Assembly: GCA_030390025.1 (NCBI GenBank)
Contig: CM059452.1
Coordinates: 7,378,001 to 7,442,000, forward strand
Direction of reading: 5' to 3'
From: Squalus acanthias
Lineage: Eukaryota
DNA length: 64,000 nt
Positions 1-64,000 of this stretch are shown in pieces. How positions within the stretch are numbered: the stretch's first letter is position 1; every line of letters begins with the position of its first letter. The notes under the pieces are model-generated. The model saw nothing but the letters and a program-made list of their open reading frames with translations, had not been told where the DNA came from and made no database searches. The position numbers and the translations under genes were made by a program.

Positions 1-445
1 GTGTTACGGCACGGGAGACTGACAGCGAACTCTCCGTTTCACTGTATTTCATGGCCTACAGTCACTGTGAGCTCCGATGAGGGAGGATAACAATTCTTCA
101 ATCCAAAATGTTTCCTCAGTGTGCCATAAACAGTCAGTTGTGTAGATCATACACTAGGCCCTGTCTCAGCTATTACTGCACCAGGACATGTCTATCTATA
201 TTACACTAGGCCCTTTCTCAGTTATTACTGCACTAGACCATGTCTCTGTTTACAGTACACTCGGCCCTGTCTCAGTTAATACTGCACTAGACACTGTCTC
301 TGCATATATTAGATTAGGCCCTGTCTCAGTTATTACTGCACTGGACACTGCATCTGTTTGCATTACGCTGGGCCCTGTCTCTATTATTACTGCACTAGAC
401 CATGTTTCTGTTTATATTACACTAGGCCCCTTCTCAGTTATTACT

Positions 446-2026
446 TTTTTTTATTCGTTTATGCGATGTGGGCGTCGCTGGCAAGGCGAGCATTTATTGC
501 CCATCCCTAGTTGCCGTTGAGAAGGTGGCGGTGAGCCGCCTTCTTGAAACGCTGCAGTCCGTGTGGTGATGGTACTCCCACAGTGCTGTTATGTAGGGAG
601 TTCCAGGATTTTGACCCAGCGACGATGAAGGATCAGCGATATACTTCCAAGTCAGGATGGTGTGTGACTTGGAGGGCAACTTGGAGGTGGTAGTGTTCCC
701 ATGCGCCTGCTGCCCTTGTCCTTCTAGGTGGAAGAGGTCGCGGGTTTGGGAGGTGCTGTCGAAGAAGCCTTGGAGAGTTGCTGCAGTGCATCTTGTAGAT
801 GGTACACACTGCAGCCACGGTACGCCGGTGGAGGAGGAAGTGAATGTTTAAGGTGGTAGATGGGGTGCCAATCAAGCGGGCCGCTTTGTCCTGGATTATG
901 TCGAGCTTCTTGAGTGTTGTTGGAGCTGCACTGATCCAGGCAAGTGGAGAGTATTCCATCACACTCCTTACTTGTACATGTAGGTGGTAGAAAAGATTTG
1001 GGGAGTCAGGAGGTGAGACACGCGCCGCAGAATACCTAGCCTCTGACCTGCTCTTGTTGCCACAGTATTTATGCGGCTGGTCCAGTTAAGTTTGTGGTCA
1101 ATGGTGACCCCAGGATGTTGATGGTTGGGGATTCGGCGATGGTAATGCCATTGAATATCAAGGAGTGGTGGTTACACTCTCGCTTGTTGGAAATAATCAT
1201 TGCCTGGCACTTCTGTGGCGCGAATGTCACCTGGCACTTATCAGCCTAAGCCTGAACCTCGTCCAGGTCTTGTTGCATGCGGACATGGGCTGCTTCATTA
1301 TGTGAGGAGTTGTGAATGGCACTGAACACTGTGCAGTCATCAGCGAACATCCCAATTTCTGACCTTATGTTAGAGGGAAGGTCATTGATGAAGCAGCTGA
1401 AGATGGGTGGGCCTAGGACACTGCCCTGAGGAACTCCTGCAGCGATGTCCTGGGGCTGTGATGATTGACCTTCAATCACCACAAACATCTTCCTTTGTGC
1501 TATGTTAGACTCCAGCCAGTGGAGAGTTTTCCCCCCGATTACCATTGACTTCAGTTATACTAGGGCTCCTTCATGCCACACTCGGTCAAATGCTGCCTTG
1601 ATGTCACCTCTCCTCTGGAATTGAGCTCTTGTGTCCATGTTTGGACCAAGGCTGTAATGAGGTCGGGAGCCGAGTGGCCTTGGCGGAATACAAACTGGGC
1701 ATCAGTGAGCAGGTTATTGGTGAGTAAGTGCCGCTTAATAGCACTGTCGATGACACCTTCCATCACTTTGCTGATGATTGAGAGTCGACTTATGGGGCGG
1801 TAATTGGCTAGATTGGATTTGTCCTGCTTATTGTGGACAGGACATACCTGGGTAGTTTTCCACATTGTCGGATAGATGCCAGTTTTGAAGCTGTAATGGA
1901 ACAGCTTGGCTCGAGGCGCGGCTATTTCTGGAGCACAAGTCTTCATCGCGATAGCCGGGATGTTGTCAGGGCCCATAGCCTTTGCTGTATCAGATGCGCT
2001 GAGCAGTTTCTTGATATGATGTGGAG
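446..2026 (-). mobile_element. 5'-truncated, degenerate CR1-clade LINE (RT region and 3' end)
   Basis: ORF pieces KAMGPDNIPA..NYRPIS, GVPQGSVLGP..MFADD and EYSPLAW. T-rich tail at 446. Candidate TSD TACT at 442-445 and 2027-2030. Confidence 0.9.
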
Positions 2027-2299
2027 TACTGCACCAGAACATGTCTCTATTACACTAGACACTGTCTCAGTTATTACTGTACTGGATCATGACTCTGTAT
2101 ATATTACACTAGACCCTGTCTCTGTTTATATTACACTAGACCCTGTCTCTGTTTATATTACACTAGAACCTGTCTTAGTTTATATTACACTAGACCCTTT
2201 CTCTGCTTATATTACACTAGACCCTGTCTTAGATAATATTACACTAGACCATGTCTCTGTTTATATTACACCAGACGATGCCTCTGTTTATATTGGCCT

Positions 2300-2445
2300 C
2301 ATAACAATCATAGTAAATCATGATGTGGAGATGCCGGTGTTGGACTGGGGTGGACAAATGTGACAAGTCGCACAACACCAGGTTATAGTCCAACAGCTTT
2401 ATTTGAAATCACAAGCTTTCGGAGCGCTGCTCCTTCGTCAGGTGA
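2300..2445 (-). mobile_element. Short fragment resembling a Penelope-like element terminal repeat, inserted in the 27-bp array
   Basis: Non-satellite sequence containing a minimal hammerhead core of the kind found in PLE pLTRs. Confidence 0.65.
2409..2445 (-). ncRNA. Minimal type I hammerhead ribozyme motif
   Basis: Minus strand reads TCAC-CTGACGA-A-GGAGC(AGC)GCTCC-GAAA-GCTT-GTGA: stem I, conserved core, stem II and a palindromic stem III. Confidence 0.75.
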
Positions 2446-4166
2446 CCCTGTCTCAGTTATATCTGCACTAGACCCTGTCTCGCATAAATTTTACACTCCA
2501 CCCTGTCTCTGTTTGTATTACACTAGACGCTGTCTCTGTTTATATTACACTAGACCCTGTCTCTGTTTATATTACACTAGGCCCTGTCTCTGTTTGTATT
2601 ACACTAGACGCTGTCTCTGTTTATATTACACTAGATCCTGTCTCTGTTTATATCACACTAGACAGTGTCTCTGTTTTTATTACACTTGGCTCTGTCTCTA
2701 TTTATATTACACTAGGCCCTGTCCCTGTTTATATTACAATCCCTATCTCTGTTTATATGACATTAGACGCTGTCTCTGTTTATATTACACCAGGCCCTGT
2801 CTGTGTTTATATTACACTAGACGCTGTCTCTGTTTATATTAAACTAGACCCTGTCTTTGTTTATATTACACTAGACCCTGTCTCTGTTTTTATTACACTA
2901 AACCCTGTCTGTGTTTATATTACACTAGACGCTGTCTCTGTTTATATTACACTGGACCCTGTCTCAGTTATGATTGCTCTAGACCCAGTCTCTGTTTATA
3001 TTACAGTAGACCCTGTCTCTTTTATATTACACGAGACCCTGTCTCTGTTTATATTACACTGGACCCCGTCTCTGTTTATATTACACTAGACCCTGTCCCA
3101 GTTGTTACTGCACTAGACCCTGTCTCTGTTTATATTACACTGGGCCCTGTCCCTGTTTATATTAGAGTAGACCCTGTCTCTGTTTATATTACACTAGGCC
3201 CTGTCTCAGTTATTACTGCACTACACACTGTATCTATTTATATGACACTAGGCCCTGTCTCTGTTATATGACACTAGACTCTGTCTCTGTTTATATTCCA
3301 CTAGACCCTGCCTCTGTTTATATTACACTGGAACCTGTCTCTGTTTGTATTAAACTAGACCCTATCTCTGCTTATATTACATTGGATCCTGTCTCTGTTT
3401 CTATTAAACTTGATCCTATCTCTGCTTATATTACACTGGACTATGTCTCTTTTTTATATTTCAGTAGGCCCTGTCTCAGTTTATTTTACACTTGACCCTG
3501 TCTCTGTTAATATTATACTAGACCCTGTCTTAGTTTAGATTACACTAGACCCTGACTCTGTTTATATTACACTAGGTCCTGTCTCAGTAAATACTGCACT
3601 ACACACTGTATCTATTTATATGACACTAGGCCCTGTCTCTGTTTATATTACACAAGACCATTGTTTCAGTTTATATTACACCAGACGCTGTCTCTGTTTA
3701 TATTACACGAGGCCCTGTCTCTGTTTATATTATTCCAGACCCTGTCTCGGTTTATACTACACAAGGCCCTGTCTCAGTTATTCCTGCACTACACACTGTA
3801 TGTATATATATGACACTAGACACTGTCTCTGTTTATATTGCAGTAGACCCTGTCTCTGTTTATACTACACGAGACGCTGTCTCTGTTTATATTACTCGAG
3901 GCCCAGTCTCTGTTTATATTACACTAGACCCTGTCTCTGTTTATATAACACTAGACCCTGTCTCTGCTTATAATACAATAGACCCTGTCTCTTTTTTTAT
4001 TACACTAAACCCGGTCTCTATTTATATTACACTAGACCCTGTCTCTGTTTCTATTACACTAGACCGTGTCTCTGTTTATATTACACTAGACCCTGTCTCT
4101 GTTTATATTACACTAGACCCTGTCTCTGTTTATATTACACTAGACCCTGTCTCTGTTTATATTACA

Positions 4167-6427
4167 AACATAGAAACATAGAAGATAGGAGCAGGAGTAG
4201 GTCATTCAGCCCCTCGAGCCTGCACCGCCATTCAATGAGATCATGGCTGATCATCCAAATTCAGTACCCTGTCCCTGCCTTCTCTCCATATCCCTTGATC
4301 CCTTTAGTTTTAATAAATATACCTAACTCCTTCTTGAATATATTTAATGAATTGGCCTCTACTGCCTTCTGTGGTAGAGAATTCCACAGGTTCACCACTC
4401 TCTGGGTGAAGAAATTCCTCCTCATCTCAGTCCTAAATGGCTTACCCCTTATCCTTAGACTGTGACCCCTGGTTCTGGACTCCCCGGCCATCGGGAACAT
4501 CCTTCAAGCATCTAGTCTGTCTAGTCCTGTTAGAATTGTATAAGTTTCAATGAGATCCCCTCTCATTCTTCGAAACTCCAGTGAGTATAAGCCCAATCGA
4601 CCCAATCTCTCCTCATACGCCATTCCTGCCATTCCGGGTATCAGCCTGGTGAATCTTCGCTGCACTCCCTCCATGGCAAGAACATCCTTCCTCAGATAAG
4701 GCGACCAAAACTGCACACAATACTCAAGATGTGGTCTCACCAAGGCCCTGTACAACTGCAGCAAGACATCCTTGTTCCTGTACTCGAACCCTTTCGCTAC
4801 GAAGGCCAACATACCATTTGCCTTCTTAACCGCCTGCTGCACCTGCATGCTTACCTTCAGCGATTGGTGCACAAGGACACCCAGGTCTCGTTGCACTTCC
4901 CCTTCTCCCAATCTATTGCCATTCAGATAATAATCTGCCTTCCTGTTTTTGACACCAAAGTGGATAACCTCGCATTTATCCACGTTATATTGCATCTGCC
5001 ATGCTTCTGCCCAATCCCCCAACCTGTCCAAATCATACTGGAGTTTCTCGGCATCCTCCTCCCGGCATACACTCCCACCCAGCTTTGTGTCGTCTGCAAA
5101 CTTGGAGATATTACATCCAATTCCATCGTCCAGGTCATTAATATATATTGTGAATAGCTGGGGTCCCAGGACCGATCCCTGCGGTACCCCACTAGTCACC
5201 GCCTGCCACTCGGAAAAAGACCCATTTATTCCAACTGTTTGCTTTCTGTCTGCCAACCAGTTCTCTATCCAAGTCAATACCTTGCCCCCAATCCCATGTG
5301 CCTTAACTTTACACGCTAATCTCTTATGCGGGACCTTATCGAAAGCCTTCTGAAAGTCCAAATACACCACATCCACTGGTTCTCCCTTATCCATTTTACC
5401 AGTTACATTCTCAAAAAATTCCAGTAGATTAGTCAAGCACGATTTGCCTTTTGTAAATCCATGTTGACTTTGTCCGATCCTGTCACTGTTTTCCATGTGC
5501 TCTGCTATTACATCTTTTATAATGGACTCTAGCATTTTCCCCACTACCGATGTCAGGCTTACTGGTCTATAATTCCCCGTTTTCTCTCTGCCAGCTTTTT
5601 TGAATAGTGGGGTAACATTAGCTACCCTCCAATCCATGGGTACTGTTCCAGAGTGTATAGAATTTTGGAAGATGACCAGCAATGCATCTACTATTTCTAA
5701 GGCCACTTCCTTAAGTACCCTAGGACGTAGATTATCAGGCCCTGGGCATTTGTCGCCCTTCAATCCCGTCAATTTCCCTAACACTATTTCCCTACAAATA
5801 CTGATTTCTTTCAGTTCCTCCTTCTCATTAGACCCTATGTTCCCTGACATCTCTGGGAGGTTATTTGTGTCCTCCTTTGTGAAGACAGAACCAACGTATG
5901 TATTTAATTGGTCTGCCATTTCTTTGTTCCCCATTATAAAATCCCCTGATTCTGACTGCAAGGGACCTACGCTTGACTTCACCAATCTTTTTCTCTTCAC
6001 ATATCTGTAAAAGATTTTACAGTCAGTTTTTATTTTTATCGCAAGCTTACTCTGATACTCTATTTTCTCCCTCTTAATTAATCCCTTTGTCCTTGTTTGC
6101 TGAATCCTGTACTGCTCCCAATCCTCAGGTTTTCTGCTTTTTCTGGCCAATTTATATGTCCTTTCCTTGGATCTTATGCTATCCCTAATTTCCTTTGTTA
6201 GCCACGGTTGAGTCACCTTTTTTGTTTTATTTTTATTTTTATGCCAAACTGGAATGAACAAATTCTGTAGTTCATTCATGCGATCTTTGAATGCTTGCCA
6301 TTGCCTCTCCACCGTCAACCCTTTGAGTGACATTCCCCAATCAATCCTACCCAACTCGCGCCTCATACCATCGTAGTTTCCTTTATTTAAATTCAGGACC
6401 CTAGTTTCTGAGTCAACTACTTCACTC
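4167..6427 (-). mobile_element. CR1 LINE, 5'-truncated, with long RT ORF (4504-6366) and (AACATAGA)-type 3' tail
   Basis: 620-aa ORF with NYRPVSLTS, YLDFQKAFDKV, GVPQGSVLGP, KFADD and LVRPHLEYC. TTACA flanks both ends (4162-4166, 6428-6432). Confidence 0.95.
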
Positions 6428-9400
6428 TTACACTAGACCCTGTCTCTGTATATATTGCACTAGACCCTGTCTCTGTTTATATTAAAGTAGACCCTGTCTC
6501 TGTTTAGATTAAACTTGACCCTGTGTGTGCTTATATTACACTAGACCATGTCTCTGTTTATAATACACTAGACACTGTCTCTGCTAATATTACACTAAAC
6601 CCTGTCTCTGCTTATTTTACACTAGACCCTGTCTCTGTTTATGTTACACTGGATGCTGTCTCTGTTTGTATTACACTAGATCCTGTCTCTGTTTATATTA
6701 CACTAGACCCTGTCTCTGTTTATATTACACTAGACCCTGTCTCAGTTTATATTACACTGGACACTGTCTCAGTTTATATTACACTGGACACTGTCTCAGT
6801 TTATATTACTCTAGCCCCTGTCCCAGTTGTTAATGCACGAGACTCTGTCTCTGTTTATATTACACTGGGCCTGTGCCTGTTTATATTACAGTAGACCTGT
6901 CTCTGTTTATAATATACTCGGCCCTTTCTCTGTTAGATTACACTTGACCCTGTCTCTGTTAATATTATACAAACACTGTTTTAGTTTAGATTACACTTGA
7001 CCCTGTCTCTGTTTATATCACACTAAGCCCTGTCTCAGTTATTACTGAACTACACACGGTATCTATTTATATGACACAAGGCCCTGTCTCTGTTTATATT
7101 ACACTAGACCCTGTCTCAGTTATGATTGCTCTAGACCCTGTCTCTGTTTATATTACACGAGGCCCTGTCTCTGTTTATATTATTCTAGACCCTGTCTCTG
7201 TTTATATTACACTCGGCCCTGTCTCTGTTTATATTACCCTAGAGCCTGTCTCAGTTTATATTTCACTGGGCCCTGTCTCGGTTATGAATCCTCAAGACCC
7301 TGTCTCAGTTTACATTACACTCGACCCTGTCACAGTTTATATTACACTAGACCCTGTCTCAGTTGATATTACGCTAAACGCTGTCTCTGTTCATATTACA
7401 CGAGGCCCTGTCTCTGTTTATATTACACGAAACGCTGTCTCTGCTTATATTACAATAGACCCTGTCTCTTTTTTTATTACACTAAACCCGGTCTCTGTTT
7501 ATATTCACTAGGATCTGTCTCTGTTTCTATTACACTGGACCCTGTCTCTGTTTATATTTCAATGGGCCCTGTCCCTGTTGATATTACACTGGGCCATGTC
7601 TCTGTATATATTACACTAGACCCTTTCTCTGTTTTTATTAAAGTAGACCCTGTCTCTGTTTATATTACACTAGGCCCTGTCTCTGTTTATATTACACGAG
7701 GCCCTGTCTCTGTCTATATTACAATAGACCCTCTCTCTGTTTATATTGCACTGTACCCTGTCTCTGTTTATATTAAACTAGACCCTGTCTGTGTTTATAT
7801 TACACTAGACCCTGGCTCTGTTTTTATTACACTAAACCCTGTCTGTGTTTATATTACACTAGACGCTGTCTCTGTTTATATTACACTAAACCCTGTCTCA
7901 GTTATTACTGCACTAGAACCTGTCTCGCATTACAAACACTCGAACCTGTCTCTGTTTCTATGATACCAGACGCTGTCTCTGTTTATATTACACTAGACCC
8001 TGTCTCTGTTTATATTACACTAGACTCTGTCTCTGTTTATATTACACGAGATCCTGTCTATATTTATATTGGACTAAACCCTGTCTCTGTTTATATCTCA
8101 CTAGATTCTGTCTCTGTTTGTGTTACACTTTGCCCTGTCTCTCTTTATAGTACACTGGTCCCTGTCCCTCTTTATATTACAGTAGACCCTGTCTCTGTTT
8201 ATATTACACTAGGCCCTGTCTCTGTTAGATTACACTAGACTCTGTCTCTGTTTATATTACACTAGACCCTGTCTCTGATTATATTACACTAGACCCTCTC
8301 TCTGTTTATATTACAGTAGGCCCTGTCTCTGTCTGTATTAACTAGACCCTGTCTGTACTTATATTGCACAGGACCCTGTCTCTGTTTATATTACAGTAGG
8401 CCCTGTCTCACTTTATTTTACACTTGACCCTGTCTCTGTTAATATTATACTCGACCCTGTCTTAGTTTAGATTACACTAGACCCTGTCTCTGTTTAAATG
8501 ACACTGGGCCCTGTCCCTGGTTATATTACAGTAGTCCCTGACTCTGTTTATATTACACTAGGCCCTGTCTCTGTTAGATTACACTAGACTCTGTCTCTGT
8601 TTATATTACACTAGACCCTGTCTCTGATTAAATTACACTAGTCCCTCTCTCTGTTTATATTACAGTAGGCCCTGTCTCTGTCTATATGAAACTAGACCCT
8701 GTCTCTACTTATATTGCACTGGACCCTGTCTCTGTTTCTATTAAACTAGATCCTGTCTCTGCTTATATTACACTGGACCCTGTGTCTGTTTATATTACAG
8801 TAGGCCCTGTCTCACTTTATTTTACACTTGACCCTGCCTCTGTTAATATTATACTAGACCCTGTCTTAGTTTAGATTACACTAGACCCTCTCTCTGTTTA
8901 TATTACACTGCACGCTGTCTGTGTTTATATTACACTAGACTCTGTCTCTCTTTATATTACACTTGGCCCTGTCTCTGTTTATATTACACTGCACTACATA
9001 CTGTCTCGCATTATATTACACTAAATCCTGTCTCTGTTTCTGTTACACTGCACGCTGTCTGTGTTTATATTACACTAGACTCTGTCTCTCTTTATATTAC
9101 ACTTGGCCCTGTCTCTGTTTATATTACACTAGACTCTGTCTCTGTTTATATTACACTTGGCGCAGTCTCTGTTTATATTACACTGGACCCTGACCCTGTT
9201 TATATTACACTAGACCCTGTCTCTGTTTATATTACACTAGACCCTGTCTCTGTTTATTTTAAACTAGAACTTGTCGCTGTTTATCTTACACTAGATCCTA
9301 TCTCAGTCATTACTGCACTAGACCCTGTCTCTGTTTTTTCCGCCAGTGACCTTCAGACCCTCGCTCCCTGTTTCCCTGAAGTATCGCTGCACGTCGTTCG

Positions 9401-10770
9401 TCGTTTCTTCGGATTCTTTCTGTGCCTCCCGGCCACGGGAACATCTCCTGATTTTTCTGGTTAGACCCGAATATCTTCCGATGTTTTCCTTCTGGTGCTG
9501 CGCTGCTTTTCCACTAAAACCCTGGAGTTCAGGCATGCGATGGAATAGCATATCTGGTTAAGCGAGGGAAGAAACAACGACCCTTCTGATGGGGCTGGAC
9601 GGAAGTTTGGGAATGGGTGGAGTTGGTATTTTAACTCTGTGTCTGCCTCAATCCGTCTCCCCAACACCTCCACCACCCCACCACTCTAACCGGGGGCCTC
9701 GGTCCGCTCTAATTTCATACCCGTCTCTCTGACCCCGGGTTCGGTGAGTTTCAGGAAGTGATTAAGCCCATCAAGTCTGCACTTTCCTTCTCGCTCCTCA
9801 CTCCATTTACGATTCCTCTTTTGAGACTCCTATCCAGTTAATGATTAAAATAATTATTGCAGTTATTCCACATTTTCACTTGCTTCTGTGTAAAGAATTG
9901 TTTTTCTCACCATAAAAATGTATCTTTTGCCGGATTCACTCGGTTAATGACTCAGTCATGGAGGGCTGCGACTTCCACAATGCGCAGACGTAGGGTAAAC
10001 CCCATCTTTCAGAATGAGAGAACTTTTCGCACATGCGCTCCTCAGCAACCGTTTTCCGACAACTTTATAATTCTCTCGCGCGCTAAATTTTCACTTTTAA
10101 GATGGGGAGGTTATTTTAATGTAAAGTGAAGTCACTTTTCCTTTCAATCAAGCTGTTTTATTTAAATAAACGGCTGACTTGCGCAACGTATTACGTCACA
10201 CAAACGTGGCCGTCTGTATGTCACACAGACATGGCCGCCGGTTTGCCCTGCAGTGGATGACGCCACAATCCTTTCCGCACGTCACAGCACCGTGATTGGC
10301 TGTTTCTCCCATTGATTCAGTGTCGGAGGACACGGGCCGTCTCCAGCCTCCGCTCAGCGCTTAAGAGCCCAGTTGGTGCAGCCTGTGACCCTGACTCGGC
10401 CTGTGACCCCGGGGGTTCAGTCAGGGCCGGTTAAGCAGGCCACGCACCACCCAAGCTGTTTCTGTTAGTTTTTGTTCTTAGGACTTAAAGAATGGGAAGA
10501 AAGTGACATTTAACTCTTTAAATATTCGTTTGTTCAAAAGCAAGCATCTCTATCGGCCAATAACTCATTACAAATTCCTTAAGCAAAGCTGTGAAGTAGG
10601 ATCAGTACTGGCCACTGGGAGTGTTGGCCTGGATTATGGACTCAATTGTTTGGAGTGGGAATTGAATCCAACGACATTCTGACTTAAAACCGAAAGTTTT
10701 ATTCACTGAGCCACGGCTGACACGTTCCCGTGAACTGGAGGCACCGTCGGCGGCAGTTTTATTTCCCTGA

Positions 10771-10809
10771 GGTTTTTGTACAGCGACAGATGAGTTTTAA
10801 AACATTGTG
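10771..10809 (-). promoter_or_regulatory. 23-RSS of V1
   Basis: CACAATG-23 bp-ACAAAAACC. Confidence 0.9.
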
Positions 10810-11252
10810 ATTCTCAGCCCGCAGAAATATACAGCGGTGTCCTGGATTTCTGCTCGAGTGATTGTTAAAGGAAACTTCTTTTCTGCATTTGCCTGGCCGG
10901 CCTCGAAACTTCCCTTGGCAAAATCCGCCTCGTATTTTCTGCTTTTATCCCGGTGCAAAATAAAGCGCGGAGCCTGGTTCGTGTGCTGTCGGTACCAGTA
11001 CAGATCGGGGTTACCGTTTCTTGTTGTGTAACTACAGTCTATTTTCACAACATCTCCTTCAGTGACATTCAACGCGGTCTGAGGTTGTGACACCGAATCT
11101 GCCTCAATCTGCCCTGAAATAAAAGTTAACTGAGGGTTGAATACAATACTGAGATAGCAAGTCTACCAACATCACATCAGTGCAAACAGACACAAGGCAT
11201 GGCCATACCTACCGAACACCAGCCACAATATAACGAGGTGACGGTACGACAT
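10810..11252 (-). CDS. TRAV/DV: TCR alpha/delta V segment (V1), open frame; leader 11252-11213, V exon 11113-10810
   Basis: Leader MSYRHLVILWLVF with GT/AG splice sites. DSVSQ..IDCSY..LYWYRQ..DTAVYFCGLR, followed by an RSS. Confidence 0.9.
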
Positions 11253-11429
11253 GGGCTCTATTGTATCTTCACCAACAATCCCTTGGATTAACAGTTCTAT
11301 TTCCCGTTGCAGTAAGTTATACTGAGTATAGTGAGAAACTTTTCGATAGGAAGATATTACAGAAGGTGAGGGAGTATCGCGTGCAATTCTGCTGCTGGTA
11401 AAAGGGACCTAATGCATTAATTGGGTAAC

Positions 11430-11770
11430 AGCAACTTAACTCCGCCCCTGCCTCAGCTCACCTTCTGCTGAAACCCTCATCCGTGTCCTCGTTACATCGA
11501 GACTCGACTATTCCAAAGCTCTCCTAGCCGACCTCCTACCTTGCACCCTCTGCAAAGATGAGCTCATCCAAAACTCTGCTGCCCTTATCCTAACTCGCTG
11601 CGTGTGCCGTTCACCCATCACGCCTGTTCTCGTTGACCTACATTGACTCCCGGTCCGAAAACGCCTCGATTTTAAAATTGACATTCTTGTTTGCAAATCC
11701 ATACATTGTCTCGCTCCTCTCTCTATCTCTGGGCCCTCATCCAGCCCTACAACCCTCCAAGACCTCTGGA
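11430..11770 (+). mobile_element. L2/CR1-type LINE 3' fragment
   Basis: Degenerate match to RT C-terminal motifs (RLDYS.ALL, LIQNSAA, HITPVL..LH, RLDFKI). Confidence 0.6.
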
Positions 11771-11816
11771 CTGTGGAAGATACAGAACAGATGAAATGTG
11801 TTTGATCCACAGTTAC

Positions 11817-11862
11817 CTGTCAGAAATGCCCACCACACAGCCCAGATGCTGAGTAGCCGCAT
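11817..11862 (-). pseudogene. Orphan TCR V leader exon (V13 family); V exon missing
   Basis: ATG..MRLLSIWAVWWAFLT G|GTAACT. Upstream flank is paralogous to 20690-21200 and 29020-29270. Confidence 0.8.
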
Positions 11863-12610
11863 TGTCGCTGTCTGCTCCGTAAAAGGGGGGTTGGATATTT
11901 GAAAACACTCGTACTAATCCCCGCCCTCAATAATCTCCTGTCGTGTCTCAGGATGCTCTGACCTCACTTTCTGGTGTCCCCAGTGGTGCTGTGAGACCGG
12001 TAGCTGGTGAGCTGGCTGCCAGTGAATGAAAACACCCCGAGCTGGGCTACAGTCATGGTCCTTATAGGGAATGTTTCCGCTTTTAGAGACCGGTGGGAAT
12101 TAAACCCTTTTCTGGTTATTGTAACCCGGAAGCTCAGCGATTGTTAATGGTGACATTAAACATTCTAGCGTTAAAGAGACATTCTGAAGGGCAATGGCCA
12201 TTGGGGAAATCTGTGATTGGTGCTTGTTTTAAAGAGCACAGTCACTACCTTGTGAAATCTGTTCATTGTGTATAAACTGTCTCTGGCCCAGCAACATACT
12301 CTGATCAAATAAACCGTGTGTACAGGCCGCGATCAAAGGGTCCGGGACACTGACAGGGGAGATGTGTAAAGGGCTGCACAATATTGCAGGCAGGCACCGA
12401 AAGGGCATCAAAGGACAAAAGGTAAATTAAGACAACACAAATAGATTTAGGGAGTTCATTTTCGTCTAAATACGAGTTTAAATCAATTAATATAATACTG
12501 TAGGGGACCTCACCAGTTCTTGTTGAGTGCCCTTTTTTGTCGCCCTTTTAAGAATCTCCCTGTGACTCTCACTGTGGAGGCTGAATTATCGCTTCTGGTT
12601 ATCGATGTGA

Positions 12611-12627
12611 GAGCGCCCTCTGGTGAT
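12611..12627 (-). promoter_or_regulatory. CTCF-binding motif about 24 bp 3' of the V2 RSS
   Basis: TCACCAGAGGGCGCTC on the minus strand. Confidence 0.7.
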
Positions 12628-12650
12628 CACTAACTGGAACTCTCAGTGCG

Positions 12651-12690
12651 TGCTTTTGTACGGGATCCGCTATATCTCTGCAGCAGTGTG
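12651..12690 (-). promoter_or_regulatory. RSS of V2 (24-bp spacer)
   Basis: CACACTG-24 bp-ACAAAAGCA. Confidence 0.8.
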
Positions 12691-13122
12691 GGGCTCATCG
12701 CACAGAAATAAACGGCGGTGTCGGAGACAAGCGCCCCAGCGATATTTAAAGGAACCGTTTTATTTATTTCGTTCATATCAGCAGAGAATCTGTCTGGTAA
12801 ATCTGGAGACTTGTCTCCATCCTCTGAGCTATATCTCTTCAGTAAATATCTCGGAGCTTCCCAGGGATACTGGATGTACCAGAACACAGTTGCACCAGCT
12901 GTCGAGTAACTGCAGCTCAGTAAGATGGTCTGTCCATCCTGAACCGTTAATTCAGAAGGATCCTGGAGCACTGAATCTTCGCCGTTCGTTCCTGTAACAA
13001 AACAGAGAATGTATCAAAAGTTTGGGAGTAAATATAACCCATGGAACACACACTAACCCTTTAAACATAGACTCACCGGGCAGCATGGGCATTAATATCA
13101 GTGAGGAACATGTGGAGCACAT
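12691..13122 (-). CDS. TRAV/DV: TCR alpha/delta V segment (V2), open frame; leader 13122-13077, V exon 12991-12691
   Basis: MCSTCSSLILMPMLP|GTNGEDSVLQD..LSCSYS..FWYIQ..DTAVYFCAMS. Splice sites intact. Confidence 0.88.
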
Positions 13123-13229
13123 GGTGCCTGGGTTAGAGTTTCACGGAAAATAGTCGAATGTTCTAAATATTCCAGTCCGATATTAAAGCTTAAACTCAGA
13201 TCAGGGACAGGCTTCACTTAAGGTTAAAG

Positions 13230-13385
13230 GGATCACTTAAGGCTAAAGGGATATGGGGAGAAAGTAGGGACATGGTACTGAATTTGGATGATCAGCCATG
13301 GTCTCATTAAATGGCGGAACAGGCTCGAGGGGCCGAATGGCCTACTCCGGCTCCTATCTTCTATGTTTCTATGTTTCTATGTTTC
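13230..13385 (+). mobile_element. CR1 3' tail fragment in the V2 promoter
   Basis: Matches the reverse complement of 4167-4310 and ends in (TTCTATGT)n. Absent from the paralogous V9 promoter. Confidence 0.8.
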
Positions 13386-14076
13386 ACTTACTGGGAGACT
13401 GAGGGGCGTTTCCCAGGGTCAGGATTGGCTATTCTCTCAGAACCGACGACAGTTGTGCACCAATCAGTATTAGTTGTGATCCAGTTACTTTCTCTGCCTA
13501 TTTCTTTATATTCCTCGGTGTCTCTACCTCTCTCTTTATCCCGGTGTCTGTCTGTCTCTTTCTGTCTTTCGTTTGCTCTGTCTCTCCCTACCGTGTTCCA
13601 AGAAGGTGCAGAATATAGAGAAATCCAATTTGTCTCAATCTCTCGTTTCAACACAACAAAGTGCTTCATTGATAGTAGCAGTTATACTGGATGAAATATA
13701 ATAACCACAGCTTATAGTCGTGTTTGAAATGGCAGCAGTTACAGCAAAATCCAACCGTATATTCATTAGGTGGGAATAATGAGACAAATCTACATCCTTT
13801 GTATGTGGTATGGTTCCTAAGATTTGGAATCTATGTGGTTCCATCTTATTTTGATGAGATTCATTCATCAGTTATGTCTTGGATATTAAAAATAAACAAA
13901 GAAATCACCAGGATTTACACTTGAAGTTGTATATGATTTTCTGCATTAAAGTGCATAATAATAATTGTAATAAGAATGAGAATAGCAAGAAAAATGTGAC
14001 GTAATCGGGCAACAACATCCATCAGTAATTTGAGAATTCCGTGCTTTCCCAGGCAGAGGGCCGTTTACTTGACATC

Positions 14077-14093
14077 GCCACCAGAGGGAGCGC
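14077..14093 (+). promoter_or_regulatory. CTCF-like motif upstream of the V3 promoter
   Basis: GCCACCAGAGGGAGCGC. Confidence 0.6.
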
Positions 14094-14226
14094 CCTCATC
14101 GTGTTTGCGGTTTCACTGCAGCAAATCAATCGCAAGATCACAAGGTCGTTGAGGATGAGGATTTAATCCCCGTCAAGTTCTCTGTTGTAAGGAGAACACT
14201 CTCACTCCGTTCCCTGCTCCCCTCTC

Positions 14227-14380
14227 TGACGTCATGAATTGGAGAACAAAGGATCTGTGAGTTGATTGGTTGAATTTGAAAACAAAGGCGCTGTGAGTTG
14301 ATTGGATGAATTGGAGAAAAAATGTTCCGTGAGCTGATTGGATATCTCCTGCTCACTCTGCCAGGAATGAACCAATCGGC
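14227..14380 (+). promoter_or_regulatory. V3 promoter: CRE plus multiple CCAAT boxes
   Basis: Perfect TGACGTCA at 14227-14234 followed by several ATTGG/CCAAT motifs in short imperfect repeats. Confidence 0.6.
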
Positions 14381-14479
14381 AGAGAGACCGGATATTACTC
14401 AACATCTTCTCAACTCTTGATTAAGACAATTACAGGTTCAACCCGTTCTGTTCAAATCCACCATCAACTCCCTGCAAAC

Positions 14480-15000
14480 ATGTTGGCTGTTACTTTTTGT
14501 TTATTCGTCACAGCTGCAGCTCTCTTAACTGGTAATGTTTACAAGTTACACAATCTTTCTCCTGCAGGTGTCATTGACATCCTTTTAACAGCGTTTTCTC
14601 TCTATTTGCAATGGTTATTACGTCACCTTTATGATCTTAGTAATAATAAAAAGATGAAAAAGCTTAAAGTTCTGTATTTCTAAATTTCTGCAGGTGTAAG
14701 TGCTGCAGACTCGGTCTCACAGGGGCCGCTTGCAACGATACAGTTTGAAGGAGACTCAGTGACCATTAATTACACTTATTCGACCACTGCTCCTTCATAT
14801 TCCTTACAACTGTACCGTCAGGACCCCGACAAAGGGCCCACATTCCTAATCTACAGTCCTTTCTACGGAGATGTTTTCAAAGCAGAGGGCGCAGGGGCTC
14901 GATTTTCTGCATTTCTCGACACTTCGAAAAGCGTGGGGAATTTCACCATCCACGGCCTGCGGCTGTCTGACAGCGCGGTGTATCACTGCGGGCTGAGAGA
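14480..15000 (+). CDS. TRAV/DV: Atypical TCR alpha/delta V segment (V3), open frame, Cys23->Tyr and Trp41->Leu; leader 14480-14531, V exon 14694-15000
   Basis: MLAVTFCLFVTAAALLT|GVSAADSVSQ..VTINYTYS..SLQLYRQ..DSAVYHCGLR. Splice sites intact. Confidence 0.85.
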
Positions 15001-15039
15001 CACAGTGACAGGAACCAGAGGGAGCCTCGTACAAAAACA
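15001..15039 (+). promoter_or_regulatory. 23-RSS of V3
   Basis: CACAGTG-23 bp-ACAAAAACA. Confidence 0.92.
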
Positions 15040-15444
15040 TGTGACAAGGTGAGCAAAAGAGCGGGCAGTGTGGGGAGAAACGGGGACTGTCTGTACTTAT
15101 CACAGGAGTGTGTCCGTGAAAAATACAGATAAATCAATCGCTGTCCAAATTACAATACAGGACTAGAATAAAGGTTATTATTCATAATAATAATCTTGCT
15201 GTTAATTTCATAATAAGATGTTTGATTGGATAATGCTTACAATCCCTGTTCATGTAATGGGCACCTCAACTTTCAATCTTAGTGAAAAAAATATAAAACT
15301 TGTTCTCAGTGTCAGAATCGCACTCAGACCTGGCGCTCCAGTCGGCAGGAAATTAACTGAACGGAGGGGAAACATTCAGTAACGATTTAAGAAACCATAG
15401 AATCAAACACTTTCAGAACAATGCGGTCGCTCCTGAAATGTGAC

Positions 15445-16038
15445 CCCGTGCGAGCTGTGGGATCACGTGACTCAGTTAGAGCCAATGGCAGCACACCATC
15501 TTCCATTCATAAGTCTCACAGCATGGCTGTTAAATCTATGAATCTTACACCCCCCCAAAATAACAGCTAAACCTCAATTAAATTAAAAAAAAAAACCCAT
15601 CACATTAATAAAATAAGTATAGTTAATTAAATTAACCATTTTAAATAAAAAATTAAATTTTTGAAAAAATTTAAAATCTTTTAAAAAGTTATAAAAATAA
15701 ACTTACCTGTCTTTAATGTCTCTAAAAAAGATATACCTGTAAAAAAAAATTCAAAAAAATACTTAATTCACTACTTACCTTCTTAAAAGCGGGTCTTACT
15801 CCTCCTTTTTACATTTCCAAAATCTTCCCTACTTACCTGCGCGTCCAAAGCATGAAGTGCACAGCGTGCGCGCAGCCTGTAGCGCGCACGCGATGCACCC
15901 AGGCCCCGCCCCCTTTTCAGAAGAGCAATTGCCGGTTTTCAGCGCATGCGCAGGGCATGCAGAAAACCGGCAATTGGAGTGGGAATACGCGAGAGTACGC
16001 AGTGCGTACTCTCGCGTCCCGGGATCAATTTTCGGCCC
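15445..16038. mobile_element. Partial MITE (left end lost) inserted into V4
   Basis: Homologous to 16726-17487. Right TIR AATTTTCGGCCC abuts V4 FR1. Confidence 0.7.
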
Positions 16039-16283
16039 TTCAGCGCTTGTTTTCAAGTTGCAGGTTAGTGAGATTTTACTTCCCTCTTCAATCGTCCCTT
16101 CGGGAACAGGCTGTTCCACTGTGATATAAAATAATAGTAAAAGTGATTATTATCATCATCATCACTTGACTAATAGTAACATTTGGGTTTCAGCAGTCAG
16201 GGGGAGAATGGATTTTAGCTGGTAAGGAAATACTTACTGAGAAGTGATATAATGACGAGGAGCGGTGCGAGACGGTTCCGCAT
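16039..16283 (-). pseudogene. Truncated TCR V pseudogene (V4, V12 family)
   Basis: Leader MRNRLAPLLVIISLL (16283-16238), then VEQPVPEGTIEEGSKISLTCNLKTSA, then the MITE. No FR2/FR3 and no RSS. Confidence 0.8.
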
Positions 16284-16725
16284 GATGGTTCCTGAGTCTC
16301 TAACTCTGCAGTCCGGGAACTCCTCTGTCGGAGCATAAATCCAGATCCCCGCACCACTGCACTGCTGATCCAACAAATGCCAAACAGGCAACAGCGGCAG
16401 CAATCTCTCCAATCACACAGGGCAGACAAGGCGGGTCAGAGCGAGAGCAGCAAACGGAAACTGTGGGCGGGGCTGCCGCTGACTCAAAATTGAGCGAATT
16501 CAAGTCTCTGTAATCGCAGAAAGTGCGCGGCGCCGCCTTGCTGCACTCGGAGCTGATGGAGCGGAAAAGGCGATGGTTGTGTCTCGAGAAGTCTGTGGTC
16601 AACTTCTCCTGTTCACTGAGCAAGTGAATGGAATAAATAGAGGTGGAGGGAAATGAAGGAATTGCACAGCTTCAGAAATAATGACCGGGTTTAGTCAGCT
16701 CCAATCTGGAGTTTTGAGACACAAT

Positions 16726-17487
16726 GGCCCAGAAATTGGAGTTCGATGGTTGCCGCGGGGGTAAGGATCCCCCGCGATATCGCACTCAGCGCCTACCTTT
16801 ATGGTTTTGGCCCACACGAACTTCAGTTCCTGGGCCTCTCCCTGGTGCCGGCGCGCAGTGTGTCCGTGTCCCAGAGGCGCAGTTAATTCGATGCGACCTC
16901 TGGGATCACGTGGGCCAGTTAGAGCCAATGGCAGCACACCATCTTTCATTCATAGTTTTGACAGCAAGTGCTGTCAAAACTATGAATACAACAAGCCCCC
17001 AAAAGAACAGCTAAACCTCAATTCAATTTTTAAAAAGCCATCACATTAATAAAATAACTATAGTTAAATAAATTAACCACTTTAAACAAAAATTTAAATT
17101 TTTGAAAAAATTTAAATTCTTTTTAAAAGTTATAAAATTAAACTTACCTTTCTTTAAAGTCTCTAAAAAAGATAAACCTGTTGAAATTTTTTTAAATAAT
17201 ACTTAATTAACTACTTACCTTGTTAAAAGGGGGTCTTACGCCTGCTTTCTTTATGTGTAAAATCTTCACCACTTACCTGCGCGTTCAAATCTGAAAACAA
17301 ACTAAGTGCGCTGCGTGCGCACAACTTGTAGTGCGCACGCGGTTCACTTAGGAACCGCCCCCTTCGCAATACCCGAAGTGCCGGTTTCCCGCGTATATGC
17401 AGTGCATGCAGGAAACCGGCACTTCGGGACCTAATACGCGAGAGTACACAATGCGTACTCTCCCGCATTAGGTCTAATTTTCGGGCC
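16726..17487. mobile_element. Non-autonomous DNA transposon (MITE), PIF/Harbinger-like
   Basis: Imperfect TIRs GGCCCAGAAATT and AATTTTCGGGCC, 3-bp TSD AAT (16723-16725, 17488-17490), AT-rich core. Confidence 0.72.
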
Positions 17488-17536
17488 AATGTTGTTCTGG
17501 TATCAGAGCGGGAGACTCCCATCTAAACCAGACACC

Positions 17537-17886
17537 ATGTGCTCCCCATGTTTCTGCTGGTCCTGTTGCCCGGTGAGTCTATGTTTAAAGGATCGTATGT
17601 ATTGCATGGGTTATATTTACTCCCAGACGTTGGACACATTTTGTACTTTTTTTTGTTACAACGGCGAAGCCTCATTGTCCCAGGATCCACCTGAATTAAC
17701 GGTTCAGGAAGGACAGACCTTAATACTGAACTCTAGTTACTCCACAGCCGATAGATTTCCCTACCTCTTCTGGTACAACCAGCATCCGGGGGAAGATCTG
17801 AAATATTTAATGAGGAGATACAAATCGGGGCAGGGAGACAAGGCTCCAGATTTCCCAGGACCGCTTCTTCGCTGATTTGGGCAAAG
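17537..17886 (+). pseudogene. TCR V pseudogene (V5, V2/V9 family)
   Basis: Leader carries a deletion, acceptor AG is lost, Cys23->Ser, frameshift in FR3, 3' end and RSS missing. Confidence 0.82.
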
Positions 17887-18015
17887 ACACAGACACGAAT
17901 ACAAATCGTTGAAATAGAAACCTGACGGTCTTTCGTCTCAGTGGGTTTGGGATCAAATTAACCCCATAGATAACAGCACAAAACAACACTTAATGGAGCT
18001 GTAAATTCTCGCTGA

Positions 18016-18054
18016 GGTTTTTGTACGGGACCTTTGCTTTTATCTAACGCTGTG
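18016..18054 (-). promoter_or_regulatory. 23-RSS of V6
   Basis: CACAGCG-23 bp-ACAAAAACC. Confidence 0.9.
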
Positions 18055-18551
18055 CCTCACTGCACAGTAATAGACCGCCCCGTCCTCCACACTCAGGCCG
18101 CTTATATTGAGGTAACCGTACTTTCTGGTCTTGTCAACAGCCGCCAGATATTGTCCTGAGGTTTCCTCTCCCTTCAGTGCTACTGCTTTGCTAATTATCC
18201 AGCTTGGAGGCTGTGCCGGTTTCTGCCGATACCATTGCATGTAGTCAATATCCGGGCTTTTATATTCACAATCTAACTGCACGGAACCCCCTGTTGACAC
18301 GGCAATTTTCACCGGAGACTGAGTTACTGGATCTGCACACAGTCCGCCTGTGAAGATAGGGGAACAGAAGAGCAGAAGATTAAATCGAAACTTGTATGAG
18401 AGTGTGTAACCCTCCATCTACACAGCTGTCCATCATGTGGATATGTTTGATCGGTAATTGCATTAAATCCCTGCACAATCTCTTTGCATCAATCTTTCAA
18501 AATAATCCAATACTTACTGTTCAACACAGCCGCCAGTATTATTAGAAACAT
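18055..18551 (-). CDS. TRAV/DV: TCR alpha-like V segment (V6), open frame; leader 18551-18518, V exon 18347-18055
   Basis: MFLIILAAVLN|SGLCADPVTQSP..LDCEY..MQWYRQ..DGAVYYCAVR. Confidence 0.9.
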
Positions 18552-18748
18552 GTCTGATTGAATCTCTCACAGTGACTTGGAATTGAATGAGGCAGAGATT
18601 GAGAAGGAGAGCGGTAATCCGGGCTGTTCAGTTCATTGTTCCACCCACACACTACAGGGGGCGGCCCCATTGTGACCTCATTCAGGCTTCGATTGTTGTT
18701 GGCTTTGGCGTTTATTTCACGTGACTTTCTAATTACCATTCTTGAGTT

Positions 18749-18766
18749 TGGCGCCCTCTGCTGGCG
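18749..18766 (-). promoter_or_regulatory. CTCF-binding motif upstream of V6
   Basis: CGCCAGCAGAGGGCGCCA on the minus strand. Confidence 0.75.
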
Positions 18767-19233
18767 CATTGTGTAACATTGGGCTTAGAATGAGGTCATT
18801 GAGGGGATTTAGGGCTTTTGGTCATATATAAAAACACGATTGCCAGCTATTGACTCTCGAAGAGCAAGATTATAGCTGGTCACAGCCGCTCATCATTCCT
18901 GATGCGGTGTAATCCCTTAATTATGCTCTCACTCTATTTCTTCCCAGTTGCTTGCTCAGTAAGCAAGAGTAGTTTGACCACAGGCGTCATGAAGTGACGA
19001 ACAAAGGAGCTATGAGCTGAGTGGGTGAATTGGAGAACAAAGCAGCTGTGAGTTGTTTGGAAGAATTGGAGTAAAAAGGAGCTGTGAGCTGCCTGAATCT
19101 CACTTGCTGACTCTGTCAGGAATGAACCAATCGACAGAGACGCCGGATATCATTCAACACCTTCCCAAGTCTTGACTAAAATGTTTCAGGTTTAACCCGT
19201 TCTGTTCAAATCTGTTATCAACTCTCTGCAAAC

Positions 19234-19795
19234 TTGTTAGGAGTTACTTTTTATTCATTCATCACAGATGCGGCTCTCTTAACTGGTAAAGTTTACAAGT
19301 TACACAATCTTCCCTCTTGTGAGTGCCATAGAGAATCTTCCTTTTCCCTGTATTTTCTCGCTATTTCTTGTATATTCCATCACCTTGATGCTATCAGTTA
19401 TTTAAAAAATGATAATAAAAGTTTAAAGTTCTGTAATTCTAAATTTCTGTCGGTGTTAGTTGTGCGGACTCGGTCTCACAGGGGCCGCTTGCAGAGATGC
19501 AGTTTGAAGGTGTCTCGGTGACCATTAATTACAGCTATTCGATCACTGCTCCTTCACATTCCTTACAACTGTACCGTCAGGACCGCGACAAAGGGCCCAC
19601 ATTGCTGATCTATATCCCTTCCTACGGAGATGTTTTCAAAGCAGAGGGCGCGGGGGCTCGATTTTCTGCATCTCTCGACACTTCGAGAAGTGAGGGGAAT
19701 TTCACCATCGGCGGCCTGCGGCTGTCTGACGCGGTGCATCACTGCGGGCTGAGAGACACAGTGACAGGAACCAGAAGGGGGCCCGTACAAACACA
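19234..19795 (+). pseudogene. TCR V pseudogene (V7), duplicate of V3, with RSS
   Basis: ATG->TTG, mutated acceptor and indels. Retains NYSYS and LQLYRQ. RSS CACAGTG-23-ACAAACACA at 19757-19795. Confidence 0.85.
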
Positions 19796-20506
19796 CTGCC
19801 GGAACATGACAAGGTGAGCGGGATAGCGGTCAGTGTGGAGAGAAACGGGGACTGTCAGTACTTCTCACAGGAGAGTGTCTATATAAAAAGAGAGAAATCA
19901 GCAACAATCCAATTGACAGTACAGAACAGGAAACATCATGTTTATTATTCATAAAAATAATCGTGCTGCTAATTTCATAATAGATATTCGATGGGACGGT
20001 GCTTCCAAACCCTTTTCATGTAATGGGCACCTCAACTTTCAAAGTTAGTGAAACAAATATAAACCAGTTCTCGTTCAGTGTCAGAATCGCACTCAGACCT
20101 GGCGCTCCAGTCGGCAGGAAATGAACTGAACGGAGGGAACACATTCAGTGACGATGTAATAAACCATCGAGGAGTCAAAACCCCTTCAGAACAAAGAAGT
20201 CTCGGCTGAACTGTGACCCCGCGAGACTCCCATTCCCCAGCTGGTGCGCAAACTCAGAGAAAACTGTCCAGAAAACAGGCAAAAGAGCAACAGTCAATAG
20301 TCTGAAGATGAAGGTGGCAGTGATTCAGGAGAGACAGTTCCCAGTGAGTAACAGGGAAAACAACGCGGAAACTGCACAGACTGAACCCAACCGACAAATG
20401 AGAGACTTTGGGAACAGTTCTCAGGATGGCCGGAACCGCAAACAGCACAAAGTGAGCCTTATATCCGGCTTCAGCAGGCGGAGCCTCTGATCTACAAAGC
20501 GGCGGG

Positions 20507-20687
20507 AGTTTCTGTACCAGGGTTTAACTGGTTTCCATCAGTGTGGTCTCAGGGCGCAGTAATAAACTGCAGTGTCGGTCAGCTGCAGCCCCGAGATGGT
20601 TAAACTGGTGAATTGATGAAATGTGTTTGGTCCACAATTACCTGTCAGAAATGCCCCCCACACAGCCCAGATGCTGAGTAGCCGCAT
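20507..20687 (-). pseudogene. Internally deleted TCR V (V8, V13 family): leader joined to FR3 end, RSS retained
   Basis: Leader 20687-20642. Intron start is fused to FTSLTISGLQLTDTAVYYCALR. RSS CACACTG-23-ACAGAAACT at 20545-20507. Confidence 0.85.
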
Positions 20688-21217
20688 TGTCGCTGTCCGC
20701 TCTGTAAAAGGGGGGTTGGATATTTGAGGACACCGTTCTAATCCCCGCCCTCAATAATCTGCTGTCGTGTCTCAGGATGCTCTCACCTCACTTCCTGGTG
20801 TCCCCAGTGGTGCTGTGAGACCGGTAGGTGGTGAGCTGGCTGCCAGTGAATGGAAACACCCCGAGCTGGGCTACAGTCAGTGTCCTTATAGGGGAATGGT
20901 TCCGCTTTTAGAGACTGGGATGGAAATGAAACCCTTGTCTGGTTATTGTAACCCGGAACCTCGGGATTGTTAATGGTGACAGAAAACATTCCAGCATTAA
21001 AGAGACATTCTGAAGGAGAATGGGCATTGGGGGAACTCTGTGATTGGTGCTTGTTTTAAAGAGCGCAGTCACTACCTTGTGAAATCTGTCCATTGTGTAT
21101 AAACTGTCTCTGGCCCAGCAACGTACTCTGATCAAATAAACCCTGTTTACAGGACCGGGAGACTGACAGGAGAGATGAGTAAAGGACTGCACAATATTGC
21201 AGGCAAGGAATGTGCAT

Positions 21218-21722
21218 CATAGAATCCTACTGCGCAGAAGGGCCCGTCGTGCCGGCTCTTTGAAAGAGCAGTCCAATTTAGCCCCACACCCCAGCTTCTT
21301 CTCCTTAACCCTGCAAACTAGTTCTCTTGAAGTACATGTTTAGTTGCCTTTTGAAAGTTCCGATCGAATCTGATTCCACAACCCTTTCAGGTAATGCATT
21401 CCAGATCTTAACAACCTTCTGGTGAAGAAATGTCTCCTCATTTCCCCTCTAGTTCTTTTGTCAATTATTTTAAATCTGTAACCTCTGGTTACTGACCCAC
21501 TTCTCAGAGGAATCAGGTTCTCCCGATTTGCTCTCATATTTTTGGACACCTATATTAGGTCTCCCCATGAACTTCTCTGCTCTAAGTAGAAGAATCCCAG
21601 CTTCTCCAATCTCTCCATATAACTGAACTCCCTCATCCCTGGCATCATCCAGGTAAACCTCCTCTGTACCGTCTCCAGGGCCTTGACATCCTTCCTAAGC
21701 TGTGGTGCCCAGAATTGTACAC
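21218..21722 (-). mobile_element. CR1 LINE 3' fragment
   Basis: CVQFWAP.LRKDV.ALE.VQRRFT and TRG.RFK motifs. Confidence 0.85.
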
Positions 21723-21920
21723 AATGGAGAAATGGCAAAAGGGGAGTTAAGGCGTCACAGACATAATTTGTGAAGTTCATTTTTATTATAAATACGAGTT
21801 TACATCACCAAAAAAATTCCGCCAGTGGACCTGACCTGTAGTTGTTGAGAGTTGTGTTTTGTTTCTGTTTTCAGAGGGTCCCTGTGGAGGCTGAATGATC
21901 GCTGCTGTTTATCGGTGTGA

Positions 21921-21937
21921 GAGCGCCCTCTGGTGAG
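21921..21937 (-). promoter_or_regulatory. CTCF-binding motif about 24 bp 3' of the V9 RSS
   Basis: CTCACCAGAGGGCGCTC on the minus strand. Confidence 0.7.
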
Positions 21938-21960
21938 CGATAACTGGAACTCTCAGTGTG

Positions 21961-21999
21961 GGTTTTTGTACGGGACCGCTCTATCTCTGTAGCAGTGTG
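21961..21999 (-). promoter_or_regulatory. 23-RSS of V9
   Basis: CACACTG-23 bp-ACAAAAACC. Confidence 0.88.
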
Positions 22000-22431
22000 G
22001 GGTTCATGGCACAGAAATACACGGCGCTGTCGGAGACAAGAACCGTGGTGATATTTAAAGGAACGGTTTTGATTTCTTTGTGCAAAACAGCAGAGAACCT
22101 GTCTGGTAAATCTGGAGACTGATCTCCCGACCCCGAGCTATATCTCTTCAGTAAATATCTCGGAGCTTCACCGGGATACTGAATGTACCAGAACAGAGTT
22201 GAACCAGCTTCCGAATAACTGCAGTTCAGTATTACGGTCTGTCCCTCCTGAACCGCTAATTCAGACGGATCCTGGGACACTGATTCTTTGCCACTCGTAC
22301 CTGTAACAAAACACAGAATGTATCAAAAGTCTGGGAGTGAGTATAACCCTTGGAACACACACTGATCATTTAAACATAGACTCACCGGGCAGCACGACCA
22401 TTATTATCAGTAAGGAACACGGGGAGCACAT
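22000..22431 (-). CDS. TRAV/DV: TCR alpha/delta V segment (V9), open frame, paralog of V2; leader 22431-22386, V exon 22300-22000
   Basis: MCSPCSLLIIMVVLP|GTSGKESVSQD..LNCSYS..FWYIQ..DSAVYFCAMN. Confidence 0.9.
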
Positions 22432-23367
22432 GGTGTCTGGTTTAGATTTAGACAGAAAATAGCAGATCGTTTTAAATATGTTGACCCTTCTGTTCTTATA
22501 TTAAAGAGTAAACTCAGATCAGGGGCAGACCTCACTTATTGGGAGACTGAGGGGCGTTTCCCAGGGACAGGATTGGCTGGTATCTCAGAACTGACACCAG
22601 CTGTGCACCAATCAGTGTTAGTTGTGGACCAATTACCGATGCCTCCCGACAAACCCTTTCCTTGCCTAGCTATGCGAGTATCCATCTCGCTCTGTCTCGC
22701 TCTCTCTCTCTCTCTCTCTCTCCTTCTTCTGTCTCGGTGTCACCCACTGTTTAATTTGGTGTCATTCTCTTTCCCTTTCTCTCTGTCTGTCTGTCTGTCT
22801 CTCTCTCTATTTCGGTGTCACTCACTCTGTTTAACTTTGTTTCTCTCTCACTTTCTCTCTCTCTCTCTCTTTCTCTCTTTCTCTCAGTAAGGTGTAAAGC
22901 GAAATATAATCTAAACCAGTCTCTATCACCGGTATCACTGAGTCCTCTCCACAGCTAATGAGCTCCATTGTTAGTCATAGCCTCAAGATTACGAGGGACA
23001 TGACAAGTGGACAGCCCTCGGCACCTGTGAGAAAGCTTTTAAAATGTGATCTTCTGGATCTGTACCACTTCCAGGACTTTTACTTTTAGTGCTTGATCCT
23101 GTTATTCATCCCAGAAATCTGAAGGTCTGTGCTAACACTGGGGGTGGAAATATCTGAATTTGACCCTGTGTTAAAATGGTTGAGAAATTTCTCTTATCCC
23201 AACACTGACAGCAATGACTTTAACTGGAGAAACCCGAACGTATCAGGCTGTATTTTCCTAATCATTTTCTGTACAACCTCTCGTGGAGTCAATCCCTGGT
23301 ATGTTCCTGAGGTGCAGCACGACAACCCACCCCATCTCACCCCCTTCCCCTATGTCGACCTGTGCCA

Positions 23368-23889
23368 TGTTTTTGTATGAGGGCCGAGGGATCCTTATTC
23401 ACTGTGGGTCTCAGGGCACAGTAATACACGGCGCTGTCTGTGACCTTCAAGCTTTCAAGGATAAGTGAAAAGTGCCGTGTGTCCGGTTGGGATTCCCGCT
23501 GAAGTGTTCAAAACCCGGAGCTGTCTCGTTATTCCCATAACTATCGGCTCTGAGCAGATACTGAGGGGCTTGTTTGGGGAACTGTCGATACCAGAATAGG
23601 TTATAGAATGTAGCTGATCCCGATACAGAGTAACTGCAGGTTATTGCTGAATCTGCACCCTCTTCTGATCCGACTCCTTGTTCTGACTGGAACACCGAGT
23701 CTCCGTTACTCGTCTCTGAAAATAAACAGCGGGCACACAGCGGGTTAGACGGAGTAACAGAAAGAGAATAATCTCCCGGAGATGGAGATGGGAAATTGTC
23801 TGAGCAATTGGGAATGTTGTAGGAAGGCTCCAATATCACCCACCTGTGATCAGGACAATAACCAGAGTTAGGCAGAGTGTCACTTCCAT
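23368..23889 (-). pseudogene. TCR V (V10) with a single frameshift in FR3 and an intact RSS
   Basis: Leader MEVTLCLTLVIVLIT (23889-23844), V exon from 23715. One base is missing near 23450, before LKVTDSAVYYCALR. RSS CACAGTG-23-ACAAAAACA at 23406-23368. Confidence 0.85.
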
Positions 23890-24076
23890 GGTTCCAGTCT
23901 GAACTCCAGAAACAAGAGACTGTGATCACTGCTTGTACCGGGCCTGGAACGGGAAGAACTGAAACAGCGCGGTGATCTCATCAGATCGGCTGGGATTTCT
24001 TCTCCCCGCCCATTTGTATCCCTCGAACCAACCACTTCCTGTAGTTGGGGATCATGTCCTTTAGCAAGTGATCAGA

Positions 24077-24094
24077 GAGCGCCCTCCTGTGGAC
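24077..24094 (-). promoter_or_regulatory. CTCF-like motif
   Basis: GTCCACAGGAGGGCGCTC on the minus strand. Confidence 0.6.
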
Positions 24095-24292
24095 AGTACA
24101 GGCTTGACGTACTGCATTGGAAACACAGACACAGACATATACATACATATCACATACAGATATATACATACACACATACACACTGATATATACACATACA
24201 AACACATACACACACGTAAAGAAATATGCATGCACATAGACACACACACAAACATTGACATACACACAGACTGGTGCACGCAGAGACACATT

Positions 24293-24618
24293 TTTTAATT
24301 AGTTCCAGGATGTGGGCGTCACTGGCAATGCCAGCATTTATTGCCCATCCCTAATTGCCCTTGAGAAGGGGGTGGTGAGCCGCCTTCTTGAACCGCTGCA
24401 TTCCTTGTGGTGAAGGTACTCCCACAATGCTATTAGGGAGGGAGTTCCAGGATTTTGACCCAGTGACGATGAAGGAACGGTGATATATTTCCAAGTCAGG
24501 ATGGTGTGTGACTTGGAGGGGTACATGCAGCTGATGGTGTTCCCATGCATCTGCTGCCCCTGTCCTTCTAGGTGGTAGAGGTCGAGGGTTTGGGAGGTGC
24601 TGCCGAAGGAGCCTTGGT
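24293..24618 (-). mobile_element. CR1-clade LINE 3' fragment within CA-rich simple repeats
   Basis: Homologous to 446-775. Confidence 0.85.
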
Positions 24619-24907
24619 CAGTTTATGCATTCACATACACATACACAGACATATGCGCACACAGACATATACACACAGAGACACAAACACAGAATCATAC
24701 TCACAGACATAAACAGAGCCAAATACACACACACAGACATATACACACAGAGATATAAACACAGACATATACGTACACACTGACATATACATGCACCCAC
24801 GTGTCAAAGTGATCCCAGATACACAAAATGGTTAAATGCTTGGAGGTTATTGATGTATATTCAGCTGAAAGTTGTTTCAGACGAATGACCTTGAACAAGT
24901 GATCAGA

Positions 24908-24925
24908 GAGCGCCCTCCAGTGTCC
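24908..24925 (-). promoter_or_regulatory. CTCF-like motif (local duplicate of the 24077 site)
   Basis: GGACACTGGAGGGCGCTC on the minus strand; shares the flank CAAGTGATCAGAGAGCGCCCTCC. Confidence 0.55.
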
Positions 24926-25460
24926 ACTACGACATAGAGCATTGGAAACAAACAGGGAGACGCATATACCGACATCCTCAGATAAACACACACAAATGCA
25001 GACAAAACGTTCGAGAGTAAACTGTCGTTAATTGGAGTTCCGAGTTAGTGACATTGAGACAACATCGTGTCAGGTTTTATCTATCTAATGGAACATTTTC
25101 CACCAGCAAGAAAACCCTAAAATCGATTCCTCATTAACCGTGAGCATCGGTTTCAAAACACCGGTAATGGTCAGGCAGAATCCTCATCTATCCCGGGATC
25201 AGATGATCAGATGTGCGGGACAAAGCAGAACAGCTCACGGAGCCTGTGTGCCGGGGCCGCGGGCAGTGATGATGAACACAGACAGCGACAATGATCACCG
25301 GCAGCTCATTGAAACCACGCTCTTGGTTTGATTTAGGAAATGACGGGACTCCGTGTGCTGACAGAAACACTTCAAATTCTCCGCTTCAGTCCGAGAGCTG
25401 CAACTGAGAGGAGGCACCGGGTGAAGTGCGGGCTCCCGGTGTGGGGAGACTGCGGCCATT

Positions 25461-26428
25461 ATGGAGTTTGGGGTTTTGATTGTTTGGGGCCTAACAACGT
25501 TGTTATTCGGTTGGTTTATTTATTTATACATCTGTGTCTGTCTGTCCATTCCACTATTGACACAACTGCATTCTATTCATCTATCTCTAGGTCTGCCCCG
25601 TTCTCTCTCTCTGTTAATCCCTCTGTCTCTCTGTCAATCTCTCTGTCTCGCTCTCTCAGGCCCTCTCTCTGTCTCTCTCTCTTTTTGTCTCTCTCTCTAT
25701 CTCCCTCCCTCTCTTCTATTCATCGATCTCTAGGACTATCCACCTGTCTGTCTAATTGTCTGTCTGTCTGCCTGTCTGTCTCGCTCTCTGTCTGTCTGTG
25801 TCTCTCTGTCCGTCTGTCTGACTGTCTGTCTATCTGCCTGCTTTTCTGTCTCTATATCTGTCCCTCTGCTTATCTTTCTGTTTTTCTGTCTGCCTTTATG
25901 CCTCTCTGTCTGTCTGTTTGTTTATCAACTTGTCTATCTATCTTTATCTAGCCATTAAACCGATGCTATCTCTTTCTGTCTCTTTGTCTCCCTGTGTATA
26001 CAGAGAGAGATAGAGAGAGATATTCTTAAAGAATGAGAAATATGTGATCTGTTCTTCTCTCTGTTTCCACGGGTAACCAGGAATGTTTTTGGCAGGACTG
26101 TGTTATGGAGACTCCGTCGATCAGTGGCCAACAGAAGCCCAATATCTGTAAGGAACGTCGATGAGCATTAATTGTAACTATTCAACGTCAGAAGTGAGCT
26201 ATTCCCTGCAGCTTTATCGTCAGAGCCAGAACAAGGCTCCGACTTTCCTAATTCAGGCACATTCCTTTGGAAAGCACGAAATTAACGGTCGTTTCTCTGT
26301 CATTCTGGAATAGTAAAAACTATCGGTGTTTTCAACTTGACTGAGCTGCAGCTCGCTGACAGCGCCGTGTACTACTGTGCACTGAGGCCCACAGTGAGAA
26401 GGGCCTCTGGACACCTCGTACAGTGTTA
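25461..26428 (+). pseudogene. TCR V pseudogene (V11): Cys23 present, Trp41->Leu
   Basis: Leader MEFGVLIVWGLTTLLF (25461-25509). V exon from 26096: DSVDQ..YL*GTSMSINCNYS..SLQLYRQ..(frameshift)..DSAVYYCALR. CACAGTG at 26390 with a degenerate nonamer. Confidence 0.82.
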
Positions 26429-26471
26429 CCGTGATCTGTGAGATCAGCTCAAAGAGAGAAACTTTAAACAC

Positions 26472-26489
26472 GTCCACCAGGTGGCGCTG
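26472..26489 (+). promoter_or_regulatory. CTCF-binding motif 3' of the V11 RSS
   Basis: GTCCACCAGGTGGCGCTG. Confidence 0.75.
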
Positions 26490-27132
26490 ACAGAGCGCGG
26501 ATTCACACCGCAGGTCATGTTACATGAACCAATACTGACTGACGCTTTCTCAATATAACTTAACGTGAAATTGCTTTTCATCTCACATTTATGCTTATTA
26601 ATATTTTCCATTAATTTACAGTTTCATAATTTCAGAACTTAGTTAAGTGGAAACGAAATGCGCATCTCGAGAACATTCGGATCACTTGCCATTTTGTTCT
26701 ATTTCTCACCGCTAGAAAACCTGGTTTTAACTCACTTCACTGTTGAATATTGCGACAACTATTGAAGAATATAATAATTCTGCTATTCCTATCGCGAGCC
26801 TGTTTGCCCCGAATTTGTAACGAATGCGAAAGTGACAAAGCCCTTATCGAGAGGCAGAGTGATATCATATGCGAAGCGGACATTATTATTGAATTCAGTT
26901 CCTCACAGGTCGATCCCACGTGTGACAACACCGCCCGCGGCAGCCCCACCCACAGCTTCCGTTTGCTGCTCTCGCTCTGACCCGCCTTGCCTGCCCTGTG
27001 TTATTGGAGAGATTGCTGCCGCTGTTCCCTGTTTGGCATTGGTTGGATCAGCAGTGCAATGGAGATGGAATCTGTAATTCTGCGCTGACATAGTATTTCC
27101 CGGACTGCAGAGTTACAGACTCAGGGAGCATC

Positions 27133-27629
27133 ATGCGGAACCGTCTCCTACCGCTCCTCGTCATTATATCACTTCTCAGTAAGTATTTCCTTCCCAGTAA
27201 AAATCCATTCTGACTGCTGTAACCCAGATGTTATTGTTGGTGAAATGATGATGATGATGATGTATATTACTATGATTTTATGTTAGAATGGAGCCACCAA
27301 GACATAGTAGAACAGCCGATCCCTGAAATGACGGTTGAAGATGAAAGTAATGTCACCCTAACCTGCACCTTGAAAACATGCACTACTAACCTTTATGTAT
27401 TCTGGTACAGTCAGCACCCCGGGCAGACCCCAAAGTAAGTGATTCATATTAGTGCAGGGATAGTAAACTGGAACCCCGACTTCACTGACCCATTCTCTTC
27501 TACTTTTAATAAAACTACCAAGATTACCGAGCTAACGATCGGCAACGCCCTGATCTCCGACACCGCCGTGTATTTCTGTACCATGACCCCACACTGCTGC
27601 AGAGATATAGCGGATCCCGTACAAAAACC
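27133..27629 (+). pseudogene. TCR V pseudogene (V12) with one in-frame stop; RSS with 24-bp spacer
   Basis: Leader 27133-27178, V exon from 27287, TAA at 27436-27438, DTAVYFCTM. CACACTG-24-ACAAAAACC at 27590-27629. Confidence 0.85.
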
Positions 27630-27651
27630 CACACTGAGAGTTCCAGTTAGT

Positions 27652-27669
27652 GCTCACCAGAGGGCGCGC
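27652..27669 (+). promoter_or_regulatory. CTCF-binding motif 3' of the V12 RSS
   Basis: GCTCACCAGAGGGCGCGC. Confidence 0.7.
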
Positions 27670-28218
27670 TCACACCGATAAACAGCAGCGATCATCAGCC
27701 TCCACAGTGAGAGTCACAGGGACCTTCTGAAAAGGCCAATTAAACACAACTCACAAGAACCGGTGACGTCCACCGGCGGAATTATATTAGTTGTTGATTT
27801 TAACTCGCATTTATAATAAAAATTCATTGCGCAAAAGCATCTACGGCGCCTTTTGTCTTTCGATGCCCTTTCCGTGCCTGCCTGTCCCTTCTCATACCCT
27901 GTCTCCACTCTTTACCCACAATCGTATGAACTTTCTTCGTCCAGTGTTTAGTTTAACGATGTAAAACCTTTGCTTCTGCTCGACATATGAATTCAGAACC
28001 GCTCCAACCCAGCTTCCCAAAAGCAGGAACTGCAGACAGGGCAGTCAATAAACTCAGTGGCCTGGAGATTCGTCTCGGTCCATGGAACTGAATATCAGAC
28101 GCTGCGTATAACCGGCGGCCGATCCGATACCGTCCGTCTTGCGCCACCGTCCGAGACGAAGTTTTGGGCCAAAATCAATCACACCCTGTGTACCGACATC
28201 TGAACAGTTCACAGAATA

Positions 28219-28235
28219 TCCACCAGAGGGCGTCA
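28219..28235 (+). promoter_or_regulatory. CTCF-binding motif
   Basis: TCCACCAGAGGGCGTC. Confidence 0.65.
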
Positions 28236-29269
28236 GGTCACAATATTCATTTTGTGGGTCAGACCCCGGGCAGTGAGTTAAATGCTGTTTCTCCACCAGT
28301 TGTGTCATTTGAGGAATAAATTGAAGATTCATATTTGAAATCCACAATGCGCTGGGTGGGTACATCTGGCAATAATCATCACAAAAGGCATCCATCACAT
28401 CCTGAGATCTGATTTCTGAAGCCATTCACTGTACCGATTGTGGAGATCGATGTTAAATGGGCGAAAAACAAACCGAAGCCGCCTGTATTTTGTTGCGTTT
28501 TCTGCGCCACGTCCTTTTCTAATACGAGTGAAAGTTGTAAGGAGTTTCTCACGCCCTCCTCTGCTCCCGGGCAATTTAAGCAGATGAGCGGTAAATTGCA
28601 TTAAAACGCCAATGTGGCGCCCCTCCATTCTCTCCCATTGCAAATCCAAAATCTGAAGATTATGGATCAGTAAATAAATCATTTCAGGCGCAAAGAAATT
28701 ATCAGATAGAATTTAAACAGCATTTTAAATACAAACCACAGAAGGGGTCGGTGTTCGAAACGCTGTTTAAATTACAGGGAGAGTTTATTCTTTCAGTCTG
28801 TTCAATTGTTTGTTCAGTAACAGCAGACGTCATCGTTCTAATATCACGGCTCTATAAATCACTCCGACAACAGACGGGATCATTAGTTCATTAGTTCACT
28901 GACCCGTGAGGGAAAGCTCACTGGAGTCGGTAAAACTAACGAATTCTAGAGAAAGAATTGTCCGCGGAATAAAACAAACCTATTCGCAATTATGTGCTTT
29001 CCGTTCTGAATGAACAGCCAAGGGTTTAATTCCCACCCCGGTCTCTAAAAGCGGAACCATTCCCCTATAAGGACACTGACTGTAGCCCAGCTCGGGGTGT
29101 TTCCATTCACTGGCAGCCAGCTCACCACCTACCGGTCTCACAGCACCACTGGGGACACAAGGAAGTGAGGTGAGAGCATCCTGAGACATGACAGCAGATT
29201 ATTGAGGGCAGGGATTAGAACGGGTGTCTTCAAATATCCAACCCCCCTTTTACAGAGCGGACAGCGACA

Positions 29270-29733
29270 ATGCGGCTACTCAGCATCTGGGCTGTGTGGG
29301 GGGCATTTCTGACAGGTAATTGTGGACCAAACACATTTCATCTTTTCTCTCATTTCTAACATGGTTTGAATCTGAATTTTAAACACCCGCCGGTCTGATC
29401 TTTTCCTGTTTGAACATGTTTTTCAGATCTGAGTCTTGGAGATTCTGTCACTCAGCCGCTGTCCTCAGGAGTTAAGACAGAAGGAGAAGCGGTGACTTTA
29501 AGCTGTACCTATGATACTACACAGAGCGGCTATTATTTATACTGGTACCGGCAACACCCAGACACACAGCCCGAGTTTATACTGAGCAAATACTCGAGCG
29601 GTGCTGAAGATAAAGCAGATTTTGCTAAAACCCGTTTCTCTGCTGAGCTCCAGACCTCGACTAAATTCACCAGTTTAACCATCTCCGGGCTGCAGCTGAC
29701 TGACGCTGCCGTGTATTACTGCGCCCTGGAACT
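29270..29733 (+). CDS. TRAV/DV: TCR delta/alpha V segment (V13), open frame; leader 29270-29315, V exon 29427-29733
   Basis: MRLLSIWAVWGAFLT|DLSLGDSVTQ..LSCTYD..LYWYRQ..DAAVYYCALE. Confidence 0.92.
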
Positions 29734-29772
29734 CACAGTGATGGAAAGCAGTCTCAGCCCTGTACAAAAACT
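29734..29772 (+). promoter_or_regulatory. 23-RSS of V13
   Basis: CACAGTG-23 bp-ACAAAAACT. Confidence 0.92.
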
Positions 29773-30116
29773 GCCATTGGACTGTAGGGCGGAGCTCCTG
29801 TCTGTTGGGGTTGTGTGGAATCGCGGGCAGATGCAGCCACAATGAGCAGCGCGCTGTCAGGCGCTCAAACACACACCGAGAGGAAACCAAATTAACCTCG
29901 GATCAAACTGTCACCCAACTGTTTCCAGGAGCGGCCGAGAAAACAAACTGCAGAATCCAATCGGCCCGAAAGATCGATCACAGAATGAACCGATCGGTTA
30001 AACTGTCCTTTCTGCTTCTGATCAGCTGTTTTCCCTTAAAGTCATAGATCGATGTTCAGATCAGCTCCGAGAAAGAGGTTGCTGACAGCGCCAGGAACTT
30101 CCTGCTGGTCGCTCCG

Positions 30117-31300
30117 TTTTTTTATTCGTTTATGGGATGTGGGTGTTCCTGGCAAGGCCAGCATTTATTGGCCATCCCTAATTGCCCTTGAGAAGGTGGT
30201 GGTGAGCCGCCTTCTTGAACCGCTGCAGTCCGTGTGGTGAAGGTGCTCCCACAGTGCTGTTAGGGAGGGAGTTCGAGGATTTTGACCCAGTGATGATGAA
30301 GGATCGGCGATATATTTCCATGTCGGGTAGGTGTGTGACTTGGAGGGGAGCTTGAAGGTGGTGGTGTTTCCATGCGCCTGCTGCCCTTGTCTTTCTAGGT
30401 GGAAGAGGTCGCGGGTTTGGGAGCTGCTGTCGATGAAGCCTTGGCGAGTTGCTACAGTGCATCTTGTCGATGGTGCACACTGCAGCCACGGTACTCCGGT
30501 GGTGGAGGGAGTGAATGTTTAAGGTGGTGGATGGGGTGCCAATCAAGCGGGCTGCTTTGTCCTGGATGGTGTCAAACTTCTTGAGTGTTGTTGGAGCTGC
30601 ACTCATCCAGGCAAGTGGAGAGTATTCCATCACACTCCTTACTTGTGCCTTGTAGATGTTAGAAAGGCTTTGGGGATTCAGGAGGTGAGATATTTGCCGC
30701 AAAATACCTAGCCTCTGACCTGCTCTTGTTGCCACAGTATTTATGGGGCTGGTCCAGTTAAGTTTCTGGTCAATGGTGACCCCCCAGGATGTTGATTGTG
30801 TGGGATTTGGCAATGGTAATGCCGTTGAATGTCAAATTGCCGTAATTAGACTCTCGCTTGTTGGAGATAGTCATTGCCTGGCACTTGTGTGGCGCGAATG
30901 TTCCCTGCCACTTATCAGCCCAAGCCTGAACGTTGTCCAGGTCTTGTTACATGCGGGCATGGACTGCTTCATTATCTGAGGAGTTGTGAATGGCACTGAA
31001 CACTGTGCAGTCATCAGCGAACATCCCCATTTCTGACCTTATGTTGGAGGGAATCATTGATAAAGCAGTTGAAGATGGTTGGGCCTAGGTCACTGCCCTG
31101 AGGAACTCCTGCAGCGATTTCCTGGGGCTGTGTTGATTGACCTTCAACCAACACAACCATCTTCCTTTGTGCTGGGTATGATTCCCGCCAGTGGAGAGTT
31201 TCCCCCCAATTCCCATTGACTTCAGTTTTACTAGGGCTCCTTGATGCCACACTCGGTCAAATGCTGCCTTATTGTCAAGGGCAGTCACTCTCACCTCACC
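30117..31300 (-). mobile_element. CR1-clade LINE fragment (same family as 446-2026)
   Basis: AAFDRVWH, GVPQGS.LGP and EYSPLAW motifs; T-rich tail. Confidence 0.9.
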
Positions 31301-32357
31301 AACAGGACAGGATCTGGTTCCCATATTCTGCCTGTGTGTGTTATTTCTTTCAGTGTATTCCTTCGAACCCGGATATTTAATGAGCTCTGTCCGTGCTTCA
31401 GCTTTCCCTCTGGAGGCTGGAATAAATTGCCATTCAGTGGTTCAGTTGTATCACACCCTATCAATGATTAAAGCGGCCATGCAGGACAGAGTTTCCCACA
31501 ATGCACAGCGGACCAGAAAAGCTCCTTTGTCGACCACGGGCCGCGCTGCACAATGGGAGCACTGTTCGCACATGCGCCACTCGCCAACCGCGTTAAAAGT
31601 CGCTATCTGTATCTTTATCTCTGTCGCATATTTTCTCCTTTTTATTAAGAAAGGGAGACTTTTTCTTTCGTGGAAATTGAAGTCACACGTCACATCGCAC
31701 GTCACACAAACATGGCCGCCGCCGCTTTGCCCTGCAGTGGATGACGCCACAATCCATTCTAAATGTCACAGTACCGTAATTGGCTGCTTTTCACATTCAG
31801 TCACGGACAGAGTCAGGGGCAGTCTACAGCGTCCACTCTAAGCTAAAGTGTTCCAGTTTGAGCAGTCTGTGACCCCTGACTCAGGGCTCCGACCACGGGG
31901 GAATGTATCACCCCGGGGCGTCTTAAAGGGGCCCTGCACCGCCAGAGAGTCCTCGAGCCTGGGGTCAGGACAGGGACGGGGAGACATAGTGATGGTTGCT
32001 AAAAGTAATTGTAGCTTAGAGGGGAGGGAGAGAGACTGCGGCAGAGACAATTTCAACACCAACTCCATCCATTCCCAAACTTCCTTCCGAGCCCTGCAGA
32101 AGGGCCGCTAATTCTTCCCTCCCTTACCCTGATGTGATATTCAAACACAAGAGACATCACGCCTGAACTCCGGGAGTTTCGAGGAAAAGCAGCGCCCCAG
32201 CAGAAGGAACATTCTGGAAGATACTCGGGCCTGGTCAGAAACCTCTGGAGATGTTCAGGTGGCCGGGAGGCTCCGAAAGAATCCGATAAGACGGTGAAGG
32301 AGGAGGAGCGAAACTTTAGTGAAACAGGGAGCGAAGGTCTGACGGTCACTGACGGAA

Positions 32358-32612
32358 CCCTGGAGTGATGTTCAGTGAGTTCGGGTAGATGGTATCAGAG
32401 GGCATTGAGCAGAGCAGCGAGAAATGATCCCTGGGGTGAAGTTCGGTGAGTTCAGGTAGATGGTATCAGAGGGAATGGAGCAGAGCAGGAAGATAGGATC
32501 CCTGGGGTGATGTTCATTGAGTTCGGGTAGATGGTATCAGAGGGCATTGAGCAGAGCAGCAAGAAATGATCCCTGGGGTGATGTTCGGTGAGTTCAGGTA
32601 GATTGAGCAGAG
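32358..32612. repeat. Imperfect tandem repeat, about 70-bp unit, 3-4 copies
   Basis: Recurrent CCCTGGGGTGATGTTC.GTGAGTTC.GGTAGATGGTATCAGAGGG..GAGCAGAGCAG. Confidence 0.8.
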
Positions 32613-33670
32613 CAGGTAGACAGATCAACAGGGATACAGGAGACAGAGGGTCAGGGTTAATGTGTGTGGCTAAGATTGGAGAAGGGTTGGAACTGGTTAC
32701 CACAGAGCTCGGCCTACTTTATTCCTCGGTCCGTGTGAAACATTTGGACTCGGGTCTCCTTCAAAGGGGCGAATCCAAATTAAAAATACATTCTATGGTG
32801 CCCACCCCGAGAGGTGAGCTCCACTCGCACACTTGGCTGAACAAAACTAAAATGATGTTCCATAATAATAGAATTTTGCCCGTCTTTCATAAAACCTGTA
32901 TTCAGCGGTGACCACCGGCCGCAGAAATCTGCAAATGTACCTGTGGACACCGCGTGATCCCTCACCTGCTCTCTATCAAATACAGTCTCTCCTTCTTTCC
33001 TCTCTGCCTTGGGCGTCTGAGTGTGTGTAAACAAAACAGATGGCGATAGAGTCTGTGTGTCAGTTCGGCCCAGTCTCTGGGAATCATTCCCAGTGTTTGT
33101 GCTTCCTGGTGTGCCTGTGTCAGATATCTACCCCATGCTGTACCTGCCCTGGGCGTGTTTGATGGGAAAGAAAGAAAAATAAAGACTTGCATTTATATAG
33201 CGCCTTTCACGACCACCGGACGTCCCAAAGCGTTTCACAGCCAATTAAGTACTTTTTGAAGTGTAATCACTGTTGTAATGTAGGGACAGTGTAGAGGGAG
33301 ATTTACTCTGCCATGTACTGTACTGTAGGGCTGTGATGGAGCAGAGCCCTGCTCTTTAATAGAACCTGTCATGTGACTGTGACAGACCATAATATTAGAG
33401 GGGAGTGCGAGGTCGCTGTGCAGTCTTTCCGCCTCTGGGCCTTGACATGAAAAGTCAGGGGTAAAGGTGTCGTTACTCTGATGGGACACTGGGTGGCGCA
33501 GTGACTCCTTAACGGGAGAGACATGGGTTCAAATACAACCCAGACAGGACGGGTGAAAAATACCTGTCAGGGAAATAAAACAAAGTGTGATAGGCAAAAG
33601 GGAGCGGTGTGGAGGAGCCTTGGAGAAAGGAATTCAGCAAAGTCCAAGTTAGTTAATTTGTCATTCCAGA

Positions 33671-33676
33671 TTTATT
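33671..33676 (-). terminator. Poly(A) signal for the membrane IgM transcript
   Basis: AATAAA about 450 nt after the TM2 stop. Confidence 0.6.
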
Positions 33677-34123
33677 AATAATTTCACACAGTACAATTTA
33701 CAGAGAAGTTTTTAAAAAGTTAACATCAAAGTGAAAATAACAACTGAGCGTCACATTGAGACCAGAACACAGGCGGTCTGAGCTGCCAGTTATCTGTACA
33801 ACTGTAACAGACACCAGAGAGAAAAAACAGGGGCTCAACATAAAGGGAAGGGAACAATCGTGGATTAGGAACGAGAAAAGTTATTATTTACACATGAAAC
33901 ATTCAAACAACTGTAAGATGCATTTACAACATAGTCACGATTATCTCACACATTTCAAACACAGAGACGGAAATCCCGGTTATGATTTTCTCAGCTACAG
34001 ATTCGGATCTATTAACTGAAGGCATTTGACTCTGAGAATCACCAAGAGGATATATTTTATTTTCATGACACAGAGATGTTAATAAGCAGATGAGGAAAAT
34101 CCACGGCGTTCAAATTCAACCGT

Positions 34124-34132
34124 TCACTTCAC
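34124..34132 (-). CDS. IGHM: IgM TM2 exon (VK-stop)
   Basis: ttcttttatctctcAG|GTG AAG TGA, which gives the canonical KVK tail when spliced to TM1. Confidence 0.85.
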   Translation of the reverse strand: MK

Positions 34133-34257
34133 CTGAGAGATAAAAGAATGAAGCAGAGATTTACTGGTTTGTGGCATTTATCTCAGGGATTTTATCAGTG
34201 AGACTTTGTCAACCCGCTTCAGTCAGATCGAAGTGTGAATGGATTGAGTCTTTTCAA

Positions 34258-37200
34258 CTTCTTCTCATCTCAGGCAGTCCCTGGGAACCGAGGATGACTT
34301 GTTTCCACACTAACAATGAGTTCTCAGGTGACTGATGAGTCCAATGCGGGATCTACTGTCTCTGTCACAGGTGGAGCAGACGGTGGTTGAAGGGGCAGGT
34401 GGGGTGCTTGGGTTGACGTGCGCTCCTTCTGCTCTTTGCGCTTAGCTTCCGCTTGCTCCCGGCGAAGAGACTCGAGATGTTCGGCGCCTTCACGGATGCT
34501 TCTTCTCCACTTTGTGTGATCTTGGACCAGGGATTCCCAGGTATCGGTGGGGCTGTTGCACTTTTTCAAGGAGGCTTTGAGGGTGTCCTGGAAGCGTTTC
34601 CTCTGCCCACCTGGGGCTCTCTTGCCGTGTCGGAGCTCCGAGTAGAGCGCTTGTTTTAGGAGTCTCGTATCGGGCATGCGGACGATGTGGCCCGTCCATC
34701 GGAGCCGATCTAGCGTGTTAAAAGCTTCGATATATATAGAACATAAGAACATAAGAAATAGGAGCAGGAGTAGGCCAATCGGCCCCTCGAGCCTGCTCCG
34801 CCATTCAATAAGATCATGGCTGATCTGATCCTAACCGCCAATCTACTATCTACTATCACAGAACCATCTCCTGCATCTAACAGAATTGCACACACGAAAT
34901 AGGAGCAGAATCAGGCTACACGGTCCCTGGGCCCGCTCCACTACCCACAGGGCCATGACCGATCCGAACCTAGACTCATGTCCAAATTCCTGCCCGCTCC
35001 CCGTAACCCTTAATGCCCTTTACTTCTAGGAAACTGTCTATTTCTGTTTTAAATTTATTTAATGATGTAGCTTCTACAGCTTTTTGTGGTAGCATATTCC
35101 ATGGACCTACCACCCTCTGAGTGAAGTAGTTCCTCCTCATCTCAGTTTTGAAAGAGCAGCCCCTTATTCTAAGACTATGTCCCCTAGTTCTAGTCTCACC
35201 CGTCATCGGGAACATCCTCCCCGCATCCACCCGATCCAACCCCTTCACAATCTTATATGTTTCAATAAGATCTCCTCTCATTCTTCTGAACTCCAATGAG
35301 TAGAGTCCCAATCTACACAACCTCTCCTCATATGACCACCCCCTCATCCCCGGGATTAACCGAGTGAACCTTTTTTGCACTGCCTCGAGAGCAAGGATGT
35401 CTTTCCTTAAGTAAGGACACCAAAACTGTATGCAGTATTCCAGGTGCGGTCTCACCAATACCTTGTACAACTGAAGCAATACCTCCCTATTTTTATATTC
35501 TATCCCCCTAGCAATGAAAGCCAACATTCCATTTGCCTTCTTAATCACTTGCTGCACCTGCATACTAACCTTTTGAGTTTCGTGCACCAGGACCCCCAGA
35601 TCCCTTTGCACTTCAGTACTCTCCAGTTTCTTGCCATTAAGATAATAAATTGCTCTAGGATTTTTCCTGCCAAAGTGCATCACCTCACACTTTCCAGTGT
35701 TGTATTCCATCTGCCAAATCTCTGCCCACTTACTTAGCCTGTCTATGTCCCCTTGCAGGTTTTTTATGTCCTCCTCACTCACTACTTTCCCTCCCATCTT
35801 AGTATCATCTGCAAATTTTGATATGTTACACTTGGTCCCTTCCTCCAAATCGTTAATATAGATTGTAAAGAGTTGGGGACCCAGCACTGACCCCTGTGGA
35901 ACACCACTAGTTACTGATTGCCAGTCTGAGAATGAACCATTTATCCCAACTCTTTGCTTTCTGTTAGATAGCCAATCCTCTATCCATGCCAGAATATTAC
36001 CCCCAATCCCGTGATTTTTTACCTTAAGCAATGCTGGGGATGTTGGCCTGAGCGAGAACACTGATGTTGGTGTGCCTATCCAGCCAATGGATTTGCAGGA
36101 TCTTGCAGAGGCAGCGTTGGTGGTACCTCTCCAGTGCTTTGAGGTGCCTGCTGTACATGGTCCATGTCTCTGAGGCATACAGCAGGGCGGGTATCACTAC
36201 TGCTCTGTAGACCATGAGCTTGGTGCTGGGTTTGTGGTCCTGGTCTTCAAACACTCTCTTCCTCAGGCGACCGAAGGCTGCACTGGCACACTGAAGGCGG
36301 TGTTGGACTTCGTCATCGACGTCTGCCCTTGTTGACAGTAGGCTCCCGAGGTATGGAAAGTGGTCCACGTTGTCCAAGGCCTCGTCATGGATTTTGATAA
36401 TCGGGGGGCAGTATTGTGTGGCGGGGGCAGGTTGGTTGAGGTCCTTTGTCTTACGGATGTTTAGTGTAAGGCCCATGCTCTCGTACGCTTCAGTGAAGGT
36501 GTTGACGATGGTTTGGAGTTCGGCCTCAGAGTGAGTGCAGACGCAAGCATCGTCTGCATACTGTAATTCGATGACAGAGGATGGGACGACCTTGGATCTG
36601 GACTGGAGGCGTCGGAGGTTGAACAGTTTTCCGTTTATTCTGTAGATTAGCTCCACTCTAGCGGGGAGCTTACTGAGGGTGAGATGGAGCATTGCAGCAA
36701 GGAAGATCGAGAAGCACATTGGTACAATGACGCAGCCTTGCTTGACCCCGGTCCGTACATGAATTGGGCCTGTGGTAGATCCGTTGGTCAGGATCACGGC
36801 TTGCATGTCATCGTAAAAGCAGGCGGAGGATGGTGACAAACTTTTGAAGGCAGCCGAATTTGAGGAGGACACTCCATAATCCCTCACGGTTGATGGTGTC
36901 GAAGGCCTTTGTAAAGTCAAAGAAGGCCATGTACAGCGGTTGGTGCTGTTCCCTGCATTTCTCTTGTAGTTGACGCGCGGTGAAGATCATGTTCATTGTG
37001 CCCCTTAGTGGGCGGAATCCTCATTGCGACTCTGGGAGGAGCTCTTCAGCCACTGGGAGAAGGCGATTGAGGAGGATTCTTGCGATGACTTTCGCTGTGG
37101 CAGACAGCAGGGCGACTCCTCTGTAATGACCGCAATCGGACTTGCCACCTTTCTTGAAGATGGTTACCATTATGGCGTCTCTGAGATCCCCTGGCATGCT

Positions 37201-38955
37201 CTCCTCCTTCCAAATAAGAGAAATGAGTTCATGTAGTCGCGCCAATAGTGCTCCTCTGCCATGTTTCAGCGCCTCGGCAGGGATTCCATCTGCTCCTGAG
37301 GCCTTGTTGTTCTTCAGTTCTCGGATGACCTTTTCAACCTCATGCCGTGCTGGGGTTGTGCTGAGATGGTGGCGGGTAGCATGCTGCGGGATGAAGTTGA
37401 GGACACTCGCTTCGAAGACAGAGTCTTGGTTAAGGAGATCTTCGAAGTGCTCCTTCCAGCGGGCACTGACTGCCTCTCTGTCTTTGATGAGTACCTCTCC
37501 GTTCTTGGCGCACAGTGGGGTAGGACCTTGGGTGCTTGGGCCGTAGGTGGTCTTGACTGCGCGAAAGAATCCACGCACGTCGTGGTTGTCAGCTAGCTGC
37601 TGGATCTCCTGCACTTTCTCCACCCACCATCTGTTCTTTAGGTCGCGAGTTTTTTGTTGGACCTCGGCCTTCAGGCCTCTGTAGAGCTGCTTTCTTGCTC
37701 TCTTGTTCTGTTGCTGTTTCCAGATCAGGGATGCCTTGCGCTTGCGGCTTATTAGCTCCTGGATCTCCTGGTCGTTCTCGTTGAACCAGTCTTGCTGTTT
37801 CCTGGTCGAGTGACCGAGCATCTCGTCACAGGTGCTGATTATGGAGGCCTTGACTGCAGACCAAGCGCTGTGGACACTCTGTGTCTCTGCATCACTGGGA
37901 GCCGTCACGTTGTTTGTGAGGCGCAGGCTGAATAGGGCTTTCTCAGCGGGGTGTTTGAGTGCTCCAGCATTGATTTTCCTGCGGCATTGTTTCTGTTGCT
38001 GCCGCTGTTTTGGGGCTACATTGATGCAGATGTCAGACCGGATTAGGCGGTGGTCTGTCCAGCATTCGTCAGCTCCTGTCATGGCGCGGGGGATATGGAT
38101 ATACTTGCGGGCCCTCGCTCGGACGATGATGTAGTCCAGCAGATGCCAGTGCTTGAAGCGAGGGTGCTGCCATGAAACCTTGTACTTGTCTCTCTGATGG
38201 AACAAGGTGTTGGTTATGACAAGGCCATGTTCTAAGCATTTCGACAGGAGGAGGGTACCATTGGAGTTGGCTTTCCCTACCCCCTCTCTGCCAATCACAC
38301 CACCCCAGAGATCTGTGTCCTTTCCAACTCTGGTGTTGAAGTCTCCAAGGAGGATCAGATTGTCACCCGTTGGGACTCGGGACAGGGATTGTTCGAGGCT
38401 GGAGTAGAATTCCTCTTTAGTCTCGTCTGTGGCTTCCAGTGTTGGGGCGTACGCACTGATGACCGTAGCGCACTGGTTCCGGGCTAGGGTGAGCTGTACA
38501 ATCATGAGGCGTTCGTTTATTCCACAAGGGGAGTCTGTGAGACGTTCAACCAGCTATTTTTTTATGGTGAAGCCTACCCCATGGAGGCGGCGGTCTTCTT
38601 CAGGTTTGTCTTTCCAGAAGAAGGTGTAACCACCGCCTTGCTCCTTGAGCTGGCCTTCCCCTGCCTGCCGGGTCTCGCTTAGGTCACCGATGACTATGTC
38701 CAAACGTCTGAGCTCCCGGGCAACGATAGCAGTACAGCGTTCCGGCCTGTCGCTGTTGGGGTTATCCATGAGGGTCCTGACGTTCAAGGTCCCGGACTTC
38801 ATTTTAAAGGGTGGAAGATGCCTGTGCGTGAATTATTTTAATGTGGGGTGGCCGTTGCACACCAGCTACCACACGGGCTTGACAGAACAAGATCTTGGTC
38901 CAATGGCAAGGGGATCCAAGACGGTTGGAGACCAGGCTCTGCTACATCGGCCTAG
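34258..38955 (-). mobile_element. Near full-length RTE-clade LINE (APE endonuclease plus RT), frameshifted, in the TM1-TM2 intron
   Basis: GTLNVRTL, YAPTL, LLGDFN, HWHLLDYI, TDHRL, GVKQGC, YADD and LRW.GHIVRM..GGQRKR motifs. Confidence 0.92.
34733..36029 (-). mobile_element. CR1 LINE 3' part nested in the RTE element
   Basis: GVPQGSVLGP, KFADD and LVRPHLEYC motifs; (ACATAAGA) tail. Splits the RTE ORF at ANIPSI/IEA. Confidence 0.92.
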
Positions 38956-39086
38956 CACACACACACAAACATACTCCTACTGTCCTCCTCCCTCCGGTCG
39001 TCTCTGCCTGGGTTTCACACGCTGCAGTGTGGTCCCCCCGACCCCGCTGCTGGTCCACGCTGCGCCACTCCTGGACCTCGACCTCG

Positions 39087-39432
39087 ACCTCGCTGCTGGG
39101 CTCGTCCTCGCTCCTGAACCCCGTCCTCACTCCTGGGTCCCGACCTCGCTCCTGGGCCCCGTTCTCGCTCCTGGGTTCCGACCTCGCCCCTGGGCCTCGA
39201 TCTCGCTCCTGGGTCCCGTCCTCGCCCCTGGGCCTCGTCCTCGCTCCTGGGCCTCGACCTCGCTCCTGGGTCCCGAACTCGCTCCTGGGCCTCGTTCTCG
39301 CTCCTGGATCCCGTCCTCCTTTTAGTGTGTCTCCTTCCAGTAAGTGTGTCCCGCGGTGCGTCTCCTTCTAGTGAGTGTGTCCCACGGTGCGTCTCCTTCC
39401 AGTGAGTGTATCCCGCGGTGCGGCTCCTTCCA
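39087..39432. repeat. GC-rich 19-bp tandem repeat (CCTCGCTCCTGGGYCYCGN) plus about three 30-bp repeats next to the TM1 donor
   Basis: CTCGCTCC recurs at 39240, 39259, 39278 and 39297. Confidence 0.85.
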
Positions 39433-39440
39433 CTTCTCAC

Positions 39441-39568
39441 CTTCACGAGAGTGACGGCAGCGCTGTAAGAAATGCTCAGGAAGAACAGGATGATGAATGT
39501 GGAAGCGGTTGTCCAGATGTTGCCGCTCTCTTCCTCATAGTCTTCAATCAAGATGTGGTCTGAGGAAT
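39441..39568 (-). CDS. IGHM: IgM TM1 exon
   Basis: tag|AT TCC..DSSDHILIEDYEEESGNIWTTASTFIILFFLSISYSAAVTLVK|GTGAGA, containing the CART motif. Confidence 0.95.
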
Positions 39569-41079
39569 CTACGGGGATGTAGAGGAGGAAGTATATTCAG
39601 ATCGTTTATTAATCCAATATATCATATTATTATTATGTATTCTCCTTTCTTTTCCTTAAGTTATTAGTTTATTCTCTAATTTAATTTTCAATGTATATCT
39701 TGTGTTAATGTAATCACTCTCAGCAATCTATCTCTGTTCCTAACTCCACAGTCGATCTTCCTTTATTATCCTCCTATAGTCCGTGTTGGAAAATATGACA
39801 TTTTTTCTTCAATGACACACGCTAATTGATTTTGCATCAATTTCGTACGATCCATCAGTCGGGGATAATATGATGAAATATCGAGGGATGTTTGCTGACT
39901 GATATCGATTATTTTAACGATAGGTTTATGCAGATAGTTATTTGGAGACTGTCAAGGGGGCTGGGAAAGAGATCAGATATGAGTTATAATCTGATTATTT
40001 ATTTCTTACGGCAATGCTCTGAACAAAATTAACTTGTATCAGTTTCCAACAAGAACAGTGATTCAGTGTATGAGTAGGACCAGAATAGAGAAATGTGAGA
40101 TGTTACGTTATCAGGAATAATTTATTCAGAACAATCGTTGAAGACTGTGTCCGTAAAAACTGCATTTTTATTCTACATTCGTCGACAGCCTGACGTTTTT
40201 TGTGCGCTTTAGTGATTGTGTTTGTGTGTATGACGAACTTTTGTTTTGGTTTAGTCTGAGTTTCTGTGTTAATGTGTGTGTTGATGTGTAAGTGTGTGTG
40301 TATTTATGTTTAAGTGTGTGTGTGTTTTGTGTAAGTGTGTGTCTATATTTACGTGTCAGCGCGTGCGTATTTAAGTGCAACTGTGTGTGTTTGCATGTAT
40401 GTGTGTGTGTTTGTGTGTAATTGTGTATTTGTTTGTTTATGCATGCGTGTGTGTGTGAATGCTTGTGTTTGTGTGTGTTTTGTGTAAGCGTGTGTGTGTG
40501 TATTTTTGCTATTGTTCAAAGTTTCAGAGAGTACCAATAACTGGGTCTGATATTGACGCTGTGTATTATATTCTGGGTATGTGTAATATACTGTGTCAGT
40601 GTGTTAATGTGTGTGGTCATGTGTAAGTCTCTGTGTGCTTGTGTGTAAGTGTGCACTTACACAAAAACACGCACACTCATACAAAATCGCAAACACACTT
40701 ACACATAAACACACACACACTCACTTTACACGCATTCTTCCCCGCTCTGTGTAAATGTGTTCTGTGTGAGACGCAATGTGACGTCAACCGATGGAATGCA
40801 ACAATTCAACCGATGGGCCTCAGAACCATCAGGGACACAACCGTGAGAAACCCGCAGAGGATTCAATCACCAGTTAGATTTGGACTGTTAAAATTCAATC
40901 TGTTAGTTTACGAATAACAGGGACAGGTTTACTCCAAACACTTGTTAAAGATAATATGTTGACTAAATATTTATATCACAACATGATTTCCATGCGGCAA
41001 GTTTAATGTTTTCGGACATTGAGTTAGAAGCTGACTTTCTACAGATGGCAACTGACTTTATATAATTGAGATAGGTTCA

Positions 41080-44000
41080 CCTCTCCTCTCTCTGATGGGA
41101 GAGTGGAGGTACAGTGGGTTAACAATTGCCCTTTCCCCTCTCTCTGGTGGGGGAGTGGGGGTACAGTGGGTTAACAATTGCCCTTTCCCCTCTCTCTGGT
41201 GGGGGAGTGGGGGTACAGTGGGTTAACAATTGCCCTTTCCCCTCTCTCTGGTGGGGGAGTGGGAGGTACAGTGGGTTAACAATTGCCCTTTCCCCTCTCT
41301 CTGGTGGGGGAGTGGGAGGTACAGTGGGTTAACAATTGCCCTTTTCCCTCTCTCTGGTGGGGGAGTGGGAGGTACAGTGGGTTAACAATTGCCCTTTTCC
41401 CTCTCACTGATGGGAGAGTGTGAGGTATAGTGGGTTAACAATTGCCCTTTCCCCTCTCTCGGGTGGGGGAGTGGGGGTACAGTGGGTTAACAATTGCCCT
41501 TTCCCCTCTCTCTGGTGTGGGAGTGGGGGTACAATGGGTTAACAATTGCCCTTTCCCCTCTCTCTGGTGGGGGAGTGGGGGTACAGTGGGTTAACAATTG
41601 CCCTTTCCCCTCTCTCTGGTGGGGGAGTGGGGGTACAGTGGGTTAACAATTGCCCTTTCCCCTCTCTCTGGTGGGGGAGTGGGAGGTACAGTGGGTTAAC
41701 AATTACCCTTTCCCCGCTCTCTGGTGGGGGAGTGGGAGGTACAGTGGGTTAACAATTACCCTTTCCACTCTCTCTGGTGGGGGAGTGGGAGGTACAGGGG
41801 GTTAACAATTACCCTTTCCCCGCTCTCTGGTGGGGGAGTGGGAGGTAAGGTGGGTTAACAATTGCCCTTTCCACTCTCTCTGGTGGGGGAGTGGGGGGTA
41901 CAGTGGGTTAACAATTGCCCTTTCCCCTCTCTCTGGTGGGGGAGTGGGAGGTACAGTGGGTTAACAATTGCCCTTTCCCCTCTCTCTGGTGGGGGAGTGG
42001 GAGGTACAGTGGGTTAACAATTGCCCTTTCCCCTCTCTCTGGTGGGGGAGTGGGAGGTACAGTGGGTTAACAATTGCCCTTTCCACTCTCTCTGGTGGGG
42101 GAGTGGGGGTACAGTGGGTTAACAATTGCCCTTTCCACTCTCTCTGGTGGGGGAGTGGGGGTACAGTGGGTTAACAATTGCCCTTTCCCCTCTCTCTGGT
42201 GGGGGAGTGGGAGGTAAGGTGGGTTAACAATTGCCCTTTCCCCTCTCTCTGGTGGGGAGTGGGGGTACAGTGGGTTAACAATTACCCTTTCCACTCTCTC
42301 GGGTGGGGGAGTGGGAGGTACACTGGGTTAACAATTGCCCTTTCCCCTCTCTCTGGTGGGGGAGTGGGGGTACAGTGGGTTAACAATTGCCCTTTCCCCT
42401 CTCTCTGGTGGGGGAGTGGGGGTACAGTGGGTTAACAATTGCCCTTTCCCCTCTCTCTGGTTGGGGAGTGGGGGTACAGTGGGTTAACAATTGCCCTTTC
42501 CCCTCTCTGTGGTGGGGGAGTGGGAGGTACAGTGGGTTAACAATTGCCCTTTCCCCTCTCTCTGTGGTGGAGTGGGGGGTACAGTGGGTTAACAATTGCT
42601 CTTTCCCCTCTCTCTGGTGGGGGAGTGGGGGGTACAGTGGGTTAACAATTGCCCTTTCCCCCTCTCTCTGGTGGGGAGTGGGGGTTACAGTGGGTTAACA
42701 ATTGCCCTTTCCCCTCTCTCTGGTGGGGGAGTGGGGGGTACAGAGGGTTAACAATTGCCCTTCCCCCTCTCTCTGGTGGGGAGTGGGGGGACAGTGTGTT
42801 AACAATTGCCCTTTCCCCTCTCTCTGGTGGGGGAGTGGGGGTACAGTGGGTTAACAATTGCCCTTTCCCCTCTCTCTGGTGGGGGAGTGGGAGGTACAGT
42901 GGGTTAACAATTGCCCTTTCCCCTCTCTCTGGTGGGGGTTTGGGAGGTACAGTGGGTTAACAATTGCCCTTTCCACTCTCTCTGGTGGGGGAGTGGGAGG
43001 TACAGGGGGTTAACAATTGCCCTTTCCCCTCTCTCTGGTGGGGGAGTGGGAGGTAAGGTGGGTTAACAATTGCCCTTTCCCCTCTCTCTGGTGGTGGAGT
43101 GGGGGGTACAGTGGGTTAACAATTGCCCTTTCCCCTCTCTCTGGTGGGGGAGTGGGAGGTACAGTGGGTTAACAATTGCCCTTTCCCCTCTCTCTGGTGG
43201 GGGAGTGGGAGGTACAGTGGGTTAACAATTGCCCTTTCCCCTCTCTCTGGTGGGGGAGTGGGAGGTACAGCGGGTTAACAATTGCCCTTTCCCCTCTCTC
43301 TGGTGGGGGAGTGGGAGGTACAGGTGGGTTAACAATTGCCCTTTCCACTCTCTCTGGTGGGGGAGTGGGGGTACAGTGGGTTAACAATTGCCCTTTCCAC
43401 TCTCTCTGGTGGGGGAGTGGGGGTACAGTGGGTTAACAATTGCCCTTTCCCCTCTCTCTGGTGGGGGAGTGGGAGGTACAGTGGGTTAACAATTGCCCTT
43501 TCCCCTCTCTCTGGTGGGGAGTGGGGGTACAGTGGGTTAACAATTGCCCTTTCCACTCTCTCTGGTGGGGGAGTGGGAGGTACAGTGGGTTAACAATTGC
43601 CCTTTCCCCTCTCTCTGGTGGGGGAGTGGGGGTACAGTGGGTTAACAATTGCCCTTTCCCCTCTCTCTGGTGGGGGAGTGGGGGTACAGTGGGTTAACAA
43701 TTGCCCTTTCCCCTCTCTCTGGTGGGGAGTGTGGGGTACAGTGGGTTAACAATTGCCCTTTCCCCTCTCTCTGGTGGGGGAGTGGGGGTACAGTGGGTTA
43801 ACAATTGCCCTTTCCCCTCTCTCTGGTGGGGAGTGGGGGTACAGTGGGTTAACAATTGCCCTTTCCCCTCTCTCTGGTGGGGGAGTGGGAGGTACAGTGG
43901 GTTAACAATTGCCCTTTCCCCTCTCTCTGGTGGGGGAGTGGGGGTACAGTGGGTTAACAATTGCCCTTTCCCCTCTCTCTGGTGGGGGAGTGGAGGGTAC

Positions 44001-47000
44001 AGTGGGTTAACAATTGCCCTTCCCCCTCTCTCTGGTGGGGAGTGGGGGGTACAGTGGGTTAACAATTGCCCTTTCCCCTCTCTCTGGTGGGGGAGTGGGG
44101 GGTACAGAGGGTTAACAATTGCCCTTCCCCTCTCTCTGGTGGGGAGTGGGGGGACAGTGTGTTAACAATTGCCCTTTCCCCTCTCTCTGGTGGGGGAGTG
44201 GGGGGACAGTGTGTTAACAATTGCCCTTTCCCCTCTCTCTGGTGGGGGAGTGGGGGTACAGGGGGTTAACAATTGCCCTTTCCTCTCTCTCTGGTGGGGG
44301 AGTGGGGGGTACAGGGGGTTAACAATTGCCCTTTCCCCTCTCTCTGGTGGGGAGTGGGGGGTACAGTGGGTTAACAATTGCCCTTTCCCCTCTCTCAGGT
44401 GGGGGAGTGGGGGTAAAGTGGGTTAACAATTGCCCTTTCCCCTCTCTCTGGTGGGGGAGTGGGGGTACAGTGGGTTAACAATTGCCCTTTCCCCTCTCTC
44501 TGGTGGGGGAGTGGGGGTACAGTGGGTTAACAATTGCCCTTTCCCTTCTCTCTGGTGTGGGAGTGGGAGGTACAGTGGGTTAACAATTGCCCTTTCCCCT
44601 CTCTCTGGTGGGGGAGTGAGAGGTACAGTGGGTTAACAATTGCCCTTTCCCCACTCTCTGGTGGGGGAGTGGGGGTACAGTGGGTAAACAATTGCCCTTT
44701 CCCCTCTCTCTGGTGGGGGAGTGGGAGGTAAGGTGGGTTAACAATTGCCCTTTCCACTCTCTCGGGTGGGGGAGTGGGGGTACAGTGGGTTAACAATTGC
44801 CCTTTCCACTCTCTCTGGTGGGGGAGTGGGGGTACAGTGGGTTAACAATTGCCCTTTCCCCTCTCTCTGGTGGGGGAGTGGGAGGTACAGGTGGGTTAAC
44901 AATTGCCCTTTCCCCTCTCTCTGGTGGGGGAGTGGGGGTACAGTGGGTTAACAATTGCCCTTTTCCCTCTCGCTGGTGGGGAGTGTGGGGTACAGCGGGT
45001 TAACAATTGCCCTTTCCCCTCTCTCTGGTGGGCGAGGGGGAGGTACAGTGGGTTAACAATTGCCCTTTCCCCTCTCTCTGGTGGGGGAGTGGGGGTACAG
45101 TGGGTTAACAATTGCCCTTTCCCCTCTCTCTGGTTTGGGAGTGGGGGTACAGTGGGTTAACAATTGCCCTTTCCCCTCTCTCTGGTGGTGGAGTGGGGGG
45201 TACAGTGGGTTAACAATTGCCCTTTCCCCTCTCTCTGGTGGGGGAGTGGGGGGTACAGTGGGTTAACAATTGCCCTTCCCCCTCTCTCTGGTTGGGAGTG
45301 GGGGTACAGTGGGTTAACAATTGCCCTTTCCCCTCTCTCTGGTGGGGGAGTGGGGGGTACAGAGGGTTAACAATTGCCCTTCCCCCTCTCTCTGGTGGGG
45401 AGTGGGGGGACAGTGTGTTAACAATTGCCCTTTCCCCTCTCTCTGGTGGGGGAGTGGGGGGACAGTGTGTTAACAACTGCCCTTTCCCCTCTCTCTGGTG
45501 GGGGAGTGGGGGTACAGTGGGTTAACAATTGCCCTTTCCCCTCTCTCTGGTGGGGGAGTGGGGGTACAGTGGGTTAACAATTGCCCTTTCCCTTCTCTCT
45601 GGTTTGGGAGTGGGAGGTACAGTGGGTAAACAATTGCCCTTTCCCCTCTCTCTTGTGGGGGAGTGAGAGGTACAATGGGTTAACAATTGCCCTTTTCCCT
45701 CTCGCTGGTGGGGAGTGTGGGGTACAGTGGGTTAACAATTGCCCTTTCCCCTCTCTCTGGTGGGGGAGTGGGGGTACAGTGGGTTAACAATTGCCCTTTC
45801 CCCTCTCTCTGGTTTGGGAGTGGGGGTACAGTGGGTTAACAGTTGCCCTTTCCCCTCTCTGTGGTGGGGGAGTGGGAGGTACAGTGGGTAAACAATTGCC
45901 CTTTCCCCTCTCTCTGGTGGTGGAGTGGGGGGTACAGTGGGTTAACAATTGCCCTTTCCCCTCTCTCTGGTGGGGGAGTGGAGGGTACAGTGGGTTAACA
46001 ATTGCCCTTCCCCCTCTCTCTGGTGGGGAGTGGGGGGTACAGTGGGTTAACAATTGCCCTTTCCCCTCTCTCTGGTGGGGGAGTGGGGGGTACAGAGGGT
46101 TAACAATTGCCCTTCCCCCTCTCTCTGGTGGGGAGTGGGGGGACAGTGTGTTAACAATTGCCCTTTCCCCTCTCTCTGGTGGGGGAGTGGGGGGACAGTG
46201 TGTTAACAATTGCCCTTTCCCCTCTCTCTGGTGGGGGAGTGGGGGTACAGTGGGTTAACAATTGCCCTTTCCCCTCTCTCTGGTGGGGGAGTGTGGGTAC
46301 AGTGGGTTAACAATTGCCCTTTCCCTTCTCTCTGGTTTGGGAGTGGGAGGTACAGTGGGTAAACAATTGCCCTTTCCCCTCTCTCTTGTGGGGGAGTGAG
46401 AGGTACAATGGGTTAACAATTGCCCTTTCCCCACTCTCTGGTGGGGGAGTGGGGGTACAGTGGGTAAACAATTGCCCTTTCCCCTCTCTCTGGTGGGGGA
46501 GTGGGAGGTAAGGTGGGTTAACAATTGCCCTTTCCACTCTCTCGGGTGGGGGAGTGGGGGTACCGTGGGTTAACAATTGCCCTTTCCACTCTCTCTGGTG
46601 GGGGAGTGGGGGTACAGTGGGTTAACAATTGCCCTTTCCCCTCTCTCTGGTGGGGGAGTGGGAGGTAAGGTGGGTTAACAATTGCCCTTTCCCCTCTCTC
46701 TGGTGGGGGAGTGGGGGTACAGTGGGTTAACAATTGCCCTTTTCCCTCTCGCTGGTGGGGAGTGTGGGGTACAGCGGGTTAACAATTGCCCTTTCCCCTC
46801 TCTCTGGTGGGCGAGGGGGAGGTACAGTGGGTTAACAATTGCCCTTTCCCCTCTCTCTGGTGGGGGAGTGGGGGTACAGTGGGTTAACAATTGCCCTTTT
46901 CCCTCTCTCTGGTTTGGGAGTGGGGGTACAGTGGGTTAACAATTGCCCTTTCCCCTCTCTGTGGTGGGGGAGTGGGAGGTACAGTGGGTTAACAATTGCC

Positions 47001-49710
47001 CTTTCCCCTCTCTCTGGTGGTGGAGTGGGGGGTACAGTGGGTTAACAATTGCCCTTTCCCCTCTCTCTGGTGGGGGAGTGGGGGGTACAGTGGGTTAACA
47101 ATTGCCCTTCCCCCTCTCTCTGGTTGGGAGTGGGGGGTACAGTGGGTTAACAATTGCCCTTTCCCCTCTCTCTGGTGGGGGAGTGGGGGGTACAGAGGGT
47201 TAACAATTGCCCTTCCCCCTCTCTCTGGTGGGGAGTGGGGGGACAGTGTGTTAACAATTGCCCTTTCCCCTCTCTCTGGTGGGGGAGTGGGGGGACAGTG
47301 TGTTAACAACTGCCCTTTCCCCTCTCTCTGGTGGGGGAGTGGGGGTACAGTGGGTTAACAATTGCCCTTTCCCCTCTCTCTGGTGGGGGAGTGGGGGTAC
47401 AGTGGGTTAACAATTGCCCTTTCCCTTCTCTCTGGTTTGGGAGTGGGAGGTACAGTGGGTAAACAATTGCCCTTTCCCCTCTCTCTTGTGGGGGAGTGAG
47501 AGGTACAATGGGTTAACAATTGCCCTTTTCCCTCTCGCTGGTGGGGAGTGTGGGGTACAGTGGGTTAACAATTGCCCTTTCCCCTCTCTCTGGTGGGGGA
47601 GTGGGGGTACAGTGGGTTAACAATTGCCCTTTCCCCTCTCTCTGGTTTGGGAGTGGGGGTACAGTGGGTTAACAGTTGCCCTTTCCCCTCTCTGTGGTGG
47701 GGGAGTGGGAGGTACAGTGGGTAAACAATTGCCCTTTCCCCTCTCTCTGGTGGTGGAGTGGGGGGTACAGTGGGTTAACAATTGCCCTTTCCCCTCTCTC
47801 TGGTGGGGGAGTGGAGGGTACAGTGGGTTAACAATTGCCCTTCCCCCTCTCTCTGGTGGGGAGTGGGGGGTACAGTGGGTTAACAATTGCCCTTTCCCCT
47901 CTCTCTGGTGGGGGAGTGGGGGGTACAGAGGGTTAACAATTGCCCTTCCCCTCTCTCTGGTGGGGAGTGGGGGGACAGTGTGTTAACAATTGCCCTTTCC
48001 CCTCTCTCTGGTGGGGGAGTGGGGGGACAGTGTGTTAACAATTGCCCTTTCCCCTCTCTCTGGTGGGGGAGTGGGGGTACAGTGGGTTAACAATTGCCCT
48101 TTCCCCTCTCTCTGGTGGGGGAGTGTGGGTACAGTGGGTTAACAATTGCCCTTTCCCTTCTCTCTGGTTTGGGAGTGGGAGGTACAGTGGGTAAACAATT
48201 GCCCTTTCCCCTCTCTCTTGTGGGGGAGTGAGAGGTACAATGGGTTAACAATTGCCCTTTCCCCACTCTCTGGTGGGGGAGTGGGGGTACAGTGGGTAAA
48301 CAATTGCCCTTTCCCCTCTCTCTGGTGGGGGAGTGGGAGGTAAGGTGGGTTAACAATTGCCCTTTCCACTCTCTCGGGTGGGGGAGTGGGGGTACCGTGG
48401 GTTAACAATTGCCCTTTCCACTCTCTCTGGTGGGGGAGTGGGGGTACAGTGGGTTAACAATTGCCCTTTCCCCTCTCTCTGGTGGGGGAGTGGGAGGTAA
48501 GGTGGGTTAACAATTGCCCTTTCCCCTCTCTCTGGTGGGGGAGTGGGGGTACAGTGGGTTAACAATTGCCCTTTTCCCTCTCGCTGGTGGGGAGTGTGGG
48601 GTACAGCGGGTTAACAATTGCCCTTTCCCCTCTCTCTGGTGGGCGAGGGGGAGGTACAGTGGGTTAACAATTGCCCTTTCCCCTCTCTCTGGTGGGGGAG
48701 TGGGGGTACAGTGGGTTAACAATTGCCCTTTTCCCTCTCTCTGGTTTGGGAGTGGGGGTACAGTGGGTTAACAATTGCCCTTTCCCCTCTCTGTGGTGGG
48801 GGAGTGGGAGGTACAGTGGGTTAACAATTGCCCTTTCCCCTCTCTCTGGTGGTGGAGTGGGGGGTACAGTGGGTTAACAATTGCCCTTTCCCCTCTCTCT
48901 GGTGGGGGAGTGGGGGGTACAGTGGGTTAACAATTGCCCTTCCCCCTCTCTCTGGTTGGGAGTGGGGGGTACAGTGGGTTAACAATTGCCCTTTCCCCTC
49001 TCTCTGGTGGGGGAGTGGGGGGTACAGAGGGTTAACAATTGCCCTTCCCCCTCTCTCTGGTGGGGAGTGGGGGGACAGTGTGTTAACAATTGCCCTTTCC
49101 CCTCTCTCTGGTGGGGGAGTGGGGGTACAGTGGGTTAACAATTGCCCTTTCCCCTCTCTCTGGTGGGGGAGTGGGGGTACAGTGGGTTAACAATTGCCCT
49201 TTCCCTTCTCTCTGGTTTGGGAGTGGGAGGTACAGTGGGTAAACAATTGCCCTTTCCCCTCTCTCTTGTGGGGGAGTGAGAGGTACAATGGGTTAACAAT
49301 TGCCCTTTCCCCACTCTCTGGTGGGGGAGTGGGGGTACAGTGGGTAAACAATTGCCCTTTCCCCTCTCTCTGGTGGGGGAGTGGGGGTACAGTGGGTTAA
49401 CAATTGCCCTTTCCCCACTCTCTGATATGGGATTTGGAGGTACAGTGGGTTAACAATTGCCCTTTCCCCTCTCTCTGATATGGGATTTGGAGGTACAGTG
49501 GGTTAAAAATTGTCCTTTCCCCTCTCTCTGATATGGGATCTGGAGGTACAGTGGGTTAACAATTGTCCTTTCACCTCTCTCTGATATGGGATTTGGAGTT
49601 ACAGTGGTTTCACAATTGCCCTTTCCCCCATCTCTGGTGGGGGAGTGGGGGTTACAGTGGGTTAACAAATGCCCTTTCGGCTCTGTCTGGTGGGGGAGTG
49701 GGGGTACAGT
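41080..49710. repeat. 52-53-bp G/C-run tandem array (about 165 units) with higher-order repeats
   Basis: Unit GGGTTAACAATTGCCCTTTCCCCTCTCTCTGGTGGGGGAGTGGGGGTACAGT. Confidence 0.97.
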
Positions 49711-50097
49711 TTGTGTTCGTGTGCGGCCTCATTTCAGATCCCAGAAGGTGCGATGCTGTAAAATAAAACTGGCCCCAATTGTGAAGAGATGGACAACACG
49801 AGAAACAGGGACACCGAGATCTAAATGTGCTGCGTTTGTTTGTCTGAAATGGGAACTTTTTGATTCCCCCAGCGGGAGGAAAGTTGCTGAAGTGACTTTG
49901 AGGAATCCTGTCATGAAAGAGTTTCAGTCTGTCTCTAACCCGTGGTGTATCTGAGCTGGGAGCGCTGGCTGTACAAGCCTTGGGCCCGAGACCGGCAAAT
50001 ATCCTGCTTCAGATAAACAGCCCTCCCCTTGGCAAAAAATGGGAATCAAAATTAATTGAGCGGCTGTGTGTGTAACTGACGATTGGAAGAAAAGGCC

Positions 50098-50113
50098 TTT
50101 ATTGGTTTTTATT
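50098..50113 (-). terminator. Tandem poly(A) signals of secreted IgM
   Basis: Two AATAAA (50113-50108 and 50103-50098) about 30-45 nt after the stop codon. Confidence 0.8.
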
Positions 50114-50141
50114 CAAGAACTGAAATGCAATCGAGAGATTC

Positions 50142-50533
50142 TCATTGACAAGAATTAACGGTGTCCATCAGAACAAGGGAAATGTTGACAAAACTGGGTT
50201 TACCGCTGGATTTATTAACCGTTCTGTTGATGATCTTCAAGGGGATCGCTTCATGTCCCACCACACAGGAGTAAGAAGCGCCGCTGGCCCACTCCTCCGC
50301 TGCAATGGATAACAGGCTGTACATGAAGAATGAACTGCTGCCGTTCTCCGCCATCACCTCGGTGTTCTTGTAGTTGCCGGAATTCACCGGCTTGTCATTG
50401 ACGGTCCACTTGACGAAGATCTCTCGGGGGGAGAAACCTCTCACTAAGCAGGTGAGTCTGACGAACCTCTGAGCGGAGACTTCTTCTGCCGGGGGCAGGA
50501 GGACAGACACGGACGGTTCCCGCGGATCTTTAA
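50142..50533 (-). CDS. IGHM: IgM Cmu4 exon plus secretory tailpiece; internal TM splice donor after 50204
   Basis: [55 protein letters not shown]|[19 protein letters not shown], with NIS glycosylation site and penultimate Cys. Confidence 0.96.
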
Positions 50534-50964
50534 CTGCAGAACAATCACAATAAAGGTCAATAAACTGGAGAATTCCAGAGACGATGAAACCGGCGGTTAG
50601 ATGTGAGAGAAATGTGCTTTGCGCTGAATTTTAAAGAATTCCCTTTCCCCCTCTGTGTCCTGTCCGCTTTTCCAGTCCGGAGCAGAGGGGGATACAATCC
50701 TTCTCTCTGGGAGCTTGAAGAGTTGGAATGGAAAATTATGTAGAATTTACATCACAGAAACAGACCATTCGGCCCAACTGGTCAATGCCGCTGTTTATGC
50801 TCCACTCGAGACTCCTCCCACCTTACTTCATCTAACCCTAATAACATATCCTTCTATTCCTTTTTCCCTCATGTACTTATCTAGCTTCCCTTTAAATGCA
50901 TCATCTCGGGTCCCACTGTGTCTATTTAGTGGAATTACCCATTGAATTAAAAGAGTAGTCCATT

Positions 50965-51425
50965 AACAACAACAAAAACAACAACTTGTATTTATATAGC
51001 GCCTTTAAAGTAGTAAAACGTCCCAAGGCGCTGCACAGGAGTATTTTAAGAAAATAAATTTGACACCGATCCACATAAGGATAAATTAGGGTGGTGACCA
51101 AAAGCTTGGTCAAAGAGGTAGGTTTTAAGGAGCGTCTTAAAGGAGGAAAGAGAGGTAGCGAGGCGGAGAGGTTCAGGCAGGGAATTCCAGAGCTGAGGGC
51201 CTCGGCAACAGAAGGCACGGCCACCAAAGGTTGTGCGATTATAATCAGGGATCCTCAAGAGGGCAGAATTAGAGGAGCGCAGATATCTCCGGGGGTTGTG
51301 GGGCTGAAGGAGATTACAGAGATAGGGAGGGGCGAGGCCATGGAGGGGTTTGAATACAAGGATGAAAATTTTGAAATCGAGGCGCTGCTTAACCGGGAGC
51401 CAATGTAGGTCAGCGAGCACAGGAG
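50965..51425 (-). mobile_element. L2-type LINE 3' fragment
   Basis: LADLHWLPVKQRLDFKI..GGRAF..FKTLLKTYLF. Confidence 0.8.
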
Positions 51426-51514
51426 TAAAAACACTTACGAGAATGAATCGGCCCTTGCACCATCACCGGAAATAGTCACAGAGTCTCACTAATTGCTCCA
51501 ATCTCACCGCTCAC

Positions 51515-51823
51515 CTTTTTCCTTGTGGATGGAATCTCTTATAGGAGTCGGCATATCCTGGTGGCTCACCACGCAGTAGAACTTATCCCCACTCAGCCAG
51601 GCTTGTGTCGAGATGTTTAAGTTGCTGATCACGCTGTTCGGAGCCTCTCCGGGTTGGACGGCAATCTCTGATTTCAAAGTCTCCTTTTCTCGGGTCCAGG
51701 ACACGTTGACTCCATAAGGAGCATTAGACACGACGCAGGTTAAGGTCACCGTCGCCTCCAGTAAAACCTGTTCTGGTGACGGTTGCGGAAGAGTGATTTC
51801 TGGATCGTTGCATCGGATCTCAT
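51515..51823 (-). CDS. IGHM: IgM Cmu3 exon
   Basis: cag|[54 protein letters not shown]|GTGAGC; 309 nt, phase 1/1. Confidence 0.95.
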
Positions 51824-52635
51824 CTGTGAACAGAAATGAAAGTCAAGCAAAGCTTCATCTTCAGAATCAGGACACCAGTATTCAGCCTTCACTCTCTCAG
51901 GGAGAATAAATCACCTTTGAGATATCAACCTCTCGTTGTTGCTTAAACACCATCGTTATTGAAAGGACAAAGAATTGACAGCGATTCCGGGAGACTCTTT
52001 AACATTTCCTGTGTATTTGCTCCCAGAGCCTCCTGTAATGGGCTGTGAAGCAAATACCTGGCGTTAAAACATTGGATAAATTCGGGCGCAATTTTGTTAC
52101 GCACTGAATAGCGCTCTTCCCGCAATCTCCTGCTCCTTTACGCCCGTCTCTGGATCCTTGTACCCGATCCATTCCCGCTCATTATATTGGCTCCGCCCTC
52201 AGGTTCAAGAGCTCTACAGGAAAATTACACTTGTTGAAAACGAGTGTCCAATGATATCCAGGATTTTAAGTGCAACAGGAAACAAAGTTAATTTTCTGAT
52301 GTCTTGTTGCGATTTTGGTGGGCGATGAAAATGTGCAGGAACCAGTTGCAGCCCCTGTCAGAGGAGAAGTGAAAGGTCGGGAGAATGGAGTTCCAAGGGG
52401 TCTTTTGTGGTGGAGAATAATGTGTAATGCCGATGTGAAGTAATTTGTTCATTTCTGTCATTAGTGAGCACTTATCATGTCTGGTGAGAGAGAGTCAGAA
52501 GGAAATATGACCGCAGGGCAGTAATAACAACAGAGGAACAGGAGTCGGCCATTCAGCCCATCCAGCCTGTTTCGCCATTCAATGAGATCACGGCTGATCT
52601 ACACCTCAACACCATCTACCCGCCTTGTTTCTGTA

Positions 52636-53950
52636 CATAAGAACATAAGAAATAGGAGCAGGAGTAGGCCAATTGGCCTCTCGAGCCTGCTCCGCCATTC
52701 AATAAGATCATGGCTGATCTGATCCTAACCGCCAATCTACTATCACAGAACCATCTCCTGAACCTAACAGAATTGGACACACGAAATAGGAGCAGGATCA
52801 GGCTACACGGCCCCTGGGCCCGCTACGTTACCCACAGGGCCATAACCGATCCGAACCTAGACTCATGTCCAAATTCCTGCCCGCTCCCCGTAAACCTTAA
52901 TTCCCTTTACTTTTAGGAAACTGTCTATTTCTGTTTTAAATTTATGTAATGATGTAGCTTCTACAGCTTTTTGGGGCAGCATATTCCATGGACCTACCAC
53001 CCTCTGAGTGAAGTAGTTCCTTCTCATCTCAGTTTTGAAAGAGCAGCCCCTTATTCTAAGACTATGCCCCCGAGTTCTAGTTCCACCCATCATCGGGAAC
53101 ATCCTCCCCGCATCCACCCGATCCAACCCCTTCACAATCTTATATGTTTCAATAAGATCGCCTCTCATTCTTCTGAACTCCAATGAGTAGAGTCCCAATC
53201 TACCCAACCTCTCCTCATATGTCCATCCCCTCATCCCCGGGATTAACCGAGTGAACCTTCTTTGTACTGACTCGAGAGCAAGTATGTCTTTTCTTAAGTA
53301 AGGACACCAAAACTGTATGCAGTATTCCAGGTGCGGTCTCACCAATACCTTGTACAACTGAAGCAATACCTGCCTATTTTTATATTCTATCCCCTTAGCA
53401 ATGAAAGCCAACATTCCATTGGCCTTCTTAATCACTTGCTGCACCTGCATACTAACCTTTTGAGTTTCGTGCACCAGGACCCCCAGATCCCTTTGTACTT
53501 CAGTACTCTCCAGTTTCTTGCCATTTAGATAATAACTTGCTCTACTATTTTTCCTGCCAAAGTGCATAACCTCACACTTTCCAGTATTGTATTCCATCTG
53601 CCAAATCTCTGCCCACTTACTTAGCCTGTCTATGTCCCCTTGCAGATTTTTTATGTCGTCCTCACTCACTACTTTCCCTCCCATCTTAGTATCATCTGCA
53701 AACTTTGATATGTTACACTCGGTCCCCTCCTCCAAATCGTTAATATAGATTGCAAAGAGTTGGGGACCCAGTACTGACCCCTGCGGAACACCACGAGTTA
53801 CTGATTGCCAGTCTGAGAATGAACCATTTATCCCAACTCTCTGCCTTCTGTTAGATAGCCAATCCTCTATCCATGCCAGAATATTACCCCCAATCCCGTG
53901 ATTTTTTATCTTAAGCAATAATCTTTTGTGTGGCACCTTGTCAAATGCCT
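52636..53950 (-). mobile_element. CR1 LINE 3' part, highly similar to 34733-36029
   Basis: ORF 52863-54032 with KAFDKV, GVPQGS and KFADD; same 3' UTR. Confidence 0.92.
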
Positions 53951-53979
53951 TGATACCCTTGCCAAACACAAATCTATCC

Positions 53980-56900
53980 AGTGTTGACGAAAGGTCATCG
54001 ACCTGAAACGTTAATTCTGTTTCTCTCTTCACAGACGCTGCCTGACATGCTGAGTATCTCCAGTATTTTCTGTTTTTATTTCAGATTTCCAGCATCTGCA
54101 GTATTTTCTATTTTGTATTAGTGTTTAATTCACTGCTACCTCTCTTCCAGGAATGACCACCTTGAAGAAGTTATGCTCATCTCTCCGACGGGATTTCCGT
54201 TTGTTTCTTTTACCTTGTTCATCTTCATTGCTTTCTGTCTCCCTTCTCGTGTTTGATCAGGTATCTACCAAAACTCGCTTTCACAGCCACATATCTTTCC
54301 TCAGCAACTGTCTCCAGCTCCGACGTACTCCACGTGGATCCCAACTGAAATTCCACCCTACGTGTTTTGGATCCACCCAGGACTACAGATATCTCCAAGA
54401 TATTCAGCGTTCCTCGAACCACTGTTCTCGCCGTATCCTGAGATCCACTATCACCTCTGACCTTCCCCTCTCTGACCCCGAACGATCAGTCCTTAGCAAA
54501 GGCCTGAACTTCATCCCCTTACGCCCCACCTCAATGAATTTCGAGCTCGGCACGATGCTGAGCTCCTTTTCCGCCACCTTCGTCTCCATGCCCACTTCTT
54601 TGGCCAGGGGTCTTCCCCCCGCACGGCTGACCGTTTCCCCCGCTTTCAGAATTCTCGTTGTACCTGGACCCCTCCCTCGGGCCTCTTAACCTCTCTAGAT
54701 CTTTTCATTGCAAACTGCCGGCGTGACATCGGCCGTCCCCATTACTCTGCTCCCCTCACTCACTCCAACCTACCCCCCTCTGAACTTGCAGCACTCCATT
54801 CTATCAGATCCAACCCCAGCATTGTCATTAAAACTGCTGACAAGGGTGGTGCTGTTGATGTTTGGCGTACCGACCTCTACCTAGCGGAAGCTAAACGCCA
54901 ACTCTCCAACACCTCCTCCTACCTCCGCCTGGACCATGACCCCACTACCGAACATCAAGTCACGGTTTCCAAGACTGTCACTGACCTCATCTCTTCTGGA
55001 GATCTTCCCCCAACGGCCGCCAACCTCATAGTTCCCCAACCCCGCACAGCCCGCTTCTACCTCCTTCCCAAGATCCACAAACAGGACTGCCCTTGTAGGC
55101 CCATCGCTTCAGCCTGTTCTTGCCCCACGGAACTTATCTTTTCCTATCTCGACTCTATTTTTTCTCCCCTTGTCCAGTCTCTTCCCACCTGCATCCGCGA
55201 CTCTTCCGACGCCCTCCACCACTTTAACAGTTTCCAGTTTCCTGGCCCCAACCGCCTCCTTTTCACTATGGACGTACAATCCCTCTACACCTCCATCCCC
55301 CACCAGGATGGCCTGAGAGCGCTCTGCTTCTTCCTTGAACAGAGGCCCAATCAGTCCCCACACACCATCACCCTCCTCCGCCTGGCTGAACTTGTTCTCA
55401 CTTTGAACAACTTCTCCTTTGACTCCACTCACTTCCTCCAAATCAAAGGTGTTGCTATGGGAACCCGCATGGGTCCTAGCTATGCCTGCCTTTTCGTGGG
55501 ATATGTGGAACACTCTTTCTTCCAGTCCCACTCAGGTCCCCTCCCTCACCTTTTTTTCCGGTACATTGATGACTGTATCGGTGCCGTTTCCTGCTCTCGC
55601 CCTGAACTAGAACATTTCATTCACTATGCTTCCAATTTCCACCCTTCCCTCACCTTCACATGGTCCATCTCCGACTCTTCCCTTCCCTTCCTCGACTTCT
55701 CCGTCTCCATCTCTGGTGAAAGGTTATTGACAAATATTCATTACAATCCCACTGACTCCCACAGCTACCTGGACTGCACTTCCTCCCACCCCGCTTCCTG
55801 TAAGGACTCTATTCCATTCTCCCAGTTTCTCCGTCTCCGCCGCATCTGCTCTGACGATGCCACCTTCCATACCAGTGCTTCTTACATGTCTTCCTTTTTC
55901 CTCAACCGAGGATTCGCCTCTACAGTGGTTGACAAGGCCCTTGACCGTATCCATTCTATCTCACGCACTTCTGCCCTCACCCCTGCCCCTCCCTCCCGGA
56001 ACCACGATAGCGTTCCCCTTGTCCTCACCTTTCAACCCACCAGCTTCAACGAATCATCCTTCGCCATTTCCGCCACCTCCAACGTAATCCCACCACCAAA
56101 CACATCTTCCCCTCACCTCCCCTTTCAGCTTTCCGAAGGGACCGCTCCCTCTGCGACACCCTGGTCCACTCCTCTATCAGCCCCAACACCCCTTCCCCTT
56201 CGCCCGGCACCTTCCCGTGCAAGCGCAGGAGATGCAACACATGCCCTTATACCTCTCCCCTTCCCACGGTCCAGGGCCCCAAACACCCCTTCCAGGTGAA
56301 ACAGCGATTTACTTGTACTTCTTGCAATTTAGTATACTGTATTCGCTGCTCACGATGCGGTCTCCTCTACATTGGGGAGACCAAACGCAGATTGGGTGAT
56401 CGCTTTGCGGAACACCTCCGTTCAGTCCGTAAGGGGGACCCCGAGCTTCTGGTCGCCTGTCACTTTAATTCTCCACTCCACTCCCACTCAGACCTCACCA
56501 TCCTCGGCCTCTTGCATTGTTCCTCTGAAGCTCAGCGGAAGCTCGAGGAACAGCACCTCATCTTTCGTTTAGGCACTTTACAGCCTCTGGACTCAACATA
56601 GAGTTCAACAATTTCAGATCATAACCTCGGCCCCTATCATATATATATTTTTTATCCACACTTTTTGTCTGTGTCTTTTTTCTTCTCTCCCACGTGGCAG
56701 CTGTCTTTCATTCTGCCAGCGCAATTCACACTTCACCTCGAGTCATCCTTTGTTTCATAACCTGTCCCATTACCATCTCCTTTTGCCTTGAATATCTCTT
56801 AATGTCTCTTTACCTCTCCTGCCTTCTATCCTATCACACACCTTCCCTTTTGTTCTTTCAGCCCCTCCCCCCTTTCCCAGCCCCTACACTTGCTTAAAAA

Positions 56901-57820
56901 TCTGTTACATTTCCTGCTTTTTTCTAGTTCTGACGAAAAGTCATTGACCTGAAACGTTAACTCTGTTTCGCTGTTCACAGACGCTGCCTGACATGCTGAG
57001 TATCTCCAACATTTTCTGTTTTTATTTCAGATTTTCAGCATCTGCAGTATTTTCTTTTTTGTATTAGTGTTTAATTCACTGCTACCTCTCTTCCAGGAAT
57101 GACCACCTTGAAGAAGTTATGCTCATCTCTCCGACGGGATTTCCCTTTGTGTCTTTACCTTGTTCATCTTCATTGCTTACTGTCTCCCTTCTCGTGTTTG
57201 ATCAGGTATCTACCAAAACTCGCTTTCACAGCCACATATCCCTCCTCAGCAACTGTCTCCAGCTCCGACGTACTCCACGTGCATTCCAACTGAAATTCCA
57301 CCCTACGTGTTTGGATCCACCCAGGATGACAGATATCTCCAAGATATTCAGCGTTCACTATCCCCTCTGACCTTCCCCTCTCTGACCCCGAACGATCAGT
57401 CCTTAACAAAGGCCTGAGCTTCATCCCCTTACGCCCCACCTCAATGAATTTCGAGCTCGGCACGATGCTGAGCTCCTTTTCCGCCGCCTTCGTCTCCGTG
57501 CCCACTTCTTTGGCCAGGAGTCTTCCCCCCACACGGCTGACCAATTCTCCCGCTTTCAGAATTCTTGTTCTACCTGGAAACCTCCCTCTGGCCTCTTAAC
57601 CTCTCTAGATCTTTTCATTGCAAACTGCCAGCGTGACATCAGCTGCCTCCATTTCTCTGCTCCCCTCACTCACTCCAACCTCTGAACTTGCAGCACTCCA
57701 TTCTCTCAGATCCAACCCCAGATTCTTTCTTCCAGATGCTGCTTGACCTGCTGAGTATCTCCAGCATTTTCTGGTTTTTTTTTCAGATTTCCAGCATCTG
57801 CAGTATTTTCTTTTTTGTAT
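53980..57820 (+). mobile_element. Penelope-like element (RT plus GIY-YIG endonuclease) with direct terminal repeats, frameshifted
   Basis: MDVQSLYTSIPH, GVAMGTRMGPSYA, FRYIDD and NLVYCIRC..YIGETKRRL..RF.EH motifs. 53980-54830 is repeated at 56926-57720. Confidence 0.92.
56926..56962 (+). ncRNA. Minimal hammerhead ribozyme motif in the Penelope pLTR
   Basis: AGTT-CTGACGA-A-AAGTC(ATT)GACCT-GAAA-CGTT-AACT. A degenerate second copy lies at about 53981-54016. Confidence 0.6.
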
Positions 57821-57821
57821 A

Positions 57822-60800
57822 AATCTATCAATCTCAGATTTGAAATTTTCAATTAACCCCCAGCCTCAACAGGTTTCTTGGGGGAGAGAGTTTCAGATTT
57901 CCACTATTCTTTGTGTGAAAAAGTGCCTCCTGACATCACCCCTGAAGGGCTCAGTTCTAATTTTAAGGTTATGGCCCTTGTTCTGGACTCCCGCACCAGG
58001 GGAAATAGTTTAATAGAATCATAGAAAGGAAGCAAAGAGTTGGAATAAACGGGTCTTTTACCGAGTGGCAAGCAGTGACTAGTGGGGTACCGCAGGGATC
58101 GGTGCTAGGAACCCAGCTATTCACAATATATATAAATGATCTAGACGAGGGAACTAGATGTAATATCTCCAAGTTTGCAGACGACACAAAGCTGGGTGGG
58201 CATGTGTGCTGTGAGGAGGATGCAGAGAAACTCCAGTATGATTTGGACAGGTTGGGGGATTGGGCAGATGCATGGCAGATGCAGTATAATGTGGATAAAT
58301 GCGAGGTTATCCACTTCGGTGGCAAAAACAGGAAGACAGATTATTATCTGAACGGCAATTGATTGGGGAAAGGGGAAGTGCAACGAGATCTGGGTGTCGT
58401 TGTGCACCAGTCGCTGAAGGTAAGCATGCAGGTGCAACAGGCGGTTAAGAAGGCAAATGGTATGTTGGCCTTCATAGCCAGAGGATTTGAGTACAGGAGC
58501 AAGGATGTCTTGCTGCAGTTGTACAGGGCCTTGGTGAGACCACACCTTAGTATTGTGTGCAGTTTTGGTCGCCTTATCTGAGGAAGGATGTTCTTGCCAT
58601 GGAGGGAGTGCAGCGAAGATTCACCAGACTGATACCTGGGATGGCAGGAATGACGTATGAGGAGAGATTGGGTCGATTAGGCTTATATTCGCTAGAGTTT
58701 AGAAGAATAAGACGGGAACTCATTGAAACTTATAAAATTCTAGCAGGACTAGACAGACTAGATGCAGGAAGGATGTTCCCGATGGCGGGGGAATCCAGAA
58801 ACAGGGGTCGATTTAGAGTCATAGAGTCAAAGAGTTATACAGCACTGAAAGAGGCCCTTCGGCCCATCGTGTCCGCGCCGGCCATCAAGCCCTGTCTATT
58901 CTAATCCCATTTTCCAGCACTTGGTCCGTCGCCTTGTATGCTATGGCGTTTCAAGTGCTCATCTAAATGCTTCTTGAATGTTGTGAGGGTTCCTGCCTCT
59001 ACCACCCTTTCAGGCAGTGAGTTCCAGATTCCAGCCACCCTCTGGGTGAAAAAGTTTTTCCTCAAATCCCCTCTAAACCTCCTGCCCCTCACCTTGAATC
59101 TATGCCCCCTCTACTAAGGGGAAAAGTTACTTTCTATCTACCCTATCTATGCCCCTCATAATTTTGTACACCTCAATCAGGTCCCCCCTCAGCCTTCTCT
59201 GCTCGAAGGAAAACAACCCCAACCTGTCCAGTCTCTCTTCATAGCTGAAGCGCTGCAGCCCAGGTAACATCCTGGTAAATCTCCTCTGCACCCTCTCCAA
59301 TGCAATCACATCCTTCCTATAGTGTGGCGACCAGAACTGCACACTGTATTCCAGCTGTGGCCTAACTAGCGTTTTGTACAGCTCCATCATAACCTCCCTG
59401 CTCTTATATTCTATGCCTCGGCTAATGAAGGCAAGTATCCCATATTCCTTTTTAACCACCTTATCCACCTGTCCTGCTGCCTTCAGGGATCTATGTACAT
59501 GCACACCAAAGTCCCTCTGATCCTCTGTCCTTCCAAGGGTCCTACCATTCATTGTGTATTCCCTTGCCTTGTTAGTCCTCCCAAAATGCATCACCTCACA
59601 CTTTTCAGGATTAAATTCCATTTGCCACTGTTCTGCCCATCTAACCAACCCGTCTATATCGTCCTGTAGCCTGAGGCTTCCCTCCTCGCTATTTACCACT
59701 CCACCAATTTTCGTGTCATCTGCGAACTTACTGATCGTACCTCCTACATTCATATCTAAATCATTAATGTACACTACAAACATCAAAGGACCCAGCACCG
59801 ATCCCTGCGGTACACCACTGGACACAGGCTTCCAGTCACAAAATCAACCTTCGATCATTACCCTCTGCCTCCTGCCACTAAGCCAATTTTGGATCCAATG
59901 TGCCAAGTTGCCCTGGATCCCATGGGCTCTTACCTTCTTGACCAGTCTCAAAAGCCTTACTGAAGTCCATGTAGACTACATCAACTGCACTACCCTCTTC
60001 CACACACCTAGTCACCCCCTCGAAAAATTCAATCAAATTGGTCAGACATGATCTCCCCCTGACAGTTTAAGGATAAGGAATAAGCCATTTAGGACTGAGA
60101 TGAGGAGGAATTTCTTCATCCAGAGAGTGGTGAACCTGTGGAATTCTCTACCACACAAGGCAGTTGAGGCCAATTCATTAAATATATTCAAGAAGGAGTT
60201 AGATATATTTCTTAAGGCTAAAGGGATCAAGGGACATGGGGAGAAAGCAGGGACAGGGTACTGAATTTGGATGATCAGCCATGATCTCATTAAATGGCGG
60301 AACAGGCTCGAGGGGCCGAATGGCCTACTCCTGCTCCTATCTTCTATGTTACAGCACGGAAGGAGGCCATTTCGGCCCATCGTGTCCATGCCGCCCAACA
60401 AAGAGCTATCCAGCCTAATCCCACTTCTCAGCTCTTGGTCCGTAGCACTGCAGGTTACAGCATCCCAAGTGCACATCCAAGTACTTTTTAAATGTGGTTA
60501 GGGTTTCAGCCTCTACCACCCTTTCAGGCAGTGAGGTCCAGACCCCCACAACCCTCCGGGTGAAGAAATTTCCCCTCAAATCCCCTCTAAACCTTCCACC
60601 CATTACTTTAAATCTGTGCCCCCTGGTTTTTGACCTCGCTGCTAAGGGAAATAGGTTCTTTCTATTCACTTTATCGAGGCCCCTCATAATTTTATATACC
60701 TCAATAAGGTCTCCCCTCAGCCTTCTCTTTTCCAAGGAAAACAGACCCAGCCTATCCAGTCTTTCCTCATAGCTAAGATTCTCTACTTCCGGCAACATCC

Positions 60801-61290
60801 TTGTAAATCTCCTCTGAGCCCTCTCCAGTGCAATCACATCCTTCCTGTAATGTGGTGACCAGAACTGCACACAGTACTCTAGCTGAGGCCTAACTAGTGT
60901 TTTATACAGTTGAAGCATAACCCCCCCTGCTCTTGTATTCTATGCCACGACTAATAAAGTCATGCATTCCGTATGCCTTCTGAACCACCTTATTTACCTG
61001 GCCTGCTACCTTCAGGGATCTGTGGACATGCACTCCAAGGTCCCTTTGTTCCTCTACACTACTCAGTGTCTCTCTATCTCCGCTATCAATTCAATTTATC
61101 AACTTAAACACCTCAATTAGATCTCCTCTTAATCTTTTATACTCAAAGGAATACAAGCCTATTCTGTGCAACCGCGCCTCATAATTTAACCATTTCAGCC
61201 CCGGTATGATTCGGGTGACTTTGCGTTGCACCCTCTAAAGCCAATATATCCATCCTGATGTGTGCTGCCCCGAATTGAACGCAGTTCTCT
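57822..61290. mobile_element. Nest of four CR1 fragments
   Basis: CR1(-) 57822-58011 / 61070-61290 contains CR1(-) 58012-58027 / 60348-61070. That contains CR1(+) 58028-58809 / 60062-60347, which contains CR1(-) 58810-60061. Confidence 0.8.
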
Positions 61291-61489
61291 AAATAGGGAA
61301 GATGTTCTTTCTAGCAGCGGGTCCCGAGACAAGTTACCAGTAATGGGTTCCAGACACCTACTGCCGCTCCGAATATGATCAGCCAACTCAGGATAAACCT
61401 GAGACCGAGGACACCTCACTCACTCTCTGACATCAGAGCAGAGGGAAACCTTCTTTGGCGAGGTTATGGAATCCTGAACCATGAGGAAT

Positions 61490-61925
61490 CCTGATTCAGA
61501 GGATCGTGGGTTCAAGTCGCACTCCAGATAGTTGAACACAATATGTGAGCTGACACTCTCAGTGCAGCACTGAGGGAGCGCTGCACTGTCGGAGGTGCCG
61601 TCTTTCGGATGAGACGTTAAACCGAGGCCCCGTCTGCCCTCTCAGTTGGACGAAAACGATCCCATGGCACTATTTCGAGGAAGAGCAGGGAAGTTCTCCC
61701 AGGTGTCCTGGCCAATACTTATCCCTCAACAAACATCACCAAATAATAAGATTAGTGAAAATTATCACATTGCAGTTTGAGTGACCTTAATGTCTGCAAA
61801 TTGGCCGCTGCGATTTCTACATTACAACAGTGACCACATTTCAGGAAGTACTTCCTTGGCGGAAAAGCGCTTTGGGACACCTGGAGGTCGCAAAAGGCGC
61901 TATATAAAGGCAGTTCTTTCTTCTA
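61490..61925 (+). mobile_element. DeuSINE-type SINE (SacSINE1/AmnSINE-like)
   Basis: B-box-like GGTTCAAGTC and a Deu-domain-like core GGAGGTGCCGTCTTTCGGATGAGACGTTAAACCGAGG..GATCCCATGGCACT, recognised from memory. Confidence 0.7.
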
Positions 61926-62228
61926 TTTTATATTGGAAGAAGACAGAAACAGCATGATTGTGAATTAGAAATAGAGCTTTCTCAGGGTAAACCTGAGACT
62001 AAGGAGACCTCACTCAGTGTCTGACATCACAGCTGAGGGAAACCATTGGCGAAGTGCTGGAATCCTGAACCGTGAGGAACCCTGAGTCAGCACTGACAGC
62101 GGAAGGGAACATAAACTGTGTGATTGGAAATTAGAAACAGTTCTGTGCTTTTTACTAATTCCAATAAAGGTCCTGACTGAGATCAGCGCTCAGAATGATT
62201 TGGGACTTCACGAGGTTGTGTCTCTTAC

Positions 62229-62540
62229 CCTGAGATCTGGTGATGTTTCGGCTTTGGGTGGCCCCTTCATGAGAGACCTGGCAGGTATAGACCGAGCCGG
62301 CGAACCACTCCCCGGCGGTGAATGTCAGCCGACTGGTCACCGAGAAGTTCCCGTTCACTTCAAAGACGGGAGAGGTAACGAAGCCCGAATCCATGAGTTG
62401 TCCATTCTTCAGCCAATTCACGGTCAGTGACATTGGACGGAAATCGATGATTGAACACACGGCGTTTGCAGACCTGCTGCTGGTGATTTCTTCACTGGAA
62501 CTCAGGGTGAGGATCACAGTTGGGTGATGTACCTCACGAT
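62229..62540 (-). CDS. IGHM: IgM Cmu2 exon
   Basis: cag|[57 protein letters not shown]|GTAAGA; 312 nt, phase 1/1. Confidence 0.93.
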
Positions 62541-62611
62541 CTGCAAGAAAATACATTTTATTGGGATTATTTGGTGCAATCCCAATAATTAAGAACTGTA
62601 AAGCTGTTTTT

Positions 62612-63895
62612 TACATAGAATCTACAACACAGAAACAGGTCACTCGGCCCAACAGGTCGGTGTTTATGCTCCACATGAGCCTCCTCTCTCCCTACTTCAT
62701 CTCCCCATCAACATAACCTTCTATTCCTTTCTCCCTCCTGTACTTATCTAGATTCCCCTGAAACGCATCTATGCTGTTCGCCTCAACTACTCCATGTGGT
62801 AGCGAGTTCCACATTCTACCCACTCTCTGGGTAAAGAAGTTTCTCCTGAATTCCCTATTGGATTTATTAGTGATTATCTTATATTTATGGCCCCTAGTAT
62901 CGGGCTCCTCCTCAAGCAGAAATATTTTCTCTACGTCTAACCTTTCAACCCCCTTCATAATTTTAAAGACCTCTATTAGGTCACCCCTCAGCCTTCTCTT
63001 TTCTAGAGAAAAGATCCCAAGCCCGTTCAATCATTCTTGACAGTTACAATTTTTCAGTTCTGTGTTCGTCCTTGTCAATCAGTTTTGCACTTCTCCAGTG
63101 CCTCTGTATCATTCTTATAATATGGAAATCAGACCTGTACACAGTACACTAAGTGTGAATATGGAGACCAGACCTGTACACAGTACTCTAAGTGTGATAT
63201 GGAGACCAGACCTGTACACAGTACTCTAAGTGTGATATGGAGACCAGACCTGTACACAGTACTCTCAGTGTGATATGGAGACCAGATCTGTACACAGTAC
63301 TCTAAGTGTGATATGGAGACCAGACCTGTACACAGTACTCTAAGTGTGATATGGAGACCAGACCTGTGCACAGTACTCTAAGTGTGATATGGAGACCAGA
63401 CCTGTGCACAGTACACTAAGTGTGATATGGAGACCAGACCTGTACACAGTACTCTAAGTGTGATATGGAGACCAGACCTGTACACAGTACTCTAAGTGTG
63501 ATATGGAGACCAGACCTGTACACAGTACTCTCAGTGTGATATGGAGACCAGACCTGTACACAGTACTCTCAGTGTGATATGGAGACCAGACCTGTACACA
63601 GTACTCTAAGTGTGATATGGAGACCAGACCTGTACACAGTACTCTAAGTGTGATATGGAGACCAGACCTGTGCACAGTACTCTAAGTGTGATATGGAGAC
63701 CAGACCTGTGCACAGTACTCTAAGTGTGATATGGAGACCAGACCTGTGCACAGTACTCTAAGTGTGATATTGTGACCATCCTGTGCACAGTACTCTAAGT
63801 GTGATATGGAGACCAGACCTGTGCACGGCACTCTAAGTCTGGTCTAACCAAAGTTGTATAGAAGTTGAACATAACTTCTCTGCTTTTCACAGTTT
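62612..63895 (-). mobile_element. CR1 LINE fragment containing an internal 38-bp tandem expansion
   Basis: FSLEKRRLRGDLIEVFK..FFTQRV motifs. CR1 sequence resumes after the repeat. Confidence 0.85.
63121..63845. repeat. 38-bp minisatellite (about 18-19 copies) derived from CR1 coding sequence
   Basis: Unit TATGGAGACCAGACCTGTACACAGTACTCTAAGTGTGA; the reverse strand encodes HLEYCVQVWSPY. Confidence 0.92.
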
Positions 63896-64000
63896 TCCCC
63901 TGTATCCCACAACACTAACCTCGCATTTCGACGCTCCAGTCCGAATCACTTCGTCGAACCTGGCAGTAGATTGTGCTGCTCCCCACCTCTGACTCGGTGA

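What the first reader, a model, noticed from the sequence alone, without database searches (positions are those of the whole stretch)
12611..28235. CTCF motifs sit just downstream of shark V RSSs and flip orientation at about 25-26 kb
Seen: CTCF-consensus motifs lie about 24 bp past the nonamer of V2, V9 and V12 and about 44 bp past V11, with further motifs at 14077, 18749, 24077, 24908 and 28219. Five of the six left of 25 kb point left; all three right of 26 kb point right. Established: RSS-proximal CTCF elements control proximal VH usage during RAG scanning and loop extrusion in mouse Igh. Inference: this logic may be ancestral to jawed vertebrates, and the divergent arrangement may form a loop boundary between the TCR and IgM domains.
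Basis: partly seen in the sequence, partly recalled or inferred. Interest (0 to 1): 0.7.

Follow-up and report, generated by a model that had tools for sequence, protein, structure and literature searches.

The report
CTCF motifs riding shark TCR V-genes
Nine strong CTCF-like DNA motifs cluster among shark T-cell-receptor V genes and mostly point the same way as the nearest V, so their apparent flip follows an inverted duplication; they likely act as V-linked chromatin anchors like those known in mouse antibody and T-cell-receptor loci, but binding is untested.

Summary
The motifs are real. All nine strong CTCF-like sites in the 64 kb lie at the reported coordinates and strands, inside a 19-kb island of 13 TCR alpha/delta-type V segments beside a shark IgM constant gene.

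The RSS link is thinner than it looks. V2, V9 and V12 carry copies of one 3' cassette, so there are two independent RSS-proximal cases (gaps 21 and 42 bp) among six motif lineages (post hoc P about 0.007-0.08). Two of the four genes are pseudogenes.

The flip is not significant alone (P 0.14-0.25). It sits on the axis (24.8-25.1 kb) of an inverted duplication with TCR Vs on both sides, so it does not separate TCR from IgM.

A better rule: 8 of 9 motifs share the strand of the nearest V (P 0.02), either just past the RSS or 187-386 bp before a leader. This resembles mouse Igh RSS sites and Tcra/d promoter sites. Likely role: V-linked CTCF anchors aiding long-range, orientation-tolerant recombination. 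Ancestry and binding are untested. My searches found no report of such sites in sharks.

The parts
10771..11252 (-). V1, TCR alpha/delta-type V with leader, open frame and 23-RSS; no CTCF motif within 120 bp of the RSS
11784..12120 (-). Orphan V13-type promoter and leader exon (ATG 11862), V exon lost
   Evidence: 92% to 29009-29348
12611..12629 (-). CTCF-like motif, 21 bp past V2 nonamer, same strand as V2 (19.7 bits); cassette copy A
12651..13122 (-). V2, open frame, RSS with 24-bp spacer; same family as V9 (73% aa)
14075..14093 (+). CTCF-like motif 386 bp upstream of V3 ATG, same strand as V3 (18.5 bits); the exception left of 25 kb
14480..15039 (+). V3, open frame but lacking the first Cys and the Trp of the V fold; 23-RSS
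16042..16479 (-). V4 relic (leader and start of exon), 81% to the 5' part of V12
17521..17887 (+). V5 relic of the V2/V9 family, 3' end and RSS missing
18016..18551 (-). V6, open frame, 23-RSS
18749..18767 (-). CTCF-like motif 197 bp upstream of V6 ATG, same strand as V6 (21.6 bits, exact consensus match)
19233..19795 (+). V7, V3-family pseudogene (start codon and splice acceptor altered); start coordinate approximate
20507..20687 (-). V8, V13-type gene with an internal deletion (leader joined to the 3' fragment), 23-RSS
21921..21939 (-). CTCF-like motif, 21 bp past V9 nonamer, same strand as V9 (17.0 bits); cassette copy B
21961..22431 (-). V9, open frame, 23-RSS with consensus nonamer; best named relatives are TCR alpha V regions
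23368..23889 (-). V10, frameshifted V with 23-RSS
24077..24095 (-). CTCF-like motif 187 bp upstream of V10 ATG, same strand as V10 (16.6 bits; not recovered by the consensus at 1 mismatch)
24908..24926 (-). CTCF-like motif, tandem paralog of 24077 (16.1 bits); 535 bp upstream of V11 ATG on the opposite strand, the one site not matching its nearest V
24800..25140 (.). Symmetry axis of the inverted duplication (midpoints 24801, 24898, 24978, 25140 of four nested inverted matches); coincides with the motif flip
25461..26428 (+). V11, V3/V7-like pseudogene (frameshifts, degenerate nonamer); putative leader at 25461
26471..26489 (+). CTCF-like motif, 42 bp past V11 nonamer, same strand (23.6 bits, strongest site); independent lineage
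27133..27629 (+). V12, pseudogene (in-frame stop); V4-type body joined to a V2/V9-type 3' end and 24-bp-spacer RSS
27651..27669 (+). CTCF-like motif, 21 bp past V12 nonamer, same strand (15.2 bits); cassette copy C, inverted relative to A and B
28217..28235 (+). Intergenic CTCF-like motif (18.7 bits) between V12 and V13, in sequence without a paralog in the island
29270..29772 (+). V13, open frame, 23-RSS; no CTCF motif within 120 bp of the RSS
33671..62541 (-). IgM heavy-chain constant gene, 3' part: CH2 62233-62541, CH3 51513-51824, CH4 50193-50534, TM1 about 39440-39570, TM2 about 34125, polyA signal at about 33671

Best explanation
The nine motifs cluster among shark TCR alpha/delta-type V genes and eight share the strand of their nearest V; they are likely CTCF-binding elements that belong to individual V cassettes and were carried along when those cassettes were duplicated and inverted, which would account for the flip at 25 kb. 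Shown: motif positions and strands, their paralogy, and the mirror axis at 24.8-25.1 kb. Two placements occur: just past the RSS (V2/V9/V12 at 21 bp, V11 at 42 bp) and 187-386 bp before a leader (V3, V6, V10). Inferred mechanism: CTCF bound at these sites would pause or anchor cohesin at the V gene in thymocytes, bringing it close to a distant D/J recombination centre and keeping the RSS or promoter accessible. Because Vs and motifs face both ways, joining would rely on loop-aided collision that tolerates inversion (as proposed for Igk and Trbv1), not only on one-directional RAG scanning.
For: Nine sites above 15 bits in the 19.3-kb island and none in the other 44.7 kb; 0.23 expected in shuffles. 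7 of 9 recovered with the published consensus. Strand matches nearest V in 8 of 9 (P 0.02 binomial and by permuting V strands), 6 of 6 lineages if 24077 represents its pair (P 0.016). The same cassette is minus at V2 and V9 and plus at V12. Four nested inverted matches centre on 24,801-25,140. The 14-bp core is identical in all three cassette copies; the block from nonamer to 40 bp past the core differs at 8/74, 7/77 and 3/73 sites versus 42/144, 46/149 and 37/142 further downstream (Fisher P 0.002, 0.0002, 0.00003). Between 24077 and 24908 similarity is centred on the motif. 8 of 9 sites keep the CpG at positions 15-16. Mouse V genes carry sites in both placements (PMC5859386 Table 2). Skate TAD borders show a CTCF orientation code (PMC10115646). 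In white shark, stingray and epaulette shark TCR Vs occur in both orientations, and in the first two they are interleaved with IgM clusters over megabases (PMC12227049 Table S1).
Against: No binding, accessibility or contact data. The weight matrix was recalled, not fetched. Only two independent RSS-proximal lineages; without V11 the enrichment is gone (1 of 5, P 0.11-0.19). Two of the four RSS-proximal genes are pseudogenes and V2 and V12 have 24-bp spacers, whereas in the mouse 7183 and Q52 families the sites mark functional genes. 7 of 11 RSSs have no motif within 120 bp, including those of intact V1, V6 and V13. Co-orientation falls to 6 of 7 (P 0.06) if 24908 is counted apart; the rule was found post hoc. 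The conserved block could reflect gene conversion, as V12 is a chimera. None of the nine meets the mouse VH motif at 2 mismatches and only 3 of 9 meet the human one. The island's CpG level is high overall (o/e 0.67), which weakens the CpG argument. The position of the TCR D-J-C region relative to the window is unknown.
Confidence: 0.55

Rival explanations
1. Boundary model (first reader, modified): the divergent 24908/26471 pair, or the three plus-strand sites facing IgM, form a loop boundary or 3' anchor that insulates the IgM minicluster from the TCR V genes.
For: Divergent sites mark insulation minima in skate. The three plus sites lie 5.4-7.2 kb beyond the IgM polyA signal and point into IgM, as mouse 3' CBEs point back into Igh. 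24908 is the one site not matching its nearest V, and 28217 is free-standing.
Against: TCR-type V11-V13 are on the IgM side of the flip. The split is not significant (P 0.14-0.25). It lies on the duplication axis. A second divergent pair (1445 bp apart) occurs at V2/V3. Both left-pointing sites next to the flip are the weakest by consensus. No site above 14 bits lies between V13 and IgM.
Confidence: 0.15
2. The sites are bound by CTCF but act on V promoters or as general insulators between neighbouring Vs; RSS proximity is incidental to tight gene packing and to duplication of one cassette.
For: Three independent sites lie 187-386 bp before a leader; each RSS-proximal site is also 0.6-1.6 kb upstream of the next co-oriented leader (for 12611, 21921, 26471). 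Mouse Tcra/d sites are mostly upstream of promoters. RSS enrichment rests on two lineages.
Against: 2 of 6 lineages within 50-68 bp of a nonamer on the V strand has P 0.007-0.012 under uniform placement. The conserved block spans RSS and motif together.
Confidence: 0.2
3. The motifs are non-functional relics or chance matches multiplied by duplication in a decaying, GC- and CpG-rich V island.
For: 8 of 13 V segments are broken or non-canonical. Five of nine motifs fall into two paralog groups.
Against: Six lineages with unrelated flanks remain, all in the island (P 0.004 against non-satellite sequence). Dinucleotide shuffles never gave more than 2 sites above 15 bits.
Confidence: 0.1

Closest known systems
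RSS-associated CTCF-binding elements of mouse and human proximal VH genes (VH81X type; PMC6746451, PMC6439775, PMC4914699)
   Same: Motif within 68 bp downstream of the nonamer, reading in the V's direction, inherited by V family; CpG near the 3' end of the core.
   Different: Here on TCR alpha/delta-type Vs. Core gap is 22 or 43 bp, against 17-19 (mouse) and 19 or 48 (human). Sites face both ways, against more than 98% one way. Two of four host genes are pseudogenes. Binding and effect on V usage are untested.
V-promoter CTCF sites of mouse Tcra/Tcrd (PMC5859386)
   Same: Same gene class; sites upstream of V leaders; similar ratio (9 per 13 Vs here, 144 bound sites per 131 Vs in mouse).
   Different: Mouse has 129 of 144 sites pointing to J-C; here 5 minus and 4 plus, tracking local V polarity. 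RSS-proximal sites are not listed for mouse Tcra/d in that table. The V island here abuts an IgM cluster.
Mixed-orientation Igk locus and Trbv1 CBE (PMC10121685, PMC10772921)
   Same: V genes and CTCF sites in both orientations; anchored loops plus diffusion allow inversional joining. Trbv1 is a TCR V whose downstream CBE is needed for its rearrangement.
   Different: Igk sites are mostly intergenic and reported not to correlate with V orientation (PMC5859386); here 8 of 9 match the nearest V. Tcrb sites all face one way.
Elasmobranch antigen receptor complex (PMC12227049)
   Same: TCR alpha/delta-type V exons of both orientations between IgM miniclusters.
   Different: The passages and table I read describe gene order only; regulatory motifs were not seen there.

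Membership tests
CTCF-binding element (CBE) | Match to the CTCF core consensus above chance | tested here: met
   9 sites above 15 bits with a recalled matrix vs 0.23 expected; 7 of 9 with published consensus at 1 mismatch, 11 in window vs 1.32 expected
CTCF-binding element (CBE) | CTCF occupancy in vivo or in vitro | not testable with these tools
   No ChIP, ATAC or EMSA data available
CTCF-binding element (CBE) | Upstream (zinc finger 9-11) module, optional | tested here: inconclusive
   No exact TGCAG at gaps 3-13 in any of 9 sites; partial matches only (examples from PMC11417384)
RSS-associated VH CBE (VH81X type) | Within 68 bp downstream of the RSS, reading in V direction | tested here: met
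   4 of 9 sites, 2 of 6 lineages, gaps 21 and 42 bp, all on the V strand
RSS-associated VH CBE (VH81X type) | Core at 17-19 bp (mouse) or 19/48 bp (human) from the nonamer | tested here: not met
   22 and 43 bp in the same convention
RSS-associated VH CBE (VH81X type) | Matches mVH or hVH motif within 2 mismatches | tested here: inconclusive
   0 of 9 for mouse motif; 3 of 9 for human motif, including V2 and V11 sites
RSS-associated VH CBE (VH81X type) | Host gene is an IgH V of clan II/III | tested here: not met
   V9 best named hits are TCR alpha V; single-domain PDB hits for V12 are TCR alpha chains; V3 family hits are uninformative
RSS-associated VH CBE (VH81X type) | Uniform orientation across the V domain, convergent with the recombination centre | tested here: not met
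   5 minus, 4 plus; recombination centre not in the window
RSS-associated VH CBE (VH81X type) | Presence tracks functional genes and raises V usage | tested here: inconclusive
   Present at 2 of 5 intact Vs and at 2 pseudogenes; usage not testable
Tcra/d-type V-promoter CBE | Site upstream of a TCR alpha/delta V leader, in V direction | tested here: met
   V3 (386 bp), V6 (197 bp), V10 (187 bp); 3 of 13 leaders scanned over 500 bp (V11 leader not in that scan)
Divergent-CBE domain boundary | Reverse site followed by forward site | tested here: met
   24908/26471 (1544 bp apart) and also 12611/14075 (1445 bp apart)
Divergent-CBE domain boundary | Separates the TCR V genes from IgM | tested here: not met
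   V11-V13 lie right of the flip; IgM ends near 33.7 kb
Divergent-CBE domain boundary | Insulation in contact maps | not testable with these tools
   No Hi-C data

The most novel reading that the evidence does not exclude
V segments carried a polarity-locked CTCF anchor two or four helical turns past the RSS before Ig and TCR V genes diverged. Sharks use these portable V-plus-anchor cassettes, in either orientation, to reel TCR Vs scattered among IgM clusters over megabases to the TCR D-J centre. The 22 and 43 bp gaps seen here differ by exactly 21 bp, echoing the two- and four-turn spacing noted in mammals.
Probability: 0.15. Interest if true: 0.75.

Novelty: new member of a known kind. Interest (0 to 1): 0.45.

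Why it matters
Shark TCR alpha/delta V genes are spread in both orientations among IgM clusters over megabases, and how they reach their D-J segments is open. A dense, V-linked set of CTCF motifs gives exact sites to test by CUT&RUN and Micro-C. If bound, it would extend V-associated CTCF architecture, described in mouse, human, chimpanzee and rabbit in the papers I read, to cartilaginous fish. The specific boundary claim does not hold up, and the ancestry claim needs genome-wide counts.

Tried and rejected
Single change-point in motif strand: not significant.

'All nine motifs match the nearest V': withdrawn after the V11 leader was found at 25461 with a relaxed donor rule; the correct count is 8 of 9.

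A shared transposon as source of all motifs: rejected as far as testable, since flanks of the six lineages show no homology beyond conserved V 3' ends; no repeat library was available.

V10/V11 as true mirror paralogs: only a 51-bp 3' match; V11 is closer to V3/V7, so the palindrome is imperfect and mosaic.

Degenerate motifs behind the other seven RSSs: best sense scores -6.9 to 3.3 bits, nothing found.

Upstream CTCF module: inconclusive.

Bacterial promoter scan of 31.4-32.4 kb: not applicable to a shark sequence.

Germline shark V flanks from Ott et al. 2018 (PMC5931798, passages only): no RSS flanks in the text; its supplements were not opened.

Benner et al. 2015 PNAS (recalled as possibly covering CTCF sites near RSSs): not held, so unseen; it may bear on novelty.

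No shark genome collection was available, so other loci and species stayed unchecked at DNA level.


Full report
Setting. The window holds satellite and LINE-like sequence to 9.3 kb, an island of 13 V segments at 10.8-29.8 kb, and the 3' part of an Ig heavy-chain constant gene on the minus strand. Eleven V segments end in an RSS with a 23- or 24-bp spacer (ten found; V11's degenerate one read). Six of seven translated V exons pass the Pfam V-set cut-off and V7 falls just below. V9's named relatives are TCR alpha V regions. The constant exons are C1-set; CH4 is 88% identical to IgM of Triakis and Heterodontus and 91% to a Scyliorhinus protein, so this is shark IgM, with its polyA signal near 33.7 kb. 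This layout matches the elasmobranch antigen receptor complex, where TCR alpha/delta-type Vs of both orientations lie between IgH clusters (PMC12227049; I read parts 1-2 of 8 and all of Table S1). V1, V2, V6, V9 and V13 splice to open frames with both cysteines; V3 is open but non-canonical; the other seven are broken.

Observation. All are in the island; none exceeds 14 bits elsewhere. Shuffles of 10-31 kb give a mean of 0.23 and a maximum of 2 in 100. The published consensus with one mismatch finds 11 sites in the window against 1.32 expected and recovers 7 of the 9, missing 24077 and 24908. The mouse VH motif at two mismatches recovers 0 of 9 and the human one 3 of 9. The concentration is beyond chance even after paralogs are collapsed to six lineages (P 0.004 against non-satellite sequence).

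Independence. The sites at 12611, 21921 and 27651 are copies of one V 3' cassette (33-37 of 40 upstream bases identical), and 24077 and 24908 are a tandem pair (74% over 97 bp); other pairs share no flank homology apart from conserved V ends. V12 is a chimera with a V4-type body and a V2/V9-type 3' end, RSS and motif. RSS-proximal sites are therefore 4 of 9 motifs but 2 of 6 lineages. Under uniform placement outside genes, 2 of 6 has P 0.007-0.024 if strand is required and 0.026-0.085 if not, for windows of 50-100 bp; without V11, 1 of 5 has P 0.11-0.19. These tests are post hoc. Seven of 11 RSSs have no motif within 120 bp. In the convention of PMC6746451 the gaps are 22 and 43 bp, against 17-19 in mouse and 19 or 48 in human (passages and sections 5 and 18). 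The two shark gaps differ by 21 bp, two helical turns, but two values prove little.

The flip. A best single split explaining 8 of 9 strands has P 0.14-0.25. Four nested inverted matches (V10/V11 ends, V9/V12 3' ends, V8/V13 leaders and 3' ends) have midpoints 24,801-25,140, so the flip lies on the axis of an imperfect inverted duplication, between the head-to-head promoters of V10 and V11 (putative V11 leader at 25461). TCR-type Vs lie on both sides, and IgM ends about 8.5 kb to the right of the axis. A second divergent pair sits at the V2/V3 head-to-head junction. Overall 8 of 9 motifs match the strand of the nearest V (P 0.02); the miss is 24908, the duplicate of V10's upstream site. By lineage this is 6 of 6 (P 0.016), or 6 of 7 (P 0.06) if 24908 is counted apart. 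An earlier 9-of-9 count is superseded.

Signs of constraint. The 14-bp core is invariant among the three cassette copies. The stretch from nonamer to 40 bp past the core is 4-11% divergent against 26-31% further out (Fisher P 0.002 or less). Gene conversion could give the same pattern. Similarity between 24077 and 24908 is centred on the motif. Eight of nine sites keep a CpG at positions 15-16, but the island as a whole is CpG-rich (o/e 0.67). Against function at the RSS: V11 and V12 are pseudogenes, and V2 and V12 have 24-bp spacers.

Mechanism. Shown: positions, strands, paralogy and the symmetry axis. Established elsewhere: proximal mouse VH genes have CBEs within 68 bp of the RSS that set their usage, and inverting the VH81X site lowers usage only modestly (PMC6439775, passages). 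Mouse Tcra/d sites are mostly upstream of V promoters with 129 of 144 facing J-C, and two Tcrb sites are near RSSs (PMC5859386, passages). Igk, with reversed Vs and CBEs, folds into many loops and is proposed to join by diffusion (PMC10121685, passages). The Trbv1 CBE anchors loops, and an inverted Trbv1 RSS still rearranges (PMC10772921, passages). Skate TAD borders carry oriented CTCF motifs (PMC10115646, passages). Inferred: the shark motifs are V-linked CBEs that pause or anchor cohesin and keep the RSS or promoter open. With both polarities present, one-directional scanning cannot serve all Vs, so an Igk/Trbv1-like mode is more likely (confidence 0.55). Rivals are a promoter or insulator role with incidental RSS proximity (0.2), an IgM boundary or 3' anchor (0.15), and non-functional relics (0.1).

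Membership and novelty. The sites meet the sequence test for CBEs and work, by geometry, like VH RSS sites and Tcra/d promoter sites. They fail three defining features of the VH81X class (spacing, host gene class, uniform orientation), so they are not filed there. Searches for shark + CTCF + T cell receptor delta + IgM (0 papers), CTCF + cartilaginous fish + recombination signal + loop extrusion (25 of 72 listed, at least 3 terms; none of those listed held all four), CTCF motif + RSS + vertebrates + superanchor and CTCF + shark + immunoglobulin + TCR + RAG (8 papers) showed, from listings and abstract starts, no report of CTCF sites at shark antigen receptor loci. The library lacks most subscription papers, including Benner 2015 and primary shark TCR locus papers, and supplements of PMC6746451 and PMC5931798 were not opened. 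PMC4914699 and the preprint 10.1101/2020.01.01.891473 were seen as passages only.

Verdict. This is a real, V-linked cluster of CTCF-like motifs whose flip is best explained by gene inversion, not by a TCR/IgM boundary. It is a new member of a known kind, interest 0.45, and directly testable.

Noticed in passing
window 27133-27884 vs 16042-16479 and 12387-12727: V12 is a chimera: V4-type leader and exon (81%) joined 36 nt before the heptamer to a V2/V9-type 3' end, RSS and CTCF motif. V2 and V12 share an identical 24-bp RSS spacer, one base longer than V9's.
   Followed up: partly
window 10220-10415 and 31701-31901; 9338-9661 and 32026-32357: Two paralogous CpG-rich, promoter-like elements (78% identical; CCAAT, CRE-like and YY1-like words, names recalled) bracket the V island, each beside a 330-bp element present once in each orientation (76%). 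Function unexplained.
   Followed up: partly
window 41085-49710: A 52-bp satellite of about 165 copies fills the IgM CH4-TM intron and carries 103 weak CTCF-like matches above 8 bits, all on the minus strand, none above 12 bits.
   Followed up: partly
window 15449-16016 and 16892-17465: Two copies (81%) of an element rich in short palindromes, resembling a non-autonomous DNA transposon; V4 is cut off next to the first copy.
   Followed up: no
window 14234-14343 and 18999-19091: A 36-bp tandem repeat in the V3 and V7 promoters, preceded in V3 by TGACGTCA, a CRE-like word of the kind recalled from TCR V promoters.
   Followed up: no
window 14693-14998, 19452-19754, 26085-26389: V3, V7 and V11 all read LQLYRQ where V domains normally have the conserved Trp; V3 and V7 also lack the first Cys.
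   Followed up: no
window 20507-20687 and 11784-12120: V8 is a V13-type gene with an internal deletion that keeps leader and RSS; a third V13-type leader survives without its exon upstream of V1.
   Followed up: partly
window 2048-4166, 6428-9336 and 63120-63838: A 27-bp satellite left of the V island, interrupted by a LINE-like insert, and a 38-bp minisatellite in the IgM intron upstream of CH2.
   Followed up: no
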